Notes under the pieces: model-generated
Told to the model about the DNA's origin: nothing
The model's input: the letters and a program-made list of their open reading frames with translations, nothing else
Database searches by the model: none
Source of the DNA: Vicinamibacteria bacterium
Lineage (GTDB): Bacteria; Acidobacteriota; Vicinamibacteria; Fen-336; JAGNNV01
Direction of reading: 5' to 3'
Assembly (NCBI GenBank): GCA_031392925.1
Contig: JANMVV010000158.1
Location: forward strand, 8,760-72,759
Length of the DNA: 64,000 bases
Translations under genes and position numbers: made by a program
Shown here: piece by piece, positions 1 through 64,000 of the stretch
Layout: the number at the start of each line of letters is the position of its first letter
How positions within the stretch are numbered: position 1 is the stretch's first letter

Positions 1-1
1 G

Positions 2-124
2 AGTGCCATCGGCTACTACCAGGGCGGCCTCGAGACCATGAAGGCCCCGGGACCCATCCGGGTGCGCGAGACCCTGTGCACCTGCGCAGGGGATGAAGCC
101 TGCGTCTTCGATCTCAGCTGGTAG
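2..124 (+). CDS. 3' end of an upstream gene (partial; hypothetical protein ending ...CAGDEACVFDLSW*)
   Basis: An open frame with high GC3 enters the window and stops at TAG 122-124. It overlaps the annotated 93 start of the next ORF, which argues for the 162 start instead. Confidence 0.35.
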   Translation, partial: SAIGYYQGGLETMKAPGPIRVRETLCTCAGDEACVFDLSW

Positions 125-161
125 CCCCCCCGTTCTCTCTCGCTCAGGAGCCAAAACCCCC

Positions 162-3100
162 ATGCATCGCCGATTCCTCCCTTCTGCTGTCGTGGCCCTG
201 GGCCTCGCCACCGCGCCCTCGGCCTTCGCCCAGCCTTACGAGGCCGCGGCCTTCAACGCGCTTCAATACCGCGTCGTCGGACCCAATCGCGGCGGGCGTT
301 CGCTCTGCTCCACCGGGTCGGCTCAGCGGCCGCTCGAGTACTACTTCGGCGCAGTGGGCGGCGGTCTGTGGAAAACCACCGACGGCGGCCTCAACTGGAA
401 GCCGGTCACGGACGGCCAGATCAAGTCCTCCTCCGTGGGCTCGTGCGCGGTCGCGGAGTCCAATCCCGATGTCGTCTGGATCGGCATGGGCGAGACCCAG
501 TTCCGCGGGAACATCATGCAGGGCGACGGGCTATACAAGTCCGAGGACGCGGGCAAGACCTGGAGGCACTCCGGCCTCGGGCAGATACAGGCGTTCGCGC
601 GGGTGCGCGTTCATCCCACGAATTCCGACATCGTTTATGTGGCCGCGTTCGGCAGGCCCTACGCGGAGAGCGAGGACCGCGGCATCTACAAGACCACCGA
701 CGGCGGCAAGATCTGGAAGAAGGTCCTCTACAAGAGCCCGAGGGCCTCCGGCGTCGACATCTCCATCGACAAGAAGAACCCCAACGTGATCTTCGCCTCG
801 CTGTGGGAGGCGTGGCGAACCCCGTGGAGCATGAATTCAGGCGGCCCGGACAGCGGCCTCTACAAGTCCACCGACGCGGGCGAGACGTGGAGCGACATCA
901 CGCGGAATCCCGGACTGCCCGCCGGTGTCGTCGGCAAGATCGGCGTGTCGGTGTCGCCCGTCGATTCGAGCCGGGTCTTCGCCATGGTCGAGAACGAGAA
1001 CGGCGGCCTCTTCCGCTCCGATGACGCGGGTGGAACGTGGACGAAGATCAACGACGACCGCGCCCTTCGCCAGCGCGCCTTCTATTACACGCGCGTCTAC
1101 GCCGACACCCAGAACAAGGACCTCGTCTATGTCCTCAACGTGAACTTCCACAAGTCGGTGGACGGGGGCAAGACCTTCACCACCATCCGCCCGCCCCACG
1201 GCGACAACCACGACCTGTGGATCGCCCCGGGCGACAACAAACGCTTCATCGCAAGCAATGACGGCGGCGGCACCGTGACCACGAACGGCGGCGAGACCTT
1301 CACCGACCAGGACTACCCGACGGCGCAGCTCTATCACGTCATCACCACGAAGGACTTCAACTACCACGTCTGCGGAGCGCAGCAGGACAACACGACCCTG
1401 TGCGCGCCGTCGCGGCCCGATCCTCTGGCGCCGCCCCGCATGGGGCCGGGCGACCCGGGCAGCTGGTTCTACCAGGTGGGCGGGGGCGAAAGCGGTTACA
1501 TCGCTCCCTCCCCCACCAATCCCGACATCTTCTACGCGGGCAGCCAGGGCGCTCTGATCACGCGGTTCGATCGATCCACCGGCGCGCTTCGCGACGTCCA
1601 GATCTATCCGGAGTTCTTCTCCGGCATGCCCTCCAAGGACCTGAAGGAGCGCTGGCAGTGGACGTTTCCCATCGTCTTCGATCCTCTCGAACCGAACACG
1701 CTCTACGCGACGTCACAGCACCTCTGGAAGACCACGAACGAGGGCAAGACCTGGGAAATGATCAGCACCGACCTGACCCGCGCGGATCCGAAAACGCTCG
1801 GCGATTCCGGCGGCCCGATCACCCACGACATGAACGGCCCCGAGATCTACGCGACGATCTTTGCCGTCGCTCCCTCGCGCTTTGAGAAGGGCACGATCTG
1901 GACGGGGAGCGATGACGGGCTCGCCTTCATCACCCGCGACGGCGGCAGAAACTGGACGAACGTCACCCCCGCGGGGCTGCCCGAGTTCGCGCGCATCAGC
2001 ATCATCGAAGCCTCGCCGCACAAGGCCGGCACCGCGTACCTGTGCGCCAAGCGCTACCAGCTCGACGACCGGTCGCCCTACATCTACCGCACCGACGACT
2101 ACGGCAAGAGCTGGACGAAGATCGTGAACGGCATCGAGGCAGGCGCCTACGTGCACGCGGTGCGCGAGGATCCGAAGCGGGAAGGCCTGCTCTACGCGGG
2201 CACCGAGCACGGCGTGTACATCTCGTTCAACAACGGCGCCTCCTGGCAGCCGTTCAGCCAGAACCTGCCCGTTACCCAGATCTCCGACCTCGTGGTCGAA
2301 GAGAACGACCTCGTCATCGCCACCCACGGCCGGTCGATGTGGGTGATGGACGACATCGGCCCGGCGCGCCAGATGACCGCGCGGACCGCGGCCGCCTCCC
2401 TTCACGTCTTCACGCCGCGGGCCGCGGTCCGCGGCAACGGCCCGGTGCCCATCGACTTCATCCTGAAACAGCCGGCGGAGAGGGTGCAGGTCGAGATCCT
2501 CGATGGTAAGGGCGCGGTGGTCCGCTCCTTCATCGGAACACCCGAGGACGACAAGAAGAAGGCCGGCGACGGCGGCGATGATTTCTTCGGGCCACCCTCG
2601 GTCAAACCTCCCACGCGCAAGGCCGGGCTCAACCGATTCACCTGGGACCTCCGCTACCCCGGGCCGGAGACGTTCGAAGGAATGATCCTGTGGAGCGCGT
2701 CCTCCGCCGGGCCGCTGGCCATGCCCGGGATGTACTCGGCCAAAGTCACGGTGGGCCCCGAGACCGAGACCGTGCCGTTCGAAGTGAAGATCGATCCGCG
2801 GCTCAAGAACACCACGGTGGCCGACCTGCAGGAGCAGTTCGACCTGGCCATGCAGGTGCGCAACGCGACCTCCGCCGCGCACAGCACGGTCGCGAAGATC
2901 CGCGGGATCCGCAAGGACATCATGGACCGTGACGCCAAAGCGAAGAACAAGGCGTTCTCCGCCGACGCGGCGGTGGTGCTCGCGAAGCTCTCCACGGTGG
3001 AGGAGGATTTGTATCAGGTGAGGAACCGCACGGGCCAGGACCCCCTCAACTTCCCCATCAAGCTCGGCAACAAGCTCGGCGCGCTGCTGCGCGTGGTCTC

Positions 3101-3290
3101 GTCCGGCGACGGCAGGCCGAACGCCAGTTCGTACGACGTCTACAAGCTCCAGAAGAGTCAGCTCGACGCGATCATGGCGAAGTACGACGCGGTGATCACC
3201 GTCGATCTCCCCAGGATCAACAAGCGGCTCGAGGGCCACAAACTCGAACCCATCACGGTCAGCGGCGTGAAGCCGCCGGGCGTGCGGTAG
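162..3290 (+). CDS. Secreted BNR/Asp-box repeat beta-propeller protein (sortilin/Vps10- or GH74-like)
   Basis: It carries at least 10 S-x-D-x-G-x-T-W Asp-box motifs (TTDGGLNW, SEDAGKTW, TTDGGKIW, STDAGETW, SDDAGGTW, SVDGGKTF, TTNEGKTW, TRDGGRNW, TDDYGKSW). Met24 of the track ORF (MHRRFLPSAVVALGLATAPSAFA) is a signal peptide preceded by the AGGAG-like site caggag. Confidence 0.8.
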   Translation: MHRRFLPSAVVALGLATAPSAFAQPYEAAAFNALQYRVVGPNRGGRSLCSTGSAQRPLEYYFGAVGGGLWKTTDGGLNWKPVTDGQIKSSSVGSCAVAESNPDVVWIGMGETQFRGNIMQGDGLYKSEDAGKTWRHSGLGQIQAFARVRVHPTNSDIVYVAAFGRPYAESEDRGIYKTTDGGKIWKKVLYKSPRASGVDISIDKKNPNVIFASLWEAWRTPWSMNSGGPDSGLYKSTDAGETWSDITRNPGLPAGVVGKIGVSVSPVDSSRVFAMVENENGGLFRSDDAGGTWTKINDDRALRQRAFYYTRVYADTQNKDLVYVLNVNFHKSVDGGKTFTTIRPPHGDNHDLWIAPGDNKRFIASNDGGGTVTTNGGETFTDQDYPTAQLYHVITTKDFNYHVCGAQQDNTTLCAPSRPDPLAPPRMGPGDPGSWFYQVGGGESGYIAPSPTNPDIFYAGSQGALITRFDRSTGALRDVQIYPEFFSGMPSKDLKERWQWTFPIVFDPLEPNTLYATSQHLWKTTNEGKTWEMISTDLTRADPKTLGDSGGPITHDMNGPEIYATIFAVAPSRFEKGTIWTGSDDGLAFITRDGGRNWTNVTPAGLPEFARISIIEASPHKAGTAYLCAKRYQLDDRSPYIYRTDDYGKSWTKIVNGIEAGAYVHAVREDPKREGLLYAGTEHGVYISFNNGASWQPFSQNLPVTQISDLVVEENDLVIATHGRSMWVMDDIGPARQMTARTAAASLHVFTPRAAVRGNGPVPIDFILKQPAERVQVEILDGKGAVVRSFIGTPEDDKKKAGDGGDDFFGPPSVKPPTRKAGLNRFTWDLRYPGPETFEGMILWSASSAGPLAMPGMYSAKVTVGPETETVPFEVKIDPRLKNTTVADLQEQFDLAMQVRNATSAAHSTVAKIRGIRKDIMDRDAKAKNKAFSADAAVVLAKLSTVEEDLYQVRNRTGQDPLNFPIKLGNKLGALLRVVSSGDGRPNASSYDVYKLQKSQLDAIMAKYDAVITVDLPRINKRLEGHKLEPITVSGVKPPGVR

Positions 3291-3299
3291 AACCCTACG

Positions 3300-4793
3300 G
3301 TGAAGCTGAGCCTCGCGCCATCGCCGTCCTCCCGGGCCCCGCGGCTCCTGTGGGCGCTGGCCCTGATCGTCCTTCCCGTCCTCGCGCAATCTCCAGGGCT
3401 CGCGACACTGCCGAAGAAGCGGCCCAACATCGTGGTGGTGCTGCTCGACGATGCCGACGTCGAGATCACCGAGTCCATGCCGCGACTCCGCTCGATGTTC
3501 ATCGAGAAGGGCGTGCGCTTCACTTCGAATATCGCGAACACGCCCCTGTGCGGGCCCGCGCGGGCGGTCCTCCTGAGCGGCCAGTACGCCCACAACAACA
3601 AGGTGTACTACAACAACGGCGCGGAGGGCGGCTACCGCCCGTGGGCGAAGGGCGGCTACGACGAGAACAATCTCGCCACGAGGCTTCAGTCCCAGGGCTA
3701 TCGCACCGGCCTCTTCGGCAAGTACGTCAACGACTTTCCGCTGGGGCGGCCGGAGACCTTCGTGCCGAAGGGCTGGGACGATTTTCGAGCCGTGCTTTCG
3801 GACCGCGAGGCTCACAACAATCGGTTCACCCTCAATGAGAACGGGACGCTCAAGGTCTACGACGCCGGATCCGGCGGCTATCAGACCGATCTCTTGAGCC
3901 AGCGTCTCGGCTCGTTCCTCCGCGACCCCAAGAAGGGCGACACGCGCCCCTTTTTCGCCCTCCTTGCGGTGAGCGCGCCCCATATTCCTCCCGAGCCGGC
4001 GGAGCGCCATCTCGCCGCTTTCCCCGGCGAGAAGGCGCCGCGCAAGCCCTCCTTCGACGAGGCGGACCTGAGCGACAAACCGAAGGCCCTGCGCGAACAG
4101 GCGACGCCGATCACGAGGCAGCAGGCGGAGGAGATCGACGCGACCTACCGGTCGATGAAGCAGTCGCTCCTCTCGGTGGAAGACGCGGTCGAAGCGCTGT
4201 TCAAGACGCTCAACGATACCGGCGAAATCTCGCGCACTTATGTCTTCCTCACCTCCGACAACGGCTGGATGCGGGGCGAGCATCGGATCCCCGCGGAGAA
4301 ATACGCGCCCTACGAGGAATCGGTCCGGGTTCCACTGATGGCGCGCGGCCCGGGCGTGGCGGAAGGCCTGACCCTCGATCAGGTGGTCGGGCTGGTCGAC
4401 CTCGATCCGACCCTGCTCGACCTCGCGGGCGGCGCTTCCGCGAACGCGGCTGCCCGTGATGGCCGATCCCTCATGCCTCTCCTTCTTCTGAAGAAGGGCG
4501 AAAAGGTCTCCTGGCGCGAGTCGATGCTGATCGAGCACTTCGGCGGCGGCGCACCCTTTCGAGTGCGCGGATACTTCGGCCTGCGATCGAAGGAGGCTAC
4601 GTATGTCGAGTACGCGACGGGCGAGAAGGAGTACTACGACCTGGTCAAGGATCCCTTCCAGATGGAGAACACCGCCTCGCGACTCGATGGCCCGGCTCTC
4701 GCAGCCCTTCACGCGCGGGTCATGGCCCTCCAGGACTGCAGGGGCGCCGCCTGCCGGGCCGCCGAGGGAACCGCGACCCTTGCTGCTCGCTAG
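3300..4793 (+). CDS. Sulfatase family protein (arylsulfatase-like), secreted
   Basis: It has an N-terminal signal peptide and a C-x-P-x-R motif (PLCGPARAVLLSGQY) in a sulfatase/alkaline-phosphatase-like N-domain (VVVLLDDAD). It starts with GTG at 3300. Confidence 0.7.
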   Translation: MKLSLAPSPSSRAPRLLWALALIVLPVLAQSPGLATLPKKRPNIVVVLLDDADVEITESMPRLRSMFIEKGVRFTSNIANTPLCGPARAVLLSGQYAHNNKVYYNNGAEGGYRPWAKGGYDENNLATRLQSQGYRTGLFGKYVNDFPLGRPETFVPKGWDDFRAVLSDREAHNNRFTLNENGTLKVYDAGSGGYQTDLLSQRLGSFLRDPKKGDTRPFFALLAVSAPHIPPEPAERHLAAFPGEKAPRKPSFDEADLSDKPKALREQATPITRQQAEEIDATYRSMKQSLLSVEDAVEALFKTLNDTGEISRTYVFLTSDNGWMRGEHRIPAEKYAPYEESVRVPLMARGPGVAEGLTLDQVVGLVDLDPTLLDLAGGASANAAARDGRSLMPLLLLKKGEKVSWRESMLIEHFGGGAPFRVRGYFGLRSKEATYVEYATGEKEYYDLVKDPFQMENTASRLDGPALAALHARVMALQDCRGAACRAAEGTATLAAR

Positions 4794-4978
4794 TGTTCTG
4801 TCTCGTAAGTTCGCGACACATGGGACCGCCGATGCATCCCCGCGCGCTGCGTTGCTCGTCCCCCCGAGGGGAGGCTTCGCGCTCGTTGCCTATGCTGGAT
4901 ATGCAGCCTCCTCGGCGCCTTGCGACCGGGGCGCCTCGACGGTCGCATGTATCGCGGACTTACGAGACAGAACACTAG
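4790..4978. mobile_element. MITE-like nonautonomous element (IS630/Tc1-like features: TA target-site duplication (TSD), ~37-bp imperfect terminal inverted repeats (TIRs), no ORF)
   Basis: There is a perfect 20-bp TIR, CTAGTGTTCTGTCTCGTAAG...CTTACGAGACAGAACACTAG, that extends to ~39 bp with 3 mismatches. The core element 4793-4976 is flanked by TA on each side inside a CTAG. The two mirror ORFs of the track (4790..4975 and 4793..4978) are an artefact of this palindromy. Confidence 0.45.
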
Positions 4979-5544
4979 AAGCGTGCCGGGGTGCAGCTCA
5001 CCTGATAGCCCGGAGGGTTGAAGGCAGTCCCGAACTGGGTGAAGATGTCGTACTGCTCGCTCCAGGCGTTTGAGGTCTTGATGGCGATCTCGTCATGGGG
5101 GCCGCCGGTCTTGGCGCACACCCCCTTGTTGTCGCGCTCCACGATCCTGGCGACGCCCGCTGAATAGGCAGGCTCGTCGAGAACGAGGTTCCCCGGCCCG
5201 AACAGACTGGGTTGCTCCTCCTTCAGTCTATAGATCGCCTCGGAGATCATGGTTCTGAACTGCTCCGTGTTGTCCTGAACCACCGTGCAGCAGCCCCAGA
5301 CTCCGGGAGGATTGCCGGGCGGCTGCCCCTTGTCGCCCGGCTGCCCACACTCGGGCATGACCGGCAGGCCACAGGCGACGCCCTGGCCAAGGACCACTGG
5401 AGTGGGGGTGGGCGCGGGAGTCGGCGTCGGCGTAGCCACGACGACGACGGGAGTGGTCGTCGCCGCTACGGGCATCTGCCCCTCACCGCAGGCGAAAGAG
5501 AAGGCGGCAAAAGTGGCGAGCAGGGCAGGGGCTGGATTTCGCAT
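4975..5544 (-). CDS. Secreted/lipoprotein with Pro/Thr-rich linker and Cys-rich C-terminal domain (paralog A)
   Basis: It starts at MRNPAPALLATFAAFSFACGEG (a signal peptide, with the RBS-like aaagga 8 nt upstream). It has a (T/P) linker TTTPVVVVATPTPTPAPTPTP and a C..P..C...CC ...C.PARF domain homologous to the 15610..16143 protein. Confidence 0.7.
   Translation of the reverse strand: MRNPAPALLATFAAFSFACGEGQMPVAATTTPVVVVATPTPTPAPTPTPVVLGQGVACGLPVMPECGQPGDKGQPPGNPPGVWGCCTVVQDNTEQFRTMISEAIYRLKEEQPSLFGPGNLVLDEPAYSAGVARIVERDNKGVCAKTGGPHDEIAIKTSNAWSEQYDIFTQFGTAFNPPGYQVSCTPARF
5392..5460. repeat. Simple coding repeat encoding the (Pro-Thr/Ala) linker
   Basis: A GTCGGCGTCGGCGT-type short-period repeat lies on the plus strand and encodes the PTPTPAPTPTP linker. 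Confidence 0.6.
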
Positions 5545-5885
5545 TGAATCGTTCCTTTGGGGTGTCTTTAGAGGGCGGCGGATTCTAGCAAGGAGACCCA
5601 TGGCTAAACATATGTAAAGCTTCACTTAACGGACCCAAGGCGGGTCAGGGTCCGTCAGGACAGTCGGCAACCCCGGCTAGCGGTGCGGCGGGGCGGCGGT
5701 GGCTGGCGCGGCGGCCCGCTGGGTCCTGCGCCCCACGAGAATCCCCAGGGTCGTGAACGAAATGGCGATGATGATCCCCGCCAGGATTCCGAGGAGCGTT
5801 CGACTGAATCGAATCACCCCGCAACCTTACACCCACTGTTCATTGAGACTGAACATGCGCGCAGTCCGAATGCACGGGGACGCGC

Positions 5886-6878
5886 TTACCGCCCCTTCGT
5901 GATCGCCTCGAACCAGGTCTCAGCCATCAAGGCATAGCCCGCGGCCGAGGGGTGAATGTAATCGGCGAAGAGCTCGGACCATGCGAGGGGGGAGCGCTCG
6001 AACGCCGCGTACAGGTCGACCAGCGCCACGCCCTCTTCGGTCGCCATCTGCCGAATCGCCTCGTTCTGCGCCACGATCCAGCTGTTTCGCTGTGGTGAGG
6101 CCCTGAAGTCGTCCCCCAGATTGGTCATCAGCAGGGTGCCCACGAAAGCGAATCCTCCCGCCGCTTTCACCTTCTGAACCATCGAGCGCAGATTCGAGAT
6201 GGTGAAGCAGGGGGGCCGGCCGCAGAGGGGATCCGACCAGTCGTTCGTGCCGTAGAGAATGAGGGTGAACGCAGGACGGCCCGAGGCGAGGGAGGCGGCG
6301 ATCCGCGAGTCGCCGCGCTCCGAGCTCGAGGAGTCGATACCGTCGTTGATCACCTTCGCTAAGCCGAAGTGCGCGCTCAGCATTCTCTCGAGCTGACCGG
6401 TGTAGCCCTGACCATCGCCGGTGGCGGCCTGGCCGTCGGTGATGCTGTCTCCGAACGCGAGGTACACCCCGGCCGTCGCACCCGGACCGAGGGGAAGCGC
6501 GATCGGCACATTGAGATTGCCGGCGAGGGGTGGCGCCACCACCGAGCTCTCCGGGCCACGGTAGTATGGGGGAAGGGACGACGGATCGACGGAGAGGGCC
6601 TGGGCGGTCGGAAGAACATTGAGCGCCACTTCGCCGGTGAGAGGCGCGCCCTTTCCTGATGTGGAGCCAAACGACATCAGGGCGCCGGGAACCCGGATGC
6701 GCTCCGAGGCTTCGAGGAGGCCGTTCCGGTTCTCATCAAGGAACGCGGCGAAAGTGACAAGTCGGCTGGCCGCCGTGGGAGGCACCGCCCCTGCGGATCC
6801 TCCCCCACATCCGTAGGAAAGGAGGAGGGCGGCGGACATCGGGATACAGATCCTCATCGGACAGGACGGGCGAGTCAT
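5886..6878 (-). CDS. SGNH/GDSL hydrolase lipoprotein (putative O-acetyl esterase/transferase partner of AT3)
   Basis: It has GDSL blocks I (AFGDSITDG), III (GTND) and V (DYIHP). There is a lipobox-like site LLSYGCGG. Its start ATG overlaps the AT3 stop as ATGA; an alternative start is 6857. Confidence 0.75.
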   Translation of the reverse strand: MTRPSCPMRICIPMSAALLLSYGCGGGSAGAVPPTAASRLVTFAAFLDENRNGLLEASERIRVPGALMSFGSTSGKGAPLTGEVALNVLPTAQALSVDPSSLPPYYRGPESSVVAPPLAGNLNVPIALPLGPGATAGVYLAFGDSITDGQAATGDGQGYTGQLERMLSAHFGLAKVINDGIDSSSSERGDSRIAASLASGRPAFTLILYGTNDWSDPLCGRPPCFTISNLRSMVQKVKAAGGFAFVGTLLMTNLGDDFRASPQRNSWIVAQNEAIRQMATEEGVALVDLYAAFERSPLAWSELFADYIHPSAAGYALMAETWFEAITKGR

Positions 6879-8038
6879 GGCCGATCGCCGACGGGCTTTG
6901 GAGGAAAGGGAAAGCGGCGCTTCTGTCGGTTGATAGGCGATTCGATGACATACCAGGAGATCGTCGCGAGGACAACGGAGATCGCGGTGTAGGCGAGGAA
7001 CATCTCGAGCCCTCGCTCCATCTCCGACCACTCATAGCCCCGCGCCACCACGCGTCCGATGGGAATCAGGAACAGGTGGTAGAGGTAGATCCCATAGCTG
7101 ATGCGTCCCATGTAGCGCACGGGCCGCAGTTCGAGGGACCTCCGAACCAGGGAGCTGCTGGTCGTGGTGGCGAGGTACACCAGGGACACCGACATGAGGG
7201 CGATCCCGAGGTCGCCTGGAATCCGGTACGGCAAGAGGTCGGTGGCGGGAAGACCAACCTGGTACCTGAATCCTTGAGCGAAGAAGAACAAAGGAGCGCC
7301 GAGGAGCGCGGCCCAGAACGACAGTCGCTCGGCGGAGTTGCCCCCTGCCTGGTCGCGACGCGAGCAAATCGCGAGCAGCGCCCCAAGCCCCAGGGCGTCC
7401 ATGCAACCCTGCAGGACGAGGTGCGTCTCCTCGAAGCTTCGGCCCTGCAGCACTCCGACCGCCTCGTATGCGAAGCTGAACACCACGAGGCCGATCGCGA
7501 TGAGGACGAGGCGTCGGGCAGAGGCGAAGAGAACGACGATGGGCCACAACAGATAGAACTGCTCTTCCACGCAGAGCGACCAGAGATGGGTCGCCTGGGA
7601 GAGCGGTTGGTGAAAATAGGTGAGGGCGATGTTGCCGGTGTAGGTCAGATGCCAGGGGAGCAGGTTCGCGATCGGGCCATAGCCGACTCCCCAGCCCACC
7701 AGGACGACCAGGTAGTAGATGGGCGCGATGCGAAGGGCCCTCCGAGCCACGAAAGCCCGGAAGACCTGTCCGCGCGTCACCCACCCGCTCGCCACCACAT
7801 CCCTTCCCCGGAGCAGGAGACCGGTGATGAGGAACCCCGAGAGGACGAAGAAGAGCATCACTCCGAAGCGGCCCCAGTGGAACGCCCGCTGAATCGCGGA
7901 GCGGTCGGGGAAGAAGTGGGAAATGAGGACGGCCAGAGTCGCCAGCGCCCTCAACCCGTCGAGAGCGGGATAGAACCGCTCTCCCGCGCCGGGGTCCCGG
8001 GCGGGAACGGGAGAGGCGGGGCTTTGATCGGGAGTCAA
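6875..8038 (-). CDS. Acyltransferase family 3 (OafA/OatA-like membrane O-acyltransferase)
   Basis: It is a polytopic membrane protein with the AT3 pattern (ALDGLRALATLAVLISHFF ... multiple TM helices). It uses a TTG start at 8038. Confidence 0.8.
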   Translation of the reverse strand: MTPDQSPASPVPARDPGAGERFYPALDGLRALATLAVLISHFFPDRSAIQRAFHWGRFGVMLFFVLSGFLITGLLLRGRDVVASGWVTRGQVFRAFVARRALRIAPIYYLVVLVGWGVGYGPIANLLPWHLTYTGNIALTYFHQPLSQATHLWSLCVEEQFYLLWPIVVLFASARRLVLIAIGLVVFSFAYEAVGVLQGRSFEETHLVLQGCMDALGLGALLAICSRRDQAGGNSAERLSFWAALLGAPLFFFAQGFRYQVGLPATDLLPYRIPGDLGIALMSVSLVYLATTTSSSLVRRSLELRPVRYMGRISYGIYLYHLFLIPIGRVVARGYEWSEMERGLEMFLAYTAISVVLATISWYVIESPINRQKRRFPFPPKPVGDRP

Positions 8039-8043
8039 ACCGG

Positions 8044-8064
8044 GTGTTCAGCATAGCTGAACAC
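8044..8064. promoter_or_regulatory. Perfect palindrome GTGTTCAGC-ATA-GCTGAACAC in the divergent promoter region (candidate operator)
   Basis: There are 9-bp perfect inverted arms with a 3-bp spacer. They lie between the AT3 start (8038, leftward) and the likely flippase-like start (8107, rightward). Confidence 0.4.
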
Positions 8065-8106
8065 CGTCCGGGAGAAGCGGACGGGGCGTCAAGGACTACT
8101 GAACAA

Positions 8107-9126
8107 ATGTGCGGCGGAACCCCGGGGTATATCCTGCCTGACTCCAACCCCACCTTGAGTCGAACTCTCCTCTTCCTGGTCAAGGCCGCCATCTCGGCGG
8201 GCCTGCTCGTCTACCTGCTGGGCAGCGTGGACCTTGCGGATGTCTTCCGCCACTTTCAGCAGGGCGATCACCGGCTCTTCGGAATCGCGGTGTCCATCTA
8301 CGTGATCGTGGTCATCCTCTCCACTCTCAGGTGGAAGGTGCTGCTCGACGCGCTCGGGGGGAAGTCCAGCTTCGGCTCGCTCACCCAGTCGTACCTCATC
8401 TCCGCCTTCTTCGCGAACTTCCTCCCCAGCAACGTGGGCGGCGACGTGGTTCGGGTGACCGAGGCCGCCCGGGCCGCCGGTTCGCATACCGCCTCGCTCA
8501 CCGTCGCGGGCATGGACCGGTTGGTGGGCTTCATCGCCCTCTACTTCATCGCCGCGCCCGCCTTCCTGCTCGGCGGCCCGCGGGTCCAGGGGCTGGCGGG
8601 CGCGCGCGTCATTCTCGCGGGCCTCACCGTGCTCTTCCTGGCCATGGGCGCGGTCTTCATGACCCCCGGGTTCGTCACCTCCGTGGCCGGGCGGGTCGGG
8701 CTCGGGCGATTTCCATTGATCCACGACAAGTTCGTCACCGTGCAGGTCGCGCTCAACGCCTTCCGGGCCAACAAGGGCGCGGTGGCGTATTCGTTCCTCC
8801 TGTCCCTCGTTCTCCAGTTTCTCGGCGTCTCCTACTTCTTCATCGTGGCCCGCGCCCTGGGCATTCCGCTGGCGCTTCCGACCAGCCTCCTCATGGTTCC
8901 GCTCTGCACGCTCATTCAGGCCATTCCCATTTCCGTCAACGGCTGGGGCCTTCGTGAAGGAATGTACGTCCTCTACTTCCAACAGGTCGGGCTGCCCAAG
9001 GAGAGCGCGCTCGCCTTCTCCATCGTCGCCTCCGCCCTGGTGCTCCTCCTTTCCCTCTCCGGCCTCTTCGTCTGGCTGGGCCGGCGATCGCACGCCCACG
9101 AAAGCCAGAGCCCGCCGCCGTCATGA
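8107..9126 (+). CDS. Flippase-like / lysylphosphatidylglycerol-synthase-TM-domain membrane protein
   Basis: It is a polytopic membrane protein beginning LLFLVKAAISAGLLVYLLGSVDLADVF..., typical of the UPF0104/LPG_synthase_TM family. The ATG at 8107 is preferred over the track GTG at 8044, which sits 5 nt from the divergent gene start. Confidence 0.65.
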   Translation: MCGGTPGYILPDSNPTLSRTLLFLVKAAISAGLLVYLLGSVDLADVFRHFQQGDHRLFGIAVSIYVIVVILSTLRWKVLLDALGGKSSFGSLTQSYLISAFFANFLPSNVGGDVVRVTEAARAAGSHTASLTVAGMDRLVGFIALYFIAAPAFLLGGPRVQGLAGARVILAGLTVLFLAMGAVFMTPGFVTSVAGRVGLGRFPLIHDKFVTVQVALNAFRANKGAVAYSFLLSLVLQFLGVSYFFIVARALGIPLALPTSLLMVPLCTLIQAIPISVNGWGLREGMYVLYFQQVGLPKESALAFSIVASALVLLLSLSGLFVWLGRRSHAHESQSPPPS

Positions 9127-10178
9127 GCCCCGAGTCCGTGTGGAACGATCCCGAGCAGGAATACAGGGCCCGCAAGCGCGACGGGGTCAGGCAACGAGTG
9201 CGCTTCGGGGAGGGGGCCTTGCTGGTGTTCGGAGTCTTCCTGGCCGTGGCGACCCTCGAAGGCGGAGCGCGGTTGGCGCAGCGCTCGCAGCCATCCAAGG
9301 GGGGCTATTCGCCGGTTCGCGGACACCGGTCTCGCGAGCCCATGAACACGGCTGGTTACCGTGACGTCGAGCACACGAAGGAGAAACCGCCCGGAGTTCG
9401 CCGCGCCGTCTTCATAGGCGATTCGTTCACGTATGGGGTGGGCGTGCTGCTGGACGATACCTATCCCAAGCGAACGGAGCGGGGCCTCGCGGCCTCGCGA
9501 TCGGAAACGTGGGAGTCCGTCGTTCTGGCCGTGCCGGGCATCGACACCGAGCAGGAGCAGGTGATCCTCGAGAACGAGGGCTTCGGTTATTCGCCGGACC
9601 TGGTGGTGCTGGGCTATGTCCTCAACGACGCGGAGGATCCGGGCGCCGCGGAGGAGCGCCGCGCGCGGGAGTGGGCCGTCGCCTTGTCAGAGAAACAGAG
9701 TCATCCCTTCTGGCGGCGCTCCGCACTGCTCAGCCTGGTCGCCGATCGACTGCACGCGACGCGAGAGAACCGCAAGCGGATCGAAAATCACCTGAACCTG
9801 TATCGGGAGGGGCAGCCGGGCTTCGTCGCGGTGAAGAAGTCCATTGACGCGATGGCCGCCCGGTGCCGCGAGAAGGGCGTGCCGTTCATCGTGGTTCTCT
9901 TTCCCCTGTTCGCCAATCCGCTCGATGACGACTACCCCTTTGCTTCGGTAAATGAGAAGGTGGCCGCGGTGGCGCGATCGTCGGGGGCGACTTTCATCGA
10001 TCTGCTTCCCTACTACCACGGCATGGACTGGCATCTGCTCGTGGTGGAGGGCGCCAGCGACGAGCATCCCAGCGAACTGGCTCATCGGATCGCGGCCCAG
10101 GCCCTGCTTTCGGCCCTGGAGTCGTTGCGCCTTCCGCCTCTGCAGCCCTCGATCGAACCGGCCCATCGAATCCACTAG
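9123..10178 (+). CDS. Membrane-anchored SGNH hydrolase
   Basis: It has an N-terminal TM anchor and then SGNH blocks I (FIGDSFTYG), III (GYVLND) and V (DEHPS). Its ATG overlaps the upstream stop as ATGA. Confidence 0.7.
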   Translation: MSPESVWNDPEQEYRARKRDGVRQRVRFGEGALLVFGVFLAVATLEGGARLAQRSQPSKGGYSPVRGHRSREPMNTAGYRDVEHTKEKPPGVRRAVFIGDSFTYGVGVLLDDTYPKRTERGLAASRSETWESVVLAVPGIDTEQEQVILENEGFGYSPDLVVLGYVLNDAEDPGAAEERRAREWAVALSEKQSHPFWRRSALLSLVADRLHATRENRKRIENHLNLYREGQPGFVAVKKSIDAMAARCREKGVPFIVVLFPLFANPLDDDYPFASVNEKVAAVARSSGATFIDLLPYYHGMDWHLLVVEGASDEHPSELAHRIAAQALLSALESLRLPPLQPSIEPAHRIH

Positions 10179-10226
10179 ACGCGGGCGGATACGGTATCCT
10201 CTGCCCCCGTTGAGCATCCCTTCGCC

Positions 10227-12470
10227 ATGAGCCGGACGCCCTCGCCCCAAAGGGACATCCGGACCGCCACAGCCTTCTTCTTCCTCAGCGGGGCGGCAGC
10301 CTTGGTTTACCAGGTCGCCTGGCAGCGGCTCCTGGGCCTCACCACCGGCGTCGCCGTGCACTCCGTGGCCATCATCACCGCGGCCTTCATGGCTGGTCTC
10401 GGGATCGGCAGCCACTACGGGGGCCTCTATTCGGCGCGATTGACGCCGCGACGATCTCTCGTCGCTTTCGGAATCATCGAGATCGCGGTCGCGGCCTTCG
10501 CCGCGGTGAGCGTGCCCTTCTATCACGGGCTCCTCTATCGAACTCTCCCGGGGCTCTACGACAACATGCTCCTGGGGACCATCACCCACTTCGTTACCCT
10601 CCTGCCGCCCACCGCCCTCATGGGCATGTCCCTGCCCTTCCTGGTACGCGGTCTGGTGGTGGAGCGCGCGGGGGCTGCCCGCACCATCGGTTTCCTCTAT
10701 GGAGCGAACGCGCTCGGCGCGTCCGCGGGCGCGATCCTCACGCCGTGGGTCCTGCTCCGGTTCCTGGGCGTCACCGGCGCGATTCTGGTCGGCGCTCTCG
10801 GCAGCGCCGTTGCCGGGGCAGCCGCGCTGATGCTCGCCAAGCGTCGTGGAGAGGTCGAGGTCGAAGCAGCGCCGGTCGAGTCCGCGGAACACTTCGAAGA
10901 GAGCCATGAACCAGCCCAGTCCTTCGAGCGATGGGTGCTGCTCTACGCGGTTTCCGGTTTCGTCTCGCTCTCTCTCGAAGTGATCTGGTTCCGCGTGCTC
11001 GACGTCGGGGCCAAGGGCGGCGCCTTCGCCTTTGGAACCCTGCTCGCCATCTATCTCCTCGGCCTCGCCACCGGAACGTTCGTGGCCGCCCGCCGGGCCG
11101 CGTCCATCAAACGCCCGCTCGCGGTCTTCCTGATGTGCCAGATCGGGATCGTTCTCACCACCGTCCTCGCTCACGCGGCTCTGGTCTGGGCTCCGGGCAC
11201 GTGGCCCGTGATCTCTCGGCTCGTGACCTACGGGCAGCTCTCGGTCGGCGTGCATCTGCCCTCGACCGACCCGGCGATGTTCTTCATCGTGTTTCTCCTG
11301 ATGCCCCTCGTTCTCTTCGGGCCCTCCACCTTCCTGATGGGCTTCGGTTTCCCGGTCCTGCAGCGCGCCACCCAGTCGGATCCTTCATCGAGCGGACGCA
11401 CCGTGGGCCTGCTGCAGGCGGCGAACATCGCGGGCTGCACGCTCGGAAGCCTCTTCACCGGTCTGGTGCTGCTCGATCGCGTGGGCACGGCCGGCGTCTT
11501 CAAGACTCTGACCCTCATCTCCGTGGTCGTGGCTCTCTTCGGCTTCAGAGCGCTACGCGAGACGCGTTTCGCCGTCCTCGCCGGAGTCCTCGCCACAACC
11601 GCGGTCATGTTCCCGAGCAACGAACACCTCTGGTTTCGGCTCCATGGAGACCCGGACCCGAAAGGCTCAGTGGTCGAGGAGGACGCGGCCAGCGTCACCC
11701 TGCTGACTCCCGAGGCGGATCGATACAAGCTCTGGATCAACGGACGCCACAACAGTTGGCTTCCCTATGGCTGGCTGCATACCGCGATCGGCGCGCTGGC
11801 CGCGGTCTCACACCCGGCGCCCGTGGACATCGCGGTCATTGGCCTCGGTTCGGGCGACACCGCGTGGGCATCGGCATCCCGCGCGGAAACGAAGCGCGTG
11901 GTGGTCTTCGAACTCGCGTCCAGCCAGCCTGCGCTCCTGAGGCGCATCTCGGACCTGCCCACCATGGGCCGGGTGAAGGAGTTCCTCTCCGACCCTCGGG
12001 TCACCATCGTCAAGGACGACGGGCGCCGACGCCTGCACGCCGACGGCCGCCAGTACGACATCATCGTGGCCGACTCGGTCTGGACCGACGTGACCATGAG
12101 CAACAATCTCTACTCGGTCGAGTTCTACCGGCTGGTCAAGGACTCGCTCAAGCCGGGCGGCGTCATGTGCATCCTGGCCAAGACCGACCGGATTCTCGCC
12201 GCGGTAAGGCGCGTGTTTCCCTACGCGGTGGCCTTCCGCGAGGACTTCCTTCTCGTGAGTTCCGAACCGATCCATCTCGACAAGGATCTCTGGCTCGAGC
12301 GACTGCGCAGCCAGAGAATGGCGGACTATCTCGGAAAGGGCCGGGCCCGCGAAGTGGCGGAGTTCGTGCGAGCAGCCATCTACGCGCCTCCCATGGCCTC
12401 GATGGCCGACGTGAACTGGGATCTCCAGCCCAAGGACGAGTTCCTCCGCCCGTACGCTGAGCGCAAGTAG
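10227..12470 (+). CDS. Fused polytopic membrane domain / spermidine-synthase-family (polyamine aminopropyltransferase-like) protein, copy 1
   Basis: The N-terminal ~430 aa carries multiple TM helices. The C-terminal SpeE-like fold contains VIGLGSGDTAWA and DIIVADSVWTD...LYSVEFY. It is ~70% identical to the next gene. Confidence 0.8.
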   Translation: MSRTPSPQRDIRTATAFFFLSGAAALVYQVAWQRLLGLTTGVAVHSVAIITAAFMAGLGIGSHYGGLYSARLTPRRSLVAFGIIEIAVAAFAAVSVPFYHGLLYRTLPGLYDNMLLGTITHFVTLLPPTALMGMSLPFLVRGLVVERAGAARTIGFLYGANALGASAGAILTPWVLLRFLGVTGAILVGALGSAVAGAAALMLAKRRGEVEVEAAPVESAEHFEESHEPAQSFERWVLLYAVSGFVSLSLEVIWFRVLDVGAKGGAFAFGTLLAIYLLGLATGTFVAARRAASIKRPLAVFLMCQIGIVLTTVLAHAALVWAPGTWPVISRLVTYGQLSVGVHLPSTDPAMFFIVFLLMPLVLFGPSTFLMGFGFPVLQRATQSDPSSSGRTVGLLQAANIAGCTLGSLFTGLVLLDRVGTAGVFKTLTLISVVVALFGFRALRETRFAVLAGVLATTAVMFPSNEHLWFRLHGDPDPKGSVVEEDAASVTLLTPEADRYKLWINGRHNSWLPYGWLHTAIGALAAVSHPAPVDIAVIGLGSGDTAWASASRAETKRVVVFELASSQPALLRRISDLPTMGRVKEFLSDPRVTIVKDDGRRRLHADGRQYDIIVADSVWTDVTMSNNLYSVEFYRLVKDSLKPGGVMCILAKTDRILAAVRRVFPYAVAFREDFLLVSSEPIHLDKDLWLERLRSQRMADYLGKGRAREVAEFVRAAIYAPPMASMADVNWDLQPKDEFLRPYAERK

Positions 12471-12534
12471 CCCCCCAATGTTGTCGCGCCATCGCGGTGC
12501 TTGATATCCTCGCCCGCTTGAGTTCAAGATACCT

Positions 12535-14784
12535 ATGAGCCGGACTACGCCTGGTCGCGACATCCGGTTCGCCACCGCCTTCTTCTTCTTGAGCGGAGCC
12601 GCCGCCCTCGTCTATCAGGTGGCCTGGCAGCGCCTCCTCGGCCTCACCACCGGCATCGCGGTCCATTCGGTCGCGATCATCACCGCCGCTTTCATGGCCG
12701 GCCTCGGCATTGGAAGCCAGGTGGGCGGCACGATGTCCGCGAGACTCACACCGAAGAGGTCGCTCATCGCATTCGCGGTGATCGAGCTTCTGGTGGCCGG
12801 CTTCGCAACCGTGAGCGTGCCCTTCTATTACGGCTTCCTGTATCGCTACATGCCGCAGTTGTACGACGGCATGGTTCAAGGAGCGATCACCCACTTCCTC
12901 TCCCTGCTTCCGCCCACCGCTCTCATGGGAATGTCGCTTCCTTTCCTGGTGCGCGGCCTCGTGAAGGACCAGGCAGACGCTCCCCGGACCATCGGGTTGC
13001 TGTATGGAGCAAACGCGCTCGGCGCCTCGGTCGGAGCGTTCCTGACCCCGTGGGTGCTCGTCCGGTTCCTCGGCGTAACCGGCGCGATTCTCGTAGGAGC
13101 GATCGGGAGCGCGATCGCCGGGATCGGCGCGCTGATCCTGGCCCGACGCACCGCCGCCGGGATGGCGCCCGAGGCGCCAAGCCAGGAGCCGAAGGCCGCG
13201 CCGATTCCCGATTCCACTGACGAGGCCGCTCAGCCTTTGGAGCGCTGGGTCCTCCTCTACGCCCTGTCGGGGTTCGTCTCGCTTTCTCTCGAAGTGGTCT
13301 GGTTCCGGGTCCTCGACGTAACCGCCAAGGGCGGGGCCTTCGCCTTTGGGACCTTGCTTGCCGTCTATCTCCTCGGGCTTTCCGCGGGTACGTTCGTGGC
13401 CGCGCGGCGGGCCGCATCGATAAGACGGCCGCTCGAGGTGTTCCTCACCTGCCAGATCGGCGTCGTCCTGGTCACCGTCCTCGCCCACTCCCTGCTGGTA
13501 TGGCTGCCCGCCTCATTTCCGGGAATCTCGTGGATCGTCGCGTACGGCAAGACGCCCTACGGCGTCCACCTTCGAGCCGCAAGCGTTTGGGAATTCCTGA
13601 TCGTCTACCTGGGCCTGCCCATTGCTCTGTTCGGACCATCCACCTTCCTCATGGGATTCGGATTTCCCGTGCTGCAACGCGCCACTCAGAAGGATCCCGT
13701 GAGCAGCGGCCGGACCGTGGGCCTCCTGCAGGCCGCCAACATCGCGGGCTGCACCCTGGGCAGTCTCTTCACCGGCCTCGTGCTCCTCGACAAGGTGGGA
13801 ACGTCGGGCGTCTTTCAGTCGCTCTCGGTGGTGTCCCTGATCATCGCGCTGCTGGGCTTTCGCGCCACCCGCCGTGCACGCTTCGGCTGGCTCGCCGCGG
13901 CGCTCCTGCTCCTCGGCATCACGTTCCCCGCGAACGAGCATCTTTGGCTGCGTCTGCATGGAGATCCCGATCCCGTGATCTCCCTCGTCGAAGAGGACGC
14001 CGCCAGCGTCACCCTGCTGACCCCCGAGGGCGAACGCTACAAGCTCTGGATCAACGGCCGGCACAACAGCTGGCTGCCCTATGGCTGGCTTCACACCGCC
14101 ATCGGCGCGTTCCCGGCGATCGTGCACCCGAATCCCGAAGATGTGGCCGTGGTGGGAATGGGCTCGGGCGACACAGCCTGGGCGGCCTCGTCGAACGAGA
14201 AGACCCAGCGCGTCGTGGTCTTCGAGATTGCATCGAGCCAGCCCCGTCTCATGGCGCGCGTCGCTTCCCGTGATGGCATGAGCCGGGTTGCGCAGTTCCT
14301 CGCCGACAAGCGGGTGACCATCGTCAAGGACGACGGCCGGCGGCGGCTCCACGCCGATGGCCGCAAGTACGACATCATCGTGGCCGACGCCATCGACACA
14401 GACTCGACGATGAGCAACAACCTCTACTCCGTCGAGTTCTACCGTCTCGTGAAGGACACGTTGAAGCCGGGCGGACTCATGTGCGTCCTCGGAAAGACCT
14501 CCAGGATTCGGGCGGCCGCCCAACGTGCCTTCCCTTACGCGGTGGCCTTCCGAGAGGACCTTCTTCTCGTGAGCGCCGATCCGATCGTCATCGACAAGGA
14601 GGCGTGGCTCGAGAAACTTAGGAGCCCGCATCTGGTCGAGTACTTCGGCAAAGCGAGGACCCGCGAGATCTCGGAGTTCGTGCGGGGAGCCGTCTACGCG
14701 AGGCTTCCACCAAACGGCGCCGAAGTGAACTGGGACCTCCAGCCGAAGGATGAATTCCTTCGGCCGTTCACCGGCCCGCGGTAG
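12535..14784 (+). CDS. Fused membrane domain / spermidine-synthase-family protein, copy 2 (tandem paralog)
   Basis: It has the same architecture as copy 1 and is collinear with it throughout (VVGMGSGDTAWA, DIIVADAIDTD...LYSVEFY). Confidence 0.8.
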   Translation: MSRTTPGRDIRFATAFFFLSGAAALVYQVAWQRLLGLTTGIAVHSVAIITAAFMAGLGIGSQVGGTMSARLTPKRSLIAFAVIELLVAGFATVSVPFYYGFLYRYMPQLYDGMVQGAITHFLSLLPPTALMGMSLPFLVRGLVKDQADAPRTIGLLYGANALGASVGAFLTPWVLVRFLGVTGAILVGAIGSAIAGIGALILARRTAAGMAPEAPSQEPKAAPIPDSTDEAAQPLERWVLLYALSGFVSLSLEVVWFRVLDVTAKGGAFAFGTLLAVYLLGLSAGTFVAARRAASIRRPLEVFLTCQIGVVLVTVLAHSLLVWLPASFPGISWIVAYGKTPYGVHLRAASVWEFLIVYLGLPIALFGPSTFLMGFGFPVLQRATQKDPVSSGRTVGLLQAANIAGCTLGSLFTGLVLLDKVGTSGVFQSLSVVSLIIALLGFRATRRARFGWLAAALLLLGITFPANEHLWLRLHGDPDPVISLVEEDAASVTLLTPEGERYKLWINGRHNSWLPYGWLHTAIGAFPAIVHPNPEDVAVVGMGSGDTAWAASSNEKTQRVVVFEIASSQPRLMARVASRDGMSRVAQFLADKRVTIVKDDGRRRLHADGRKYDIIVADAIDTDSTMSNNLYSVEFYRLVKDTLKPGGLMCVLGKTSRIRAAAQRAFPYAVAFREDLLLVSADPIVIDKEAWLEKLRSPHLVEYFGKARTREISEFVRGAVYARLPPNGAEVNWDLQPKDEFLRPFTGPR

Positions 14785-14851
14785 GACCTCCAACGCGGCG
14801 TGCGGCCGCGCGACCGGTTGCCTGTTTGGATCTCACGTAACATTTCAAAGC

Positions 14852-15427
14852 ATGCCGGCCCGAAACCCCGTTCTGAAACAGCAGCAGGTGGGCCAGCATG
14901 TACGCCGGTTACGAGAACAGGCCCGGCTGTCGGTCCGAGCACTCGCGGCCCGCACGGATTTTTCCCCAAGCTTCATCTCCCAACTGGAGAACGGGCAGGT
15001 TTCCCCTTCGATCCACTCGATGGAGAAGATCGCGAATGTCCTTGGCGTCACTCTCGGGTCATTCTTCGCCGCGGTCGGCCCGGGAGAAGGTGGTCTCGTC
15101 CTGCGCCGCGCCGATCGCGAGCCGATTCCGAGTTCCTGGTCCAACGCCGAGCTCGAGTCGCTGGGCCGGCACAGCCCCCAGCGACGGCTCGATCCCCTCC
15201 TCATCACCCTCGCGCCCGGCGGTCGCAGCGGCAAGCATCCGGTGGCGCACCGCACGGAAGAGTTCGCGCTCATCCTCAAGGGCCGGGTTCATCTCCGGCT
15301 CGGACCCGACGAACATGTGCTTTCGACCGGGGACTCCGTGACCCTCATCGGCGGAGAGCTCCGGTTGTGGGTAAACGAGGGGCGGGCCCCGTGCCAGGTT
15401 CTGATCGTGGGGCTCGCTCTCGGTTGA
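14852..15427 (+). CDS. XRE-family HTH + cupin transcriptional regulator (PuuR-like architecture)
   Basis: It has an HTH_XRE motif (LSVRALAARTDFSPSFISQLENGQVSPSIHSMEKIANVLGV) followed by a cupin_2-like C-terminus. Its start is the ATG at 14852 (Met35 of the track ORF). Confidence 0.75.
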   Translation: MPARNPVLKQQQVGQHVRRLREQARLSVRALAARTDFSPSFISQLENGQVSPSIHSMEKIANVLGVTLGSFFAAVGPGEGGLVLRRADREPIPSSWSNAELESLGRHSPQRRLDPLLITLAPGGRSGKHPVAHRTEEFALILKGRVHLRLGPDEHVLSTGDSVTLIGGELRLWVNEGRAPCQVLIVGLALG

Positions 15428-15609
15428 GCGGAGAGTCCCTTTGGGCCTTGGGGCTTTCGCCCTGGCGCGGGTAGACTCCCTTTTTCGTGGCCGGACCGCG
15501 TAAGAGGCCAGGCACCGGGTTCGGTGTCCGGTCGATGCAAGCCTCCCGTGGCGTTGATGCCTGACGGGCGTCACCGGCGACGGCACTTCTTTTCTTGAGG
15601 GAAACTACT

Positions 15610-16143
15610 ATGAGCCGAACTCTTCGCATCAGCCTGGCGTGTCTGGGCCTTCCCCTCGCTATGGCCCTCGCGAGCTGCGGCAAAGGCGCGACTACCTCGA
15701 CCCCGACCGGGTCGACCGGCACGCCCACGCCGACGCCCACCGCGACTCCGACCCCGACCCCGACTCCGACCGCCGCCCTCAAGTGCGAGTTACCGGAGCG
15801 ACCTGACTGTGGCGCTTCGTGCTGCTTCGAAGGTGGCGGCAACCCCTACTTTGCTGTGATCGACAACGCTCAGGCCGACCTCGAGCGCACGCGTCCCGAC
15901 CTCTTCAACTCGAACGGTTCCCTCAAGGTCGACGAAGTCACGTACACCCGGATCCTGGCCGACAAGATCACGGCCATGACCGGAATCTGCGCGATCGGCG
16001 GCGGCCAGGGCTCGTCGCGATCCAAGGATGAGGTTGGCCTCAAGCGGGACAACGGCTCCTCCACCAACGTCGACACCATCATCGGCAGCTCGAACACGCC
16101 CTACATCGGCGGCGTCTACACCTGCCGTCCGGCGGCTTTCTAA
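15610..16143 (+). CDS. Lipoprotein with Pro/Thr-rich linker and Cys-rich C-terminal domain (paralog B)
   Basis: It has a canonical lipobox (LAMALASC). Its linker is GTPTPTPTATPTPTPTPTA, and its domain reads C.LP..PDCG..CC ... YTCRPAAF. It is homologous to the 4975..5544 protein. Confidence 0.7.
   Translation: MSRTLRISLACLGLPLAMALASCGKGATTSTPTGSTGTPTPTPTATPTPTPTPTAALKCELPERPDCGASCCFEGGGNPYFAVIDNAQADLERTRPDLFNSNGSLKVDEVTYTRILADKITAMTGICAIGGGQGSSRSKDEVGLKRDNGSSTNVDTIIGSSNTPYIGGVYTCRPAAF
15688..15774. repeat. Simple coding repeat encoding the (Thr-Pro)n linker
   Basis: An ACGCCCACGCCGACGCCCACC... short-period repeat. Confidence 0.6.
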
Positions 16144-16174
16144 GGTCTCCGCGAGGCAGCGCTCGTTGCGCCCC

Positions 16175-16205
16175 GGGCGGCGAGAAATCGCCGCCCTTCG
16201 TGTTT
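16175..16205 (+). terminator. Rho-independent terminator-like hairpin between convergent genes
   Basis: The sequence is GGGCGGCG-agaaat-CGCCGCCC followed by TTCGTGTTTC. Confidence 0.5.
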
Positions 16206-17552
16206 CTAGCCTGGGCAGACCGGCGCGAAGCCTTCATGGGTGGGCGGTGCGCCGAAGCCCAGTTGTCCGAGCTGGTCGAGCGCTGAGGGCGCCGAAAGCA
16301 GAGCCCACGCCACCAGGAGAGTCCCAAGCAAGAGCTTTCGCGATGGGACGTTTCCGGCTCGAGCGTCGAGCTCGAAGAGCGCCGCCGAAAGAATCATGAA
16401 GACCGGGACCACGGGCAGGCGATAGCGGGAGAAGCCGTGGGTCGCAATGTGAAGCAGGAGGTACGCGACCAGGAGGCCGCCCAGGAAGACGGTCTTCCGA
16501 TTCACGGGCGTGCGGGCCAGGGCCAACATCGCGCCGAGCGCGATCAGGATCCACGGCACGATGACGATCGCGGCCACGCCGCGGTACACGCCGCACGAGG
16601 GATCCGCGTAGGCGCGGCGCCGCAGGTGGATCAGCGCGAGTGAATCGAGCTCCAGAAGCCTCGGCCCTTCATCGCGGATCTTCTCGAAGAGCCAGCCCGG
16701 CTGCCGTTTGAGAATCGCCTTGATTCCCGCCATCCTGGCCCACTGGTACTGCTCGACCTTGCCTTCCTTTTCGTAGTACTCGTTGTAGACCTCGCCGCGA
16801 GAGATCAAGGCGTTGCCCTGATAGAGATTCAGTCCCCCGCCCGTCGACACCGGAATGAACGCGCCGAACTGGATCCAGTTTCGCGCGGTCCAGGGAGCGA
16901 CCACCATAGACGTCGCGGCCATCAGGGTCAGGGCCAGAATCGGACGCCTTGACGGCTTCGACCACGCGAGCCACATCGCGGCCAGGGGAATGAGGTAGAG
17001 GATGGTCTCGCGGGTCAGGACCGCGAGGCCGAAGAGCGCTCCGGCGACGGCGGCCGTCCGGATCGAAGACCCGTCATCCGCGGCCATCACCCTTTCGATC
17101 GCCCACCAGAGGATCGAGAGAAAGAGCGTCTCGCACCAGAAGTGCGCCGAGTACCAGATCAGTTCGGGATAGAAGGCGGCGAAGCAGGCCGCGGCCACGG
17201 CGGCACGCGGACCGAACACCCTGAAGGCCACGCGGGACACCGCCGGAATGAGCAGGCTGCCGATCAGGGCCTGCGCGACCTTGATCGCGGCCAGGCTCCC
17301 GAAGACCGCGTTCATCGCGGCCAGGAAGTATGGGTACAGGGGCGGATTGAAGATCGGGAAATTGGAAAACGGCGAGAAGTGAGCGGCGGGAATCCGCTTC
17401 AAGGCCATGAGCCACATGGTCTCGTCCGCGACCGGCGCGGTCGCGGGCTCGAGGCCGATGAAGGCGAGGCGCACGACCACACCCACCGCCCAGATGGCGG
17501 CGAGTACGGCGGCGCGTGGGGCCGGGGAGGGCGTATCGGAGGTCTGATTCAC
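16206..17552 (-). CDS. GT-C fold glycosyltransferase (ArnT/PMT-like, GT39/GT83-type) membrane protein
   Basis: It is a polytopic membrane protein with an N-terminal pattern (VVRLAFIGLEP...ADETMW...) typical of dolichyl/undecaprenyl-phosphate-sugar-dependent mannosyl/arabinosyl transferases. Confidence 0.65.
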   Translation of the reverse strand: MNQTSDTPSPAPRAAVLAAIWAVGVVVRLAFIGLEPATAPVADETMWLMALKRIPAAHFSPFSNFPIFNPPLYPYFLAAMNAVFGSLAAIKVAQALIGSLLIPAVSRVAFRVFGPRAAVAAACFAAFYPELIWYSAHFWCETLFLSILWWAIERVMAADDGSSIRTAAVAGALFGLAVLTRETILYLIPLAAMWLAWSKPSRRPILALTLMAATSMVVAPWTARNWIQFGAFIPVSTGGGLNLYQGNALISRGEVYNEYYEKEGKVEQYQWARMAGIKAILKRQPGWLFEKIRDEGPRLLELDSLALIHLRRRAYADPSCGVYRGVAAIVIVPWILIALGAMLALARTPVNRKTVFLGGLLVAYLLLHIATHGFSRYRLPVVPVFMILSAALFELDARAGNVPSRKLLLGTLLVAWALLSAPSALDQLGQLGFGAPPTHEGFAPVCPG

Positions 17553-17628
17553 AAGTGGAAGGAGCGATTATGCGCGAGCGGCGCGTCCCCTTTGGCGTCC
17601 GATCAGGGCGGAACCTTAAGATCGGCGC

Positions 17629-18765
17629 ATGAGACTTGGACGCGTCTTCTTTCCGGCCCTGCTCCTGGGCGCGGCCCTTGGAGCCTACTTCGGGAGAGAC
17701 CTCAAGCAGGTCGTCTCCCGCTCTTCCGTGGCTGAGGCGCAGACCCGGCCCGAGGCCGGTTCGAAGGAACGCAACCTCGACCCGGACGAGCGGTTGACCA
17801 TCGCCTTGTTCAAGGAATCCCAGGGCGCGGTGGCCTTCATCACCACCACCGAGCAGCAGGTCGACTTCTGGAGCCGCACCGTCTCCGAGCAGGCGACCGG
17901 ATCCGGCTCCGGCTTCGTGTGGGACGACAAGGGCCACATCGTCACCAACTACCACGTGGTGCAGCCGGTGGCCGAGGGTTCGCGCGGGGCCGAGATCACG
18001 GTCACCCTCCACGACAAGAATCTCGCGGGCACGCTTGTGGGCGTCGCCCCCGAGCTCGATCTGGCGGTCATCCAGGTCCAGATGCCCAAGAGCGACCTGA
18101 AGCCCCTGGCCGTAGGTGGGAGCGCAAACCTCGAGGTGGGACAGAAGGTCTTCGCCATCGGAAATCCCTTCGGGCTCGATCACACCCTCACCACCGGCAT
18201 CGTGAGCGCGCTCGGTCGCACGATCACGAGCGTGCTCAACACGCCGATCGAGGACGTGATCCAGACCGACGCCGCGATCAATCCCGGGAATTCCGGCGGG
18301 CCGCTGCTCGACAGTTCGGGCCGGCTGATCGGGGTGAACACCGCGATCTATTCCCCGTCGGGCGCCAATGCCGGCATCGGCTTCGCCGTCCCGGTGGACA
18401 CGGTGAGCCGAGTGGTTCCCCAGTTGATCCAGTACGGGAAGATGCGGCGTCCGGTGATCGGCGTCAACTTGAACAGCCGTCTCGACGGCCTCGTCGAGAG
18501 GCGGTTCGGCGTTCGCGGCGCTGTGATTCTGAGCGTGGAACCGGGCTCGGCGGCCGCGCGCGCCGGCCTCCAGGGCGCCGACATCGAAAAAAGCAGTATC
18601 AGAGTGGGCGACGTGATCACCGAGATCGACGGCAAGCCGGTCGCCAGTCAGGCCGACCTCTCCGGCCGGCTCTCCTACATCGACCCGGGCGCCACCGTGA
18701 ACGTCAAGGTCTGGCGCGACGGCAAGGTCCGCACGGTCAAGCTGACGCTCGGCGGGAGCCGCTAA
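17629..18765 (+). CDS. htrA: HtrA/DegP-family periplasmic serine protease with PDZ domain
   Basis: It has trypsin-fold motifs (TNYHVV, the GNSGGPL Ser site) and a C-terminal PDZ, with a signal peptide. Confidence 0.85.
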   Translation: MRLGRVFFPALLLGAALGAYFGRDLKQVVSRSSVAEAQTRPEAGSKERNLDPDERLTIALFKESQGAVAFITTTEQQVDFWSRTVSEQATGSGSGFVWDDKGHIVTNYHVVQPVAEGSRGAEITVTLHDKNLAGTLVGVAPELDLAVIQVQMPKSDLKPLAVGGSANLEVGQKVFAIGNPFGLDHTLTTGIVSALGRTITSVLNTPIEDVIQTDAAINPGNSGGPLLDSSGRLIGVNTAIYSPSGANAGIGFAVPVDTVSRVVPQLIQYGKMRRPVIGVNLNSRLDGLVERRFGVRGAVILSVEPGSAAARAGLQGADIEKSSIRVGDVITEIDGKPVASQADLSGRLSYIDPGATVNVKVWRDGKVRTVKLTLGGSR

Positions 18766-18781
18766 CCAAAGCCCTCGGGCG

Positions 18782-20740
18782 CTAAGGCCGGGGGTAGGGA
18801 CGCGGGCTGACGTGAAGAGCCAGGCGAATCAGCGCGTGCTCGGTCTGGCTCGAGTCGGGGCTCTGGGTCACGGTCACGCCTCGAGACTCCACGCGCACGC
18901 TGTAGACGAACGAGTCGTAGTACATGACGTGCGGCCCTGGGACGACCCGGAGTCTGACCAATCCCAGGCCGGCCACCAGCGCGCGCTCCGCAGCGGCCCC
19001 GGCCTCGATCTCGATGTCGTCGCCCGTGCGCATCCCGACGAGGGTGACGTCGATATAGTCCACCGGCTCGTTCGCGCGGAGCAGGACTTCGGTCTTCCCG
19101 CCCCGCTTCACCCGGAAGCCCTCCGCCGGCTCGCCGTCCTTCAGAAACATGCCCGGGATGGTCTCGCGCCCGAACGTGCCGTCGTCCGGGAAATAGAGCC
19201 AATAGCCGGCGCGCGAGCCCGGGCGATGGAGCGGCGGATCGCCTTCCACATCGTCGTAGGGCTGCTTCTTGCGCCACGGGTCGGTGCAGAACGAGAGGTC
19301 GTTCAGCATGGCGCGCTCGGCCCGGAGGTAGGTGAGCGGGCCGCCGGGAGTGCTCGCGAGGCGCGAGGGCCGCAGTGAATGCTCGACGGGCTGAAGCCAG
19401 GCCGGGACAAGGAACAAGGCACTCACGGCGACGCCGAGGACGGTCACCAGGAACTCGCGCCCTTTGGGAACGAAGAACATGGCGAGGGGGAGGACGGCGG
19501 TGAAGTAGCGGTTGCCCACCGTTCCCCCGCCGCCGTACCAGTTCGAAGGACCAGGAATAATGCGAATGCTCACGAAATAGAAGAGGAGAAGGCCGGCAAT
19601 CGCGAACCATCCCTCCTTCTCCCGAGGACCGAGCAGAAGGAAGAAAGCCAGGGCGAGAAACGCGGGTGCGAAGTAGGGCAGCATCCCCCCATAACGGCCC
19701 ACCCAGAAGTCGACGAGATTGGCCAGGAACATCTCCTGCAGTTCTACCGGCGACTGCGCGATTCCCGCCCCGCGCGTTTGCGCCTCGCCTTCTCGGAGCG
19801 GCCCGAGCTTCATGGTGGTCATCCACTCGCCGCTGTTTCCGAAGGTCACGTCCTTCAGTTCCGCGCGCTCGAAGGGGAACTCCGACCCGAACGTCTTTCG
19901 TTCGCCCCCCTGGTAGTTCCACTCCCCCGTGACCAGGGTATTCACGCCGAAGAGGAGCGCCGCGCAGCCGATCATCACCGCGCCGCGACGCGCCGTCTCC
20001 CTCACTTGCCTCACCGCGGGCAGGCCCGCCTCGAAGAGGGGCGCCAGGCCAAGCGGCGCCGCCATCAGCAGGTGCGTGGGCTTGGTGTATCCGGCGATGC
20101 CGAAGAGAACCGCGGACAGCATCGGGCGATTCCCTCGCCAGGCGGAGAGGGCGAGGGCGACGAGGGCAAGGTTCATCAGCTCCGGCTGGATCCAGAAGAT
20201 GTAGATGGGGACGATGGTGGCGAGGACCAGGGTGGCCGAGGCGAACATCGCGACCATGTCGGAGGCGCGCCGCCGTAGTTCCATGAAGACACAGAGCCAG
20301 GCCACCATGAGGCACACAGCATTGAAGATCAGAAAGCCGCGGCTCCCGAAGAGGGCGACGAAGGGCGACGCCGCGACCGGGTAGGTCATGGCCTTGCCGA
20401 AGTAGAGCCGCTTATCGTCCTTCGACCCTCGCTTGAGCCACGGAGCCGACGGGTGGAGCTTGAAACCACCCGATGCCCGTTTCAAGAAGATGCCGCTCGG
20501 GCCTTCCGGATACTCACGTTTGATCCGGGCCAGGTCCGTCGCGGTGTACTCGAGGTCGAAGTCCCCGACCAGGCTCCAGGCCATGGAGTAGTAAGTAGCG
20601 CCGTCCGAGAAGAAGCGCCCTTCAGAGAGCTTCGCGGGATCGCTCTTGAAGCAAAGGCCGAGCAGTACGAGCGCGGCCAGGGACATAAGAGCCCTGGGAA
20701 GCCAGCGCACGAACGCGTTCATGCGGCGCCTCGGGTGCAC
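18782..20740 (-). CDS. Large polytopic membrane protein (GT-C-like glycosyltransferase/DUF-type)
   Basis: It is 652 aa with ~12 TM helices and a large soluble C-terminal domain. It is adjacent to, and probably co-transcribed with, the MATE gene (7-bp gap). Confidence 0.55.
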   Translation of the reverse strand: MHPRRRMNAFVRWLPRALMSLAALVLLGLCFKSDPAKLSEGRFFSDGATYYSMAWSLVGDFDLEYTATDLARIKREYPEGPSGIFLKRASGGFKLHPSAPWLKRGSKDDKRLYFGKAMTYPVAASPFVALFGSRGFLIFNAVCLMVAWLCVFMELRRRASDMVAMFASATLVLATIVPIYIFWIQPELMNLALVALALSAWRGNRPMLSAVLFGIAGYTKPTHLLMAAPLGLAPLFEAGLPAVRQVRETARRGAVMIGCAALLFGVNTLVTGEWNYQGGERKTFGSEFPFERAELKDVTFGNSGEWMTTMKLGPLREGEAQTRGAGIAQSPVELQEMFLANLVDFWVGRYGGMLPYFAPAFLALAFFLLLGPREKEGWFAIAGLLLFYFVSIRIIPGPSNWYGGGGTVGNRYFTAVLPLAMFFVPKGREFLVTVLGVAVSALFLVPAWLQPVEHSLRPSRLASTPGGPLTYLRAERAMLNDLSFCTDPWRKKQPYDDVEGDPPLHRPGSRAGYWLYFPDDGTFGRETIPGMFLKDGEPAEGFRVKRGGKTEVLLRANEPVDYIDVTLVGMRTGDDIEIEAGAAAERALVAGLGLVRLRVVPGPHVMYYDSFVYSVRVESRGVTVTQSPDSSQTEHALIRLALHVSPRPYPRP

Positions 20741-20747
20741 CCGACCG

Positions 20748-22154
20748 TCACTCGACGGAATCGAGCGGAGGCAGCAGATCTGATTCGATGACCCGGAGAC
20801 TTTGCCACGCGCCCTTACGATAGCGGACGAACATAACCACGCCGAGGACGACCACGTACAGGGTCGCGAAGACCCAGGCGACGTAGACGCCCTGGCCTCC
20901 GTGGACGCAGAACCACCAGGTCGGAACCAGCATCACCACCCACGAAATCACCACGGTCGCGGTCATGGGAAAGCGCGTGTCTCCCGCTCCCTTAAGGCCT
21001 CCCGCGCACACGACGTTCACCATGTCGAAGATCGAGTAGAAGGCCACGAAACGGAGGAGGACGGTGGCGATGCGGCTGATCTCGACGAAGGTCGCGGGAT
21101 CGGCCCCCGCGGCGTAGGGCGCAAGCAGCAATCCGGGCACGAGCACATACGCGGCGCTGCACACGATCATGTACACCTGGGAAATCACGAGCCCCGACTT
21201 GATGGCGCGATCGGCGAGCGCGGGCCGATGCATCCCGAGGTAGCGCGCCACCAGGGTCGAGACGCCGTAGCCGAGGCCCACCGCGGGCAGGAAGACGATG
21301 GTGTTCAGGTTGAAGGCGATGGAGGTGGCGGCGAGCGGGGCCACCCCGATATTCCCGATGACGAACATGAACAGGGTGAAAGCAAGGATCTCGAGCGACG
21401 GCTGCAGGCCCGAGGGTACGCCAAGCTTGAGCAGACGCATGAAGATCCGCGGCTGGAATCGGAAGTCCAGGAAGCCATGGGCCACTCGCTCCGGCGCGTT
21501 CATGATCAGGGCGAGATACACGAGCGCGCTCATGGCCTGGCTCAGGATCGTGGAATAAGCGGCCCCGACCGTGCCCAGGGCGGGGAACCCCAGCTTGCCG
21601 AAGATGAGGACCCAGTCGAGGAGCATGTTCAGGATCGTCGCGAAAATGGTGACGCCGAGGACGACCTTGGTTCGCCCGCGCCCGGCGAAGTAGGTGGAGA
21701 AGGCGACCATCACCACGACCGGGAAAGTGCCGCGCAGCATGATGCGCGCATAGGCGATCTCATGCACCCGCATCGACTGCGCGTGGCCCACGGCATCGAA
21801 CAGAGGGGTTACGAAGTACGAAAGGAGCCAGCCGCACACTCCGGCGAAGGCGGCGAAGTAGGCGGCCTGGTACACCACCGCCCCGATGCGATCCTCGCGC
21901 TTCGCCCCAACGTACTGCGAAACGAAGGGCGTCGCGTATTCCGCGGTGCCATTGAAGAGCCCGGTAAGCACGTAGATGGCGAAGCCGCCGGTGGTGACGC
22001 CGGCCACCGCCTCCGCCGACCACCAGGTGAGGAAGATGCGGTTCACGAAGTGCTGGATGGTCACCGACATCATCGACAGGATGAGCGGCAAACCGAGGGC
22101 GAGGACCTCCCGCCCGCCCGCATCCCCCTCCCACAACCGGCCCAGTCGCTTCAT
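20748..22154 (-). CDS. MATE family efflux/polysaccharide-type transporter
   Basis: It has 12 TM helices and the MATE N-terminal pattern (EVLALGLPLILSMMSVTIQHFVNRIFL). Confidence 0.8.
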   Translation of the reverse strand: MKRLGRLWEGDAGGREVLALGLPLILSMMSVTIQHFVNRIFLTWWSAEAVAGVTTGGFAIYVLTGLFNGTAEYATPFVSQYVGAKREDRIGAVVYQAAYFAAFAGVCGWLLSYFVTPLFDAVGHAQSMRVHEIAYARIMLRGTFPVVVMVAFSTYFAGRGRTKVVLGVTIFATILNMLLDWVLIFGKLGFPALGTVGAAYSTILSQAMSALVYLALIMNAPERVAHGFLDFRFQPRIFMRLLKLGVPSGLQPSLEILAFTLFMFVIGNIGVAPLAATSIAFNLNTIVFLPAVGLGYGVSTLVARYLGMHRPALADRAIKSGLVISQVYMIVCSAAYVLVPGLLLAPYAAGADPATFVEISRIATVLLRFVAFYSIFDMVNVVCAGGLKGAGDTRFPMTATVVISWVVMLVPTWWFCVHGGQGVYVAWVFATLYVVVLGVVMFVRYRKGAWQSLRVIESDLLPPLDSVE

Positions 22155-22225
22155 GAGCCGCCCATCTTGCCAGATGCCGCGATCCGGCTAGAGTTCGTAT
22201 CGCCCTCTTTCCTCCCGCGACCCTC

Positions 22226-22948
22226 ATGCACATCCGCGAAGCCACGTCCCACCAGGACCTCGATGAAGTGACGAGGATTCAAGCCGAGGTGTGGAACGTC
22301 GCGGACATCGACATCGCGGGCCGGATCCAGCTCCGGGCCAGCCAGCACGCGGGCGGCTCTGTCCTGATTGCGGAGGAGGACGACGGCGCGATCGCCGGCT
22401 TCGCGTATGCATTCCCCGCCTTCGAGCATGGCGAGGCCTTCTGGCACTCCGACATGCTCGCAGTGCGACCGCGGTTTCGGGGGGGCGGGGTCGGCCAGGC
22501 CCTCAAGTGGGCGCAACGCGAGGAGGCCCTGCGAAAGGGAATTGCGCGGATCACCTGGACCTTCGACCCCATGCAGGCTGGAAACGCTCACCTCAATCTC
22601 GAGCTGCTCGGCGCCACCGCGCGTGAGTACCTGAGCAACTTTTACGGTGTTACCTCATCGGATCTTCACCATGGACTCCCCACCGACCGGTTGCTTGCGT
22701 CGTGGGATCTGGCATCACCGCGCGTGCGGGCGCTCGCCCGCGGCGAGAGACCGGTCCCCGCCAGAGCCGACGCCACCGTGGCGGTCCCGCCGGTCTGGAA
22801 CGAACTGGTGAAACGCGACCCTCAGCGAGCCCGCGATGAACAGCGCCGCGTCGAAGGTGAACTGGGGGCCGCGCTCTCCCGGAGCCTCGTCATCACCGGC
22901 TTCGACAAGGCGAGCACGTCGTACGTTCTCAGCCAGGAACGCCCATAG
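22226..22948 (+). CDS. GNAT-family N-acetyltransferase-like protein
   Basis: It has an acetyl-CoA binding-like motif (RPRFRGGGVGQALKWA). Confidence 0.55.
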   Translation: MHIREATSHQDLDEVTRIQAEVWNVADIDIAGRIQLRASQHAGGSVLIAEEDDGAIAGFAYAFPAFEHGEAFWHSDMLAVRPRFRGGGVGQALKWAQREEALRKGIARITWTFDPMQAGNAHLNLELLGATAREYLSNFYGVTSSDLHHGLPTDRLLASWDLASPRVRALARGERPVPARADATVAVPPVWNELVKRDPQRARDEQRRVEGELGAALSRSLVITGFDKASTSYVLSQERP

Positions 22949-22989
22949 ACTCACTCCGCACATCCACCTCTTCTTCACTCGGAGACTTC

Positions 22990-24441
22990 ATGCGATCGAT
23001 CCTGCCCTTCACCTTCCTTGCCACCTTCACGCTCGCCATTCCGGCCGGCGCTCAGGATGCGAAACCGGCAGCGCCGCTCTCCCCGCTCAAGACGGTCTGG
23101 GAGGGCAAAAAAAGCGGATGGGAACTCGCTACCGCCGACCAGCGCAAGGAGATCTTCGCGTTCAATGACGGCTTCAAGACATTCCTGAAGGTCGCGCGCA
23201 GCGCCTACTTCTCCACGAAAGAGATGACGCGGCAGGCGAAGGCCGCGGGCTTTGTGGAGTTCACCTCGCCCGCGCAGGTCAAGCCCGGGGCGAAGCTCTT
23301 CGTCAACAGCCGCGACCGCGGTCTCATGATCGTGGTGGTCGGCTCCGAACCCATGGCCTCGGGCCTCCGCGTGGTGGCGACCCACCACGACTCCTCGCAC
23401 CTCGACTTGAAGGCGCGACCCATCTACGTGGCCGGCGCCGTCGCCATGTTCAACACCGTCGAATATGGCGGCATCAAGCACTATCAGTACGCGAATGAGC
23501 CCATGGCCCTGATCGGCCGCATCGACACCACGGACGGGAAGACCGTCGACGTCTCCATCGGCATCGACGACTCCGACCCGGTCTTCGTGATCCCCGACAA
23601 CGCCCCCCACTCCGACTTGCCTCTGCGCACGCGCACGTACCAGAACGTCCTCGAGTCGGAGGAACTCGACCCCGTCGCGGCCAGCATCCCGACCGACGGG
23701 TCGCTGGTGGCCACGGTCATGAAGGAGATGACCGCGCGCTACGGGATCAAGGAAGAAGACTTCGTCTCGGGCGAACTGCACCTCGTTCCCGCGCGCACGC
23801 CGGCCGATGTGGGTATCGATCGCGGGCTCACCGGCGGCTACGGCCAGGACGACCGTCTCTCGTCCTACTGCGCCGCGCGCGCGGCCATGGACGTCAAGGG
23901 CACGCCGAAGAGGACGGTGGTCGCATACCTCACCAATCACGAGGAAGCGGGCTCGGTGAACAACACGGGCGCGCGGTCGGAGTTCTTCAACGGCGCGGTG
24001 GGTCGGTTGATCGCGGCGCAAAAGGGCAAGGACTACACCGACCTGGACCTGCGGGCGACCCTTCGCGCCTCCGACGTCATTTCCGCCGACACCAACGACG
24101 GCATCAACCCGCTCTTCGGCTCCACCAGCGAGCCCACCAACGCGGCGAAGATGGGCTACGGCCCGGCGATCAAGCGATATGGCCGCGGCTTCGACGGCAA
24201 CTCCGAATTCATCGCGCGCGTCCGAGGCATCCTCGATCGCGCGTCCATCCCCTGGCAGACCCAGACTCCCAAGGTTGGCGTGGGCGGCGGGGGCACCATC
24301 GGCCAGTTCTTCTCGGACTGGGACATGGAGGTGATCGACATGGGCGTGCCGCTTCTCTCCATGCACTCGACGTTCGAGATTTCCTCGAAGGTCGACACCT
24401 GGAACTTCTACCGCTTCATGTCGGCGTTCTTCGCCCAGTAG
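22990..24441 (+). CDS. M18-family aminopeptidase (aspartyl aminopeptidase-like), secreted
   Basis: It has a signal peptide and M18/M42 motifs (HHDSSHLDLK, GQDDR, NHEEAGS, LSMHSTFE). Confidence 0.7.
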   Translation: MRSILPFTFLATFTLAIPAGAQDAKPAAPLSPLKTVWEGKKSGWELATADQRKEIFAFNDGFKTFLKVARSAYFSTKEMTRQAKAAGFVEFTSPAQVKPGAKLFVNSRDRGLMIVVVGSEPMASGLRVVATHHDSSHLDLKARPIYVAGAVAMFNTVEYGGIKHYQYANEPMALIGRIDTTDGKTVDVSIGIDDSDPVFVIPDNAPHSDLPLRTRTYQNVLESEELDPVAASIPTDGSLVATVMKEMTARYGIKEEDFVSGELHLVPARTPADVGIDRGLTGGYGQDDRLSSYCAARAAMDVKGTPKRTVVAYLTNHEEAGSVNNTGARSEFFNGAVGRLIAAQKGKDYTDLDLRATLRASDVISADTNDGINPLFGSTSEPTNAAKMGYGPAIKRYGRGFDGNSEFIARVRGILDRASIPWQTQTPKVGVGGGGTIGQFFSDWDMEVIDMGVPLLSMHSTFEISSKVDTWNFYRFMSAFFAQ

Positions 24442-24484
24442 CGATTCCGCCGGCCCACCCCCTCACCCGATTTCCCAAGGAGAC

Positions 24485-25780
24485 TTGACCATGAGCCATC
24501 GTTCCCACAATCGCCGCGACTTCTTCAGGAACTCCGGAACCGCGGCCCTGGGCGCGGCCCTCGCCGGCGGCGCGTCCTCCGTTCGCGCGGAGGCCGCCGA
24601 TCCGGCCCTGCCGGCGCCCATCGCGGAACTCAAGGCTATGACCGCGGGAGTCGCTCCCATCTCCCTGGACGAGCGCAAGGTCCGGATCGCCCAGGCCCAG
24701 GCGCTTCTCGCCGAGAACGGGATGCAGGCGCTCATCATGGCCTCGGGCACCTCGCTCGACTACTTCACCGGCGCACACTGGGGAATCTCCGAGCGCTTCT
24801 TCGGCTGCATCATCACGAAGGACGGCGACCCCGCGTGGGTGACGCCCGCGTTCGAGAAAGCGCGCGCCCTCGAGCAGGTGAAGATCGGGAAGGACGTCCG
24901 CGCCTGGGAGGAGCACGAATCGCCGTCGGCCCTGGTCGCTTCGATCCTGAAGGATCGCGGGGTCACCACCGGGAAGATCGGCATCGAGGAGATGATGCCG
25001 TTCACCTTCGCCGACGCCATCGCGAAGGCGGCGCCCGCCGCGCAGATCGTGAATGGGACGCCGATCAGCGCGGGCTGTCGCGTGATCAAGGACGCGCATG
25101 AACGCGCCCTCATGCGGCGCGCCAACGAGATCACGGTGGCCGCGCATCGGGCGGTGTTTGCATCGCTCAAGGAAGGCATGACCCAGGGTCAGGTCGGCGA
25201 TCTCTCCGAGGCCGCGTTCCAGAAGCTTGGCATGGCCGGCGGCTCGCTGGTTCTGTTCGGCAAGGATGCCGCCTTCCCCCACGGCACCACCAACCCCCAG
25301 CCCCTCAAGGCCGGCGACGCGGTCCTTCTCGACGGCGGCGGCCGTCTCCACGGGTACGCGTCGGACATCACTCGCACCGGCATCTTCGGCGCGAAGCCGA
25401 CGGACCGTCAGCGCCTGATCTGGGACACCGTGCGCAAGGCGCAGGATGCGGCCTTCCGCGCGGCCAAGCCGGGCGTCGAGTGCCGGGCGGTGGACGCGGC
25501 CGCGCGCAAGGTCGTTACCGACGCGGGCTTTGGCAAGGACTACGAGATGTTCGGCCACCGCGTCGGCCACGGCATCGGCATGGACGGCCACGAGTGGACG
25601 TACTTCGTCCGCGGCAACACCACCAAGCTGCGCCCCGGCATGTGCTTCTCCGACGAGCCCGGCATCTACATCTATGGCGAGATCGGCATCCGCCACGAGG
25701 ACTGCATCTTCATCACCGAGACCGGCGCCGAGAACTTCACCAAGTGGACGGGAACGCCGGAGGACCCGTCGATCGTCTAG
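24485..25780 (+). CDS. M24-family Xaa-Pro aminopeptidase/prolidase with Tat signal
   Basis: It has a twin-arginine signal (NRRDFFRNSGTAALGAALAGGASSVRA) and the M24 metal-site pattern (HRVGHGIGMDGHE). Confidence 0.8.
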   Translation: MTMSHRSHNRRDFFRNSGTAALGAALAGGASSVRAEAADPALPAPIAELKAMTAGVAPISLDERKVRIAQAQALLAENGMQALIMASGTSLDYFTGAHWGISERFFGCIITKDGDPAWVTPAFEKARALEQVKIGKDVRAWEEHESPSALVASILKDRGVTTGKIGIEEMMPFTFADAIAKAAPAAQIVNGTPISAGCRVIKDAHERALMRRANEITVAAHRAVFASLKEGMTQGQVGDLSEAAFQKLGMAGGSLVLFGKDAAFPHGTTNPQPLKAGDAVLLDGGGRLHGYASDITRTGIFGAKPTDRQRLIWDTVRKAQDAAFRAAKPGVECRAVDAAARKVVTDAGFGKDYEMFGHRVGHGIGMDGHEWTYFVRGNTTKLRPGMCFSDEPGIYIYGEIGIRHEDCIFITETGAENFTKWTGTPEDPSIV

Positions 25781-25846
25781 CGTCCCGCCGCCACGCGCTC
25801 GCGATCGCAATCGCGCACGCTGAGGAAAGTATCGTCTCGCGAGCGG

Positions 25847-27421
<1,575 letters not shown>

Positions 27422-27425
27422 AGGA

Positions 27426-28211
27426 TCAATTTTCCTCGTTCTTCAGTCCAAAAGGTCGGGGCTTGATGATCTGGGGAGGTTTCTGCCGGCTCATGTCGCC
27501 CCCGGCGCTGCGCCAGATCGCGATCCAGGTCGCGGCCACCGCGCTCACCGAGCGCGAATAGGCGATCGACGACACCGCGAACACCGGGCTGCGGAAGTCG
27601 ATCTCGGTGGCCGGGACCACCCGACCGTCCTCCTGCCCCTCTTCGCGGAGACGTGCGGCCTGGGCCGGGGTCTTCGCAATCACGCGGTCGAGAAAGCCGG
27701 GAAGCTCATCGAGAGCCAGGCGCATCGAGTCCGGCTCGACAAGCACCACCGGGATCTTGTCGAGGTTGGCGGTGGTGAAGAGATAGAACTCGCGCCGGAT
27801 GGCCTTCGCCTTCGCGTCGCTCCCGATGCCAAGGCCAACGCTCGGGTCGGCAAGGTCGACGGCCAGGCGGTAGGTGGCGCCGAGGGCGATCACCGCTCCG
27901 CGAAAGTCGTGACCGCCAAGCGCCTTCACGCGTTCCGTGAACTCCAGGGCCAGCGCCTGCTTCGTGGGCGCATCCAGCCTGCCCTTGGGAAGATCGGAAT
28001 AGACGAGGGACAGGGCCGGCATACTGGAAGTCCGGGCGTCCGCGAAGATCTCCGCTTCGTTCGCGAGAAAGATTTCGGCCAGCGACTTCGGAACGATCTT
28101 GAGCGCGTCCCTGGCGATCCGCTGGGACAGGTCGGCCGGCCACGCCTCGGCCCGGGGCGAGCCGAGAAGAAGCGCGGAGAGCGCCAGAACAAACAAGCGG
28201 CTTCGGATCAA
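27426..28211 (-). CDS. Hypothetical secreted protein
   Basis: It has a signal peptide (MIRSRLFVLALSALLLGSPRAEA). It is 4 nt from both neighbours. Confidence 0.5.
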   Translation of the reverse strand: MIRSRLFVLALSALLLGSPRAEAWPADLSQRIARDALKIVPKSLAEIFLANEAEIFADARTSSMPALSLVYSDLPKGRLDAPTKQALALEFTERVKALGGHDFRGAVIALGATYRLAVDLADPSVGLGIGSDAKAKAIRREFYLFTTANLDKIPVVLVEPDSMRLALDELPGFLDRVIAKTPAQAARLREEGQEDGRVVPATEIDFRSPVFAVSSIAYSRSVSAVAATWIAIWRSAGGDMSRQKPPQIIKPRPFGLKNEEN

Positions 28212-28215
28212 GCGA

Positions 28216-28839
28216 TCAATCGATCCGCACGGGCTTCGCCTTGAGCGCCACTTTTCCGTCCTGAAGGGCCACCCGGAAATCCACGGCCACCGCGTCCTTC
28301 TCCTCGAGCAAGCGGGTGCGCTGCTGGGCGATGAGCTTCTTGAAGGACTCGAACTTCACCTCCGACTCGCCCACCGAGGCGCGCGCCGCCTTGAACTGCT
28401 CGTACAGGACCTTCACTCCCTGCTCGTCTTCGCGCAGGGTGCTGAGACGCACTTCCACTCGGGCGCCGGCCCCGGGGTCCACGGCCCTCGACCCAGCCAG
28501 GAGCGGCGGCGCCGCCGCGGTGGTGGCGGAGGCTTCGGCCGCGTCGCGCACGTGCTTGAGCTGGACGGAGGAGAGCGGCCGCCCTTCCTCGATGGCGCGG
28601 AGCTTGCGGTTCCACAAGTCGGAAAGCGTGTTGTACTTCGCGGTGAGGGACTGGAATCTGAACCGCTCGATATTGTTCCGAATCTCCACACCCACGTAAC
28701 GGCGCACCAGCCGATCCAGCCGCTGCTTGGCCTCGAACGGAGCCTTGCGCTCCTGCCCCGAGAAGAACCGCTCCCATTCCTTCTGGAGCTTGAAGATCCC
28801 CTGGTCGATCTTCTCGAGATCTTCCTCTAGCGCGCTCAT
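28216..28839 (-). CDS. Hypothetical cytoplasmic protein (charged, helical)
   Basis: It has good GC3 bias and no recognisable motifs. Confidence 0.5.
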   Translation of the reverse strand: MSALEEDLEKIDQGIFKLQKEWERFFSGQERKAPFEAKQRLDRLVRRYVGVEIRNNIERFRFQSLTAKYNTLSDLWNRKLRAIEEGRPLSSVQLKHVRDAAEASATTAAAPPLLAGSRAVDPGAGARVEVRLSTLREDEQGVKVLYEQFKAARASVGESEVKFESFKKLIAQQRTRLLEEKDAVAVDFRVALQDGKVALKAKPVRID

Positions 28840-28882
28840 CGATAGAACCCCGACCCGATTCCCGAGATCAAGGCCATGGCCA

Positions 28883-29284
28883 TCACTCCTTCACGAAGAA
28901 GGACATGAGAGGAAGCCACAGCTCGTGGCCGTAGGGAGCCTTCCGGCCCGCCACCAGGATCTCGCTGCCCGGGCGCGCGGCCACGAGCGAAGCCACGTCG
29001 CGCAATAGGGACGCCTGCTCGGTCCGGAATTCGGCGCGATAGCGCGTGATCGAGCCTTCCTTGAAGGTGCTGAAGGATGCGGCCTGCCCGGAAAGCCGCT
29101 TCGCCCTCGTCACCACGTCATCCTCGGAGTCGTCGAACACCACCGAAATGGCGAAAGGCTTCTGCCGGCGGCCCGGGTAGAGGATCTCCACCAGTTCGTC
29201 GGACATGCCTTCGATGTTCTCTTCGACCTTCGGCACCACAGGGGGCAGACGGTCGGCATACGTCGGAACGCGGTCCCGGCTCAT
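28883..29284 (-). CDS. Hypothetical protein (133 aa)
   Basis: It has coding bias and lies in the co-directional array. Confidence 0.45.
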   Translation of the reverse strand: MSRDRVPTYADRLPPVVPKVEENIEGMSDELVEILYPGRRQKPFAISVVFDDSEDDVVTRAKRLSGQAASFSTFKEGSITRYRAEFRTEQASLLRDVASLVAARPGSEILVAGRKAPYGHELWLPLMSFFVKE

Positions 29285-29330
29285 CGTGATCGATGAATCT
29301 TATCGGTTCCGCGCGGCTTGGGGCGAAGGG

Positions 29331-30605
29331 CTATTTCGAGGCTCCGTCCAGAGCCTCGATGGTCGCGGTGGAGGCCGGCCGTTCGGTCTTGAGGCGCGCG
29401 GCGATCTGCTCGTTGGCGGCCCAGACCCGGAGGATGTTCTCGCCCACCAGCTTCTTCACGTCCGCGTCGGTCCAGCCCCGGCGCAGAAGCTCGGCCACGA
29501 GATGGGGATACTTCGAAACATCCTCCAGGCCGTCGGGCAACTCGTCGGTGCCGTCGTAGTCGCCTCCGAGGCCAATGTGGTCGACCCCGGCGATCCGGCG
29601 GATGTGCTCGATGTGGTTGGCGACCTGCTCGAGGGTCGCGTTCTTCGTCTTGAACTGCGCGGTGACTTCGGCGGTGATCCGCTTCATCGTGGCCTCATCG
29701 GTGACTCCCTCGAGCTTCGCCTTCAGGGCGTCGCGACGCTCGCGGCCCTTGGTGGCGACGTCCTGGGAGATGAAGCCGGGAACGAAGGTCACCATCACCA
29801 CACCTCCATTCGACGCCAGCTGGCGCAGGATCGCGTCGGGGACATTGCGCGGCACGTCGCACAGGGCGCGGGCCGAGCTGTGCGAGAAGATCACCGGCGA
29901 GGCGCTGACCCGAATCGCGTCCTCCATGGTCTTTGGGGAGACGTGAGAGAGATCGATCATCATGCCGAGACGGTTCATCTCGCGAACCACCTCCTCGCCG
30001 AACTTCGTGAGCCCCCCGTGCGTCGCGGGGCCCGCGGCCGCGTCGGCCCAGTCCAGAGTCACGTTGTGGGTGAGGGTCAGGTAGCGCGCGCCCAGAGCGT
30101 AGAAGGCGCGCAGGGCGCCGAGGGAGTTCTCGATGGCGTGACCGCCCTCCATCCCGAGCATCGACGCGACCTTGCCCCGGCGGAAGATGGGGAGGACCTG
30201 GGACGCGTTGAGCGCGAGTTCGAGACGGTCGGGATATTTCTGGATGACCCGGCGGGCGATGTCGATCTGTTCGAGCTGCACCTTCGCATAGCCGAGCTTC
30301 TTCGTTTCCTCCTCGCCCGGAATGTAAACGGACCAGAACTGCCCCCCCATCATCCCCTGGGCCATTCTTGGAAGATCGGTCTGGCCGGGCGCGGTCTTGC
30401 GAAGGTCGTAGGCCTCGACGTCCTTGGGACTCTCCTTGGAGATCCGAATGGCCCAGGGAACGTCATTGTGGCCATCGATCAGGGGCGTGACCTTGAGGAT
30501 GGCCCGGGCGCGCGTCAGGAAGGGATCGGCGGCGGTCTTTGAAGCGGTCGGCACGGCGGGAGCCCCCTGAAGAAGCGTCATCACGGCGAAGGCGGTTGTG
30601 ATCAT
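29331..30605 (-). CDS. Membrane dipeptidase, peptidase family M19
   Basis: It has a signal peptide and the M19 motifs (LIDGHNDVPWAIR, HVSP...). Confidence 0.85.
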   Translation of the reverse strand: MITTAFAVMTLLQGAPAVPTASKTAADPFLTRARAILKVTPLIDGHNDVPWAIRISKESPKDVEAYDLRKTAPGQTDLPRMAQGMMGGQFWSVYIPGEEETKKLGYAKVQLEQIDIARRVIQKYPDRLELALNASQVLPIFRRGKVASMLGMEGGHAIENSLGALRAFYALGARYLTLTHNVTLDWADAAAGPATHGGLTKFGEEVVREMNRLGMMIDLSHVSPKTMEDAIRVSASPVIFSHSSARALCDVPRNVPDAILRQLASNGGVVMVTFVPGFISQDVATKGRERRDALKAKLEGVTDEATMKRITAEVTAQFKTKNATLEQVANHIEHIRRIAGVDHIGLGGDYDGTDELPDGLEDVSKYPHLVAELLRRGWTDADVKKLVGENILRVWAANEQIAARLKTERPASTATIEALDGASK

Positions 30606-30674
30606 GTGTCCTCGTGTCGGCCGGAAGGGGCAGAGCCCGTTTCGAGGGCTCGGCGCGGCCTGAAGGCTCGAAGC

Positions 30675-32801
30675 TTAGAGCTTGAAGTCGATTTGAATGG
30701 CGACCCAGGCCCGGCCGGGTTTGCCGTTGAGGGTGGCCGGCTTGTACTTGCGCCGTTTCACGTTGTCGAGCGCGGCCTGATTGAGGCCCGAGGTGCCGGC
30801 AACACCGCGGATGAGGCGGACTTCGGCCACGTTTCCCTGCTCGTCCACCAGCGCCGAGACCACCACGCTTCCGGTGATCCTCTGCGCACGGGCTATGGGC
30901 GGATACTCGATCCTGAACTGCGAGACGAGAATCGGGGCCACCACCACCGGGTCGGAGAGATCGAGCAGTGCCGGACCTCCGGCGGGCGCCGGGGCCGCGG
31001 CGGCTCCCGCGGGCGGCGGGACTGCAGCCGTGGGTGGGGGCGAGGCGGGGGAAGCGGCCACGGGAGCGGGCGTGCTCGCCGGAGCGATGGACGGGGATGC
31101 GGCGGCGGCCTCGAATGCTTTCGCGACCTCCGCGGCCCTCGCGGCCTCGGCGGCGCGAGTTTCCTCCGCCTTCTTCCTCTCCTCTTCGATCTTCAGACGC
31201 TCGGCCTGCAGACGGGCCTCCTGATCGGCCTGGGCCTTCTTCCTCGCTTCGTCCTGGGCCTTTTGCAGTTCCGCCGGATCGACGGCCCGGCCTTTCGCCT
31301 TGGCCTGAGCTTCGATCGTCTTCTTCGCTTCGTCCGCCGCCTTCTGTTCGGCCGCGACCTTTTCAGCCTCGAGCGCCGCGAGGCGCGACTCGAGCTCGCG
31401 AACCCGAGCGAGGGCCGCCGTCTCCGCCGCGTTCATGGTGGGCGCGGTGGCAGGGCCGGGAGTCGGAGCGGCGGAGCGCGTGAGGAAATAGCCCGCGACC
31501 GCCGCAACCACGACCACCCCGATGACAACCGGCGCCACGGGGAAGCCCTTCTTCTCGGCCAGGATGCTCTGGAAGAGCTGGTCTTCAGCCGGGCTCGGAG
31601 GCGCCGGGCTCGCCGCCGGCGCCGGAACGCGGCTGATGCGCCCCGAGTCGTGCTTGACCGGTTCAAACTTGGCGGCTTCCGCCTTGAAGGCCTCGGGCCG
31701 GATCGCGTCCATCCGAAGCGTGCTGTCGAGGGCGGCCCTGGGCGGAGCGGCGGGCGTCGACGCCGGCCCGCCGTGGACCAGGCCGGAGGCCGAGACCACC
31801 GTTGGCGCGGCCGCGGCGGGGGGAGCGCTCATCTCGGCGAGATACGGCCGGTAGTCCGCGTTCTTTTCGGCCTTGATCCGGGCCGCGTCGTCGTCTCCCT
31901 CGTCACGGAAAAGAGTGTGCATGAAGAACGCAAGATTGAACGTGGTCGGCGAATAGTCGCCGGAGAAGAGCAGAGTGTCGACCGCCTTCTTGAACGCGGT
32001 CGCATCCTTGAACCTCCGGCCCGGATCCTCGGCCAGGGCCTGGCCGAGGAGCGCCGCCAGCGCTTTGGGGATGGGCGCCCCGTCCGTTCCGGGCGACTGG
32101 ATCCTCGCGGCTTCGATGCTCTTGAGCGTCGATTCCGTCCGGGGCAGGGCCACCCCGGTGAGCATCTCGAAGAGTTGCGCGCCGAGACTGAAGATATCGG
32201 CCCTGATGTCGAGGGGCGCCGTCCCTTCCAGTTCAGGGGCGAGGAACCTGGCCTCGCGGACCCCCACGCAATTCGCGTTGCGCAGGACGCGAGGCGGCAG
32301 TCCGAAACCGCGGACACTGACTTCGCCGTCATGGGACACGTGGATGAATTCCGGAACCAGGAAGCCGTGGGTCTGCTTCTTACCCTGGGCCGCCTCGAGA
32401 GCGGCCGCGGCCTTGCTCGCGATCAGGAGGGCGTGGTCGGCGGCGAAAGGGTGGCCCTCGGCCTGCGACCGCTCCATGAGCGCGCCCACCGATCGGCCGT
32501 CGAACAGTTCATATGCCGAAAACGCCGTCTTGTCGAGGCGTCCGGCCTCGAAGCCGCGGACCACCTGCGCGTGCTGGACCGCCAGTCCGTTTTTCAGCCC
32601 GTCGGCCAGAGCCTGGGCGACCTCGGGGGCCAGGAGTTCGGAGCGAAACAGCTGGACATGCCGCTCGTATCCCGAGGTCCCCAGTTGTATGGCGCGAAAG
32701 AACGAGCCAGCGCTGGTTCGCGCGTCCTCGGACTGCAGGACGAACCGACCGTATCGCTCTTTGGTCTCCACGTGGCGCCTCGCTTCACGGACAGCAAACA
32801 C
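30675..32801 (-). CDS. Membrane pseudokinase (degenerate Hanks-type kinase fold) - TolA-like coiled coil - TonB C-terminal domain fusion
   Basis: The kinase-like domain retains APE/subdomain IX-XI (FLAPELEGTAPLDIRADIFSLGAQLFEMLTG) but has lost catalytic residues. HRD has become HGF, DFG has become GFG, the beta3 Lys is replaced by Gln (HVQLF), and the Gly-loop is degenerate. One TM helix follows, then a Lys/Ala/Glu coiled coil (EEERKKAEETRAAEAAR...), then a TonB_C domain (EYPPIARAQRITGSVVVSALVDEQGNVAEVRLIRG...LDNVKRRKYKPA...). Confidence 0.8.
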   Translation of the reverse strand: MFAVREARRHVETKERYGRFVLQSEDARTSAGSFFRAIQLGTSGYERHVQLFRSELLAPEVAQALADGLKNGLAVQHAQVVRGFEAGRLDKTAFSAYELFDGRSVGALMERSQAEGHPFAADHALLIASKAAAALEAAQGKKQTHGFLVPEFIHVSHDGEVSVRGFGLPPRVLRNANCVGVREARFLAPELEGTAPLDIRADIFSLGAQLFEMLTGVALPRTESTLKSIEAARIQSPGTDGAPIPKALAALLGQALAEDPGRRFKDATAFKKAVDTLLFSGDYSPTTFNLAFFMHTLFRDEGDDDAARIKAEKNADYRPYLAEMSAPPAAAAPTVVSASGLVHGGPASTPAAPPRAALDSTLRMDAIRPEAFKAEAAKFEPVKHDSGRISRVPAPAASPAPPSPAEDQLFQSILAEKKGFPVAPVVIGVVVVAAVAGYFLTRSAAPTPGPATAPTMNAAETAALARVRELESRLAALEAEKVAAEQKAADEAKKTIEAQAKAKGRAVDPAELQKAQDEARKKAQADQEARLQAERLKIEEERKKAEETRAAEAARAAEVAKAFEAAAASPSIAPASTPAPVAASPASPPPTAAVPPPAGAAAAPAPAGGPALLDLSDPVVVAPILVSQFRIEYPPIARAQRITGSVVVSALVDEQGNVAEVRLIRGVAGTSGLNQAALDNVKRRKYKPATLNGKPGRAWVAIQIDFKL

Positions 32802-32887
32802 CGGGGCTTCCTTCCTCTTGAAGTCGGATCGCCCACCGCGGCTGTCGTCCCGAGAACGCTACACGCCGAGCGACCCCGAGGTCAATG

Positions 32888-33760
32888 TCAGCGCTCCGAC
32901 GAACCTGCCTTGAGAACCACGCGTCCGTGCAGGGGCGAGGTAAACACCGCCCCCTCGTCACGGTCGATCGAGACGCAGGTCCAGCCGTCGACGGCATCGC
33001 CCACCGAGATGACGCGGACCTCGTCGCCCACGCGAATGGAGACGCGGCTCTTCCCTTCCGAGACCAGGAACGCGACCAGGGCAAACGGCGGCGCGGGCGC
33101 CGGCTCGACCGCGGGGATCGTCCCGGCCGGATCGAGAGGGGCAGCGGAAGGCGTCAGAGGGCGGGGCGGGGCGAGCCTTCGCGGCGTCTTCGAGACCTCA
33201 GGCAAAGGTGCAGCCTCCGCCGGAGGCGGATCCGAACCCCCGGAGCAGGCCGGGGGCGCGGGGATGCTGCCGCCCGGAAGCGATTCAAACACTCCGGTGT
33301 TGGCGGAGATGGCCCAGTTCTCGCCCTTTTCTCGAATGGAGACACCGCGCAGGAAGGCTCCGCGGCCCGGATCCCCCAGCCTCTTTAGAAGCTCCACTAC
33401 TGAGCGGTGCGCCCCGGTGGCCTCCACCGTGGCGCCTCCCTCGGAACCGCCGGTCACGCTCAGGGCGAAGGGCGATAGCGAAAGGCCGGCGGTCGCGGCG
33501 ACCGCGCGCTGACGCAGCGACGCCGGATCCGAGGAAGCCCGGCAGACGGTTCCGAGAGCGCTGCCGATGCGGGCGCGAAGGGCCTTTGTCTCGCCCACCC
33601 CGCGCTCGGCCTTGACCCGGTCGCGCCGGATCTTGCTCTGCTGGCTCAGTCGAGTCTCCTGCTCGGCCCGCATGGGAGCGACGAGACCGAACCACACGAT
33701 CGCCGCCAGGAGCCACGGCGCGATCGCTTGGACCTCCCGGCTCGTCCGGCGTTTCATCAT
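32888..33760 (-). CDS. PilO-like + PilP-like fusion (T4P/T2SS inner-membrane alignment-subcomplex-like protein)
   Basis: It starts at MMKRR (Met249 of the long track ORF), and this ATG overlaps the upstream TGA as ATGA. It has an N-terminal TM, a periplasmic ferredoxin-like region, a Pro-rich linker, and a C-terminal beta domain (VAFLVSEGKSRVSIRVGDEVRVISVGDAV...) resembling the PilP/GspC pilot domain. The first 248 codons of the track ORF are out-of-frame overlap and not coding. Confidence 0.5.
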   Translation of the reverse strand: MMKRRTSREVQAIAPWLLAAIVWFGLVAPMRAEQETRLSQQSKIRRDRVKAERGVGETKALRARIGSALGTVCRASSDPASLRQRAVAATAGLSLSPFALSVTGGSEGGATVEATGAHRSVVELLKRLGDPGRGAFLRGVSIREKGENWAISANTGVFESLPGGSIPAPPACSGGSDPPPAEAAPLPEVSKTPRRLAPPRPLTPSAAPLDPAGTIPAVEPAPAPPFALVAFLVSEGKSRVSIRVGDEVRVISVGDAVDGWTCVSIDRDEGAVFTSPLHGRVVLKAGSSER

Positions 33761-34290
33761 CGCGCGATCCCCTTCGGACGATGAAGGGCCGCGACGGTCG
33801 CGCGGACCAGGCCGGGGCGGCTCTCTGACCCGGGACGGATATCGCTGAAGCGCGGCGCCTTCGAAAGGGCGCTCAGGAAGCGGTCGTAGGCCTCGGGCCC
33901 GCGGGCGACCACAGCCAGTTCCACGCGAGCGGTCGCATCCGGCTGGTACTCGATCCTGTAACTCATCACCGAGACGCCCTGGGGAAGAATCTCCCGCAGA
34001 TCGGCGATGATCCGCTCGGGCGACGACTCCACGCTGGCGGCCGCGACGAGGAGGTCCGGACTCTTGAGCAGCATCCGCTTTTCGCTCTCGGCCGACTGAG
34101 CGAGCGCCGCCGCCTCGGCCATCGCCTTGCGCATCGATCGATCCGCCGAAGAGGCGGCCATTCCCTCGCTGGCCGCGATGGCGAGCGCATACGCGAGGGC
34201 CACGAAGCCCGCGATCTGCACGCCTCGCCAGGCGCCTTGCGCTTCGTCGGCGAGGGCGCGCGAGCCGAATTCGGGGAGGCCGAGGCTCAC
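33757..34290 (-). CDS. PilN/PilO/GspM-like bitopic membrane protein
   Basis: It has a short cytoplasmic N-terminus, one TM (GVQIAGFVALAYALAIAASEG), a coiled coil and a ferredoxin-like periplasmic domain. Its GTG start overlaps the upstream stop as GTGA. Confidence 0.45.
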   Translation of the reverse strand: MSLGLPEFGSRALADEAQGAWRGVQIAGFVALAYALAIAASEGMAASSADRSMRKAMAEAAALAQSAESEKRMLLKSPDLLVAAASVESSPERIIADLREILPQGVSVMSYRIEYQPDATARVELAVVARGPEAYDRFLSALSKAPRFSDIRPGSESRPGLVRATVAALHRPKGIAR

Positions 34291-35135
34291 TTCGAAGCAC
34301 TCTCGTGGAAGAGGGACAGGAACGGAAACCGCTGAGGATCGGCGGCGCCGCGAAGGGCCGGTTCATCGAACGCGGTCTGGATCGTGACATCGCTGGCCTT
34401 GCCCCGCAGGGAGGAGGCGTCCTCGCCGAGCACGCGGATTTCCGAGACTTCGCTCGCCGCCCGCAGGGCTTCGTCGATCGAGCGCTGACCCCGGTCGTCT
34501 CCAAGGACGAGGAGACGGAGGTGGATCGCGTCCATGACCCCGGAAGCGTCGCGGACCGCGATGGCGCAGGCCGAGTCGCCGAAGATGAGATCCACCGTGC
34601 CCGGTCTCGGCGGGAGGCCGCGCAGGGCGGCGGAGAGCGAGGACGTGACCCGGGGGCGGCCGAATCCGAGCGAGGTCATCACCCTCTCGCCTTCCTCGAT
34701 CGTGGTTTTGAGCACGGCCTGGGCCAGCACCGCGCCGCGGTGGACCGAGGACGAGCGTTCCGACCGGACCTCGGACAGCGCGATCGGAAAAGGCAGGAGG
34801 GGGGCCAGCCGGAACCGGACCAGATCGGCTTCCTCCACCTCCGGAGCCTGCGTCTTCTTCATGGCGGAGAGGTCGACGATCGAAGGAAAGGAGGCGCCCA
34901 GGGGCAGGAGGAGCGTGGCGTCACCGGAAGGGGCCTTGAGTTCGCGGGAGAGGCGAGAGACCGCCTCCCTCGAATCGGCCAGGACATCGGAAAAGAGGTC
35001 GCCCCCGCTGGCGCGCGACGCGAACCGCTCCGAACCGAAACGTTCCAGGCGCGGGCCCGAGAAACCCTCCCGATAGACCGCGAGGGCGGCGCTGCGCGTG
35101 TCGACAAAGACGAGCGCCTTCTCGGAGAACCACAT
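34287..35135 (-). CDS. PilM/GspL-cytoplasmic-domain-like (actin-like ATPase fold) protein
   Basis: It has an N-terminal KALVFVDTRSAALAVYREGFSGPRLERFGSERF pattern matching the first beta-hairpin of PilM. It is soluble with no TM. Confidence 0.4.
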   Translation of the reverse strand: MWFSEKALVFVDTRSAALAVYREGFSGPRLERFGSERFASRASGGDLFSDVLADSREAVSRLSRELKAPSGDATLLLPLGASFPSIVDLSAMKKTQAPEVEEADLVRFRLAPLLPFPIALSEVRSERSSSVHRGAVLAQAVLKTTIEEGERVMTSLGFGRPRVTSSLSAALRGLPPRPGTVDLIFGDSACAIAVRDASGVMDAIHLRLLVLGDDRGQRSIDEALRAASEVSEIRVLGEDASSLRGKASDVTIQTAFDEPALRGAADPQRFPFLSLFHESASK

Positions 35136-35269
35136 GGGGACTCAATCTTAGGGTGTCTTTGCATCATATGAACCCCTTGACCCTTTCGCTAAGATCCGGG
35201 CAGTTGATTCCAATACGTCCGTGAACCCTCCGGGCGGTTCTCCCAGGCCCGGCTCAGAGTGGAGGTCCC

Positions 35270-37369
35270 ATGAAGGCTTTCGAGAGCACGCAGATCCGCA
35301 ACGTGGCGCTGGTCGGTCACGGAGGCTGCGGGAAGACCTCGATCGTGGCCGACGCTCTGTTCACCATGGGGGTGACGCCGAGGCTCGGCCACGTCACCGA
35401 TGGCACCGCGGCCACCGACTTCGACCCCGAGGAGATCGAGCGAAAGATTTCGATCCAGACTTCGGTCGCGAGCGGTGACTGGGCGGACACCCGCATCAAC
35501 CTCATCGACACGCCCGGATACGCGAACTTCGTGGGCGAGGCGCTCTCCGCTCTGCGGGCCGCCGATGCCGCCATCGAAGTGGTCGACGCGGTCGCGGGGC
35601 CGGAGGTGCAGACCCATCGCCTTTTTCACGCGGCCGAGGACATGGAGCTTCCGCGCGTCTTCGTGATCAATCGGATGGACCGCGAGAACGCCTCATTCGG
35701 CCACACCGTGGAGGCCCTGCGGAAGGCCTTCGGACGCACGGTCACTCCCATCGAGTTCCCCATCGGGGAAGGAGCCGCGTTCAAGGGTGTCGTCGACCTG
35801 GTGAACTCCAAGGCCTGGGCGTTTCTGGACGACGAGAGCGGCACCTTCAGCGAGTTCAAGATGACCAAGGATCTCGAGGAGGCGACGGTGCGCTTCCGCC
35901 AGGAGCTCGTGGAGGTGGTGGCCGAGACCGATGAGGCGCTCATGGCCGAGTTCTTCGACAAGGGGACGCTGTCGCCGGAAGCACTCGGGGAAGGACTGAA
36001 GAAGGCGTGCCAGCGCGGCCAGATCTTCCCCACCCTTCCCTTCTCTTCGATCAAGAACATCGGCGCGGCCCAGCTGCTGAACGCGATTGTCGCCTACCTG
36101 CCGAGCCCCACCGACCGGCCGGAGGTGAAGGGCAAGGGCCCCGCGGGCGAAGAGTCGAGGCCCTGCTCGGTGAGCGCGCCCGCCTCGGCCTTCGTGTTCA
36201 AGACCATCTCCGATCCGCACGCCGGACGCCTCTCCTTCGTGCGCGTGGTCTCGGGAAAGTTCAATCACGACCTCACCATCACGGTTTTGAGCCGCGACGT
36301 CCAGGAGCGCGTGGGGGCCTTGTCCCACGTGGTCGGGAAGACCCTCGTCCCCGCCACCGAACTGATCGCCGGCGACATTGGCGTGATCGCAAAACTCAAG
36401 GAGGCCCACACTGGAGACACGCTCTCCGACAAGGCCCGCCCGATCACCTTCCCGCCCATCGACTGGCCGGAAACCCTCACCACCTTCGCGATCGCGCCGA
36501 AGACGCGGGGCGACGACGACAAGATCGGCATCGCGATGAGCCGCCTCATCGAAGAAGACCCGGTCCTGAAACTCGAGCATGCCACCGAGACCCATGAGCT
36601 GCTCCTGCGCGGCCTCGGCCAGCTCCACATCGAGACCGTCGTCTCCAAGCTCGCCAAGCGCTACAAGGTGGAGGTGAACCTCAAGCGCCCCACCATCCCC
36701 TATCGCGAGACCATCAAGGCTTCGGCCGACGGCCACGGGCGCCACAAGAAGCAGACCGGCGGTCACGGCCAGTTCGCGGACTGCAAGATCACCATGCGTC
36801 CCCTGGCGCGCGGGGAAGACTTCAAGTACATCAACGGCACCTTCGGCGGCTCCATTCCCAGGAACTTCCTGCCCGCCATCGAGAAGGGCATCCAGGAAAG
36901 CCGCAAGCGCGGCGTCATCGCGGGCTGTCCCATGGTGGACTTCGAAGTGGAGGTCACCGACGGCCAGTTTCATGACGTCGACTCCTCGGAAATGGCCTTC
37001 AAGATCGCGGGGTCGCTGGCCTTCAAAGACGCGGTCGCGAAGTGCCGGCCCACCCTGCTCGAGCCCATGATGGCGGTGGAGGTGGTGATGCCCGAGGAGT
37101 TCGCGGGGGCGGTGATGGGCGACCTGTCCAGCCGTCGCGGCCGGCCCCAGGGCATGGAGCCTTTCCGCGATCTTCAGAAGATCAAGGCGGAGGTCCCGCT
37201 GGCCGAACTCGAGACCTTCGATCAGGACCTCACCTCTCTTACCGGCGGCCGCGGTTCCTTTCACATGGAGTTGATCCGGTACGATGAGGTGCCGGGCCAC
37301 CTTCTCGATAAGGTGGCGGCCGAGATCCGGGCTCACCGACCCGGAGACCATCACAAGGAAGAGGAATAG
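35270..37369 (+). CDS. Elongation factor G paralog (EF-G-like) with degenerate GTPase switch II
   Basis: It has the full five-domain EF-G length and retains the domain IV tip ([14 protein letters not shown]). G1 is GHGGCGKTS rather than [10 protein letters not shown]3 is DTPGY rather than DTPGH, so the catalytic His is replaced by Tyr. G4 is NRMD. Confidence 0.8.
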   Translation: MKAFESTQIRNVALVGHGGCGKTSIVADALFTMGVTPRLGHVTDGTAATDFDPEEIERKISIQTSVASGDWADTRINLIDTPGYANFVGEALSALRAADAAIEVVDAVAGPEVQTHRLFHAAEDMELPRVFVINRMDRENASFGHTVEALRKAFGRTVTPIEFPIGEGAAFKGVVDLVNSKAWAFLDDESGTFSEFKMTKDLEEATVRFRQELVEVVAETDEALMAEFFDKGTLSPEALGEGLKKACQRGQIFPTLPFSSIKNIGAAQLLNAIVAYLPSPTDRPEVKGKGPAGEESRPCSVSAPASAFVFKTISDPHAGRLSFVRVVSGKFNHDLTITVLSRDVQERVGALSHVVGKTLVPATELIAGDIGVIAKLKEAHTGDTLSDKARPITFPPIDWPETLTTFAIAPKTRGDDDKIGIAMSRLIEEDPVLKLEHATETHELLLRGLGQLHIETVVSKLAKRYKVEVNLKRPTIPYRETIKASADGHGRHKKQTGGHGQFADCKITMRPLARGEDFKYINGTFGGSIPRNFLPAIEKGIQESRKRGVIAGCPMVDFEVEVTDGQFHDVDSSEMAFKIAGSLAFKDAVAKCRPTLLEPMMAVEVVMPEEFAGAVMGDLSSRRGRPQGMEPFRDLQKIKAEVPLAELETFDQDLTSLTGGRGSFHMELIRYDEVPGHLLDKVAAEIRAHRPGDHHKEEE

Positions 37370-38664
37370 TGCTGAAGAAGATCGCGTCGATTGTCGCCCT
37401 CCTGTCCCTTGTAGGGCCCTCCGTGTGGGCTCAGACCGCGAGTCCCACGCCGGGTCCCGCCTCCACGCCCTCGCCGGGCCCCGCCGCTCCGGGGGCGAAG
37501 GCCGTCGATGCGAAGCTCGCCGGCCAGGATGTGCCGGTACCGGCCCGGAAGAAGTACGTCGCTCCCGAGTACCCGGCGAGCGCCGCGGCGGAAGGAATCC
37601 GCGGGATCGTCATTCTCGATGTCCTGATCGCGGAGGACGGCCGAGTGGAGAGCACCCGGGTGACCCGGTCCATCCCGGGCCTCGATGAAGCGGCGATGAA
37701 CGCGGTGAGGCTCTGGGAATACGAGCCCACGAAGCTTACGGGCAAACCCGTGAAGGTCCGGCTGTCGCAGTCGATCACCTTCGCCTTGAAGCTGCCCGAA
37801 CTGCAGCGCGCTCCCGGCATTCCGGAACTGAAGAGCGGGGGCGCGCCGCCCTTGCCTCCGGGCCTCGCCACCGCGGAGACGGCCTCGGTCATGATCGCTC
37901 TCGGTCCCCAGGGGGAAGTCCAGGAAGCGGCGGTGGTCGAGGGCAATCCTTCGGCGGGCGAAGCCCTGCTGCGCGCGGTGAAGGCCTGGCGCTTCACGGT
38001 CTCGGAAGGCGCTCCGCCCCTCGTGTTCACGGTGCGTGCGGACTGGGCGCCCGGACCTCCGCCCACCCTCGCCCTCAAGGCCCTGGACCCGCGAAGCCCC
38101 AACCCGGCCGCCGCATCCCCGGCCCCCCGGGCGTCCCCGTTGCCCGCGCCCTCGTCGTCGCCCACCGCGGCGAGCACGTCCACGGCTGCGCCTTCTGCCG
38201 CGCCCAAGGCCCCGGTGGCAACGTCCCCCGTGCCCGCGGTGACCGCGGTCCCTGCCGCACCCAGCGTTCCCGTGGCTCCCGCCCCCGTGGCTCCCACGGT
38301 GGATACCGACGTGATCCCCGCACGTCAGGAGCCTCCGGCGAAGGAGGAGGGGGTCTCAGCGGTGGCCGAAGTGAGTCTTGGCAACAACATCCCGGACCTG
38401 GTGAAGGGCCGGCGGCCAGTGTGGCCGCCCATGGCGCGCCTCGGCAACGTCATGGGCGAGGTGGTGGTGCGATTCTCCGTGGACCTCGCGGGCCGGGTCA
38501 CGGTTCATTCCGCCGAAGGGCCGGACCTGCTCAAGGGCGCGGCCGAGCAGGCGGTGGGCACCTGGGTCTTCAGGCGAACCGCTATCGACCGGGTGCACCT
38601 CATCGCAACCTTCAAGTACGGGGCCGAGCGGTCGATCGCGAAAGTCGAGCGGGTGGCGCAGTAG
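37369..38664 (+). CDS. Secreted protein with two to three tandem TonB C-terminal-like domains
   Basis: It has a signal peptide and a Pro/Ala-rich linker. The TonB_C-like patterns are at ~aa 60-140 (KKYVAPEYPASAAAEGIRGIVILDVLIAEDGRV...LDEAAMNAVRLWEYEP), at ~175-235 (weaker), and at ~330-420. Its GTG start overlaps the EF-G-like TAG by 1 nt. Confidence 0.65.
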   Translation: MLKKIASIVALLSLVGPSVWAQTASPTPGPASTPSPGPAAPGAKAVDAKLAGQDVPVPARKKYVAPEYPASAAAEGIRGIVILDVLIAEDGRVESTRVTRSIPGLDEAAMNAVRLWEYEPTKLTGKPVKVRLSQSITFALKLPELQRAPGIPELKSGGAPPLPPGLATAETASVMIALGPQGEVQEAAVVEGNPSAGEALLRAVKAWRFTVSEGAPPLVFTVRADWAPGPPPTLALKALDPRSPNPAAASPAPRASPLPAPSSSPTAASTSTAAPSAAPKAPVATSPVPAVTAVPAAPSVPVAPAPVAPTVDTDVIPARQEPPAKEEGVSAVAEVSLGNNIPDLVKGRRPVWPPMARLGNVMGEVVVRFSVDLAGRVTVHSAEGPDLLKGAAEQAVGTWVFRRTAIDRVHLIATFKYGAERSIAKVERVAQ

Positions 38665-38679
38665 CCGGCGCGCCGAAAG

Positions 38680-38712
38680 AAAATGGGCGGCCAACCGGGC
38701 CGCCCACTCTTT
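38680..38712. terminator. Bidirectional rho-independent terminator hairpin between convergent genes (end of the ribosomal super-operon)
   Basis: The sequence is GGGCGGCC-aaccg-GGCCGCCC. On the minus strand it is followed by ATTTTCTTTC. Confidence 0.55.
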
Positions 38713-38734
38713 CAAGACTACGAGGCTGTTCTGA

Positions 38735-39166
38735 CTACTTCGTGGCGGCCGCGGGGGCCTTCTCACCCTTTGGAGCCTTCTCTTTGGCCTTGTACTCGTA
38801 ACCGACGAGCTCGATGAAGGCGGTGTCCGCGTTGTCGCCAGGACGGTGGCCGAGCTTGACGATGCGGGTGTAGCCGCCGCTTCTGGTCTGGAACCTCGAC
38901 CCGATCACGTCGAACAGCTTCTTCACGATGAGCGGATCGTGGATGTCCCGGGCGGCCAGACGCCGCGCGTGCACGCGCTCGGCCGCCGTTCCCTCGCGCT
39001 TGGCCAAGGTGATGATCTTCTCGGCGAAGGGACGGAGCTCCTTCGCCTTCGGAAGCGTCGTCTCAATGCGCTCTTCGCGGAGCAGCGCGGTGGCGAGATT
39101 CCGCAGCAAGGCGATACGGTGGGCGGTGGTGCGTCCCAGCTTTCGTCCGGCGGATCGATGTCTCAT
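38735..39166 (-). CDS. rplQ: 50S ribosomal protein L17
   Basis: [24 protein letters not shown]... is a canonical L17. Confidence 0.9.
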
Positions 39167-39229
39167 GGTCTTTGGTCCTTAGTTTGAGTTTGCCACCCTT
39201 CCTTCGGAAGGGTGGCAATGACGGTGTGA

Positions 39230-40234
39230 TTAGTCGCGCCGGAGAAGGTCGGGCTGAAGCCGCATGCCGAGGGAGAGCCCCCACTTGCGCAGCTGATCCT
39301 TGGTTTCGTTGAGCGACTTCTGACCGAACTTGTTGATCCGGAGCAGCTCGCTCTCGGTGCGCACCACCAGCTCGCCCACGGTCTTGACGTTGATCTGGGT
39401 GAGGCAGTTGTAGGCGCGGACGGGCAGCTCGAGATCGTCGATCTTGCGGCCGAGCTTCTCGCGCAGGGCCTCTCGATCGGTGTCGCCCACCGGCAGGGGA
39501 GCCGCTTCGGACGCCGCCTGGGGGAGCGCTTCGGCCTGCTCGGGGAGGTTCAGGAACATCAGCATGTGCTCGCGGATGAGACGAGCGGCGAGGCCCACCG
39601 CGTCGCGCGGGGTGGTGACGCCGTTGGTCCAGACTTCGAGGGTGAGCTTCTCGTAGTCGGTGGCCTGGCCGACGCGGGCCGCTTCCACGAAGTAGTTCAC
39701 CTTGCGGACGGGCGAGTGAACGGAGTCGATGGGAATCCAGCCGATGGAGAGCGACTCGTCAAAGTTCTTCTCGGCGGGGATGTAGCCGCGGCCCGGCTTC
39801 ACCACCATCTCGATGTTGAGCGAGGAGCCGGCGGAGAGGGTCGCGATGTAGGCCTCGGGATCGAGGATGTCGACGTCGGCGTCGGGGGTGATGTGCTTGG
39901 CCCGGATCTCGCCCGCCTCGGAGGTCTTCAAGTAGATCGTCTTGGGATGATCGACGTTGAGACGCAGCGAGAGCTTCTTGAGGTTCAGGATGAGGTCGGT
40001 CGCGTCCTCGGTGGCGCCGGGGATGGGCGAGAACTCATGCAGCACGCCCTCGATGCGGATCGCGGTGACCGCGGCGCCCTCGATGCTCGAGAGCAGGACG
40101 CGACGCATCGCGTTGCCGACCGTGGTTCCAAAACCGCGCTCGAAAGGCTGCGCGAAGAAACGGCCGTAGGTGTCGTTCGAGATCTCGTCGTCCATCTCGA
40201 GGTGGCGGGGGCGCTGAAAGCCTTTCCAAAGCAT
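39230..40234 (-). CDS. rpoA: DNA-directed RNA polymerase subunit alpha
   Basis: It has full-length alpha NTD+CTD motifs. Confidence 0.95.
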   Translation of the reverse strand: MLWKGFQRPRHLEMDDEISNDTYGRFFAQPFERGFGTTVGNAMRRVLLSSIEGAAVTAIRIEGVLHEFSPIPGATEDATDLILNLKKLSLRLNVDHPKTIYLKTSEAGEIRAKHITPDADVDILDPEAYIATLSAGSSLNIEMVVKPGRGYIPAEKNFDESLSIGWIPIDSVHSPVRKVNYFVEAARVGQATDYEKLTLEVWTNGVTTPRDAVGLAARLIREHMLMFLNLPEQAEALPQAASEAAPLPVGDTDREALREKLGRKIDDLELPVRAYNCLTQINVKTVGELVVRTESELLRINKFGQKSLNETKDQLRKWGLSLGMRLQPDLLRRD

Positions 40235-40347
40235 CGGGGTTTTGTTTCCTTAAGTCGGTGAGGGTTGCTGGATGTAAAGGGGTGAAACGAAAAAATGTGG
40301 GGCGCCGGCCCGGGCGATTTGGGACCCGGACCAGACGCGTGCGGCTC

Positions 40348-40977
40348 TTACTTCGAGTAAAGCTCGACGATGAGCTGCTCTTGAATGGGGAAGTTCACGT
40401 CGTCGCGTGACGGCATGGCCTTCACCTTGCCCGAGTGCGCGGCGGCGTCGAGTTCGATCCAGCGCGGGGCGGTGCGGCCCTTCGCGTCTTCCATGGCCTC
40501 GGCCACGTACTTGAGCTTGGACGCGCGCTCCGAAAGCGAGATCACGTCGTTGAGGCTGACCTCGAACGAAGCGATGTCGACCTTCTTGCCGTTGACCTTG
40601 ACGTGGCCGTGGCCGACGAGCTGACGGGACTGGGCGCGGGAGGCCGCGAATCCCATGCGGAAGACCGCGCTGTCGAGACGGCGCTCGAGGAGGATCAACA
40701 AGGTCTCGCCCACGACACCCTTTTGCTGGGAGGCGCGGTCGAAGGTGCGGCGGAACTGGCGCTCGAGGAGGCCGTAGATGCGCTTGACCTTCTGCTTCTC
40801 GCGCATCTGCAGGCCGTAGCCCTGGGTCTTGGGCTTGGCGTTGCGGCCATGCTGACCGGGCGGGTAGTTGCGCTTTTCGATGGCCGCCTTGCCGGAAGTA
40901 TCGCGGCGGCCTTTGAGGAAGAGGTTGATCCCTTCGCGGCGGGAGAGTTTCCCGGTGGGTCCAATATATCGAGCCAT
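40348..40977 (-). CDS. rpsD: 30S ribosomal protein S4
   Basis: MARYIGPTGKLSRREGINLF... Confidence 0.95.
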   Translation of the reverse strand: MARYIGPTGKLSRREGINLFLKGRRDTSGKAAIEKRNYPPGQHGRNAKPKTQGYGLQMREKQKVKRIYGLLERQFRRTFDRASQQKGVVGETLLILLERRLDSAVFRMGFAASRAQSRQLVGHGHVKVNGKKVDIASFEVSLNDVISLSERASKLKYVAEAMEDAKGRTAPRWIELDAAAHSGKVKAMPSRDDVNFPIQEQLIVELYSK

Positions 40978-41009
40978 GTGTGTGTGCTTGCCTTAGATTG
41001 CTCTAGAAA

Positions 41010-41441
41010 TTAGACGCGGCGGCGCTTGGGCGGCCGGCAGCCATTGTGAGGGATGGGCGTGATGTCGCGGATGGACTTCACTTCGACGCCCACCGCGGTG
41101 AAGGCGCGGATCGCGGACTCGCGACCGCTGCCCGGGCCCTGGATGCGAACGTCCACGGACTTGAGCCCGTGATCCTTCGCGTTGGTGGCCGCGGTGGTGG
41201 CGGCCTGCTGGGCCGCGAACGGCGTGCCCTTGCGCGAGCCCTTGAAGCCGAGGCTCCCCGAGCTCGCCCAGGAGATCACGTTGCCCGCGGCGTCGGTGAT
41301 GGTGATCTTGGTGTTGTTGAAGGACGCCTGGATGCTCACGGTGCCGTGCGGCACGTGCTTGCGCTCCTTGCGGGTCTTCTTGCCGGGTTCGGCCTTGGCC
41401 GTCGTCGTCGTCGTCGTCGGTGTGGTTGTGGGGGCTGCCAT
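41010..41441 (-). CDS. rpsK: 30S ribosomal protein S11
   Basis: It has the conserved S11 core after a Thr/Pro-rich N-terminal tail. Confidence 0.9.
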
Positions 41442-41470
41442 GCTGTTTTCCTAGAAAGTTCGGTGCGGCG

Positions 41471-41836
41471 TCACTTCTTGACGCGCGCGCCCTTGCGGGG
41501 GCCCTTGCGGGTTCGCGCATTCGTCTTGGTCCGCTGTCCGCGAACCGGGAGATTCCGCCGATGCCTCGAGCCGCGGTGCGAGCCGATCTCGATGAGGCGC
41601 TTGATGTCGAGGGACACCTGCTTACGCAGGTCGCCTTCCACGGCGCCTTGAGCTTCGATGGCTTTCGCGATCCGGCTCACTTCCTCTTCCGAGAGATCTT
41701 TGACCCGGACGTTCGGGTCGATCTTCACCTCGGCGAGGATCTTGGACGCGCGGTGTGGACCGACGCCGTAAATGTACTGGAGACCTGTCTCGACCCGTTT
41801 GGTTCGAGGGAGGTCGACGCCTGCGATGCGAGCCAT
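41471..41836 (-). CDS. rpsM: 30S ribosomal protein S13
   Basis: [24 protein letters not shown]... Confidence 0.95.
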
Positions 41837-41839
41837 TCT

Positions 41840-41953
41840 CTACCCCTGCCGCTGCTTATGCTTGGTGTTTGCGCAGATGACGCGGACGACGCCCTGCCGC
41901 TTGATGACGCGGCACTTGACGCAAATTTTCTTGACCGATGATCGGACCTTCAC
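41840..41953 (-). CDS. rpmJ: 50S ribosomal protein L36
   Basis: It is a 37-aa ORF (M)[36 protein letters not shown] with a GTG start and GGAG 9 nt upstream. It is not in the ORF track because it is under 60 aa. Coordinates are +/-2. Confidence 0.8.
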
Positions 41954-41997
41954 TTCTTGAAACTCCGTTTCCTAAATGCTCTTTGGCTGACCTGTCT

Positions 41998-42219
41998 TTA
42001 CGAGACGCATCGAACGATGCGGCCGCGAGAAAGATCAAACGGCGAAAACTCAACAACCACGACGTCGCCCGGCCTGACCCTCAAAGCGTCTGCGGCAGCG
42101 CAATGCGCGGTGACCTGGCGGACTTTCCCACTGTCTCCAAGGGTTTCAACCCTGAACAGGGACGACGGCAACGCTTCCATGACCCGGGCTGTCATCTCAA
42201 TTCGCTCGCTCTTGGTCAT
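41998..42219 (-). CDS. infA: Translation initiation factor IF-1-like (divergent)
   Basis: It sits in the expected position between map and rpmJ. It has S1-like patterns (ALPSSLFRVETL..., ...FSPFDLSRGRIV) but an atypical central segment (AHCAAADALRVRPGD). Confidence 0.55.
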   Translation of the reverse strand: MTKSERIEMTARVMEALPSSLFRVETLGDSGKVRQVTAHCAAADALRVRPGDVVVVEFSPFDLSRGRIVRCVS

Positions 42220-42224
42220 ACAAC

Positions 42225-43001
42225 CTACGCATGACGCACGCTTTGCGCGAAGGGATAAGGCTCAGACAACACCCACGGACCGTGTTCCGTCACCGCAATT
42301 GTAAGCTCGTAGTGCGCAGAAAGCGACTTGTCTTCCGTGACCACCGTCCACTTGTCGTCCAGTGTCCTCGTGGCCGCGCGCCCCGCGTTCACCATGGGCT
42401 CGAGGGCCAGGCACATTCCGGGCTGTAAACGCTCGCGCTTTCCCGGGGGGCCGTAGTTCGGAACCTGGGGATCTTCGTGGAGTTTTCGGCCGATTCCGTG
42501 GCCGGACAGCTCGCGAACCACGGTGTAGCCGTGCTTCACCGCATGGCTCTCGACCGCATGACCGATATCGCCCAGGCGATTCCCCGGACAGGCGGCCTCG
42601 ATGGCCAAGTGCAGGGACTCTTCGGTCACCTTCAGGAGGCGCTGGGCCGCGGCGGAGACCTGCCCTACCGCGACGGTGCGCGCGGCATCGCCGTAGTAGC
42701 CATCCACGATGGCGCCGAAATCGAGGCCGACGATGTCGCCCTCGTTGAGCACGCGCTTGCCGGGAATCCCGTGAACCACTTCCTCGTTGACGGAGACGCA
42801 AAGGGTCGCCGGGAAGCCGTGGTAGCCGAGGAACGCCGGCCTGGCTCCGCGCTTCCTGAGATTCTCCGCGGCCACGAGGTCGAGTTCCCTGGTGGTGACG
42901 CCCGCCTTGGTGTGCTCGGCCAGGATGGCGAGGGTCTCGACCACGATACTGCACGCGCGGTGCATGGTTTCCATTTCGGAGAACGAGCGGAGGGTGGTCA
43001 T
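42225..43001 (-). CDS. map: Methionine aminopeptidase type I
   Basis: It has the M24A pattern and metal ligands. Confidence 0.9.
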   Translation of the reverse strand: MTTLRSFSEMETMHRACSIVVETLAILAEHTKAGVTTRELDLVAAENLRKRGARPAFLGYHGFPATLCVSVNEEVVHGIPGKRVLNEGDIVGLDFGAIVDGYYGDAARTVAVGQVSAAAQRLLKVTEESLHLAIEAACPGNRLGDIGHAVESHAVKHGYTVVRELSGHGIGRKLHEDPQVPNYGPPGKRERLQPGMCLALEPMVNAGRAATRTLDDKWTVVTEDKSLSAHYELTIAVTEHGPWVLSEPYPFAQSVRHA

Positions 43002-43711
43002 GCCGAGGCTCCAGCGAGATACTGCTCGATCTCCGCGAATACCTCGTTCACATCGCGGTAGCCGTCCACCCGGTGCACGGGCCCGCGCTTCTCGTAATGC
43101 TGGATGACCGGAACGGTCTGGGCCTCATAGGCCTCGAGGCGTTTCGCCACCACGTTCTCGCGATCGTCGGCGCGCTGGATGAGCTTCGAGCCGCACTGGT
43201 CGCAAATCCCCTGCTTCTTCGAAGGCGAAGTCTCAAGGTGGTACGTGGCCTGGCAGTTCGGGCACCAGCGGCGGCCCGAAAGGCGGCGCAGCAGCACCGC
43301 GCGGGGCACATCGAAGTTCATCACCACGAGCTCCATGCCGCGGTCCTTGACCAGCTTGTCCAGGGCCTCGGACTGGTTCACGGTTCGCGGGAAGCCGTCG
43401 AGAAGGAAGCCGTTCGTGCAGTCGGGCTCGGTCACGCGTTCCGCGATCAGGGCCACCAGCAGGGAGTCGGGGACGAGATTCCCGTTGTCCATCAGAGGCG
43501 CAGCCTTCTCGCCGAGCGGCGTCTTGCGGGCGATCGCGTCTCTCAACATTTCCCCGGTGGAAATGCGAGCGACGCCCGTGCGGCGGGCGATGATCGCCGA
43601 CTGAGTCCCTTTCCCGGCGCCCGGAGGGCCCAGGAGAAGGAAGCACAGAGGACGCTTCGCCTTGGCATCAGCGGCGCCCACGAATCCTCCGGCCTCGACC
43701 GGTGAAGCCAT
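42998..43711 (-). CDS. adk: Adenylate kinase (with Zn-finger lid)
   Basis: It has the P-loop LLGPPGAGKGTQ and a lid CPNC...CDQCG. The annotated ATG overlaps the secY 3' end by 44 nt, so the true start is probably the downstream GTG/CTG. Confidence 0.85.
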   Translation of the reverse strand: MASPVEAGGFVGAADAKAKRPLCFLLLGPPGAGKGTQSAIIARRTGVARISTGEMLRDAIARKTPLGEKAAPLMDNGNLVPDSLLVALIAERVTEPDCTNGFLLDGFPRTVNQSEALDKLVKDRGMELVVMNFDVPRAVLLRRLSGRRWCPNCQATYHLETSPSKKQGICDQCGSKLIQRADDRENVVAKRLEAYEAQTVPVIQHYEKRGPVHRVDGYRDVNEVFAEIEQYLAGASA

Positions 43712-45074
43712 CGTAGTGACGCATGACCAGCTGTGCTTCGATCTGGGCCACGGTGTCCATGGCCACGCCGACCACGATCAGAAGCGAAGTGCCGCCGAAG
43801 AGGAACGTCAGTCCGAGGCCTTCCGTGATCCACGACAGGCCGTTGTTGGTGAGGAAGGCGTCGAGCCAGGGACCGATCAGGGGCAGCGGAGCGACCTTGA
43901 AGCCGGTGATCAGGAACTCGGGCAGAAGCGCGATGGTGGCGAGGTAGAGGGCGCCGCCGAAGGTGATGCGCCCGAGGACCTTGTCGAGATACTCCGCGGT
44001 CCGCTTGCCCGGACGGATGCCGGGGATGAAGCCGCCGGCCTTCCGCATGTTCTCGGCCACGTCTTCCGGATTGAAAACGATCGCGGTGTAGAAGTAGCAG
44101 AAGAAGATGATGAAGGTGACATAGAGCAGGTTATAGAGCGGCATGCCCCAGCGAAGCTGCTCGGAGACCGACTGCATCCACACGTTGGTCGGCGCAAACA
44201 TCTGGATGATGGTCTGCGGGAACGCGATGATGGAGGAGGCGAAGATCACGGGGATCACACCCGAGGTGTTCACGCGAAGGGGCAGGTGGGTGGATGCGCC
44301 GCCCATCATCTTGTTGCCCACCACGCGCTTGGCGTACTGGACGGTGAGGCGCCGCTGGCCGCGCTCGACGAACACGATGAAGGCCACGACCACCACCATC
44401 AGGGCAACCAGGATGATGGCGGTGATGAGGGAAAGCTCGCCGCGCTGAATCTTCGAGTAGGTGTCGATGGCGCCGCGGGGAAAACCAACCACGATGCCCG
44501 CGAAGATGATGAGGCTCATCCCGTTGCCGATGCCGCGCTCGGTGATCTGCTCGCCCAGCCACATGATGAAAGCGGTGCCCGTGGTCATGGTGAGGCAGGC
44601 GAAGAGCCGGAAGCCCCAGCCCGGGGTCTCGACGATCTTGAACTGCTGGGTGAGAGTGGTGCGCTCGAGCCAGAGCGCGATGCCGAACGACTGAACCATG
44701 GCCAGAAGGACGGTGCCGTAGCGGGTGAACTGGGTGATCTTGCGGCGGCCGAGCTCGCCTTCCTTGCTGATCCGCTCGAGGAACGGCCACACCACGGTGA
44801 GCAGCTGCAGGATGATCGACGCCGAGATGTACGGCATGATGCCGAGGGCGAAGATGGTGAAGTTACCGAGGTTGCCGCCGGAGAACATGTCCACCAGACC
44901 GAACACGTTGCTCTTGTTCTGCTCGAAGAACTCCACGAGAGACTTCGAGTTGATCCCCGGGGTCGGGATGTGCGACCCGAGCCGGTAGACCGACAGCATG
45001 GAAAGCGTGAAGAGCACGCGCCTTCGCAGATCCGGGACATCCCAAATGTTGCGGAGGCTTTGCAGTATGTTCAT
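43668..45074 (-). CDS. secY: Preprotein translocase subunit SecY
   Basis: It has 10 TM helices and a full-length SecY pattern. Confidence 0.95.
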   Translation of the reverse strand: MNILQSLRNIWDVPDLRRRVLFTLSMLSVYRLGSHIPTPGINSKSLVEFFEQNKSNVFGLVDMFSGGNLGNFTIFALGIMPYISASIILQLLTVVWPFLERISKEGELGRRKITQFTRYGTVLLAMVQSFGIALWLERTTLTQQFKIVETPGWGFRLFACLTMTTGTAFIMWLGEQITERGIGNGMSLIIFAGIVVGFPRGAIDTYSKIQRGELSLITAIILVALMVVVVAFIVFVERGQRRLTVQYAKRVVGNKMMGGASTHLPLRVNTSGVIPVIFASSIIAFPQTIIQMFAPTNVWMQSVSEQLRWGMPLYNLLYVTFIIFFCYFYTAIVFNPEDVAENMRKAGGFIPGIRPGKRTAEYLDKVLGRITFGGALYLATIALLPEFLITGFKVAPLPLIGPWLDAFLTNNGLSWITEGLGLTFLFGGTSLLIVVGVAMDTVAQIEAQLVMRHYDGFTGRGRRIRGRR

Positions 45075-45134
45075 CTGGCCTCGACCGTGCTTATTGGTGA
45101 ATTCGAAAGATGGTGCTAGGGGTTGAAGCGGCGA

Positions 45135-45602
45135 CTACGCCGCCGCCTTGACGCCGAGGAGCTCGATCTTGCCGCCGGCCTTCTCGATCGCTTCCTTCGC
45201 GGAGGCGCTGAAACGATGCGCCTTCACGGTGAGGGCCTTACTGAGCTTGCCCTTGCCGAGGACCTTGACCGAGTCCGTCTCGTTCTTGCCGATGAAGCCC
45301 TTGGCCACGAAGTCCTCGGGGCCGACCGTGCCCCCGGCCCGGAACAGTTCGAGCTGCTGGAGGTTCAGGACCGCGTACTCGACGCGGAAGATGTTGTTGA
45401 AGCCCCGCCGCGGCAGGCGGCGGAAGAGCGGCATCTGGCCGCCTTCGAACCCGGGCTTCCGCGCGAAACCGCTGCGGCTCTTCTGGCCCTTCTCGCCGCG
45501 GCCCGACGTCTTGCCGCTGCCGCTGCCCGGCCCGCGGCCGACGCGCTTGCGGTTGTGCGTGGAGCCCGGATTGGGCTTGAGATCGCTAAGACCGGTGGTC
45601 AT
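45135..45602 (-). CDS. rplO: 50S ribosomal protein L15
   Basis: It has the Gly/Arg-rich L15 N-terminus. Confidence 0.9.
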
Positions 45603-45642
45603 GATCTTCTGTTATTCCTTGATTCTTGGCTTCTGATTTCGA

Positions 45643-45849
45643 CTAGACGAAACGAACGAGATGCGGGACCTTCTTGGCCATGCCGCGGTTCTCCGGGGTG
45701 TCCTCGCGCTCGACCACGTGCCGCATGCGGCGCAGCCCGAGACCGCGCACACAGGCCCGCTGCCCGTCGGTAGAGCCGATGAGGCTGCCGTAGAGCTCGA
45801 CCTTGAACGTCCCGGTCGCCTTGGGTTTGGTGGTTTTGCTGGTCGTCAT
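45643..45849 (-). CDS. rpmD: 50S ribosomal protein L30
   Basis: ...[23 protein letters not shown]... Confidence 0.85.
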
Positions 45850-45897
45850 AATCTCGATTGACCGATTTCTCTATCGTTTGCTGAAGTGGGATATCGC

Positions 45898-46530
45898 CTA
45901 GACGGCTTCGGGAGCCGGTGGAGTCGTGGTCGACACCATGGTCGGCGACGTGGACACGGTCGAAACCATCGAACTAGCGTCCAGAACCTTGCCCTTGGCC
46001 TTGAACTTGGAAGGCGCCATGAACTCGGAGACGTCACGGCCGCGCAGGCGCGCGACCATGAGCGGATCCTTGAGCTGCTGCAGCGCGTCGATCGTGGCCT
46101 TGACCACGTTGTGTGCGGTGGAGCTGCCCAGGCTCTTGGTGAGCACGTTGTGGATCCCCACCGCGGAGATGACGGCGCGAACCGCCCCGCCCGCGATGAC
46201 GCCCGTACCGGCGGATGCCGGCTTCAAAAGCACCGCGCCCGAGCCGAAACGTCCGGTGACGGTATGCGGAATCGTGAGGCCTTCCTTCGTGATGTGCACG
46301 CGAATGACGTTCTTCTTCGCCGCTTCGATGCCCTTCTTGATCGCGGAGGGCACTTCGCGCGCCTTCCCGCTGCCGTAGCCAACATGGCCGGCTCCGTCGC
46401 CGACCACCACGAGGGCCGCGAACGACATGTTCTTGCCGCCCTTGACGACCTTGGTGACCCGGTTGATTCCCACGACCTGGTCTTTCAGGTCGAGGCTTTG
46501 AATATCGATCTTTTCGATGCCTTTACGCAT
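45898..46530 (-). CDS. rpsE: 30S ribosomal protein S5 (with ~40-aa Ser/Thr-rich C-terminal extension)
   Basis: It has the S5 core and a tail ...[25 protein letters not shown]. Confidence 0.9.
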
Positions 46531-46532
46531 GG

Positions 46533-46895
46533 CTAGAACTGGAGGCCTCCCTCGCGAGCGGCGTCGGCCAACGCCTTGATACGGCCGTGATACAGGAAGC
46601 CGCCGCGGTCAAACACCACGCGCTCCACCGACTTCTCCTTGGCCCGGTCGGCAATGAGCTTGCCCACCGCCTTCGCCGCGGCCACCGTGGCTCCCCGCTT
46701 GAGATCCTTCTTCAGGGCCTCGTCGAGGGAGGACGCGGTGCACACGGTCGTGCCGGATTCGTCGTTGATGACCTGCGCATAGATGTGGGCCTGCGATCGA
46801 AAGATCGCGAGCCGGGGCCGATCGGCGGTCCCGGTCATGCGCTTGCGGATCCGGCGGTGGATCCTGGTCCTGATGTCCTCTTTGGTTCGCTTCAT
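46533..46895 (-). CDS. rplR: 50S ribosomal protein L18
   Basis: L18 pattern. Confidence 0.9.
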
Positions 46896-46916
46896 TGCGC
46901 TATTTCCTAAAAGCCG

Positions 46917-47468
46917 TTACTTGGCGCCGGTCGCGCCGGCCTTACCGGCCTTCTTCTTGAGCACTTCGCCCACGTAGCGGATTCCCTTTTGCTTGTAGGG
47001 ATCGGGCGGACGCAGGTCGTGGATCTCGGCAGCCACCTGGCCCACCTTCTGCCGGTCGATGCCGGTGACCACGAGATGAGTCTGCTTGTCGACGGTGACG
47101 GTGACGCCGTCCTGGATAACGTACTCCACCGGGTGCGAGTAGCCGAGCGAGAACACGATCTTGTTCTTGCCTTCCGACTGCGCGCGGTAGCCGACGCCGA
47201 CGATGTCCATTTCCTTGCTGAACCCTTCGGTCACGCCCTTGATGGCGTTGTTTCCGAGCGCGCGCGCGAGACCATGGAACGCCCGCTGCTGGCGGTTGTC
47301 CTCTTTGCGGGCGTAGGAAAGCTCGGTGCCCTTCACCTCGGCGCTGATCCCGGGAGGAAGCGGAGCCTGGAGCGAGCCCTTGGGGCCCTTCACGGTCACA
47401 GAGCCCGCGGCGACACTGACGGTGACGCCTTTGGGGAGGGGGATGGGTTTGCGGCCTATGCGGGACAT
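46917..47468 (-). CDS. rplF: 50S ribosomal protein L6
   Basis: MSRIGRKPIPLPKGVTV... Confidence 0.9.
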   Translation of the reverse strand: MSRIGRKPIPLPKGVTVSVAAGSVTVKGPKGSLQAPLPPGISAEVKGTELSYARKEDNRQQRAFHGLARALGNNAIKGVTEGFSKEMDIVGVGYRAQSEGKNKIVFSLGYSHPVEYVIQDGVTVTVDKQTHLVVTGIDRQKVGQVAAEIHDLRPPDPYKQKGIRYVGEVLKKKAGKAGATGAK

Positions 47469-47476
47469 TTGGATGG

Positions 47477-47887
47477 TTACCAGACGTTGCAGAGGATCTC
47501 GCCGCCCACGCCAGCCTGGGTGGCGGCGCGACCGGTCATGAGACCCTTGGGGGTCGAAAGGATGTTGATGCCGAGGCCGCCGTAGACGCGGGGAATCCCG
47601 TCCTTGCGGCAGTAGATGCGGCAGCCGGGCTTGCTGACTCTCTGAAGGTCGGTGATGACCTTTTCGAGGTTCGGTCCGTAGCGAAGATAGATCCGGATCA
47701 TCGTCGGCTTCTGAGCCACGGGCTTGGGATCGCCGGGCTTGAAGTTGGCGATGTAGCCTTCTTCCTTGAGGATCTTCGCGATCTCCGTCTTCAGACGGGA
47801 TGCGGGCACGTCAACTTTGGGCGCGCGCGCCCGCACACCGTTGCGGATACGTGTGAGCATGTCCCCGATGGGGTCGGTCATATTCAT
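47477..47887 (-). CDS. rpsH: 30S ribosomal protein S8
   Basis: MTDPIGDMLTRIRNG... Confidence 0.9.
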   Translation of the reverse strand: MNMTDPIGDMLTRIRNGVRARAPKVDVPASRLKTEIAKILKEEGYIANFKPGDPKPVAQKPTMIRIYLRYGPNLEKVITDLQRVSKPGCRIYCRKDGIPRVYGGLGINILSTPKGLMTGRAATQAGVGGEILCNVW

Positions 47888-47945
47888 GAGCTTTGCTTAC
47901 CTTAAGAGGCCTTTACCGTTTCCAAGTAGGTCAGAGGGGAATGTC

Positions 47946-48131
47946 CTACCAGCTCGCCTTGATGACACCGGGGATTTCCCCGGCCAGGGCGAGTTGACGG
48001 AAGCAGATACGGCACATTTCGAACTTCCTGAGATACCCACGCGAACGGCCGCAACGGCGGCAGCGCGTGTAGGCCTGAACCGCGAAACGCGGTTTCTTGA
48101 GCGACTTTGCAATGAGCGAGGTCTTGGCCAC
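47946..48131 (-). CDS. rpsZ: 30S ribosomal protein S14 type Z (zinc-binding)
   Basis: It is 61 aa with the CxxC...CxxC pattern ([22 protein letters not shown]). Confidence 0.9.
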
Positions 48132-48202
48132 GAGTTCTCCTAAAGTCCTTGAGGAGCGCCGGCTCGACCAACGATGGTCCGGCGATCTTTCTTCATTTGG
48201 AT

Positions 48203-48236
48203 CCCGGCGCTTGCCCCCTTTAGGGGGTCCGCCGGG
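48203..48236. other. Compound GC-rich hairpin in the rpsZ-rplE intercistronic spacer (candidate regulatory/processing structure)
   Basis: The outer stem CCCGGCG pairs with CGCCGGG, enclosing an inner stem CCCCC-ttta-GGGGG. It lies in a 140-bp spacer where the two genes are normally adjacent. Confidence 0.4.
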
Positions 48237-48272
48237 ATACGCGGAGTGTTCATATCTTTTCTCTTCACTCTG

Positions 48273-48815
48273 CTAATTGCGGAAGGGCATGCCGAGGGCC
48301 TTGAGCAGTGCCCTGCCCTCAGCGTCGGTATTTGCGGTGGTGACGAAGGTGACGTTCATGCCGCGGAGCTTCTCGACCTTGGCGTAGTCGATCTCCGGAA
48401 AGATGATCTGGTCCTTGAGGCCGAGGGTGTAGTTCCCCCGCCCGTCGAAGGCGTTGTTGGAAAGACCGCGGAAGTCCCGGACGCGGGGCAGGGCGATGTT
48501 GAAGAGGCGGTCCACGAACTCGAACATCCGGTCGCCTCGAAGGGTGACGGTGGCGGCGATGGGCATGCCCTCGCGGACCTTGAACGCGGCGATCGCCTTC
48601 TTGGCCCGGCGAATGGCCGGCTTCTGGCCGACGATCCGCCCGAGTTCCTCGGCGGCGGCGTCGAGGATCTTGATGTTCTGGGTGGCTTCGCCGACGCCCA
48701 TGTTCAGGACCACGCTCTTGAGCCGGGGCACCGCCATCACGTTGGTATAGCCGCCCTCTTTCATCAGATGGGGAACCAGCGTCTTTGTGTACGCTTCCTT
48801 CAGTCTCGCGCTCAT
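48273..48815 (-). CDS. rplE: 50S ribosomal protein L5
   Basis: L5 pattern. Confidence 0.9.
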
Positions 48816-49174
48816 TTGTCGAGTACCTCACCGGTCTTGATGGCCACGCGGACCCGCTTGCCGTCCACCACCTTCGAACCCACGCGCGAGCGCTTGTTGT
48901 TCTCGGAGGCCACCACCATCACGTTGGAGGCGTGCACCGAGCCTTCGCGCTCGGCGATGCCGCCCTTGATGTTGCGCTGGGGGTTGGGCCTGGTGTGACG
49001 CTTGATCATCTGGACGCCCTGGACGATGACCCGTCCGGTGGCGCGATCCACTTCGAGAATCTTGCCGCGCTTCTTCCGGTCTTTGCCGGTGAGCACCTCG
49101 ACAAGGTCGCCCTTGCGAAGGCGGATCTTGTCCACCTTCTGGGGACCGTTCTTACGGGAAAACCTGAATGCCAT
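48812..49174 (-). CDS. rplX: 50S ribosomal protein L24
   Basis: It has a KOW motif. Confidence 0.9.
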
Positions 49175-49200
49175 GGTGTTTTTGTCTAAAGCCTTTGGAC

Positions 49201-49575
49201 CTAGAGAACCTCGGGGGCGAGGGAGACGATCTTCATGAACTTGCGGTCGCGCAGCTCGCGGGCCACCGGCCCGAAGACGCGCGTGCCCACCGGCTCGTTG
49301 TCTTCCTTGATAAGAACCGCGGCGTTGCGGTCGAAGCGGATATAGGAGCCGTCCTTGCGGCGCTGCTCCTTCTTCACGCGAACGATCACGGCCTTCACGA
49401 CCTTGCCCTTCTTGACGTTCTCGGGGGCTTCGGGCGTCGACTCCTTGACGTTGGCGGTGATGATGTCACCGAGGCCGGCGTAGCGGCCGGTGGAATTGCC
49501 GACGGGCAGGATGCACGAGATCTTTCGCGCCCCCGAGTTGTCGGCGACGTCGAGAACCGTTCTCATTTGAATCAT
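49201..49575 (-). CDS. rplN: 50S ribosomal protein L14
   Basis: [18 protein letters not shown]... Confidence 0.9.
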
Positions 49576-49578
49576 GGC

Positions 49579-49890
49579 TTACTCCGTGACCTTCGCCTTG
49601 TTCAGGACTTCGACCAGGCGCCACCGCTTGAGCTTCGAGAGCGGACGCGTTTCGACGATCTTCACCGTGTCCCCCGCCTTCGAGACGTTCTTTTCGTCGT
49701 GGGCGTGGAAGGTGGAGGTGCGGCGGATGATCTTCTTGTAGAAGGGGTGGCGGACGGACCGCTGGACCGCGACGGTGCGGGTCTTCTCCATCTTGTCGGA
49801 GATGACCACGCCCACCTTGGTGTTCTGGCGCCGCGCCTTTTCGGCCGGGGCTGTCTGCTCAACTGTCGATTGGGTCTGAGGGGCTGTCAT
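49579..49890 (-). CDS. rpsQ: 30S ribosomal protein S17
   Basis: S17 pattern. Confidence 0.9.
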
Positions 49891-49906
49891 GACGTTTCCT
49901 TAATTC

Positions 49907-50107
49907 CTACGCCTTGGCGGCGCGCTTCTTCTCGGACGCGATGGTCAGCGTCCTGGCGAGGTCGCGCTTGCTGGTGCGCTTGCTGGCGGAGCTTTCCAGC
50001 TGCCCCATCGAGTGCTGGAAGCGCAGCTTGAAGATCCGCTCGCGCTGCTCCTTCTCCAGGGTGGTCAAGGCCTCGGGGGCCATTTCTCTGAGTTTCTCGA
50101 TTTTCAC
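49907..50107 (-). CDS. rpmC: 50S ribosomal protein L29
   Basis: L29 pattern. Confidence 0.85.
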   Translation of the reverse strand: MKIEKLREMAPEALTTLEKEQRERIFKLRFQHSMGQLESSASKRTSKRDLARTLTIASEKKRAAKA

Positions 50108-50114
50108 CGCAGAA

Positions 50115-50540
50115 TTACCTCGTCACTTCCATCTCGAACCGGCGGACGAACTTCGTCTTCACGTTCAGCTTGTGGGAGGCGAGACGGAACGCCTCTTTCG
50201 CCATCTCCTCGGTCACGCCTTCCATCTCGTAGAGGACGCGTCCGGGCTTGACCACGGCGACCCAATGATCAGGAGCGCCTTTGCCCTTGCCCATTCGAGT
50301 TTCCTGCGGCTTCTTGGTGACCGGCTTGTCCGGGAAGATGCGGATCCACATCCGGCCCTCGCGCTTGACGTGACGCGAGATGGCGATGCGCGCGGCTTCG
50401 ATCTGACGGTCGGTCACCCACGCCACTTCCGTGGACTTGAGGCCGTAATCGCCGAACGACACCGTGCTCCCCGACCAGGCCTTGCCGGCCCGCTTTCCGC
50501 GCTGCTGCTTGCGGTACTTGACCTTCTTGGGCATCAGCAT
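50115..50540 (-). CDS. rplP: 50S ribosomal protein L16
   Basis: [15 protein letters not shown]... Confidence 0.9.
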
Positions 50541-50544
50541 GGTT

Positions 50545-51228
50545 CTAGACTCCCGCCCCGAGGGTCGAGCCGGCCTGGGCCAGGTTGCGGCTGCGCGCCG
50601 AAACCGGCTCGGATTCGCCGTTGTAGATCCAGCACTTCACACCGATGCGGCCGTAGGTGGTCTTCGCTTCGGAGAAGCCGTAGTCGATGTCGGCGCGGAT
50701 GGTGTGCAACGGCAGCTGGCCGTGCAGGTACCACTCGGAGCGCGCGATCTCCGCGCCGTTCAGGCGACCGGAGACGCGGATCTTGATGCCCTTGGCGCCG
50801 AAGCGGAGAGCGGATTCGACCGCCTTACGCATGGCGCGGCGGAAAGCGATGCGCTTCTCGAGCTGGCCGGAGACCGACTCCGACACGAGCTGAGCGTCGA
50901 GCTCGGGCTTGAGGATCTCCTGGATGTTGATGAAGACCTCCTTGCCGGTGCTCTTCTGGAGCTCCTGCTTGAGCTTCTCGACTTCCTGACCCTTCTTGCC
51001 GATGATGATGCCGGGGCGCGAAGTGAAGATGCCGACCTTCAGCTTGTTGGTGGCGCGCTCGATCTCGATCTTGGCGACCCCCGCGTGCTGGAAGCGGGCC
51101 TTCAGATCCTTCTTGAGCTTGAGATCCTCGTGGAGGAGCTTGGCGTAGTCGGCCGCCGCGAACCAGCGGCTGCGCCAGGGCTTGTTGTATCCGAGCCGCA
51201 GGCCCGTAGGGTGGACTTTTTGACCCAT
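50545..51228 (-). CDS. rpsC: 30S ribosomal protein S3
   Basis: [13 protein letters not shown]... Confidence 0.95.
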
Positions 51229-51234
51229 GGTCGG

Positions 51235-51591
51235 TTATTCCTTTTCCGCCAGATGAACCACGATGTGCGTGGTGCGCTTGATCGTTTGATACGCGCGGCC
51301 CATGGGAGCGGGACGAACGCGCTTGAAGGACGGGCCCTGGTTCGCGTACGCCTGCGAGACCACGAGGTCTTCCTCATCGAGGCGGCGCTGCTGAACGCGC
51401 TCCGCTTCCTGGGTGGCATTGGCGATGGCGGAACGGAGCACCTTCTCGACGCTCTTCGCGACCTTCTTCTCGGAGAACTGGAGCACCGCGATGGCGTCGC
51501 TCACGGACTTTCCGCGAATGGTCGCGAGCACGAGCCCCGTCTTCTGGGCCGAGGTGCGGATGTACTTGGCTTCAGCCTTGACTTCGAGCAT
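51235..51591 (-). CDS. rplV: 50S ribosomal protein L22
   Basis: L22 pattern. Confidence 0.9.
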   Translation of the reverse strand: MLEVKAEAKYIRTSAQKTGLVLATIRGKSVSDAIAVLQFSEKKVAKSVEKVLRSAIANATQEAERVQQRRLDEEDLVVSQAYANQGPSFKRVRPAPMGRAYQTIKRTTHIVVHLAEKE

Positions 51592-51597
51592 GAGCGG

Positions 51598-51918
51598 TTA
51601 GGCCTTTCCCGCCACGGCGCCAGGTGCGGCCGCGGCCGCGGTCTTCGCCACCTTCTCGACCTTGCTGGAGTGGCTCTTGAACGTGCGGGTGGGCGAGAAC
51701 TCGCCGAGCTTGTGCCCGACCATGCTCTCGGAGACGTACACCGGGACGAACTTGCGCCCGTTGTGCACCGCGATGGTGTTGCCCACCATCTCGGGGAAGA
51801 TGGTCGACCGGCGCGACCAGGTCTTGATGACCTTCTTTTCCATCGACTTGTTCTGCTCTTCGACCTTCTTGAGCAGATGGCCGTCGATGAACGGGCCCTT
51901 TGAAGTTGATCTAGCCAT
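51598..51918 (-). CDS. rpsS: 30S ribosomal protein S19
   Basis: [19 protein letters not shown]... with a short Ala-rich C-terminal tail. Confidence 0.9.
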
Positions 51919-51924
51919 TAAGTC

Positions 51925-52746
51925 CTACTTCCGCCTCTTCACGATCATGGATTGCGTGCGCTTGTTGCGGCGCGTCTTGTAACCCTTGGTGGGCTTGCCC
52001 CACGGCGTCACCGGATGGCGGCCGCCGGAGGTCCGGCCCTCGCCACCACCATGAGGATGGTCGACGGGGTTCATGGAAACGCCTCGGTTGTGCGGCTTCT
52101 TGCCCAGCCACCGCTTGCGGCCGGCCTTGCCGTGCTTCACGTTCTTGTGCTCGGAGTTGCCCACCTGGCCGATGGTGGCCTTGCACAGGACATGGACCCT
52201 GCGGATCTCGCCCGACGGCAGCTTGATCTGCGAGTAGTCGCCCTCTTTGGCCACAAGCTGGGCGCCGACGCCCGCGCTCCTGACCATCTGCGCGCCCTTG
52301 CCGGGGCGGAGTTCGATGTTGTGGATGATCGTGCCCGCGGGGATCTGCTGGATGGGCATCGAATTCCCGGGGAGGATGTCTGCGCCCTCTCCGGAAATGA
52401 CCGTCTTCCCCACCACGAGACCGTCGGGACACAGGATGTAACGCTTCTCGCCGTCCGTGTAGTGGAGGAGGGCCAGCCGGGCCGAGCGGTTCGGATCGTA
52501 CTCAATGGCCGCGACCTTCGCAGTGATGCCATCCTTGTTGCGTTTGAAGTCGATGACGCGGTAGCGACGCTTGTGGCCGCCCCCTCTGAACCGGATGGTG
52601 AGACGACCGCGCGAGTCGCGGCCGCCCGACTTCTTGAGGGGCTCGGTGAGCGCCTTTTCGGGCCGCGTCTTCGTGATCTCGTCGAACGACGGAGTCACCA
52701 TGAAGCGGCGGCTTGGGGTTGTAGCAGCGTAGGTCTTGAGAGCCAT
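51925..52746 (-). CDS. rplB: 50S ribosomal protein L2
   Basis: L2 pattern. Confidence 0.95.
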
Positions 52747-52772
52747 TGTGGTTTCTTAGTTAGACCGCATTC

Positions 52773-53066
52773 TTAGACGGCTTCATGGAACTCGATCATC
52801 TTCTCGCCCTCTTTGAGGAGGACGTAGGCCTTCTTCCAGTCGGGACGGTGACCCTGGTAGCGACCCTGGCGGCGAAGCTTGCCGGGCATGTTCGCCACGC
52901 GGACCTGCTCGACCTTCACGCTGAACAGCTTCTCCACCGCCTTCTTGATCTCGGGCTTGGTGGCATCGCGATGCACCTCGAAGACGAGAGTGCGGATGGT
53001 CTCCTTCTGGAGGGTGGTCTTCTCCGTCACGAGCGGGCGACGGATGACTTCAAAAATGGTGTTCAT
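52773..53066 (-). CDS. rplW: 50S ribosomal protein L23
   Basis: L23 pattern. Confidence 0.85.
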   Translation of the reverse strand: MNTIFEVIRRPLVTEKTTLQKETIRTLVFEVHRDATKPEIKKAVEKLFSVKVEQVRVANMPGKLRRQGRYQGHRPDWKKAYVLLKEGEKMIEFHEAV

Positions 53067-53905
53067 CGGGCGAGTCTCTCTTCAAGTCGCGAGAGGGCCG
53101 CGGTGGTGACCGCGAGCGTCTTGCAGTTGAGGATGTCGTAAACGGTCAGGTGCGATGTCTCGATCACCCGGAAGCCCGGGATGTTGCGGCTCGAGAGGAG
53201 GAGGGCGTCGGACGGCTCGCTCTCTACGTAGATCGTCTTGCCGTCGAAGTTCATGGCGTCGATCGCGGCCTTCAAGACCTTGGTCTTAGGCTCGTCGGCG
53301 CGGAGGGAGTCGACGATCCGGAGCGAACCGGTGCGGTTCTTGGTCGAAAGGGCCTGCCGAAGAGCGGCGGTGAGGGCCTTCTTCGGCATGGAGTAGGAGT
53401 AGTCGCGGGGGGTGGGTCCGAAGACCGTGCCGCCGTGACGCCACAGGGGCGTGCGCTTGTCGCCGACCCGCGCCTGACCGGTGCCCTTCTGCTTCCAGGG
53501 CTTTTTGCCGGAGCCGGACACGTCGCCGCGGCTCTTGGTCTTGTGGGTGCCCGCGCGCCCGCCGGCGCGATAGAGCTTGACCGCCTCATAGAGGAGGTGA
53601 TCGTTCGGACGCAGTTCGAACACGGAGGGAGCGAGCTTCACCTGTCCGGAAGCCTTGCCGCCCGCACCCGTGACGATGAGCGAGCCGTCGGCCGCCTTGG
53701 TCTCGAGCTTCGCCTTGGGCTCGGCCTTGACCTTCGCGACCCTGGAGGGCTTCTCGGCCCTGGCCGCCTTCGCGGGAGCGGGCTTCGCCGCCTTCGCAGC
53801 AGCAGGGGCCTTGGCTTTGGGCGCCGCCGCCGCCTTCTTGGCCGGCTTTTCCGCCTTCGCCTTGGGGGCGGTCTTCACCGTTTTGCTCTTGGGGGATTCA
53901 GCCAT
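53063..53905 (-). CDS. rplD: 50S ribosomal protein L4 (with ~70-aa Ala/Lys/Pro-rich N-terminal extension)
   Basis: It has the L4 core, preceded by AKP-repeat histone-H1-like low-complexity sequence. Confidence 0.9.
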   Translation of the reverse strand: MAESPKSKTVKTAPKAKAEKPAKKAAAAPKAKAPAAAKAAKPAPAKAARAEKPSRVAKVKAEPKAKLETKAADGSLIVTGAGGKASGQVKLAPSVFELRPNDHLLYEAVKLYRAGGRAGTHKTKSRGDVSGSGKKPWKQKGTGQARVGDKRTPLWRHGGTVFGPTPRDYSYSMPKKALTAALRQALSTKNRTGSLRIVDSLRADEPKTKVLKAAIDAMNFDGKTIYVESEPSDALLLSSRNIPGFRVIETSHLTVYDILNCKTLAVTTAALSRLEERLAR

Positions 53906-53915
53906 TTTCGTCCCC

Positions 53916-54563
53916 TTACTTTCCGGTCCGGCGCGTGCCGGCCTTGTTGACGATGACGTAGGAGGAAATGGACCCGGGCACCGCGCCCTTCACGACCAGG
54001 ATATTGTTCTCGGCGTCGATCTCGACCACCTGGATGTTCTTGGTGGTGACTTGTTCGTCGCCCATGTGACCGGCCGCTCGCAGGCCCTTGATGACGCGCG
54101 AGGGGAAGGCCGAGGCGCCGATCCCGCCGGGAGCCCGGTGGTGCATGGAGCCGTGGGTCCCGTCGCCGCCACGGAAGTGGTGACGCTTGACCACGCCGGC
54201 GAAGCCCTTGCCCTTGCTGGTCCCGGTGACGCTCACCATGTCCCCCGGACCGAAGAGGGAAACGTTCACCTTGTCGCCCGGGCTGATCGCCTCGGAGTCG
54301 GGAACGCGGAACTCGCGGATCATGCGCGTCGGCGGGATGCCCGCCTTCTTGAAGTGACCCTGCATGGGCTTGGTGGTGTGCTTCACTCGCTTGTCTTCGA
54401 CAAAGCCGACCTGGACCGCCGAGTAGCCGTGTTTCGCGGTGGTTTTACGCTCGACGACGACGCAGGGACCCGCGGTGAGGACGGTGGCAGGAATAGCTCT
54501 GCCGTCCTTCCCATAGACCTGGGTCATGCCGACTTTTCTTGCGATGATTCCCTGAACTGGCAT
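53916..54563 (-). CDS. rplC: 50S ribosomal protein L3
   Basis: L3 pattern. Confidence 0.9.
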
Positions 54564-54580
54564 TGGTGATTCCTGCGCGC

Positions 54581-54916
54581 CTACGCGCGAGCGTGCTCCT
54601 TGCCGAAAGCCTTGATCTCGACATCGACGCCGGCCGGTAGATCGAGCTTCATCAACGCGTCCACCGTTTGAGGGGTGGGCTCGCAGATGTCGATGATTCG
54701 CTTGTGGGTGCGAATCTCAAACTGTTCGCGACTCTTCTTGTCGACGTGAGGCGAGCGCAGGACGGTCCAGCGGTTCTTGATGGTCGGGAGCGGGATGGGG
54801 CCGGCCACCCGCGCGCCGGTCCTCTTCGCGGTGTCGACGATCTCGGACGTGGACTGATCCAGGACGCGGTAATCGAACGCGCGCAACCGGATCCGGATCT
54901 TCTCGTTGAGCATCAT
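54581..54916 (-). CDS. rpsJ: 30S ribosomal protein S10
   Basis: S10 pattern. Confidence 0.9.
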
Positions 54917-54962
54917 GGCTTTGGTGGACTCGCTTCTTTAATCGACGGTGTGGCAGCGGTGA

Positions 54963-56156
<1,194 letters not shown>

Positions 56157-56217
56157 GGCTTTTGCTCCTGAGGATCTATCTGGTTGCTTTGCTGAAAGTT
56201 AAAAGTTCTTTGAGGAC

Positions 56218-58317
56218 TTACGTGGTGCGCTGCGCCTTGCCGGACGACTTGGCGATGACTTCTTCGGCGACGTTCCGGGGCGCTTCTTCGTACTTCTCGA
56301 AGTGCATCGTGTAGGTCGCGCGTCCCTGCGTGCGCGACCGCAGGTCCGTGGAATAACCGAACATGTTGGAAAGAGGAACCAGCGCGTTGATGAGGTTGGT
56401 GCCGCCGCGCGAGGTCTGGCCCTGGAGCTGACCGCGGCGGGACGACAGGTCTCCGGAGACAACCCCGGTGTACTCGTCGGGGGTGACCACTTCGACCTTC
56501 ATAATGGGCTCGAGAATGACGGGATCGGCCTTGCGCGCGCCATTTTGAATGGCGAGCGAGCCCGCCAGCTTGAACGCCATTTCACTGGAGTCGACGTCGT
56601 GGTAGCTGCCGTCGTAGAGCCGAACATGGACGTCCACCATGGGAAAGCCGGCCAGGACGCCGCGTTCGAGCGCTTCCTTGACCCCCATCTCGATGGGCTT
56701 GATGAATTCCTTGGGAATCGATCCGCCGGTCAGGTCGTTCTCGAACACGAAGCCCAGGCCGGGATTCGGCGCGCATTCGATCTTGCAATGTCCATACTGG
56801 CCCTTGCCGCCGCTCTGCTTGATCCACTTGCCTTCGGCCAGCGCCTTCTTGCGGATGGTCTCGCGGTAGGCGACCTGGGGCTTGCCCACGTTCGCTTCCA
56901 CGCCGAACTCGCGTTTCAACCGGTCCACGATGATCTCAAGATGGAGTTCGCCCATGCCGGAGATCTTGGTCTGGTTGGTCTCGGGATCGCTCTCGACCTT
57001 GAAGGTCGGATCTTCCTGCATGAGCTTGCCCAGACCGACGCCCATCTTTTCCTGGTCGGTCTTGGTCTTGGGCTCGACGGCCAGGGAGATGACGGGAGCC
57101 GGGAACACGATGGCTTCCAGAAGGACAGGCTTGTCGCCGTCGCAGATGGTGTCCCCGGTGGACACGTTCTTGAGGCCGATCGCGGCCGCGATATCGCCCG
57201 CGTAGATCTCCTTGATCTCTTCGCGCTTGTTCGCGTGCATCTTGACCAGGCGGCCGATGCGCTCGCGCGTGCCCTTGGTGGCGTTCAGGAGGGTGTCTCC
57301 CGCCTTCATCTGGCCGGAGTACACGCGGATGAACGCGAGCTGGCCGACGAAGGGATCGGTCATGATCTTGAAAACGAGGCCAGAGAAGGGCGCGCTGTCA
57401 TCGCAGGGACGCTCGACCGGCTGCCGCGTGTCCGGATCGATGGCGACGGTCGGCGGGATGTCGAGGGGCGAGGGCAGGTAGGCGATGACCGCGTCGAGCA
57501 TGGGCTGCACGCCCTTGTTCTTGAACGCGGTGCCGCAGACCACCGGGAAGAGCTTGAGCGCGATGGTGGCCCGGCGGATGCCGGCCTTCAGCTCGGCGGT
57601 GGTGATCTCTTCACCCTTGAGGAACTTGTCGGTGAGGTGATCGTCGACCTCCGAGACCGTCTCGATGAGGTGGTCGCGGGAGAGCTTGGCCTCTTCGAGC
57701 ATGTCGGCGGGGACCTCTTCCGTCTTGTACTCGGCGCCCATGGTCTCGTCTTCGTACCGGTACGCCTTCATCTCGACGAGGTCGATCACGCCGATGAACT
57801 TGTCCTCGGCGCCGATGGGAAGCTGGATCGCCACCGGGGTCTTGGCCGAGAGGCGATCGATCATCATGTCGATGCAGTGCTGGAAATCGGCGCCCACGCG
57901 GTCCATCTTGTTGATGAAGGCGATGCGGGGGACGTTGTACTTGTCGGCCTGGCGCCACACCGTCTCGGACTGGGGCTGCACGCCGGAGACCGCGTCGAAG
58001 ACCGCGACCGCGCCGTCCAAAACCCGGAGCGAACGCTCGACCTCAGCGGTGAAGTCGACGTGGCCCGGAGTGTCGATGATGTTGATCCGGTGGTCTTTCC
58101 AGAAGCACGTGGTCGCGGCGGAGGTGATGGTGATGCCACGCTCCTGCTCCTGCTCCATCCAGTCCATGGTGGCGGTGCCGTCGTGGACTTCACCGATCTT
58201 GTAGTTGACACCGGTGTAGAAAAGAATCCGCTCGGTCGTCGTGGTCTTGCCCGCGTCGATATGCGCGGCAATCCCGATGTTGCGGGTCTTTTCGAGAGAG
58301 GTAGAACGAGCAGCCAC
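56218..58317 (-). CDS. fusA: Elongation factor G (canonical)
   Basis: [27 protein letters not shown]. Confidence 0.95.
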
Positions 58318-58352
58318 GATTGTTTCTCAGGCGTCCTTAAGGGGGGAACCAA

Positions 58353-58823
58353 TTACCAGCGGTAGTGGGCGAAGGCCTTGTTGGCCTCGGCCATCTTGTG
58401 AACGTCGTCCTTCTTCTTCATGGCCCCGCCACGAAGGTTCGACGCGTCCAGCAGTTCGTTTGAAAGCTTGTTGATCATGCCGCGCTCCGAGCGGAGGCGC
58501 GCGTAGCTGATGATCCAGCGGATGCCCAGGGAGTTGCGGCGGTTGGGGTTCACTTCGATCGGAACCTGGTAGTTCGAACCGCCCACGCGACGGCTCTTTA
58601 CCTCGAGCGTCGGCTTCACGTTCTCGACCGCCTTCTTGAAGAGCTTGAGCGGATCGTCCTGGGTCTTCTCATGGATGGCCTTGAGCGCGCCGTACATGAT
58701 CTGCTGGGCGGTGGACTTCTTGCCATCGCTCATCAGGCAGTTCACGAACTTCGTGACCAGGGTCGAGTTGTAGAGAGGATCGGGGAGAACATCCCGCTTC
58801 GGTACGGTGCCGCGACGTGGCAT
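58353..58823 (-). CDS. rpsG: 30S ribosomal protein S7
   Basis: [20 protein letters not shown]... Confidence 0.9.
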
Positions 58824-59247
58824 TTGCTTTAGCGCTCCAGACTTCTACGGAAAACTTGAGTTGACGGTCTTTCGAAAACCTGCAAGAACTTAGGTTTGCA
58901 AAGACCCTTGGAGCACTCCCTCGGGGGACACCCCCAGGGGTTTCGACGCGGCACGACCAGAATCAGGGTTCGTTGACTGCTTTCGACCCTGATGCGATCC
59001 GCTGCATCGAGCGTGGCTCAAGGATCTTTCGCCCAATCGCTGAATCAGCTTTGGGGGCTGCTTCAGAGCTTCTGTGGCGGGATTTCCCAGGCTTCTCTTG
59101 ATTTACTTTTGTCTTCGAGATCTCGGATTTGCACCCGATTCACGATTCGGTTGACCTCGAAGGGACGGCGATCTTACGCGAAAACTCTTAAAAACTAAAC
59201 TGTTGCAGACACAATTCCCCGGAAAGGGAGAGGTGCCCGGGAGCGAA

Positions 59248-59625
59248 CTAGGCGGCCTTGGGCCGTTTCGCGCCGTATTTGCTGCGGCTTCGCTTACGGC
59301 CCGCGACACCGGTGGCGTCGAGCGAACCGCGCACGATGTGATAACGCACGCCCGGCAGGTCCTTGACTCGGCCGCCACGGATCAGGACCAGCGAGTGCTC
59401 CTGAAGATTGTGGCCAACGCCGGGAATGTAAGCCGTGACTTCGATGCCGTTGGTCAGGCGAACACGCGCAACCTTGCGAAGCGCCGAGTTCGGCTTCTTC
59501 GGCGTGGTCGTGAAGACGCGCACGCACACACCGCGCTTCTGGGGCGACTCCTGGAGCGCGGGGCTCGCAGTCTTCGACTTGAGCTTGGTGCGGCCACTTC
59601 GAATCAATTGGCTGACGGTTGGCAA
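59248..59625 (-). CDS. rpsL: 30S ribosomal protein S12
   Basis: It reads (M)[11 protein letters not shown]... from a TTG start with AGGAG 10 nt upstream. The track ORF extends spuriously upstream. Confidence 0.9.
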
Positions 59626-59704
59626 ACTTCGATCACTCCTGATGGAACAAGGACTGCGGAGTTTACCGGAGGAGGACGCGAAGTCAAGACAACGCGGGAA
59701 GAAA

Positions 59705-61033
59705 CTAGCGCTGCGCGGACAGCCTCGTGAGTGAATCGACCACCGCCTTCGCCTCCGCGCCAGTGACGATGCGCCACGGTTCGAAGGCGCCCGATGGGGC
59801 ATTCTGCATGACTCCAGCGCCCACCACTCTCACCACCGAGCTGTATTGAAGATGGGAAGGCGACATATCCCTGGGAGCCGCTCCGTTCGATCTCCCCCAC
59901 CCCACGAGATCGAGGACGCGCGCCGCCACCACCGCCAACTCGCCGCGGCGAACCACGCCGGAGGGCTGGAAGGTGTGATTCGGGTAAACGTCCATCAGCC
60001 CGAGTTCAAGGGCACGCAAGACCTGGGGACGGGCCCAGGTTTTCGAGAGATCGGACGCCACTTCGCCTTTGTTCTCGGGTTTCCTGGACTTGAGAATCTC
60101 CACTTTCTCCACCACCAGCGCCGCGAGTTCAGCCCGGGTGATGCGAGGCGCCTCGCCGATCGCGCGCAGCGGCTCGGGCAGAGCCAGTGAGGCGCGCCGG
60201 TCCTTGATGCGGGCAAGCAGAGCGGCTCCCTCCGTATCCTCGGCCAGGTCTTTGAGACCGCGCTTGAGCGCCATCTCGGCTCCGTCGAGATCTCCGTCTT
60301 CGAAACGGATGGAGGCGATCCGGATGGCGATGTTTCGGTCGGCATCCTGCGCGGCGGCCAGGACGGAAAGGGCTTCGGTGCGGCGTCCCGACTCCACGAG
60401 GAGATCCGCGAGTTCGAGGCGGACCGGGGACAATTCGGGGGCCACTTCGATCGCCCTTTGCAGCATAACGATGGCCTCCGCCTTCTTCCCCTCGGCCGAA
60501 AGGGCCCCCGCCTGGCCGATCGCCGCCTCGGCCACCGCGAGCTTCACCTCGCTCGCGCGCCGACTGAGGGCCGCATCCTTCGGCCGAAGCCGCTCCGCTT
60601 TCACATATAGAGGAAGGGCCTGGTCGAGAAGGCCTTGCTTCCGCTTCACCGAGGCGAGACCGACGAGGGCGGCCACGTCGTTTCGCTCCGCGGTCAGAAC
60701 CGAAGTGAAGATCGCCTCAGAGTCCTTGAGCCGGTTTGCCCGGAGGGCGGCAAACCCGAGAACGATCCGGGCGGGCGCCAGGTCCGGACGGCCCGAAGCG
60801 AGCTTGCTGACCGTCTGCTCGGCCCGCGCGGTCTGGCCGGCGAGAATGTCGTCCCACGCTCGATGGAGGGCCTTCTCGTCGCGCGAGGGCATCTCGCCGC
60901 GCTTGATTTCCGGAAAGACGTAGTCGGAGTCGTCGACCTGGGGGGTGGCCACTCTCGCGCCACAGGCGGAAAGAAAAAGGGCGAGGATCCCAGCCACGCC
61001 CAGCGCGCTGGCCACGCGTCGGGTCGTCTTCAT
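59705..61033 (-). CDS. TPR-repeat lipoprotein
   Basis: It has a lipobox (LFLSAC) and multiple TPR-like helical repeats. Its start overlaps the hflX stop as ATGA. Confidence 0.65.
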
Positions 61034-62304
61034 GCGATGGCGAGGAGGGCCCGGGTCGAGGCCTCGGCCTGCAGGACGACCTGGCCGAACTCGTCGCGCG
61101 TCTGGGAGAGGACTTTGGCATGGCGATAGACGTTCGCGATCCGCCGTTCGTCCTGAGGATCGATGCGCAGGGTCACCGGCCGCGGCAGCATGTCCAGCAT
61201 CTCCGCGATGCGTCGTTTCAGGACATCGAGGCCCTCGCCGGTCAGGGCGGAAAGCGGCACCGCGTCGGGCCGCTCCGACCGGAGGGCCAGGCGGGCCGCG
61301 TCGTCCGCGCCATCGATCTTGTTGATGACGACCAGCCGATTGGGCGATTCTTCCGCGCCGATCTCTTCCAGCACTTCCCGGACCGCCTTCTCCTTCTCCG
61401 CCATCTCGGGATCGGTCCCATCGACCACGTGAATCACGAGGTCCGCTTCAACCACTTCTTCGAGGGTGGCGCGGAAGGCGGCGACGAGGCCATGCGGCAG
61501 GTGGCGGATGAAACCGACGGTGTCGACGAGGACGATGTTCTCGCGTTCGCCGATGCGCACGCCGCGCATCAGAGGATCGAGGGTCATGAACAGGCGATCG
61601 GAGATTTCGACTTTCTCTTCGCCGGTGAGCGCCCGGAAGAGGCTGGACTTCCCCGCGTTGGTGTAGCCCACGAGCGAAACCACGGGCTCGGCGCGACGGC
61701 GGCGGCCTTCGCGCCTTGTCCCCCGCTCGCGCCGGACGTGCTCGATCGACTCCTTGAGCACCGAAACGCGGGTGCGGATGCGACGCCGGTCGGTTTCGAG
61801 TTTCGTTTCACCCGGACCCCTGGTGCCGATGCCGCCGCCCAGGCGCGAGAGGGAAACGCCCTTCCCGGTGAGCCGGGGCATCAGGTACTGAAGCTGAGCG
61901 AGCTCGACCTGGAGCCGGCCCTCGCGGGACCGGGCGCGCTGGGCGAAGATGTCAAGAATCAGTTCGGTTCGATCGAGCACCTTGACCTCGAGTTTCGCCT
62001 CGAGATTTCGCGCCTGCACCGGGGAGAGTTCGGCATCGACCATCACGATGGTGATGGCCTTCTCCGACACCAGCTCCTTGAGCTCGTCGACCTTGCCGCT
62101 GCCGAAGTACGTGGCGGAGTCGGGACGCTTTCGCTCCTGCGAAATCACCTCCACGATCCTGGCGCGCGCGCTCTTCGCCAGCAGGGTCATCTCCTCGAGG
62201 GAGACGGCGGCGGCCTCGCGTTCGCGGCTGGTCCGATAGGTGCCGCAGATCAGGGCACGTTCGTGCCGTTCAGTTCTTGTCTTGGTGCTCAATGGGTCGG
62301 CCAA
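61030..62304 (-). CDS. hflX: GTPase HflX
   Basis: It has an HflX N-domain plus a G domain (LVGYTNAGKSSLFRALT, DTVGF). Confidence 0.85.
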   Translation of the reverse strand: MADPLSTKTRTERHERALICGTYRTSREREAAAVSLEEMTLLAKSARARIVEVISQERKRPDSATYFGSGKVDELKELVSEKAITIVMVDAELSPVQARNLEAKLEVKVLDRTELILDIFAQRARSREGRLQVELAQLQYLMPRLTGKGVSLSRLGGGIGTRGPGETKLETDRRRIRTRVSVLKESIEHVRRERGTRREGRRRRAEPVVSLVGYTNAGKSSLFRALTGEEKVEISDRLFMTLDPLMRGVRIGERENIVLVDTVGFIRHLPHGLVAAFRATLEEVVEADLVIHVVDGTDPEMAEKEKAVREVLEEIGAEESPNRLVVINKIDGADDAARLALRSERPDAVPLSALTGEGLDVLKRRIAEMLDMLPRPVTLRIDPQDERRIANVYRHAKVLSQTRDEFGQVVLQAEASTRALLAIA

Positions 62305-62396
62305 AGGCTACACCCTCGGCCGTATCCCTCGAAGCACCTTTGGGCGGCAGGAACCTCCCCTGGCTTCAGCGCACGATCGCGCCAATCGGACGCCGA

Positions 62397-62996
62397 TCAG
62401 GAACGGGGCGAAGCCAGACTCCCTAATAGTCGCTCGATAGCCTGACCCTTGATCCGGCCGGCGCGCAGGATGGAGAAGCCACCGGCCGACCCGGAGAAGT
62501 CCACGATGGTCGACGGCTCGCCGTCCAGCGGGCCCTCGTCAAGCGCCAGTATCGCCCTGGGAAACGCCGCCGCGGCGAGATCGACGGTCACGCACGGCTC
62601 CTCCCCCGCAAGGTTCGCCGACGTCGAGACGAGCGGGCCGGCCTGTCGCGCCAATCCGCGCGCCGTGTCCGAGGCCGGAACCCGGACCGCGATGGTGCGC
62701 GCGCCGGCGAGCAGTTCCCTTGGCAAGGTACCCACCGCGGGCAGGACAAGGGTCAGCGGCCCCGGCCAGAAGGCATCGGCGAGACGCTGCGCGTCCTCCG
62801 GCCAGCGCGCCGCGAGGGATCGCGCCTGCGCGACATCCGCGACGATCACCGGCAGCGCTTTGCCCGCCTCCCGCCCCTTCGCCTCACGAAGCCGGGCCAC
62901 GGCCGCTCCATCCAGCGCGCGGCACCCAATCGCATAGAGGGTGTCGGTCGGATAGATGACGAGCGCGCCCTGCTGCAGGCGCGCGGCCACGTCCAT
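62397..62996 (-). CDS. tsaC: L-threonylcarbamoyladenylate synthase (YrdC/Sua5 family)
   Basis: It has the YrdC pattern (GALVIYPTDTLYAIGC). The start is taken at Met76 of the track ORF to give a ~199-aa protein; the upstream extension is R-rich and non-coding-like. Confidence 0.7.
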   Translation of the reverse strand: MDVAARLQQGALVIYPTDTLYAIGCRALDGAAVARLREAKGREAGKALPVIVADVAQARSLAARWPEDAQRLADAFWPGPLTLVLPAVGTLPRELLAGARTIAVRVPASDTARGLARQAGPLVSTSANLAGEEPCVTVDLAAAAFPRAILALDEGPLDGEPSTIVDFSGSAGGFSILRAGRIKGQAIERLLGSLASPRS

Positions 62997-63078
62997 CTGC
63001 TCATCGGGCGTGAGCCCGCGAGTTCGAAGGTCGTATCGCTTGAGGTCCGCCACGCGAAGGATCGTACAATCACAAGCC

Positions 63079-63555
63079 TTGATCGAGCGACTCCTCACCC
63101 GGTGGCCGTCCCTTCCCAAGGGCCTACAGGCGCCCCTGACCCTGATCACTCTCATCGCCTGGACCGGCGCCATGGTCCTCGTGGTCCGCAAGGCCACCGA
63201 ACAGACCGCCCTCGCCCTCACCTCCGAGCTCGCGGCCTACGGCGAGCGCGCGCGCTGGAGCGGCATCTACTATCGCGGCGAGAAGATCGGCTTCTCGGTG
63301 AGCCAGATGACCGAGCGGCCGGGCGGGTTCAAGCTGCAGGAAGACGGACAGATGCTGATCACGCTCATGGGCGACAGCATCGCCAGCAAGCTCCACACCG
63401 AAGTGAACGTTCGCACTCGCGATGTCCTCCGAGGTCAAGGCGGACATGATCGAGTCGGCGGCCATCCAGGCCACGTGACGATGGCGGATGCAACACGCGC
63501 GAAGCACAAGCTCACACGAGTGGTGCAGATGCTCATGGGACTCCGGCGCGCGTAG
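63079..63555 (+). CDS. Hypothetical protein with N-terminal TM segment (start uncertain; possibly degraded at 3' end)
   Basis: The 5' two-thirds has strong GC3 bias (LITLIAWTGAMVLVV...), and the 3' third has weaker bias. It is divergent from tsaC. Confidence 0.3.
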   Translation: MIERLLTRWPSLPKGLQAPLTLITLIAWTGAMVLVVRKATEQTALALTSELAAYGERARWSGIYYRGEKIGFSVSQMTERPGGFKLQEDGQMLITLMGDSIASKLHTEVNVRTRDVLRGQGGHDRVGGHPGHVTMADATRAKHKLTRVVQMLMGLRRA

Positions 63556-63702
63556 AACCGCTTTGGTGCTACTGGATTGAGAATCGCGCACGGTTTCCTA
63601 GGGAAGACATCGCTCCCTGGGTTATTGCCGACGAGTGCCGAAGTGCGCCTGCACGATCTGATCCTCGGAGAGGTGCGAGGGGACACGGAGCCCCCTTTGT
63701 CC

Positions 63703-64000
63703 TTACTCGCGACGGAGGATAGTGACGGGATTCTGTCGCGCCGCACGGATTGCCGGGACGAAGGAGGCGCACGCGCCCGCGAGAATCCCGACGATGGCGA
63801 CCGTCCACAACAGACTCATGTCGAGCGGCCCAACGCCGACCGCCATCGCGGCCAGTACTTTGTGTGCCCCTGGCGTCAACAACAGTCCCGCCATGACGCC
63901 CGCGGTACTCGCAACGGCTCCGTGTTTCGCGACCAGGAGCGCAACGTCCACGGCGCGCGCGCCTAGCGCAAGACGAACGCCGATCTCGCATTGTCGGGTT
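63703..64000 (-). CDS. ABC transporter permease, FtsX/MacB family (C-terminal fragment; gene continues beyond window)
   Basis: Its C-terminal signature is ...FVPAIRAARQNPVTILRRE* and the last TM helices are present. The frame is open to the window edge. Confidence 0.6.
   Translation of the reverse strand, partial: TRQCEIGVRLALGARAVDVALLVAKHGAVASTAGVMAGLLLTPGAHKVLAAMAVGVGPLDMSLLWTVAIVGILAGACASFVPAIRAARQNPVTILRRE

What the first reader, a model, noticed from the sequence alone, without database searches (positions are those of the whole stretch)
4790..4978. MITE-like element inserted into the TA of a CTAG where two convergent stop codons overlapped
This is a 189-bp non-coding unit.

- **Inverted repeats.** It has a perfect 20-bp TIR (CTAGTGTTCTGTCTCGTAAG / CTTACGAGACAGAACACTAG) that extends to ~39 bp with 3 mismatches.
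- **Hallmarks.** The core GTGTTCTG...CAGAACAC is flanked by TA on both sides. A TA TSD is the hallmark of IS630/Tc1-mariner-derived MITEs.
- **Stop codons at the ends.** The sulfatase TAG (4791-4793) and the convergent lipoprotein TAG (complement of 4975-4977) are the two terminal CTAGs.
- **Empty site.** Removing the element and one TA copy regenerates a single CTAG in which the plus-strand TAG and the minus-strand TAG overlap by 2 nt. The insertion therefore preserved both stop codons.
- **Artefact.** The mirror-image 61-aa ORFs in the track come from this palindromy.

The internal ~110 bp contains further short hairpins (CCCC-gag-GGGG) and could also act as a bidirectional terminator or give rise to an sRNA.
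Basis: seen in the sequence. Interest (0 to 1): 0.6.

Follow-up and report, generated by a model that had tools for sequence, protein, structure and literature searches.

The report
IS630-type MITE inserted at overlapping stop codons
A 183-bp non-coding mobile element of the IS630 transposon family landed exactly in the four bases (CTAG) where the stop codons of two facing genes overlapped, and left both stops intact; this is a clean example of a known kind of element, not a new kind.

Summary
Window 4790-4978 is the strongest inverted repeat in the 64 kb: arms of 51 nt at 86%, with the first 21 nt perfect.

- **Empty site.** Three contigs from a sister species (flanks 80-90% identical) carry the same convergent sulfatase/lipoprotein pair. 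They read GCTCG-CTAG-AAGCG; the window reads GCTCG-C-TA-[183 bp]-TA-G-AAGCG. This is the predicted empty site: TA duplicated and both TAG stops regenerated.
- **Transposon link.** The terminus TAGTGTTCTGTCTCGTAAGTTCG is 23/23 identical to the right end of a 1,284-bp transposase-bearing IS in an Armatimonadota MAG. That IS has HTH + DDE_3 domains and scores 109.9 bits on NCBIfam's IS630 model (cut-off 100). Relatives with 86-90% identical transposases, in at least four insertion contexts, share the terminus (21/26).
- **Why a stop codon.** CTAG is the published preferred IS630 target. It is about 9-fold depleted here, and 13 of 23 sites coincide with the TAG stop of a long ORF (some of these ORFs may be spurious), so landing on one is expected.

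Not shown: copy number in the host (genome unavailable), a cognate transposase in the host (none in the window), the direction of the event by outgroup, and any terminator or RNA role.

Verdict: new member of a known kind; modest interest.

The parts
4793..4975 (.). MITE proper (183 bp), GTGTTCTG...CAGAACAC; non-coding
   Evidence: Present in the window and absent from the orthologous junction of L024/L025/L026. No protein homologues for its open frames. No Rfam match.
4791..4792 (.). Left copy of the duplicated target TA
   Evidence: Filled site C-TA-[element]-TA-G against empty site C-TA-G. Because CTAG is palindromic and the termini are G...C, a duplication of 2 to 4 bp cannot be told apart from this one junction. 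TA is the IS630-family rule (PMC2170065).
4976..4977 (.). Right copy of the duplicated target TA
   Evidence: Same as the left copy.
4793..4840 (+). Left terminal inverted repeat
   Evidence: Inverted repeat I1. With the flanking TA, 23/23 identical to the right end of the IS630-type element in L003. Similarity to the IS ends runs to about 35 nt with one gap.
4928..4975 (-). Right terminal inverted repeat
   Evidence: Inverted repeat I1. Aligned with the IS termini in A3.
4841..4927 (.). Central region with secondary hairpins; no similarity to the transposase-bearing IS interiors
   Evidence: Fold. BLAST of the element against all loci gave matches at the termini only.
4790..4793 (+). Left CTAG; TAG 4791-4793 is the sulfatase stop codon, rebuilt from target C-TA plus the first G of the element
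   Evidence: ORF 3300-4793(+); Pfam Sulfatase.
4975..4978 (-). Right CTAG; the complement of 4975-4977 is the lipoprotein stop codon, rebuilt from the last C of the element plus target TA
   Evidence: ORF 4975-5625(-).
3300..4793 (+). Sulfatase gene (497 aa), upstream flank
   Evidence: Pfam PF00884 5.6e-41 and SGSH_C. The exact protein is on L008 and L009, which also carry the element.
4975..5544 (-). Probable lipoprotein gene (189 aa), convergent flank; no Pfam or NCBIfam family
   Evidence: 84% identical to P0001 starting at Met28 of the ORF. The exact protein is on L029 and L030. No family match.

Best explanation
Window 4793-4975 is a 183-bp non-autonomous transposable element (a MITE) that carries the terminal inverted repeats of an IS630-family insertion sequence.

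**Proposed history (inferred).** An IS630-type transposase supplied in trans bound the roughly 30-35-bp termini. It excised the element and joined its 3' ends to staggered positions at the TA of a CTAG. Repair duplicated the TA.

**Why both stops survive.** The CTAG was the site where the TAG stops of a sulfatase gene (+) and a lipoprotein gene (-) overlapped. The element begins with G and ends with C, so a full CTAG was rebuilt on each side and both stop codons survived. The insertion was therefore neutral for both proteins.

**Why a stop codon is not surprising.** CTAG is the classical preferred IS630 target. In this 65% G+C genome CTAG is rare, and more than half of the sites in the window coincide with a TAG stop.

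**Shown here:** the filled and empty sites, the TA-flanked boundaries, the identity of the termini to a transposase-bearing IS630-type element, and the family assignment of that transposase.

**Inferred, not shown:** mobilisation in trans, the direction of the event (insertion rather than precise loss), and any present-day effect on transcription.
For: 1. **Real, exceptional inverted repeat**.
2. **Empty site.** L024, L025 and L026 come from three sequencing runs. Their lipoprotein is 84% identical in protein, and their flanks are 80-90% identical in DNA. They read AGGGAACCGCGACCCTGGCCGCTCG-CTAG-AAGCGGGCC, with the two genes overlapping by 4 nt. The window has 185 extra bases (183 + TA) at exactly that point.
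3. **Terminus identity.** The element's bases 2-24 are 23/23 identical to L003 3858-3880. That stretch is the end of a 1,284-bp unit encoding HTH_29/HTH_23 + DDE_3, which passes NCBIfam NF033545 IS630 (109.9 bits, cut-off 100). The L003 transposase is about 60% identical to PGAP-annotated IS630-family transposases.
4. **Shared terminus in the clade.** Transposases 86-90% identical to L003's (P0030, P0031) lie on contigs with at least four different flanks. All end in TTAGTGCTCTGTCTCGTAAATTCGGTGACGTATTT, which matches the window terminus at 21 of 26 positions. More distant annotated IS630 copies keep the pattern A-GTGnT......TCGTAAnTTCG.
5. **Published mechanism.** IS630-family elements insert at TA with a 2-bp duplication (PMC2170065). 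IS630 prefers the TA in 5'-CTAG-3' (Tenzen & Ohtsubo 1991, as cited there).
6. **Target distribution.** The window has 23 CTAG sites against about 206 expected from composition. Thirteen coincide with the TAG stop of an ORF of at least 150 aa, though some of those ORFs may be spurious.
7. **Relatives at gene ends.** The L004 mini-element sits directly on a TAG stop within a CTAG between convergent ORFs. The L013 solo terminus lies 3 nt after a TAG stop.
Against: - Only one copy is seen: one in 64 kb, and none elsewhere in the genome, metagenome or viral collections at the exact-match level used.
- No IS630 transposase is encoded in the window, and the host genome is not available, so neither multi-copy status nor a cognate transposase in the host is shown.
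- In L003 only the right end matches. Its left end is a diverged version (TAGTACATGATTTCATAAAT), so L003 is not the exact parent.
- The closest IS relatives are flanked by C-TAA...TAA-G rather than C-TA...TA-G.
- All four same-species assemblies carry the element, so there is no within-species polymorphism.
- More distant orthologues of the lipoprotein lack the sulfatase neighbour, so no outgroup polarises insertion against loss.
Confidence: 0.88

Rival explanations
1. In-situ remnant. A full-length IS630-type element inserted at this CTAG and later lost its interior by deletion on the spot. On this view the 183 bp never transposed as a small element and is not a member of a MITE family.
For: Only one copy is known. 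The boundaries and the TA duplication would look identical.
Against: Both arms resemble the right end of the related IS, and they match each other for 51 nt, whereas the related IS have very different left and right ends. A simple internal deletion of such an IS would leave unlike ends. The interior shows no trace of transposase sequence. A parent IS with two identical ends cannot be excluded.
Confidence: 0.08
2. Native structured spacer. The hairpin is an old, host-owned bidirectional terminator or sRNA locus between the two genes, and the sister species lost it by deletion.
For: Very stable hairpin on both strands. It lies between convergent genes. It is present in all four same-species assemblies.
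Against: The presence/absence boundary falls exactly on a duplicated TA inside CTAG. The outer 23 nt are identical to the end of a transposase-bearing IS630 element in another MAG. There is no T-run terminator, no promoter consensus and no Rfam family. The orthologous spacers in L027 and L028 carry unrelated ordinary GC hairpins.
Confidence: 0.02
3. A MITE of another CTAG-targeting family (for example IS5-type, from my own knowledge of that family), with a 4-bp CTAG duplication.
For: The junction alone cannot distinguish a 2-bp TA duplication from a 4-bp CTAG duplication, because the target is palindromic and the termini continue it.
Against: The terminus matches the end of an element whose transposase is IS630-family by Pfam DDE_3 and by NCBIfam above its cut-off. 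No IS5-type protein is associated with this terminus in any locus retrieved.
Confidence: 0.02

Closest known systems
RUP (repeat unit of pneumococcus) and IS630-Spn1
   Same: A short (107 bp) non-coding palindromic element whose terminal repeats match those of an IS630-family IS. It inserts at TA and is proposed to be mobilised in trans (PMC2229807).
   Different: Unrelated sequence. RUP has about 108 copies in one genome and 9-bp contiguous terminal repeats. Here there is one observed copy, 21-nt perfect (51-nt extended) arms and a high-G+C host of unidentified taxon.
IS630 (Shigella sonnei) and ISY100 (Synechocystis), IS630/Tc1/mariner family
   Same: Insertion at TA with a 2-bp duplication (PMC2170065). 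IS630 prefers the TA within 5'-CTAG-3' (Tenzen & Ohtsubo 1991, cited in PMC2170065), which is exactly the target used here.
   Different: Those are autonomous elements of about 1.0-1.2 kb. This one has no coding capacity. Its terminal sequence belongs to a different IS630 clade (the L003/L031/L036 type).
The 1,284-bp IS630-type element in Armatimonadota MAG JAWODS010000053.1 (L003 2595-3878) and its relatives L031-L037
   Same: The right terminus is identical (23/23) or near-identical (21/26) to both ends of the window element, and the ends are flanked by a TA-containing duplication between C and G.
   Different: It encodes a transposase as two overlapping ORFs. Its left end is strongly diverged from its right end. 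Its flanks read C-TAA...TAA-G rather than C-TA...TA-G. There is no interior similarity to the MITE.
Correia/NEMIS elements of Neisseria
   Same: Palindromic elements of 100-155 bp with about 24-bp terminal repeats and TA at the termini, forming long stem-loops in transcripts (PMC2229807).
   Different: No sequence relation. Correia elements are highly repeated and have documented effects on transcripts; nothing of that kind is shown here.

Membership tests
IS630-family-derived MITE | Short, non-coding unit (well under about 500 bp, no transposase) | tested here: met
   183 bp. Its open frames have no homologues. No transposase similarity.
IS630-family-derived MITE | Terminal inverted repeats | tested here: met
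   Arms of 51 nt at 86%, with the first 21 nt perfect.
IS630-family-derived MITE | Target-site duplication of TA, shown by filled versus empty site | tested here: met
   C-TA-[183 bp]-TA-G against C-TA-G in L024-L026. Caveat: a 2-4 bp duplication cannot be resolved at a palindromic CTAG.
IS630-family-derived MITE | Terminal repeats match those of a transposase-encoding IS630-family element | tested here: met
   23/23 to the L003 right end and 21/26 to L031-L037. The transposase has Pfam DDE_3 + HTH and scores 109.9 bits on NCBIfam NF033545 (cut-off 100).
IS630-family-derived MITE | Several copies in the host genome | tested here: inconclusive
   One copy in the 64-kb window. The host genome is absent from the collections. 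Four same-species contigs all break inside the element, but these contigs are short anyway.
IS630-family-derived MITE | Cognate transposase present in the same genome | not testable with these tools
   None in the window. The rest of the genome is unavailable.
IS630-family-derived MITE | Transposase binds the termini and mobilises the element | not testable with these tools
   Needs experiment.
Intrinsic (rho-independent) terminator | Short G+C-rich hairpin followed by a T-run | tested here: not met
   0 terminator-like sites in 4500-5300 on either strand.
Described RNA family (Rfam 15) | Match to a covariance model | tested here: not met
   No match at E <= 1 in 4000-6000.

The most novel reading that the evidence does not exclude
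In G+C-rich genomes, IS630-type MITEs may be steered by their TA/CTAG specificity onto TAG stop codons. Their G...C termini rebuild the stop on each side, so gene ends, and especially overlapping convergent stops, would act as safe harbours. Once inserted, the 183-bp hairpin could give two convergent genes that had no spacer at all a bidirectional transcription barrier or RNA-stabilising 3' structure. That would make it an exapted insulator rather than a neutral passenger.
Probability: 0.2. Interest if true: 0.45.

Novelty: new member of a known kind. Interest (0 to 1): 0.3.

Why it matters
- **Illustration of mechanism.** The case shows clearly how target specificity makes a transposon insertion harmless. 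The element entered the only four bases shared by two genes and rebuilt both stop codons.
- **Annotation.** It explains two spurious 61-aa ORFs and why assemblies may break at this junction.
- **A new terminus linked to a large clade.** It ties a terminal-repeat sequence I have not seen described to a very abundant environmental IS630 clade (at least 8,000 proteins at E<1e-40).
- **A natural experiment.** The species with and without the 183-bp hairpin between the same convergent genes could be used to test whether such insertions act as bidirectional terminators.
- **Limits.** It does not change what is known about MITEs or IS630.

Tried and rejected
- **Exact-terminus scans.**
  - The genome collection gave 7 loci. 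Only L003 and L004 extend beyond the 17-mer seed; the rest are chance.
  - The metagenome collection gave 7 loci. L013 is a related solo terminus, L016 lies inside a coding ORF and is probably chance, and L010/L011/L015 are one unrelated sequence.
  - The viral collection gave 2 chance hits, and a degenerate terminus gave 0 hits.
- **Plasmid blastn** with the whole element: no match.
- **Rfam** at a permissive threshold: nothing.
- **Copies through gene calls.**
  - The 61-aa ORF against 5.8 billion proteins gave no hit at E <= 10.
  - The second open frame against 1.84 billion representatives gave one low-complexity hit (36% identity, 1,250-aa repeat protein), which I rejected as a copy.
- **Transposase in the window** by tblastn: none.
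- **Transposase relatives in viral contigs:** one locus at 67% identity (L038), not analysed further.
- **Outgroup polarity.** L027, L028 and L039-L042 have other neighbours, so they are uninformative.
- **Assembly breaks and excess substitutions as evidence for many copies.** L008 has 3 substitutions in 83 nt of element against 2 in 2,430 nt of flank. I judged this weak. The contigs are short at their other ends too. One variant (4817 C>T) simply restores arm pairing, so the window's C there looks like an ordinary point change.
- **First look-up of the 216-aa ORF** failed because the real gene starts at Met28.
- **Source organism:** not identified.

Full report
**1. The observation**

Window 4790-4978 reads CTAGTGTTCTGTCTCGTAAGT...ACTTACGAGACAGAACACTAG.

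- The repeat finder reports arms 4790-4840 and 4928-4978: 51 nt, 86% complementary, 87 nt apart. The first 21 nt are perfect, and the first 39 nt carry three mismatches.
- The 17-nt terminus occurs nowhere else in the window, even with three mismatches allowed. No shuffle gave two matches.
- A scan of the whole window shows this is by far its longest inverted repeat.
- Either strand folds into one long hairpin. As RNA the energies are -120.1 and -122.7 kcal/mol (z = -8.7 and -10.2); as DNA, z = -9.4.
- ORF 3300-4793(+) is a sulfatase (Pfam 5.6e-41) ending at TAG 4791-4793. ORF 4975-5625(-) ends at the complement of 4975-4977.
- Comparison with homologues puts the real start of the second gene at Met28 (window 5544). 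That gives a 189-aa protein with a lipoprotein-like signal and no Pfam or NCBIfam family.
- The two mirror 61-aa ORFs exist. They have no relatives among 5.8 billion proteins.

**2. The empty site**

Homologues of the downstream protein were found and their contigs retrieved.

- Three contigs from three sequencing runs (L024, L025, L026) carry a protein 84% identical to the window's. On each, a convergent gene starts 3 nt before that gene's end, a 4-nt overlap.
- The alignment and BLAST show that this convergent gene is the sulfatase orthologue. The flanks are 80-90% identical in DNA.
- Their junction is ...GCCGCTCG-CTAG-AAGCGG.... The window reads ...GCTGCTCG-C-TA-[GTGTTCTG...183 bp...CAGAACAC]-TA-G-AAGCG....
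- Removing the element and one TA from the window reproduces the sister junction exactly.
- CTAG is a palindrome and the element starts with G and ends with C. A duplication of 2, 3 or 4 bp therefore cannot be told apart from this junction alone.

**3. Same-species assemblies**

- Two metagenome contigs with the exact sulfatase (L008, L009; 99.8% identical to the window) run 83 and 67 nt into the element and stop.
- Two contigs with the exact lipoprotein (L029, L030) begin 42 nt inside its other end.
- The insertion is therefore present in four independent samples of this species, and no empty allele was seen.
- The breaks inside the element, and the excess of substitutions there (3 in 83 nt against 2 in 2,430 nt for L008), hint at a repeated sequence. 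I regard this as weak. The contigs are short at their other ends too. One variant simply restores pairing between the arms.

**4. Link to IS630**

- A scan of one genome per species for the 17-mer returned seven loci, most at chance level.
- In L003, an Armatimonadota MAG, the match extends to 23/23 bases (element bases 2-24) and is followed by TA.
- It lies 44 nt downstream of two overlapping ORFs with HTH_29/HTH_23 and DDE_3 domains.
- The DDE ORF scores 109.9 bits on NCBIfam NF033545 'IS630 family transposase', whose cut-off is 100. It is about 60% identical to PGAP-annotated IS630-family transposases on Mycobacterium, Rhodococcus, Streptomyces and Polaromonas plasmids.
- An independent search for inverted repeats around the transposase genes of L003 and L021 put their ends in the same register. 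The L003 unit is 2595-3878 (1,284 bp).
- The protein database holds at least 8,000 relatives at E<1e-40, mostly on contigs about the length of an IS.
- The closest relatives (P0030 at 90%, P0031 at 86%) lie on contigs with at least four different flanking sequences. All end in TTAGTGCTCTGTCTCGTAAATTCGGTGACGTATTT, which matches the window terminus at 21 of 26 positions.
- The alignment of termini (A3) shows that both arms of the window element resemble the right end of these IS out to about 35 nt. The IS left ends are a more diverged version of the same motif.
- No interior similarity and no transposase remnant is present in the element.

**5. Mechanism and why a stop codon**

- IS630-family and Tc1/mariner transposases cut out the element and join its 3' ends to 2-bp staggered positions at a TA, which is thereby duplicated (PMC2170065). 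IS630 itself prefers the TA within 5'-CTAG-3' (Tenzen & Ohtsubo 1991, cited there).
- The window has only 23 CTAG sites, against about 206 expected from base composition and about 60 from a Markov model. Thirteen of them coincide with the TAG stop of an ORF of at least 150 aa, though some of those ORFs may be spurious in this G+C-rich sequence.
- Landing on a stop codon is therefore what the target preference predicts. The G...C termini of the element rebuild CTAG on both sides, so both stops survive.
- Two relatives follow the same rule. A 57-bp mini-palindrome with the same terminus in a gammaproteobacterial MAG (L004) begins on the TAG stop, within a CTAG, of a 436-aa ORF that faces a convergent ORF. 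A solo terminus in L013 begins 3 nt after a TAG stop.

**6. What is not shown**

- Copy number in the host and the presence of a cognate transposase could not be tested.
  - The host genome is in none of the DNA collections.
  - Protein-based proxies found nothing.
- No outgroup retains the sulfatase/lipoprotein junction. Insertion rather than precise loss therefore rests on mechanism, not phylogeny.
- A terminator or sRNA role is unsupported. There is no T-run terminator, no promoter consensus and no Rfam family. A hairpin of -120 kcal/mol in both transcripts could still affect 3' ends, and that needs RNA data.

**7. Comparison and verdict**

- The closest described analogue is RUP with IS630-Spn1 in pneumococcus: a small palindromic element sharing terminal repeats with an IS630-family IS and inserting at TA (PMC2229807).
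- The features that define an IS630-derived MITE and that I could test are met: small size, no coding capacity, terminal inverted repeats, a TA duplication shown by filled against empty site, and termini shared with an IS630-family element.
- Multi-copy status and a cognate transposase in the host are untested.
- I file it as a new member of a known kind. Confidence is about 0.88 that it is an IS630-type non-autonomous element, and about 0.08 that it is an in-situ deletion remnant rather than a transposed MITE.
- Interest is modest. The overlapping-stop target is elegant but follows from known IS630 target preference and from where CTAG sites lie in this window.

Noticed in passing
L031-L037 and L003 (IS ends; e.g. 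L031 337-1630, L003 2592-3881): The closest transposase-bearing relatives are flanked, in at least four different insertion contexts, by C-TAA-[GTRCAT...GRGCAC]-TAA-G, not by the canonical C-TA...TA-G. L003 has TTA on the left and TAA on the right. Either this IS630 clade duplicates 3 bp at a CTAAG-like target, or its left end carries one extra A. The two readings predict the same empty site and could not be separated.
   Followed up: partly
L003 2869-2990; L031 615-736; L036 310-431: All three IS relatives (86-92% identical in DNA) keep the transposase split into a 102-aa HTH ORF and a DDE ORF in the +1 frame. The overlap contains a conserved T/C run: CTTTTTCCCCCTCAG in L003 and L031, CCTTTTCCCCCTCAG in L036. 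Reading ...GRPRTFSP then PQMVIEVKALACE across it would give a continuous transposase. Annotated relatives on plasmids (e.g. L019, 385 aa) are single ORFs. This suggests programmed frameshifting or transcriptional slippage rather than decay.
   Followed up: partly
L004 4379-4435: A 57-bp mini-palindrome in a gammaproteobacterial MAG: CTAGTGTTCTGTCTCGTAAGTT...ACTTGCGAGACAGGACAACTG. Its left 22 nt are identical to the window terminus. It starts on the TAG stop, within a CTAG, of ORF 3072-4382(+) and faces the convergent ORF 4466-5539(-). This may be a much smaller MITE of the same terminus family in another phylum.
   Followed up: partly
L013 942-974: A solo terminus (33 nt, 88% identical to the window's left end) begins 3 nt after the TAG stop of ORF 78-941. 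No partner arm was found. It may be a decayed copy.
   Followed up: partly
window, all 23 CTAG sites (list): CTAG is about 9-fold under-represented relative to base composition (23 against about 206; about 60 from a Markov model). Thirteen of the 23 sites coincide with the TAG stop of an ORF of at least 150 aa, though some of these ORFs may be spurious in this G+C-rich sequence.
   Followed up: yes
window 2360-2361: Two independent metagenome assemblies (L008, L009) both start at window 2360 and 2361, inside the BNR/sortilin-repeat gene 93-3290. Something at that position, perhaps a repeat or strain variation, also breaks assemblies. Not examined.
   Followed up: no
window 4790-4978, both strands: Two of the three frames on the + strand are open across the whole element, and the mirror ORF on the - strand is open too. 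This is typical of G+C-rich palindromes and invites false gene calls. No homologues were found.
   Followed up: yes
L032 right flank and L034 left flank: One IS copy appears to sit inside a tandem array of an approximately 50-bp unit (…GGACAGCCTTTGGAGTTTGGTAAACATCAACCAACCTCCCCGTGGCTAA…). L031 and L032 share a left flank but have different right flanks, as expected if assemblies join different IS copies.
   Followed up: no
window 4975-5544(-) and P0001-P0029: The downstream probable lipoprotein belongs to a small family (29 database clusters at E <= 1e-5) with no Pfam or NCBIfam model, seen mainly in metagenomes. In L041 and L042 two paralogues lie in tandem. In L039 and L040 the gene sits next to a GT87-type glycosyltransferase gene.
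   Followed up: no

Follow-up and report, generated by a model that had tools for sequence, protein, structure and literature searches.

The question raised by this locus is which machine, if any, is served by three consecutive genes (A, B, and C) that resemble the alignment scaffold of type IVa pili (T4aP) and are followed on the same strand by a gene (D) for a membrane-bound pseudokinase ending in a TonB C-terminal (TonB_C) domain. The T4aP scaffold, PilM-PilN-PilO-PilP (PilMNOP), is the equivalent of GspL-GspM-GspC in type II secretion systems (T2SS). To our knowledge, both scaffolds occur only within filament machines, and their genes normally lie beside a secretin gene. The four genes were analyzed within a 64-kb stretch of DNA from a Vicinamibacteria bacterium (the window), for which a sequence-only reading had suggested an envelope-spanning signaling or anchoring module built from pilus-platform and Tol/Ton parts. 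We conclude that A, B, and C, although highly diverged, form a genuine PilM-PilN-PilO::PilP set. At slightly below even confidence, we favor the view that they provide the scaffold for an envelope machine of the filament type that is encoded at another place in the genome, D being an accessory anchor.

Organization of the block

The gene coordinates and the 4-nt start/stop overlaps claimed by the sequence-only reading were recovered from the sequence as given (Table 1). The GTG start of B overlaps the TGA stop of A (GTGA), and the ATG start of C overlaps the TGA stop of B (ATGA). Gene D follows C after 86 nt when the GTG at 32801 is taken as its start, and the true start, judging from homologues, may lie a few codons further in. 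GC3 is 0.81–0.84 in all four genes, and a hydropathy scan placed one hydrophobic helix each in B, C, and D and none in A. Because each gene has 70–103 clusters of full-length homologues, A to D are considered real genes; chance open reading frames (ORFs) were rejected as an explanation of the trio, the genes being conserved. A promoter and terminator scan of the region from 29 to 36 kb found nothing resembling a promoter, and its terminator-like sites were no more frequent than expected by chance; with nothing found between C and D, it neither supports nor opposes their co-transcription.

The divergent genes at 35270-38664 (plus strand), encoding a second EF-G paralogue and a multi-TonB_C protein, overlap start to stop. 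This pair adjoins gene A in nearly every related locus, distant ones included, and is a conserved neighbor of the block whose membership in the system is putative.

Table 1. Features of the block and its divergent neighbors, with positions in the window.
Feature	Position	Strand	Residues	Description or evidence
Gene A	34287-35135	-	282 aa	ATG start; PilM-like actin-fold, cytoplasmic
Gene B	33757-34290	-	177 aa	GTG start; bitopic, PilN-like
B cytoplasmic N-terminus, MSLGLPEFGS	34258-34290	-		Conserved; invariant or near-invariant residues
B membrane helix	34159-34224	-	aa 23-44	Hydropathy scan
B periplasmic PilN-type domain		-	aa 94-151	Pfam PilN, sub-threshold
Gene C	32888-33760	-	290 aa	ATG start; PilO-like::PilP-like fusion
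C N-terminal half	33281-33760	-	aa 1-160	Membrane helix aa 9-31, long coiled-coil helix, ferredoxin-like PilO/GspM-type domain
C proline-rich linker	33089-33280	-	aa 161-224	Predicted disordered; pLDDT, alignment
C C-terminal β-domain	32888-33088	-	aa 225-290 + stop	PilP/GspC-HR-like
Gene D	30675-32801	-	708 aa	Pseudokinase + membrane helix + TonB_C
D cytoplasmic pseudokinase	31932-32762	-	~aa 14-290	Pfam Pkinase 31.6 bits; NCBIfam PknB-type E 1.6e-17
D invariant motif	31905-31973	-	aa 277-299	Invariant alignment columns
D single membrane helix	31467-31553	-	aa 417-445	Hydropathy scan, sequence
D periplasmic Ala/Glu/Lys-rich helical segment, then Pro/Ala-rich linker	31107-31439	-		Sequence
D C-terminal TonB_C	30675-30911	-	aa 631-708 + stop	Pfam, TIGR01352
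Second EF-G paralogue	35270-37369	+		Pfam
Signal-peptide protein with at least two TonB_C domains	37369-38664	+		Pfam, sequence

Genes A, B, and C encode a diverged PilM-PilN-PilO::PilP set

Protein A has an actin-like fold of the FtsA/PilM type, its best structural matches are PilM structures, and it is structurally nearer PilM than the GspL of T2SS. The Pfam model PilM_2 (PF11104) did not match A of the window at E ≤ 1 and matched 5 of the 56 members of the wider A family at E < 0.01. The profile of this widened family matched PilM in the PDB (E 1.9e-11), which makes A a remote PilM homologue outside the curated model; the close-family profiles of A and of C gave no match against PDB sequences, where only the widened A profile found PilM. 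The PilM of T4aP is about 70–90 residues longer than A, which in the predicted model appears to be without subdomain 2B, having about 6 residues between strand 201-208 and helix 215-226, the site where 2B would insert. The first phosphate loop reads VDTRSAA, with no glycine. Given the apparent absence of 2B and the glycine-less loop, A may not behave like PilM.

Protein B scored 16 bits against Pfam PilN (PF05137), below the cut-off of 22.8, whereas the model matched 30 of the 36 members of the B family (best E 2.3e-6), some of which pass its threshold in precomputed data. The family N-terminus, LP(E/D)F(G/S)S, replaces the INLLP motif of canonical T4aP PilN and takes the form PDFSS in distant relatives, while the PilN of locus L026, which lies in a canonical cluster, carries an INLLP-type N-terminus (ITINLA). 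This altered motif suggests that the system is insulated from a canonical one. Natural in-frame A::B fusions, found in five separate clusters, retain an LPDFGS motif and yield a GspL-like architecture. Profile-profile comparison of the B and C families returned no similarity.

Protein C joins the membrane helix, coiled coil, and ferredoxin-like periplasmic domain of PilO/GspM to a PilP/GspC HR-type β-domain, the profile of which found no match among PDB sequences. The linker has pLDDT values below 50 over residues 175-221 and contains an invariant cysteine, Cys172. Unlike T4aP PilP, the P domain is not a lipoprotein with a lipobox cysteine but is fused to the PilO-like half, and separate P genes in relatives begin with a hydrophobic helix and no cysteine in place of the lipoprotein signal. 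Since PilO- and PilP-like genes are separate in distant relatives, the fusion, present here and in L020, is derived.

The block has the same four domain types and gene order as the T4aP scaffold genes of P. aeruginosa, M. xanthus, and T. thermophilus, but with PilO and PilP fused and without a following pilQ. In comparison with T2SS, C has neither a PDZ domain nor a coiled-coil tail after the HR domain, and the genes around the block include no GspD, E, F, or pseudopilin. The architectures that the sequence-only reading had recognized by eye all proved correct, down to the fusion of PilO with PilP and the inactive kinase of D, and its family assignment agrees with the folds of A and C. Among the Pfam models, PilN gave the sub-threshold match to B, and PilM, PilO, and PilP recognized none of the window proteins.

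Gene D encodes a pseudokinase with a TonB C-terminal domain

In alignments of D with PknE and StkP, the β3 lysine is replaced by leucine, HRD by HGF, and DFG by GFG, and the catalytic-loop lysine and asparagine by valine and phenylalanine. These losses are common to all D homologues, including ones that are only 38–41% identical. Because the fold is kept and the catalytic residues, among them the β3 lysine and the HRD and DFG aspartates, are replaced, D is, as had been claimed, a pseudokinase and not an active Hanks-type kinase. The best conserved part of the protein is the motif LLFSGDYSPTTFNLAFFMHTLFR, which straddles the C-terminal edge of the kinase-like region and, used as a search pattern in one scan of metagenomes, brought up at least 321 relatives.

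The C-terminal domain matched TonB_C (PF03544, E 2e-18, 67 bits; TIGR01352, E 4e-15), and a weak NCBIfam match to the AgmX/PglI C-terminal domain was also obtained (E 0.085). The membrane helix, FPVAPVVIGVVVVAAVAGYFL, contains no histidine, so the conserved histidine of TonB is absent, and no ExbB/ExbD or TolQ/R family was matched among the window ORFs scanned. Of the TolA-like coiled coil and TonB_C end proposed for the periplasmic part, the TonB_C domain and an Ala/Glu/Lys-rich composition were confirmed; TolA family domains of Pfam had no match in D, the Ala/Glu/Lys-rich segment giving only weak low-complexity matches.

Pilus and secretion partners around the block

The claim that the 64 kb hold no secretin, PilB/PilT, PilC, or pilin was borne out over the sequences searched. 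Pfam families for secretin, PilB/T, and PilC had no match among the ORFs scanned, phmmer found no PilB or PilC homologue in the window, and no prepilin motif occurred in its six frames; the larger ORFs outside the Pfam scan are those of the ribosomal-protein operon, by synteny with L001. Of the roughly 100 related loci examined (0.92 Mb), L026 alone contained a PilB or PilC homologue; in the others, no secretin was present among annotated or scanned neighbors. It is common for pilus genes to be spread over several places in a genome, and for T4aP loci it is normal that ATPase, platform, and pilin genes are absent within 64 kb; the label "orphan" given to the trio by the sequence-only reading is more than these absences support. 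In diderm bacteria pilQ normally directly follows pilP, whereas here D or an M19 dipeptidase gene follows the pilP-like end of C instead; the only unusual absence is that of the adjacent secretin. In UBA6911, another Acidobacteriota family, T4P genes are reported in most genera and T2SS in all genomes (10.1101/2021.04.09.439258).

Conservation of the neighborhood

In Vicinamibacteria and in relatives as distant as 66–69% RpoA identity, the block occupies a single chromosomal position, in the order EF-G2/TonB_C protein, M-N-O-P, D; the distant loci (L020, L023-L027) are described by their RpoA identity. Within Vicinamibacteria the whole region is syntenic, including unrelated genes (M19 dipeptidase, purH), and the block persists even in lineages that have other genes downstream of D. 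The 4-nt overlaps of the trio are conserved in many loci, and intact full-length genes with conserved lengths, overlaps, and invariant residues were found in more than 100. The weakest member of the family belongs to a canonical cluster, pilC-pilB-pilM-N-O-P, so there is a gradual transition from this family to ordinary pilus genes. Three candidate distant relatives (P0095, P0269, and P0166) were rejected, since they come from frameshift-rich long-read assemblies (L002, L003).

Among 19 loci that were fetched independently via D and had enough upstream sequence to judge, 15 carry M-N-O-P upstream. D is absent beside an intact trio in L007, L008, L012, L014, and L022, and in L023 it was not seen within about 8.5 kb downstream of the trio; overall, at least four losses or moves of D left the trio intact. 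In several lineages D lies behind an opposite-strand gene and forms a separate transcription unit. Additionally, D-like genes occur without M-N-O-P in L040, L066, L082, and L098, the neighbors of which revealed no common partner. The proposed link between trio and D thus holds as a conserved neighborhood and not as a fixed four-gene unit, and D as an obligate fourth subunit was rejected on account of its repeated loss with the trio retained.

Discussion

The conserved 4-nt overlaps, the A::B fusions, and the O-P fusion indicate that the trio is a functional unit. D is considered its partner because most D-anchored loci carry M-N-O-P and the block is kept despite differing downstream genes, and dispensable because five or more loci, scattered over the tree, have the trio intact but no D beside it. 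By analogy with known scaffolds, cytoplasmic A would clamp the conserved N-terminal peptide of B, B and C would pair via their membrane helices, coiled coils, and ferredoxin-like domains, and the β-domain of C, on a proline-rich tether of about 60 residues, would reach an N0-type domain of an outer-membrane partner. We infer that this partner, any ATPase, and the filament subunits are encoded elsewhere in the genome. As a frequent but dispensable lineage-specific accessory, D could offer its dead kinase fold as a cytoplasmic docking surface and, through its TonB_C end, anchor the assembly to the cell wall or to a protein of the outer membrane, possibly assisting in the way that FimV, TsaP, or PocAB-TonB3 assist the pilus machines of other bacteria. 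Counting against a distal machine are the lack of secretin, PilB/T, PilC, and pilin genes in the window, the lack, L026 aside, of PilB and PilC homologues and of secretins among annotated neighbors in the related loci, the non-canonical motif of B, the glycine-less loop and apparent lack of 2B in A, and the absence of pilQ after P.

[quoted passage not shown] This is a precedent for a TonB-family protein acting with PilMNOP; however, TonB3 works with the ExbB/ExbD-like PocAB and has no pseudokinase, whereas D has no such neighbors, carries a pseudokinase, and lacks the membrane-helix histidine. GltG and GltJ of the M. xanthus gliding machine are inner-membrane proteins ending in TonB_C-like domains, with a plan like that of D (cytoplasmic domain, one membrane helix, long periplasmic linker, and TonB_C-type end). 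Their cytoplasmic domain differs from that of D, and the Glt system, which depends on the AglQRS motor, contains nothing PilMNOP-like; nothing comparable to that motor was seen beside the block. EssB/YukC of type VIIb secretion is likewise a membrane protein with a cytoplasmic pseudokinase fold that serves as an envelope-machine scaffold, but in an unrelated system of monoderm bacteria and without TonB_C.

Literature searches on this block, orphan PilMNOP, pseudokinase with TonB and PilM, and pilus genes of Vicinamibacteria/Acidobacteria returned no description of the block, and no earlier description of the conserved trio-D pairing was found in the literature searched. Throughout a deep branch of Acidobacteriota, a soil phylum that is abundant yet has received little study, a diverged scaffold has stayed at a single housekeeping location, and its partner there is a TonB-type pseudokinase, not a secretin. 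Should a pilus or secretion machine use this copy, it shows how far the scaffold can diverge and adds a class of accessory anchors.

A possible but doubtful alternative is that scaffold and D form a stand-alone, pilus-independent complex, a tether or signaling device spanning cytoplasm, inner membrane, wall, and outer membrane. Pilus alignment parts would then serve a new purpose, linking the cytoplasm with outer-membrane or TonB-dependent proteins, the β-domain of C binding the N0/STN-like domain of a TonB-dependent receptor and not a secretin. Conservation of the block to the most distant RpoA identities while surrounding genes change, the M-N-O-P set in most D-anchored loci, and the absence of adjoining PilB or PilC genes in all loci but L026 agree with this, and the altered PilN motif and shortened PilM-like protein fit a specialized paralogue; the pseudokinase state and the 23-aa motif, invariant family-wide, suggest a binding role. 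Against it stand the repeated loss or relocation of D with the trio intact, its position behind opposite-strand genes, the D-like genes without the set, and the lack, in the ORFs scanned, of any neighboring motor gene of the ExbB/ExbD or TolQ/R type. Moreover, the only job of the PilP/GspC HR domain known to us is binding a secretin. We regard an undescribed trans-envelope complex of this type, perhaps including the secreted multi-TonB_C protein and widespread in soil Acidobacteriota, as somewhat unlikely. Working alone, the trio would be the first re-use of the scaffold outside filament machines and would give a function to the large pseudokinase-TonB_C family.

It is rather improbable that the trio is simply a dispersed alignment subcomplex of an ordinary T4P or T2SS, with D, the EF-G paralogue, and the TonB_C protein unrelated to it and retained nearby simply because the gene order where the ribosomal-protein operon ends has been inherited. 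The synteny within Vicinamibacteria, the dispensability of D, and the common scattering of pilus genes are what this would predict, and both machines are reported for UBA6911 (10.1101/2021.04.09.439258). Yet downstream synteny is lost in distant relatives while D stays beside the set, even across an inserted gene, and the association of trio and D was recovered from a search with D only. Finally, a decaying remnant of a lost pilus operon, without present function, would account for the lack of partner genes nearby and for sequences too diverged for Pfam models, but it is highly improbable in view of the intact, conserved genes in more than 100 loci, their high GC3, and the confidently predicted folds.

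Organization and identity of the trio

The anatomy read from sequence alone for the four genes was borne out, and their coordinates, the GTGA and ATGA overlaps and, with the GTG at 32801 taken as start of D, the 86-nt gap were confirmed. An overlapping trio, A (PilM-like), B (PilN-like) and C (a PilO-like::PilP-like fusion), is followed by D, a pseudokinase-TonB_C protein. GC3 was 0.81-0.84 in all four genes, and G+C across the window was 62-69%. By hydropathy, A has no membrane helix, whereas B, C and D have one each, at aa 23-44, 9-31 and 417-445, respectively. A, B and C are real conserved genes, since a word-based homology search retrieved 96, 103 and 70 homologue clusters, respectively, almost all full length and unnamed, and assigned to Vicinamibacteria wherever a taxon was given.

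Coordinates of the four genes and of further features in the window and in related loci
Feature	Locus	Position	Strand	Remark
A	window	34287-35135	minus	282 aa
B	window	33757-34290	minus	177 aa; GTG start overlaps stop of A (GTGA)
C	window	32888-33760	minus	290 aa; ATG start overlaps stop of B (ATGA)
D	window	30675-32801	minus	708 aa; 86 nt 3' of C if GTG at 32801 is the start
D motif, aa 277-299	window	31905-31973	minus	23 residues
EF-G2 and TonB_C genes	window	35270-38664	plus	divergent from A
Operon fusA	window	56218-58326
Three successive genes	window	27426-29284	minus	133, 207 and 261 aa
TPR-SLH protein	window	59705-61033	minus
Tandem paralogues	window	10179-12470; 12505-14784	plus
pilC-pilB-pilM-N-O-P cluster	L026	6954-13818
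Transposase-like ORF	L007	6099-7016	minus	305 aa
HExxH gene	L024	9787-11430	minus	signal peptide; motif HEVGHRW

Family models recognized the trio only in part. B itself scored below threshold against Pfam PilN (16 bits, cut-off 22.8), a family matched by 30 of 36 B homologues (best E 2.3e-6), and A and C matched no Pfam or NCBIfam model directly. For A, PilM ranked first in an independent structural search with Foldseek. An exhaustive profile search recovered a wider A family with relatives of about 270-285 aa, and PilM was found among PDB sequences by the profile of this family (E 1.9e-11, 1.7e-9 and 4e-6); on these sequence matches, A is therefore a remote homologue of PilM rather than a mere look-alike. 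The structure predicted for C has a long helix that forms the membrane and coiled-coil part; a ferredoxin-like domain comes next, then a proline-rich stretch without order, and last a small beta-domain. There is good support for the trio being a PilMNOP/GspLMC-type scaffold.

The start/stop overlaps of the trio were seen again in related loci, and in five separate clusters of relatives a single protein of 456-481 aa covers both A and B. As these natural fusions retain the conserved LPDFGS peptide of B, their architecture matches that of GspL. More distant relatives encode the PilO-like and PilP-like parts in two genes, of about 163 and 150 aa, so the fused state seen in the window, and also in the distant relative L020, is derived. 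The separate P protein has its own hydrophobic N-terminal helix without a lipobox. Weak T2SSM matches were obtained for the separate O genes, and a weak T2SSC match for the fused protein of L020. P0332 (326 aa), the weakest member of the family, is located in an ordinary pilC-pilB-pilM-N-O-P cluster beside a PilN bearing the canonical INL motif, and hence the A family shades into normal pilus genes.

The distant locus L026 holds a canonical-looking pilus cluster together with a prepilin-like gene. Its PilM has no recorded Pfam match, and a secretin is absent from the following 7 kb. Current models may generally fail to reach the pilus scaffold genes of this group.

Distribution and synteny

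A is present in 16 species-representative genomes, of class Vicinamibacteria where recorded and otherwise labelled Acidobacteriota alone, and the whole region is syntenic within them. The shared order runs from the ribosomal-protein operon to L17, through an opposite-strand second EF-G and a secreted multi-TonB_C protein, to A-B-C-D, an M19 dipeptidase gene, three unknown genes and purH. Distant relatives (A identity 26-31%, RpoA identity 66-69%) retain the EF-G2/TonB_C pair and the PilM-, PilN-, PilO- and PilP-like genes (M-N-O-P) at the same position, with variable genes further downstream; D is also retained in three of them (L020, L024 and L027).

The EF-G2 paralogue (699 aa) shares a start/stop overlap with a gene whose product has a signal peptide and at least two TonB_C domains. 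This pair adjoins A in nearly all related loci, distant ones included, and L011 alone among them lacks EF-G2. The three genes between the dipeptidase gene and purH had no Pfam matches and, among fetched loci, were seen in Vicinamibacteria loci only.

D and its linkage to the trio

D gave a borderline kinase match and a clear TonB_C match (E 2e-18) in Pfam/NCBIfam searches, in agreement with the TonB C-terminal domain first proposed. The reading of its kinase fold as catalytically dead also held, as alignment with PknE and StkP showed all catalytic residues substituted (HRD to HGF, DFG to GFG, beta3 Lys to Leu), and the same substitutions were present in all homologues examined, at identities as low as 38-41%. 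These residues mark D as a conserved pseudokinase, and there is no histidine in its membrane helix. The segment called TolA-like has the charged helical composition but matched no TolA model, and the term is a description only. The most conserved part of D is an invariant 23-residue motif, LLFSGD[YF][ST]PTTFNLAF[FL]MH[ST]LFR, which lies across the C-terminal boundary of the pseudokinase region and is common to at least 321 metagenomic relatives.

These relatives were found by a metagenome search with D alone, using this motif, and 80 retained loci were scanned with purpose-built M, N, O and P profiles. The four-gene context is conserved in part: among the 19 loci that reach 5 kb or more upstream of D, 15 have a complete M-N-O-P set there on the same strand, and 30 of 38 loci with 1-5 kb have parts of it, typically to the contig edge, but D is missing beside an intact trio in L008, L012, L014 and L022. 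In L023, D was not seen in the approximately 8.5 kb fetched downstream. The link is thus not obligate, and the scatter of D-less loci over a rough tree of A implies several independent losses. Four D-like genes were located elsewhere, with neighbours that share nothing in common. In L007, from one Vicinamibacteria MAG, a transposase-like ORF, called by reading the sequence, occupies the place of D.

Several lineages carry, between the P gene and D but on the other strand, a conserved gene of about 550-600 aa that contains an HExxH motif and has no recorded Pfam family; D is therefore a separate transcription unit in them. Besides L024, this insertion occurs in L043, L047, L049, L060, L061, L064 and L091.

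Possible role of the block

The claimed lack of secretin, PilB/PilT, PilC and pilin genes in the window was upheld: secretin, PilB/PilT and PilC families, along with ExbB/D and TolQ/R, had no match among the ORFs scanned with Pfam, which covered the larger ORFs other than those within the ribosomal-protein operon, and no frame of the window contained a prepilin motif. PilB and PilC of L026, used as queries, found no homologue in the window or the other fetched loci (106 loci, 0.92 Mb). On this coverage, the window and the fetched loci, the trio is no more than a putative orphan. Among these absences, that of a secretin gene next to the trio is the only unusual one for type IVa pili.

The most economical reading, which we hold tentatively, is that the trio would scaffold a filament-type machine whose remaining parts are encoded elsewhere, with D as an accessory anchor. 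In this role D would resemble PocAB-TonB3, which is required for PilMNOP placement in P. aeruginosa (PMC5285504). A paralogous, pilus-independent trans-envelope complex standing alone appears rather unlikely, although it fits with TonB_C proteins being constant partners, with pilus genes being wholly absent nearby, and with the change in the PilN peptide and the shortening of the PilM-like protein. Less probable still is that D sits beside the trio through inherited gene order only, which would account for its being dispensable but fits poorly with its continued adjacency where downstream synteny is lost. The envelope-spanning signalling or anchoring module suggested by the sequence-only reading is possible and is not the leading proposal. 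No description of the trio-D block was found in the literature searched.

Elsewhere in the window, one protein combines TPR repeats with an S-layer-homology (SLH) domain, and two tandem paralogues each join an MFS-type membrane domain to a spermine/spermidine-synthase-like domain.

Follow-up and report, generated by a model that had tools for sequence, protein, structure and literature searches.

A predicted membrane-spanning pseudokinase with a TonB_C domain in Acidobacteriota

The protein encoded at 30675..32801 on the minus strand of the window, a 64,000-nucleotide stretch of DNA from a Vicinamibacteria bacterium, is a pseudokinase, with a kinase fold that no longer has the residues on which phosphotransfer depends. 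Sequence features and an AF2 model place it in the inner membrane as a bitopic protein, with the N-terminal 330 residues in the cytoplasm and a TonB_C domain in the periplasm. Its homologues appear to form a family that is conserved throughout Acidobacteriota and of which no description was found in the literature searched. The best explanation, held at slightly better than even confidence, is that the protein acts as a non-catalytic trans-envelope tether or hub, with the dead kinase as a binding platform and the TonB_C domain docking outward, and that in Vicinamibacteria it would serve as the arm of a PilMNOP-like platform.

Gene layout and family spread

The open reading frame begins with a GTG codon and has exactly the coordinates given in the preliminary description of this DNA. 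A Shine-Dalgarno-like run, GAGGAAGGAAG, lies about 8 nt 5' of the annotated GTG. Since the N-termini of orthologues align to query residue 11 (VETKERY vs METKERY), the true start may lie 30 nt further downstream. The features of the gene, with the evidence for each in brackets, are as follows.

30675..32801, minus strand: whole gene for the pseudokinase - TM - helical stalk - TonB_C protein, 708 aa (ORF, Pfam, NCBIfam)
31968..32768, minus strand: cytoplasmic kinase fold of the Hanks type, its active site dead, residues 12-278 (PDB alignments, family columns, AF2, Foldseek, dN/dS)
31863..31967, minus strand: invariant motif LLFSGDYSPTTFNLAFFMHTLFRD (PTTFNLAFFMH) and helix, residues 279-313, the family signature (alignment, AF2)
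31539..31811, minus strand: disordered Ala/Pro/Ser-rich cytoplasmic linker, residues 331-421 (pLDDT <50, composition)
31476..31538, minus strand: single transmembrane (TM) helix, residues 422-442, with no His and no SxxxH (hydropathy maximum 2.54, AF2 helix 423-442)
31101..31430, minus strand: periplasmic A/E/K-rich helical stalk, TolA domain II-like, residues 458-567 (AF2 pLDDT ~80, composition)
30972..31097, minus strand: Pro/Ala-rich flexible spacer, residues 569-610 (pLDDT <50; A 30%, P 28%)
30678..30971, minus strand: TonB_C domain, residues 611-708, with the YP motif kept (EYPPIA) (Pfam, TIGR01352, AF2 pLDDT >90)

A database search returned a 99% identical protein (P0001), and the same Pfam trio of PK_Tyr_Ser-Thr, Pkinase and TonB_C recurs in hundreds of homologues. 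The family, drawn from genomes by the pattern TTFNLAFF, has relatives in 247 species genomes, falling into about 129 clusters at 50% identity. Of the 80 loci listed, those with a named organism all belong to Acidobacteriota, two odd MAG labels excepted. The architecture had been called unusual at the outset; this holds against the literature searched, but with relatives in so many species genomes it is not rare. Two sets were aligned, one of 121 homologues (MAFFT) and one of 24 distant relatives.

The signature that follows the kinase fold is the most uniform part of the protein. Residues P285 through F293, together with H295 and L297, are invariant in the 121-homologue alignment, and PTTFNLAFFMH is found in all 24 aligned distant relatives. 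The helix of residues 287-313 is modelled at a pLDDT of about 90. A hydrophobic-moment calculation on the motif was uninformative. In the disordered linker further on, dN/dS reaches 0.23-0.64, the highest or near-highest among the segments.

A kinase fold without catalytic residues

The preliminary description had proposed that the kinase fold is kept, with subdomains VIII-XI intact, and on this point Pfam, PDB alignments, AF2 and Foldseek agree. The query protein scores 26.6 bits against Pfam PK_Tyr_Ser-Thr (gathering score 23.1) and 31.6 bits against Pkinase, 0.1 bit short of the gathering score of 31.7. Among PDB entries, phmmer matched it to PknE (8e-10) and to StkP and PknB (~1e-8). The AF2 model, in which pLDDT exceeds 90 across residues 12-330, has as its best Foldseek match the kinase domain of M. 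tuberculosis PknB (E=5.9e-17, target TM-score 0.67-0.75), and Foldseek, Pfam and AF2 all point to a bilobal protein-kinase fold. P189 and E190 of the APE motif survive in the query, as do D202, the Asp of subdomain IX, and R263, the Arg of subdomain XI.

The catalytic residues, mapped on the PDB alignments with PknE, StkP and PknB, have fared differently. The replacement of the VAIK Lys by Gln, noted earlier, is confirmed as Q50 at the β3 VAVK position in both HMMER and MAFFT alignments; the commonest residues in this column of the 121 aligned sequences are S (51), T (31), Q (23) and E (4), and Lys is not among these. The same two alignments uphold the change of HRDLKPxN to HGFLVPEF: H145-G146-F147 stands in place of HRD, V149 at the catalytic-loop Lys position and F152 at that of the Asn. 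H145 and G146 are invariant in the family, and position 147 carries L or F, save for an Asp in 2 of the 121 homologues. Likewise, DFG has indeed become GFG (residues 165-167); the column of its Asp holds G in 94 and A in 19 of the 121, and Asp is absent from the residues listed. The αC Glu position falls on G68 or L69, depending on the alignment, and the neighbouring D/E67 is conserved in 116 of 121 homologues, its β3 Lys partner being absent. Lacking the β3 Lys, the HRD Asp loop and the DFG Asp, the protein does not qualify as an active Hanks Ser/Thr kinase, and no re-alignment placed an intact Lys/Asp/Asp set elsewhere in the domain. The database label "Serine/threonine-protein kinase" is consequently misleading, the catalytic residues being missing.

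These losses extend through the family. HG[FL] stands for HRD, mostly S, T or Q at the β3 position and [GA]FG for DFG across the 121 homologues, and the same losses are seen in the 24 relatives of other clades, including Thermoanaerobaculia, Holophagae and Sulfidibacter. The kinase-like segment has a dN/dS of 0.07-0.12, reported as the lowest among the segments of the protein. A pseudogene or decaying kinase was rejected, since the reading frame is unbroken, the motifs do not vary across the family and dN/dS is this low. The pattern across the alignments suggests that the active-site losses arose long ago and have been maintained. The PknB and E. coli TonB reference and probe sequences used in the distant-relative alignment and in the kinase scan of the window are illustrative only.

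The intact fold and the strong purifying selection could also be taken to mean that the protein is an atypical active enzyme, with relocated residues as in WNK or with another chemistry, such as SelO-type AMPylation or SidJ-type glutamylation. R36 of the β2 region and H145 are invariant and lie, with the conserved D/E67, near the cleft, and a remnant of the Gly-rich loop, GLGxEY, persists in the family consensus. However, the metal-providing and the base-providing Asp are both replaced family-wide, and in the alignment of 121 homologues no Lys or Asp is invariant, be it in the cleft, elsewhere in the N-lobe or in the catalytic loop. A 2025 review states that ATP binding is nearly always missing where a pseudokinase is degraded in each of the three motifs (PMC12599244). 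An active enzyme is the least credible of the readings and very improbable. Leftover nucleotide binding by the dead-kinase domain would be compatible with the sequence.

Kinase folds in non-catalytic, membrane-anchored roles are known from EssB/YukC of type VIIb secretion and from mycobacterial MviN, and the family resembles both in this respect. The accessible part of the same review presents EssB/YukC as a clear case of a critical non-catalytic pseudokinase role, names seven annotated bacterial pseudokinase families (ActPs1-3, GLW, CP1, DYD and DLHK) and describes no TonB_C link for them (PMC12599244). The terms TonB and Acidobacteria are absent from its text. The GLW family is described there as proteobacterial, with GLW for HRD; compared by this published description, the present family differs in having HG[FL]. 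Bacterial pseudokinases are barely explored, and the family offers a well-delimited and strongly conserved example in a major soil phylum.

Membrane anchor, stalk and TonB_C domain

A single TM helix had been predicted from the sequence, and hydropathy and AF2 place it at residues 422-442, with some 420 cytoplasmic residues ahead of it. Its mean Kyte-Doolittle hydropathy is about 2.5, and exactly one hydrophobic segment is present in 117 of the 121 homologues. The E/K/A-rich, TolA-like region described beyond it likewise stands: AF2 models two helices, 458-503 and 509-567, and residues 451-575 consist of 33% A, 16% E and 10% K. The stalk, with a dN/dS of 0.06-0.17, comprises about 110 residues, which corresponds to roughly 16-17 nm when extended. 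The C-terminal domain passes its HMM thresholds comfortably, with 67.1 bits against Pfam TonB_C (PF03544; residues 631-708, E=2e-18, gathering score 24.6) and 55.8 bits against NCBIfam tonB_Cterm (TIGR01352; cut-off 27.1).

A canonical TonB_C domain with its YP motif, well over threshold, raises the question of a true energy-transducing TonB/TolA paralogue, which would use ExbBD or TolQR in trans to open TonB-dependent transporters or to drive Tol-Pal-like constriction, with the pseudokinase in a regulatory role. The family shares with E. coli TonB and TolA the TonB_C family membership, a Pro-rich spacer (here Pro/Ala), an A/E/K helix and an inner-membrane anchor from which the protein extends towards the outer membrane, and its database name is "TonB family protein". 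The TM helix, however, is not N-terminal and follows about 420 residues of cytoplasmic sequence. Neither a His nor SxxxH (SHLS) occurs within the TM segment ±4 residues in any of the 121 homologues, and the family alignment has no invariant residue in the TM region. The query matches no TolA domain III family in Pfam or NCBIfam, and of the traits of TolA (an N-terminal SHLS TM helix, domain III and a tol-pal location) only the helical domain has a counterpart. ExbB, ExbD, TolQ and TolR Pfam families are absent from all Pfam-annotated neighbourhoods, and none of the loci examined has exbB, exbD, tolQ, tolR, tolB or pal adjoining the gene. Because the TM helix lacks SxxxH and no exbBD or tolQR lies nearby, the protein is probably not an energised TonB. 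An energised TonB/TolA paralogue is accordingly considered quite improbable, and the label "TonB family protein" is misleading in that the ExbBD-coupling motif is missing. ExbBD or TolQR could still act in trans.

On the best reading, the closest layout by analogy is that of M. xanthus GltG, in which cytoplasmic FHA domains are followed by a TM helix, by periplasmic segments that are disordered and, at the C-terminus, by a TonB_C-like domain (PMC11761067). GltG and GltJ are structural links in the Agl-Glt trans-envelope gliding machine (PMC11761067). Like them, the present protein is bitopic, with a cytoplasmic domain of phospho-signalling type, one TM helix, extended periplasmic segments and a TonB_C-like end. 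Unlike them, it carries a dead kinase fold in place of an FHA or ZnR-GYF module. GltG and GltJ operate together with AglRQS, a TolQR-like motor, and motor genes of this kind do not lie beside the present gene. No sequence relation beyond TonB_C was detected, the NCBIfam AgmX/PglI C-terminal domain reaching only E=0.085.

A role as a scaffold, as first proposed for the pseudokinase, is supported by the family-wide substitutions, by the lowest dN/dS falling in the kinase-like segment and by a TM helix without the TonB/TolA motif. In the preferred reading, the protein would be a non-enzymatic trans-envelope tether or hub. The dead-kinase domain would offer a binding platform in the cytoplasm, and the stalk and Pro/Ala spacer would position the TonB_C domain deep in the periplasm, where it may dock by β-strand addition to a partner at the outer membrane or the peptidoglycan layer. 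Proton motive force supplied through ExbBD or TolQR is probably not the driver. We infer docking at the outer membrane and phosphorylation-independent coupling, both of which the preliminary description had suggested. If the scaffold reading is true, a kinase fold has been reused as the structural hub of a trans-envelope machine, and TonB_C serves outside energy transduction, as in GltG.

Gene neighbourhoods and the envelope context

The gene context, which the preliminary description had left out, was rated the most informative part of the analysis. In the window, three genes precede the pseudokinase-TonB_C gene.

34287..35135, minus strand: upstream gene 1, a PilM-like (actin/FtsA-like) cytoplasmic protein, 282 aa (orthologue profile)
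33757..34290, minus strand: upstream gene 2, a PilN-like bitopic protein, 177 aa, overlapping the next gene by 4 nt (profiles)
32888..33760, minus strand: upstream gene 3, a fusion of PilO-like and PilP-like parts, 290 aa (AF2 model)

A profile of 16 PilM-like orthologues matches P. aeruginosa PilM (5eox) with E=4.2e-7, and the weakest database match of the PilM-like protein bears the source name PilM. Fusions of PilM with PilN, 456-481 aa long, occur among its relatives. The PilN-like protein has a sub-threshold match to Pfam PilN (E=0.012), and for a profile of 16 of its orthologues M. xanthus PilN was the sole PDB match (E=0.074). The PilO-like and PilP-like proteins gave no sequence-profile match; their identities are suggested by one AF2 model (mean pLDDT 74.9), in which a TM helix and a further long helix are followed by a ferredoxin-like domain, a linker rich in Pro and then a small β domain. 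The PilM-like, PilO/P-like and three downstream hypothetical proteins of the window have no Pfam match.

The order PilM-like, PilN-like, PilO-like, PilP-like, pseudokinase-TonB_C is repeated in Vicinamibacteria, at about 25 loci. Within the cassette, neighbouring genes share 4 nt of overlap, and the gap ahead of the pseudokinase-TonB_C gene is 3-90 nt. Reciprocally, two divergent PilM-like proteins, on three contigs, each lead a cassette that is followed by a pseudokinase-TonB_C gene. Other genes lie between the PilP-like gene and the pseudokinase-TonB_C gene in loci L014, L026, L034 and L047. No terminator-like site separates the upstream gene from the pseudokinase-TonB_C gene in the window; a scan of 30400-35400 found no promoter-like sites and terminator-like sites at chance level, and is uninformative on co-transcription.

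The upstream genes have the order and architecture of PilMNOP, with weak support for PilN. Compared with pilMNOPQ and with GspL/M/C of the type II secretion system, the encoded proteins match in order, size, topology and fold. They differ in being too divergent for Pfam thresholds, and the fifth gene encodes the pseudokinase-TonB_C protein, not a secretin, so that by position this gene would take the slot normally held by pilQ at the cassette end. Secretin, PilB/PilT, PilC and pilin genes were absent from the window genes scanned and from the annotated locus flanks.

In Vicinamibacteria, the pseudokinase-TonB_C gene is probably co-transcribed with the PilM/N/O/P-like genes, and the evidence for a link to their products is this predicted operon membership. 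The protein would then probably be the outward-reaching arm of a PilM/N/O/P-like inner-membrane platform, and its likely contacts would be the HR domain of the PilP-like protein or an outer-membrane protein. The PTTFNLAFFMH motif was also considered as a PilM-binding peptide, resembling the N-terminus of PilN. This candidate was rejected, as the PilN-like proteins retain their own conserved N-terminal cytoplasmic peptide, PDFSxRP, and the motif is invariant also in clades without the cassette.

The cassette is seen in Vicinamibacteria only. As the family extends far beyond the cassette, its core function must be independent of it. In the other classes, the neighbours appear from their annotation to be envelope genes. 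In about 35 loci the gene is preceded by RuvX-MltG, and LptD and a lipoprotein of CsgG/LpoB type are close by; in other loci BamD and a LysM+FlgT_C protein are found upstream. Further loci have MurF-Alr, Ddl or a LapB-like gene on the upstream side and a TPR-SLT lytic transglycosylase downstream. LysM+FlgT_C is the domain signature of TsaP (bioRxiv 10.1101/2020.05.29.123786).

Such neighbours favour a regulator of cell-wall or peptidoglycan synthesis that is independent of the cassette, in which the dead kinase would dock to, or be a phospho-substrate of, an active Hanks kinase or FHA protein, while TonB_C would bind the peptidoglycan or outer-membrane layer or signal its state. A mycobacterial parallel is the module of the MviN pseudokinase and FhaA. 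Peptidoglycan genes adjoin the gene in most clades: MltG is directly upstream in the ~35 loci; Sulfidibacter and a Holophagae MAG have MurF-Alr, Ddl and the TPR-SLT transglycosylase as flanking genes; and in a low-GC clade a PASTA protein encoded on its own is found nearby, together with BamD and a LysM protein. The nearest kinases by sequence and fold, PknB, StkP and PknE, are cell-wall regulators. They too combine a kinase domain, a juxtamembrane linker, a single TM helix and an extracytoplasmic domain, and share the cell-wall gene neighbourhoods. The family differs from them in lacking the phosphotransfer residues, in having the invariant PTTFNLAFFMH helix after the kinase domain, and in carrying a stalk and TonB_C, not PASTA or β-propeller domains. 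Against a cell-wall regulator, the activation segment has no conserved Ser or Thr, and no gene for a kinase, a phosphatase or an FHA protein is conserved alongside; by the illustrative probe, the gene is the only kinase-like one in the window. Furthermore, ruvX-mltG is a housekeeping pair, so that the adjacency may be positional, and the tight operon with the PilM/N/O/P-like genes is left unexplained. Such a regulator is regarded as unlikely, though well short of negligible.

The tether or hub preferred here may also be extended, tentatively and with about a quarter of full confidence, to a so far undescribed, secretin-less trans-envelope complex in Vicinamibacteria, built on a diverged PilM/N/O/P platform with the pseudokinase-TonB_C protein as its outward subunit, and to an Acidobacteriota envelope hub across the phylum. 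TonB_C might then pair with the PilP-like HR domain in place of the N0 domain of a secretin, or grip a TonB-box-like strand of an outer-membrane protein, with the dead-kinase domain organising the cytoplasmic face. The hub would be recruited differently in each class, to a pilus-like platform, a TsaP-like ring or peptidoglycan remodelling enzymes. The span from the cytoplasm to the outer-membrane side and the replacement of the secretin gene in one class are clues to function, and the scaffold reading, if true, would give an entry point to the organisation of the Acidobacteriota envelope.

Domain architecture and the inactive kinase fold

The open reading frame at 30675..32801 (-) is present as described in the preliminary description. 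It encodes 708 aa with a codon usage like that of the rest of the window (GC3 0.82). Its start codon is ambiguous (32771-32801 (-)): a good Shine-Dalgarno-like run precedes the GTG at 32801 (-), but orthologues begin at query residue 11, with METKERY versus VETKERY in the query.

The domain architecture of this protein is established. In Pfam, TonB_C covers residues 631-708 with 67.1 bits (gathering score 24.6), and PK_Tyr_Ser-Thr reaches 26.6 bits against a threshold of 23.1, whereas Pkinase falls marginally under its own (31.6 versus 31.7 bits). NCBIfam adds a tonB_Cterm match (55.8 bits) and partial matches to PknB-type kinase models. Among solved kinases, phmmer retrieved PknE (8e-10) as well as StkP and PknB (both ~1e-8), and the closest PDB fold to the model found by Foldseek is the kinase domain of Mycobacterium tuberculosis PknB (E=5.9e-17). 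The AlphaFold2 model, for which 27 homologues served as input, is partitioned as follows.

Segments of the AlphaFold2 model
Residues 12-330: kinase-like domain, pLDDT above 90
Residues 331-422: disordered linker, pLDDT below 50
Residues 423-442: transmembrane (TM) helix, pLDDT 63-73
Residues 458-503 and 509-567: two long helices (stalk), pLDDT about 80
Residues 569-608: disordered Pro/Ala spacer, pLDDT below 50
Residues 611-708: TonB_C domain, pLDDT above 90

By hydropathy, the protein has only this one TM segment, and the stalk region (residues 451-575) consists of 33% A, 16% E and 10% K.

The active site of the kinase fold is dead. In alignments to solved kinases, the VAVK Lys is replaced by Q50, HRDxKPxN by H145-G-F-L-V-P-E-F152 and DFG by G165-F-G, while APE (189-190) persists, as do the Asp of subdomain IX (D202) and the Arg of subdomain XI (R263). 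The residue mapping was identical when PknB and 24 distant relatives were aligned with MAFFT. No intact Lys/Asp/Asp set appeared elsewhere in the domain and TonB_C lies far above its HMM threshold, so the earlier reading as a pseudokinase fused to TonB_C stands on both counts.

Spread and conservation of the family

The database search returned 652 significant homologues. Among the best 120 of these, nearly all are 600-750 aa long, and all except two carry the same three Pfam matches as the query. Where these 120 are named, the protein label is "TonB family protein" or "serine/threonine-protein kinase" and the organism Vicinamibacteria or Acidobacteria. With residues 1-330 as query, HMMER was run exhaustively and recovered 129 representatives of clusters at 50% identity (E<=1e-30). 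Apart from truncated fragments and a few long multi-kinase proteins, these are 600-750 aa long and match at their N-terminus.

The protein is conserved across the family, as seen in an alignment of the query with the best 120 of the 652 homologues (n=121). No variation occurs at H145, G146, APE, D202 and R263; L or F predominates at position 147, S, T or Q at the beta3 position, and G or A at position 165. The catalytic losses likewise occur in every distant relative examined (24 aligned). That the domain is nevertheless an atypical active enzyme is scarcely credible, as the cleft is without any invariant Lys or Asp. Against five orthologues, dN/dS reaches its minimum in the pseudokinase segment (0.07-0.12) and its maximum in the linkers, which means that strong purifying selection acts on the dead domain.

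All members share the invariant motif (L)LFSGD(F/Y)xPTTFNLAFFMHxLFR right behind the kinase domain, and with it a confidently modelled helix begins (residues 287-313, AlphaFold2). The motif may lie against the kinase lobes, touch the membrane or serve as a binding site for a partner. The stretch around PTTFNLAFFMH (31863-31967 (-), residues 279-313) is the best conserved in the whole family.

A search with this motif found a relative encoded in 247 of 185,579 species genomes. The 80 loci listed belong to Vicinamibacteria, Thermoanaerobaculia, Holophagae/Holophagales, unclassified Acidobacteriota or "uncultured bacterium" MAGs, apart from two MAGs oddly labelled Ignavibacteriota and Deltaproteobacteria. 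The cultured Sulfidibacter corallicola M133 is also represented, with its orthologue at locus L042. The best loci are 81-87% identical to the query protein, and a 99% identical protein is present in a Logan assembly. The family is widespread within one phylum, and current database names mis-describe it. A 2025 review annotates seven bacterial pseudokinase families (ActPs1-3, GLW, CP1, DYD and DLHK), and its text mentions neither TonB nor Acidobacteria (PMC12599244). No description of a pseudokinase or kinase combined with TonB_C was found in the full-text literature searched. The family can be seen as a variation on two known kinds of protein, bacterial pseudokinases and TonB_C-bearing envelope linkers.

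Gene contexts and the comparison with TonB and TolA

In Vicinamibacteria, the pseudokinase-TonB_C gene forms an operon with PilM-, PilN-, PilO- and PilP-like genes, which lie directly upstream of it in the window.

34287-35135 (-): PilM-like gene, 282 aa
33757-34290 (-): PilN-like gene, 177 aa
32888-33760 (-): PilO/PilP-like gene, 290 aa

The three genes overlap by 4 nt at their junctions, and 86 nt separate the last from the pseudokinase gene, a gap in which no terminator-like site was found. None of the three proteins passes a Pfam threshold. A 16-orthologue profile of the first matches Pseudomonas aeruginosa PilM (E=4.2e-7). The 177-aa protein matches Pfam PilN below threshold (E=0.012) and, as a profile, has Myxococcus xanthus PilN as its sole PDB match (E=0.074). 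In the model of the 290-aa protein, a TM and long helix lead into a ferredoxin-like domain, which a Pro-rich linker connects to a small, PilP-like beta domain at residues 226-283; elsewhere in Vicinamibacteria, this protein corresponds to two genes, PilO-like (~165 aa) and PilP-like (~155 aa). Some PilM-like homologues are longer, with 456-481 aa (P0277, P0279-P0282), which would fit a fusion of PilM and PilN as in the type II secretion protein GspL.

The M-N-O-P order followed by the pseudokinase-TonB_C gene occurs at ~25 loci. Reciprocally, both divergent PilM-like proteins looked up (three contigs) precede the cassette and then this gene. In the canonical pilMNOPQ operon, the secretin is the fifth gene. 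No secretin, pilin, PilB/T or PilC was found in the scanned window genes or the annotated flanks.

Other classes show different neighbours.

Gene contexts outside the Pil-like cassette
Thermoanaerobaculia and relatives (~35 loci): RuvX-MltG directly upstream, LptD-like nearby, CsgG/LpoB-like lipoprotein downstream
Low-GC clade (5 loci): BamD, then a LysM+FlgT_C protein upstream; stand-alone PASTA protein nearby
Sulfidibacter and a Holophagae MAG, upstream: MurF-Alr and Ddl, or a LapB-like protein
Sulfidibacter and a Holophagae MAG, downstream: HIT and a TPR-SLT lytic transglycosylase

In the low-GC Acidobacteriota-like clade, the LysM+FlgT_C gene, at 6377-7621 (+) in locus L022 and 6565-7863 (+) in L038, is preceded by BamD and lies directly upstream of the pseudokinase-TonB_C gene; the stand-alone protein, a few genes further upstream, has three PASTA domains. 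LysM plus FlgT_C is the domain signature of secretin-associated TsaP (bioRxiv 10.1101/2020.05.29.123786). Envelope biogenesis is the theme of every context, and two independent ones include parts normally found around the type IV pilus secretin. The MltG, Slt and Mur neighbours would also suit a cell-wall regulator resembling the MviN pseudokinase, but conserved phospho-acceptors and kinase or FHA partners are lacking, making this role unlikely.

In TonB and TolA, coupling to ExbBD and TolQR runs through an SxxxH-bearing TM helix at the N-terminus. In the pseudokinase-TonB_C protein, by contrast, the TM helix lies 420 residues in. Neither a His nor SxxxH occurs in it in any of the 121 sequences, so the ExbBD-coupling motif is missing from the family, and no invariant residue was found in the TM region of the alignment. 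The genes exbB, exbD, tolQ, tolR, tolB and pal are absent from every annotated flank. TM and neighbours thus point away from an energised TonB or TolA, and a true paralogue of either is highly improbable, with the TM speaking against it.

Proposed role and other genes of the window

The protein probably serves instead as a non-catalytic, envelope-spanning tether or hub. The pseudokinase and its invariant helix would offer a cytoplasmic binding surface, and the stalk of ~110 helical residues would bridge the periplasm. TonB_C would use strand addition to dock onto the PilP-like domain or a partner in the outer membrane or peptidoglycan layer. EssB/YukC is a membrane scaffold in the type VIIb secretion system. 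As a pseudokinase with a non-catalytic role, it provides a precedent (PMC12599244). In layout, M. xanthus GltG comes closest: its FHA domains are cytoplasmic, it has a TM, and its C-terminus resembles TonB_C (PMC11761067).

Next to the PilM-like cassette and divergently oriented to it lies a pair conserved in 17-24 Vicinamibacteria loci: a second EF-G paralogue (35270-37369 (+); the regular fusA, at 56218-58326, is in the str operon) and a 431-aa signal-peptide protein with TonB_C domains (37369-38664 (+), 107 bits). The stop codon of the former overlaps the GTG start of the latter; translation of the EF-G paralogue is coupled to that of a periplasmic TonB_C protein.

Further genes of the window include the following.

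10179-12470 (+) and 12505-14784 (+): tandem paralogues of ~760 aa, each with an MFS-like membrane and a spermine/spermidine-synthase-like domain
18782-20932 (-): 716-aa open reading frame with coding-like GC3 and no Pfam match at E<=1e-4
27426-29284 (-): three successive hypothetical genes (133, 207 and 261 aa) without Pfam matches, downstream of an M19 dipeptidase

The gene order of the last trio is kept only in the closest Vicinamibacteria subclade.

Follow-up and report, generated by a model that had tools for sequence, protein, structure and literature searches.

Known second copies of elongation factor G

EFG II (EF-G2) is an ancient and widespread second copy of elongation factor G that always occurs alongside canonical EF-G (EFG I). 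Margus et al. 2011 (PMC3150367) give three hallmarks of the subfamily: a Gly-first P-loop (GHxxxGKT), RxxSI in place of RGITI, and the usual absence of the catalytic His. The G2 variant is RxxSI in Clostridia and RxxT/SI in delta-proteobacteria.

The H88Y substitution in EF-G1 nearly abolishes its GTPase activity. In Mycobacterium smegmatis EF-G2 (PDB 9K0Z/9K10), Tyr98 occupies the catalytic-His position; this protein is non-essential and stress-associated, and has minimal ribosome-dependent GTPase activity. The EF-G2 of Bacteroides thetaiotaomicron (fusA2, BT2167; PDB 7UVP/8DMF; NF058620) carries out translocation without GTP hydrolysis. Its gene, which is under the master regulator of carbohydrate uptake, is induced 238-fold on carbon limitation. 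Despite its Tyr, Thermus thermophilus EF-G-2 is reported to retain both GTPase and poly(Phe) synthesis activity (PMC3150367).

A full-length EF-G paralog with Tyr at the catalytic position

The window, by which we mean the whole stretch of 64,000 nucleotides analysed here, encodes two full-length EF-G proteins. Canonical fusA, with DTPGH in its G3 motif, lies within the str operon at 56218-58317 on the minus strand. The second copy has the following features:

35270-37369, plus strand: paralog of elongation factor G, very probably EF-G2 (EFG II subfamily), 699 aa, ATG start
35315-35341, plus strand: P-loop (G1) GHGGCGKTS, aa 16-24, with Gly16 where EFG I has Ala
35441-35455, plus strand: switch I / G2 RKISI, aa 58-62, with Ser61 instead of Thr
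35507-35530, plus strand: switch II / G3 DTPGYANF, aa 80-87, with Tyr84 instead of the catalytic His
36737-37012, plus strand: domain IV tip, comprising loop I GRHKKQTGGHGQ and a second loop (aa 568-581)

All five EF-G domains (GTP_EFTU, EF-G_D2, EFG_III, EFG_IV, and EFG_C in Pfam) are present in the paralog; its end-to-end alignment to canonical EF-G (518 bits) is broken by two small gaps only. Tyr84, encoded by TAC (35519-35521), aligns opposite the catalytic His87 of T. thermophilus EF-G and opposite His86 of the window's own fusA. The G4 motif is NRMD (aa 134-137), and Lys493 and Lys494 in loop I of domain IV are the Lys-Lys of EFG II type II positions 498/499. As read from the sequence, the nucleotide-binding elements (P-loop, DxxG, NxxD) are kept, as is the domain IV tip, which extends into the decoding centre. 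The elements that activate the GTPase are swapped in the manner of EFG II (His to Tyr, Thr to Ser in RGITI, and AHIDA to GHGGC).

A preliminary description of this DNA had reported the second full-length EF-G beside fusA, the positions of fusA, the atypical P-loop and effector loop, the Tyr in G3, and a conserved domain IV tip. We recovered all of these, with fusA on the minus strand and domain IV loops of the EF-G type. The description had also presented the motif changes as peculiar; this did not hold, as Margus et al. 2011 list them as hallmarks of EFG II, a widespread family.

A single base separates His (CAC) from Tyr (TAC), and on one related contig (L085) the EF-G2 gene is broken into two ORFs. 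These observations would fit a decaying duplicate, or a Tyr that arose by sequencing or assembly error together with a downstream start that is an annotation artefact. The conservation data refute such an origin, which we regard as hardly credible: D[TA]PGY is present in 118 of 120 close homologs, which also dismisses the sequencing error considered in the preliminary description; the EF-G2 ORF is intact and full-length in dozens of independent assemblies; the dN/dS of the paralog is 0.07-0.11, indicating purifying selection; and 30 homologs share the signal-peptide N-terminus of the downstream protein.

Across 80 genome loci the catalytic-His position is Y, F or K, and His in none (0/80). In 150 distant cluster representatives it is Y in 69, F in 32, D in 12, and H in 5. 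The RxxSI pattern is found at G2 in 100+ homologs of the paralog, and switch II of T. thermophilus EF-G-2 (1WDT) reads DAPGYGDF, which also has Tyr. By these alignments, the missing catalytic His is a family-wide trait of EFG II.

Assignment to the EFG II subfamily

We detected 11 of the 13 EFG II diagnostic residues in the paralog. The type I residues (Gly19, Leu28, Ser64, Thr316, Gly360, and Lys/Arg379 in T. thermophilus EF-G numbering) correspond to Gly16, Ile25, Ser61, Thr312, Gly356, and Lys375, of which five are exact and the Ile for Leu is conservative. The window's fusA has A, T, T, I, A, and G at these positions, the EFG I residue at all six. Six of the seven type II positions (Asp224, Val258, Leu272, Lys498, Lys499, Glu543, and Gly633) also match, the exception being Thr at 258. 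The G2 motif RKISI fits the EFG II relaxation of RGITI to xxxSx, and the expected co-occurrence with canonical EFG I is found, with fusA in the same window. Given that the paralog shows the features that define the published EFG II, it counts as a member of this known family. We thus consider it very probable that the protein encoded at 35270-37369 belongs to the EFG II (EF-G2) subfamily of elongation factor G and, judged by these residues, it is a further member of an already known and widespread group.

The paralog passes the NCBIfam model NF009381 at 859 bits. Canonical EF-G (EFG I) was considered as its identity and rejected, given its score below the cut-off of the canonical equivalog TIGR00484 (612 bits vs 659; 1135 bits for the window's fusA), the alteration of all three motifs, and its location outside the str operon. 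Neither NF009377 ("EF-G-like protein EF-G2"; 638 vs a cut-off of 890) nor the Bacteroidota-specific model NF058620 ("EFG2_Bacteroid"; 553 vs a 1000-bit cut-off) is reached. Because its scores fall under the curated EF-G2 cut-offs, the paralog is named only "elongation factor G" in public records. The NF009377 score also puts it among the weakly diverged EFG II proteins, and it may behave biochemically unlike the members studied so far. It resembles the weakly diverged groups near the root of EFG II, given as Clostridia and delta-proteobacteria in PMC3150367. Raised divergence and many indels in domains I-III, which are a tendency of EFG II and not a strict criterion, are not seen in the paralog. 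Its raw scores, which speak against the assignment, are higher with canonical T. thermophilus EF-G (518 bits) than with T. thermophilus EF-G-2 (450) or Bacteroides EF-G2 (440). In a neighbour-joining tree built without spdEFG references, for which midpoint rooting is uninformative, the EFG I clan (100/100 bootstrap) excludes both the paralog and 1WDT.

A predicted secreted protein with three TonB C-terminal-like modules

The gene that follows the paralog has the following features:

37369-38664, plus strand: predicted secreted protein of 431 aa with three modules resembling the TonB C-terminal domain (Pfam TonB_C, E = 5e-31)
37369-37431, plus strand: predicted signal peptide, aa 1-21
37510-37791, plus strand: module 1, aa 48-141
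37798-38091, plus strand: module 2, aa 144-241
aa 242-329, plus strand: Pro/Ala-rich disordered linker between modules 2 and 3
38356-38661, plus strand: module 3, aa 330-431

The N-terminus reads MLKKIASIVALLSLVGPSVWA, followed by a cut site before Q. It combines a positive start, a hydrophobic core of 12-14 residues, and an A-x-A-type signal-peptidase site (VWA then Q), suggesting that the signal peptide is cleaved, and the protein is predicted to be Sec-exported and periplasmic. PF03544 matches the protein at 107 bits in two stretches, with modules 1 and 3 passing. The AlphaFold model contains three confident alpha/beta modules (pLDDT > 85 in each), and Foldseek ranks the TonB C-terminal domain 6i97_D first (TM 0.86). 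TonB C-terminal domains from P. aeruginosa and E. coli overlay part of the model with TM 0.76-0.86, and profile-profile comparison with hhalign links all three modules (E = 8.6e-9, 1.4e-5, and 4.7e-6). The initial estimate of two to three TonB_C domains can thus be narrowed: AlphaFold and the profile-profile comparison give three, and two corresponds to the Pfam count only. The gene is under purifying selection (dN/dS 0.18-0.31).

As it has no true TonB membrane anchor, the downstream protein is not a conventional energy transducer. We rejected this candidate function on the lack of an anchor with the Ser/His motif and of exbB/exbD nearby. Apart from the ribosomal-protein/str block, Pfam scans covered most of the larger ORFs of the window and returned no ExbB, ExbD or TonB-dependent receptor, and no exbB/exbD or TonB-dependent receptors were found in the related loci inspected. 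The window encodes a second TonB_C protein at 30675-32801. This neighbour, the signal peptide with its start codon (conserved in 30 homologs), and the lack of ExbB/ExbD and receptors among the larger ORFs scanned are all as first described.

Transcriptional organization

Three features bear on the expression of the two genes:

37355-37371, plus strand: junction with the Shine-Dalgarno-like AAGGAAGAGGAA (37355-37366), the TAG stop (37367-37369), and the GTG start (37369-37371)
35136-35269, unstranded: divergent intergenic spacer of 134 bp, carrying one or more likely promoters and the paralog's ribosome-binding site
38684-38706, unstranded: GC-rich hairpin with an A-tract on one side and a U-tract on the other, in the gap separating the TonB_C gene from the convergent rplQ

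The TAG of the paralog and the downstream GTG overlap by one base, the common G, in agreement with the preliminary description, and an identical 1-nt stop/start overlap is found in three related loci (L001, L008, and L083). Among pooled relatives, 41 of 73 loci have 0-20 nt between the two genes, and 13 more are overlapping or unreadable. The distance of 134 bp to the divergent pseudokinase/Pil-like operon was likewise reproduced. In this spacer, GGAGGT lies 4 nt 5' of the paralog ATG and is invariant, with GGAGGTC invariant across nine aligned Vicinamibacteria loci. The same alignment contains three invariant blocks: TGCATCA, CCCTTGAC, and GCTAAGAT, the last being -10-like. A consensus sigma-70 scan of the 134-bp spacer returned no site, so the promoter assignment is one that we infer; the spacer likely holds promoter(s). 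The hairpin (RNA folds of -31.9 / -31.6 kcal/mol and z = -3.6 / -2.7 on the two strands) is likely a bidirectional terminator. Based on the 1-nt overlap and the single terminator hairpin beyond the second gene, there is a good probability that the paralog and the TonB_C gene are co-transcribed.

Conservation of the gene pair

The EF-G2 and TonB_C genes are paired in all 13 Vicinamibacteria genome or contig contexts examined (13/13), and in 57 of 62 informative metagenome loci they are immediate neighbours, confirming the conservation that the preliminary description had proposed to check. Along the paired loci, sequence identity drops to ~58% for EF-G2 and ~38% for the TonB_C protein. The pair is kept in L085, which lacks the adjoining ribosomal operon. 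Unrelated opposite-strand genes, encoding an SLH protein or a MacB-like permease and PadR, lie between the two in L109, L149, and L153. The pair is absent from every non-Vicinamibacteria EF-G2 locus examined; outside this class EF-G2 has neighbours such as aminotransferases, hybrid histidine kinases, and an asparaginase. As a two-gene unit the pair is specific to the class Vicinamibacteria and sometimes interrupted, and the new detail is that this one class of soil bacteria holds EF-G2 together with a secreted three-module TonB-like protein. The earlier remark that the pairing has no obvious functional logic stands as a question; it is no evidence of a new system.

Inferred role of the paralog

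The best explanation overall, to which we assign a probability of about 0.75, combines EFG II identity, co-transcription with the TonB_C gene, and a low-GTPase role in times of stress. By analogy with characterised relatives, the paralog would bind GTP and the ribosomal factor-binding site, and would then act as a slow or energy-saving alternative translocase, or as a ribosome-binding stress factor. Its ribosome-stimulated GTP hydrolysis would be weak or absent, and it would probably be used under nutrient limitation. The most likely function suggested by the relatives is thus that of an alternative factor for translocation or ribosome binding, one whose GTP hydrolysis is triggered weakly or not at all by the ribosome. 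For the narrower role of a stress-time low-GTPase translocase, taken by itself, the same analogy leaves the odds evenly balanced. T. thermophilus EF-G-2 is active with the same Tyr, so the loss of His alone is no proof of GTPase loss. Moreover, the studied EF-G2 proteins disagree (that of T. thermophilus hydrolyses GTP, those of mycobacteria and Bacteroides do not), and the GTPase status of the paralog therefore cannot be read from its sequence. The ribosome-binding factor with impaired or altered GTPase proposed earlier fits experiments on relatives such as Bacteroides EF-G2, but its impairment does not follow from the Tyr, with which T. thermophilus EF-G-2 keeps its GTPase. Shared regulation from the divergent promoter region is the simplest reading of the gene pair, and it does not require the two proteins to interact physically or to be mechanistically linked.

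Among the homologs of EF-G are ribosomal protection proteins, whose function is altered, and the paralog weakly matches the tet_protect model (NF012153, 299 bits). This raises the idea that, instead of acting in translation, it protects the ribosome or confers self-resistance to an antibiotic, either in the manner of Tet(M)/Tet(O) or as an EF-G-target decoy. However, the tet_protect score is far under the 775 cut-off and lower than that of the window's canonical fusA (387 bits), the domain IV loops are EF-G-type and not Tet-type, no resistance or biosynthetic genes are found in the context, and the EF-G2 family is carried on the chromosome with conserved synteny and vertical inheritance across a class. 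A resistance function is thus very improbable. It is also possible that EF-G2 and the triple-TonB_C protein are a true functional module, for example a starvation or envelope-stress unit in which both proteins are needed together. Such a module may include the divergent PilN-like / pseudokinase-TonB_C operon, or EF-G2 may specifically help to translate the long Pro/Ala-rich secreted proteins on either side. The class-wide tight adjacency described above exceeds that of most unrelated gene pairs, it withstands sequence divergence and the loss of the ribosomal operon in L085, and the carbohydrate-uptake control of Bacteroides fusA2 is a precedent for coupling EF-G2 to nutrient acquisition. We nevertheless find a module, with its variants taken together, unlikely: the pair is confined to Vicinamibacteria among the EF-G2 loci examined, opposite-strand genes are inserted in three loci, no ExbB, ExbD or TonB-dependent receptor gene is nearby, and direct interaction is implausible because EF-G2 is cytoplasmic and the TonB_C protein is exported. 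Slightly more doubtful still is that the His-less EF-G2 and the exported triple-TonB_C protein of Vicinamibacteria are a selected functional unit, perhaps together with the divergent operon that shares the 134-bp region. If true, this could be, for instance, a nutrient-limitation module that couples low-cost translation to the envelope or nutrient-uptake apparatus, and it would link an EF-G paralog to the cell envelope in a way undescribed for any EFG II member.

Comparison with known systems

The Tyr in switch II of the paralog is shared with the structural prototype of EFG II, T. thermophilus EF-G-2 (PDB 1WDT/2DY1). The paralog is like EFG II in Thr316, Gly360, and Lys379 (T. thermophilus EF-G numbering), the Lys-Lys of domain IV loop I, the Gly-first P-loop, RxxSI, and the presence of a canonical EF-G alongside. 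It differs at position 28, which is Ile and not Leu, and at position 258, which is Thr and not Val. The paralog is far less diverged than most EFG II members, with no large indels and ~38-39% identity to EFG I. Among the EFG II subgroups that the available portion of Margus et al. 2011 (PMC3150367) names, none is from Acidobacteriota/Vicinamibacteria.

The downstream protein departs from TonB (PF03544) in having three CTD-like modules, whereas TonB has one C-terminal domain. TonB starts with an anchor helix whose Ser/His motif couples it to ExbB-ExbD; the downstream protein has instead a cleavable-looking signal peptide with no His. Unlike in TonB, its Pro/Ala-rich spacer sits between modules 2 and 3.

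The absence of GTPase activity in Bacteroides EF-G2 reportedly depends, in work attributed to Han et al. 2023, on a lineage-specific 26-residue insertion; no such insertion occurs in the alignment of the paralog to canonical EF-G. M. smegmatis EF-G2 shares with the paralog the replacement of the catalytic His by Tyr and an altered P-loop and switch I. However, none of the SRL-contacting residues of switch I is left in the mycobacterial protein, whose G4 motif is TKLD, while the paralog keeps the switch I Arg and Ile (RKISI) and NRMD, suggesting that it may retain more activity than its mycobacterial counterpart.

Family assignment of the second EF-G

Besides the canonical fusA, the stretch, which comes from a Vicinamibacteria (Acidobacteriota) genome, encodes a full-length second EF-G (hereafter the paralog), as the preliminary description had proposed. 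Pfam detects the complete EF-G domain set in it (GTP_EFTU, EF-G_D2, EFG_III, EFG_IV and EFG_C), and the four motifs singled out earlier (P-loop, effector loop, G3 and domain IV tip) lie where they had been placed:

35270-37369, plus strand: EF-G paralog ORF, ATG start, 699 amino acids
Amino acids 16-24: P-loop GHGGCGKTS
Amino acids 58-62: effector loop RKISI
Amino acids 80-87: switch II (G3) DTPGYANF, with Tyr84 encoded by TAC at 35519-35521
Amino acids 134-137: NRMD motif
Amino acids 568-581: domain IV tip, a 14-residue motif
56218-58317, minus strand: canonical fusA, followed by tuf

The coordinates of fusA were correct, although the gene is on the minus strand. The nucleotide-binding elements of the paralog are intact in sequence, as is the domain IV tip, which carries extra positive charge (GRHKKQTGGHGQ). 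Switch I keeps its Arg and Ile and has the Thr replaced; the catalytic His and the P-loop Ile-Asp are replaced as well. In the alignment, Tyr84 occupies the position of catalytic His87 in Thermus thermophilus EF-G and of His86 in the window fusA, which bears out the His-to-Tyr change.

EF-G was divided into four subfamilies by Margus et al. (2011). In their description, the EFG II P-loop begins with Gly, not Ala, and the RGITI consensus is lost with a change of Thr to Ser (RxxSI in Clostridia, RxxT/SI in delta-proteobacteria); the diagnostic positions of EFG II number thirteen in the table and twelve according to the text (PMC3150367). In a MAFFT alignment, five of the paralog's six type I positions (Gly16, Ser61, Thr312, Gly356 and Lys375) agree with EFG II, and the sixth is Ile25, where Leu is usual in that subfamily; of the seven type II positions, six agree, among them the domain IV loop I Lys-Lys. 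At the type I positions, the window fusA matches EFG I throughout (six of six). The oddities flagged earlier are hallmarks of EFG II: they had been described correctly, but they are not peculiar, since the same traits define the subfamily.

NCBIfam scores of the paralog and the window fusA
TIGR00484, canonical EF-G: cut-off 659; paralog 612; fusA 1135
NF009377, EF-G2: cut-off 890; paralog 638; fusA 540
NF009381, broad "elongation factor G": cut-off 583; paralog 859; fusA 812

The paralog does not reach the curated EF-G2 equivalog cut-offs in NCBIfam and, of these models, passes only the broad NF009381, which accounts for its plain "elongation factor G" label in public databases. A Tet-like, RF3, BipA or LepA identity was rejected, every NCBIfam score being far under its cut-off. 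In a neighbour-joining tree of 79 sequences, an EFG I clan comprising T. thermophilus EF-G, the window fusA and two His-bearing representatives has 100/100 support and leaves out both the paralog and T. thermophilus EF-G-2 (PDB 1WDT). The tree evidence is limited to this unrooted split, since long branches kept midpoint rooting from yielding a clean EFG II clade. The paralog has no large indels, and by raw similarity canonical T. thermophilus EF-G (518 bits) is closer to it than 1WDT is (450 bits). Within EFG II it is among the weakly diverged members, and we place the probability that it belongs to this known EFG II/EF-G2 family at about 0.9.

A sequencing error behind DTPGY had been considered, and it is ruled out, together with a pseudogene, by the conservation of Tyr and by dN/dS. 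D[TA]PGY with an RxxS[IL] effector loop occurs in 118 of the 120 best homologs. Across 80 genome loci, position 84 is Tyr in Vicinamibacteria, Holophagales and some Clostridia-labelled MAGs, Phe in Thermoanaerobaculia and Lys in Terriglobia and others; His was found in none of the 80. In the 150 best matches (36-54% identity) out of 1.84 billion cluster representatives searched, the residue is Y in 69, F in 32, D in 12, S in 6, A in 5, H in 5 and N in 4. With five orthologs as reference, the paralog gives a dN/dS of 0.07-0.11 and the gene downstream one of 0.18-0.31. In L085 (4890-6993), a long-read contig of 392 kb, two ORFs of 481 and 190 amino acids stand in place of a single EF-G2 homolog, which reflects either an assembly frameshift or a real pseudogene; the TonB_C partner downstream is intact.

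A downstream protein with three TonB_C-like modules

37369-38664, plus strand: TonB_C gene, GTG start, 431 amino acids

The N-terminus of this protein (MLKK, IASIVALLSLVG, PSVWA|Q) is kept in 30 homologs, nearly all of which have a small residue and then Gln closing the hydrophobic region. It fits a predicted Sec signal peptide, as had been claimed, and its conservation from the GTG start speaks against a true start well downstream that lacks one. Profile searches with Pfam find two TonB_C stretches. In the AlphaFold model, whose pLDDT averages 75 and exceeds 85 in folded parts, there are three beta-beta-alpha-beta modules (residues 49-140, 145-240 and 330-428) and a disordered Pro/Ala-rich linker (residues ~245-326). 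The "two to three" tandem domains of the preliminary description are therefore three, with the linker between the second and third. The modules are mutually related in profile-profile alignment (E = 8.6e-9, 1.4e-5 and 4.7e-6), and the top Foldseek matches are TonB C-terminal domains (6i97_D, TM 0.86).

True TonB has an N-terminal anchor with a His that couples to ExbB/ExbD. Unlike TonB, the downstream protein has no such anchor, and it is thus TonB-like in fold and not a functional energy transducer. In agreement with the preliminary description, ExbB, ExbD, Plug and TonB-dependent receptor domains were not detected in Pfam scans of most larger window ORFs outside the ribosomal-protein/str block. 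Nothing relevant on periplasmic multi-TonB_C proteins of Acidobacteria came up in a literature search.

Probable transcription unit and neighbouring genes

37367-37369 (stop TAG) and 37369-37371 (start GTG), plus strand: junction reading AAGGAAGAGGAA-TAG-TG
35136-35269: divergent spacer, 134 bp
35160-35166: spacer block TGCATCA, invariant in nine loci
35174-35181: spacer block CCCTTGAC, invariant in nine loci
35188-35195: spacer block GCTAAGAT, -10-like, invariant in nine loci
38684-38706: GC-rich hairpin of 9 bp, flanked on both sides by A and U tracts; located between rplQ and the TonB_C gene, which converge
30675-35135, minus strand: divergent four-gene operon, kept with the pair throughout Vicinamibacteria
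Last gene of this operon, minus strand: about 700 amino acids; kinase-like domain, Pro/Ala-rich linker and TonB_C
30675-32801: second TonB_C-containing protein (Pfam)

The stop of the paralog and the start of the TonB_C gene share one base, directly downstream of a purine-rich Shine-Dalgarno-like stretch; both this overlap and the 134-bp spacing to the divergent operon had been read correctly. An alignment of the spacer from nine Vicinamibacteria loci (A2) also contains an invariant GGAGGT upstream of EF-G2, and an inverted copy, ATCTTAG, lies at 35145-35151, about 10 nt from the start codon of the divergent gene. This arrangement suggests two putative back-to-back promoters, the minus-strand one nearly leaderless. 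The TTGAC-TAAGAT distance (7-8 nt) is not that of a standard sigma-70 promoter, a scan of 34900-39300 found no promoter and terminators only at chance level, and an Rfam scan of 30-42 kb found no leader or riboswitch. The hairpin, missed by the automatic terminator scan, was spotted by eye and confirmed by folding (z = -3.6 and -2.7 for the two strands); it is likely a bidirectional intrinsic terminator. Together with the invariant spacer blocks and GGAGGT, it fits a single two-gene transcription unit.

The divergent operon contains the second TonB_C protein reported near the pair. Its last product has HGFLVPEF and RGFG, read by eye, versus HRDLKPxN and DFG, which indicates a probable pseudokinase. 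For the three small proteins (282, 177 and 290 amino acids), Pfam and NCBIfam gave only a faint PilN match, to the 177-residue protein (E = 0.012). Elsewhere in the window, tandem paralogs of about 748 amino acids each (10227-12470 and 12535-14784, plus strand) have an MFS-like membrane domain fused to a spermidine/spermine-synthase-like domain. Just past the str operon (59705-62304, minus strand) are a gene for a TPR and S-layer-homology (SLH) protein and hflX, whose product is a ribosome-associated GTPase.

Conservation of the EF-G2/TonB_C pair

The pair is conserved within Vicinamibacteria, being present in all genome loci whose downstream DNA is long enough (L001 and L003-L009) and in five further contig contexts (L081, L082, L083, L085 and L086), where EF-G2 identity goes down to ~61%. 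L085 retains both the pair and the divergent PilN-like operon even though the ribosomal alpha-operon does not adjoin them. With the TonB_C protein as seed, a metagenome scan gave 80 loci, 62 of them informative; in 60 of these a same-strand EF-G2 lies upstream, and in 57 it is directly adjacent. Among genome and metagenome loci taken together (73), 41 have a spacer of 0-20 nt and 16 one of 21-150 nt; in 13 the frames overlap or the spacer is unreadable, and in 3 it is >2 kb. Unrelated opposite-strand genes split the pair in L109, L149 and L153, encoding an SLH protein or a MacB-like permease and PadR; TonB-dependent receptors were considered for the inserts of L109 and L149 and rejected on these identities. 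An SLH protein, like the insert in L109, is also encoded within 59705-62304 (minus strand) of the window. No EF-G2 was detected upstream in L094 and L157, the only two such informative loci. In L094 (35-1768), the TonB_C-repeat homolog is 85% identical to the window protein and is preceded by a beta-ketoacyl synthase C-terminus; this short contig may be chimeric.

Outside the class, tblastn found no TonB_C match within 6 kb of EF-G2 in ~70 non-Vicinamibacteria genome loci, and the genes that follow EF-G2 are unrelated (aminotransferases, hybrid histidine kinase/response regulators, asparaginase). The sole new element is that, in this class only, the EF-G2 gene is joined in a mostly tight operon to one for a secreted triple-TonB_C protein. 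Tight, class-wide linkage could be read as a true functional module of the two proteins; we regard this as unlikely, and shared regulation is the economical explanation for the operon. The pairing is a small new comparative observation that could guide expression studies and alone reveals no new system.

In Terriglobia-type MAGs and related MAGs, a gene of ~700 amino acids lies downstream of a His-to-Lys EF-G2 (L010, L015, L025, L035, L038, L045 and L049). Its product is a hybrid response-regulator/GAF/PAS/histidine-kinase protein in the three loci tested (L010, L015 and L025), and the same identity is presumed from ORF size in the other four. Such a combination may represent another regulatory pairing specific to its lineage.

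Probable function and characterised relatives

The annotation "elongation factor G" hides the EFG II membership of the paralog, whose relatives include factors that move the ribosome without GTP use or are active in stress. Recognising it as EFG II implies, by analogy, a probable translation factor of the starvation type in Vicinamibacteria, a soil group that is abundant and slow-growing. The paralog is also a convenient natural test of which substitutions stop ribosome-triggered GTP hydrolysis, because it is weakly diverged and keeps the switch I Arg and Ile while His is changed to Tyr.

The same His-to-Tyr change is found in T. thermophilus EF-G-2 (GHAGSGKTTL and DAPGYGDF in 1WDT) and in Mycobacterium smegmatis EF-G2, which has Tyr98 where EF-G1 has His88. 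H88Y in M. smegmatis EF-G1 almost abolishes ribosome-dependent GTPase activity, and the natural EF-G2 shows minimal GTPase activity, does not act in recycling and has a role related to stress. Bacteroides EF-G2 translocates without GTP hydrolysis; its gene is induced 238-fold under carbon limitation while fusA falls. The earlier suggestion of a ribosome-binding factor with impaired or altered GTPase agrees with these data on relatives and is a possible reading for the paralog. By analogy with them, Vicinamibacteria EF-G2 would bind the ribosome like EF-G; it may be an alternative translocase, slow or low in cost, or a ribosome-binding factor for times of stress.
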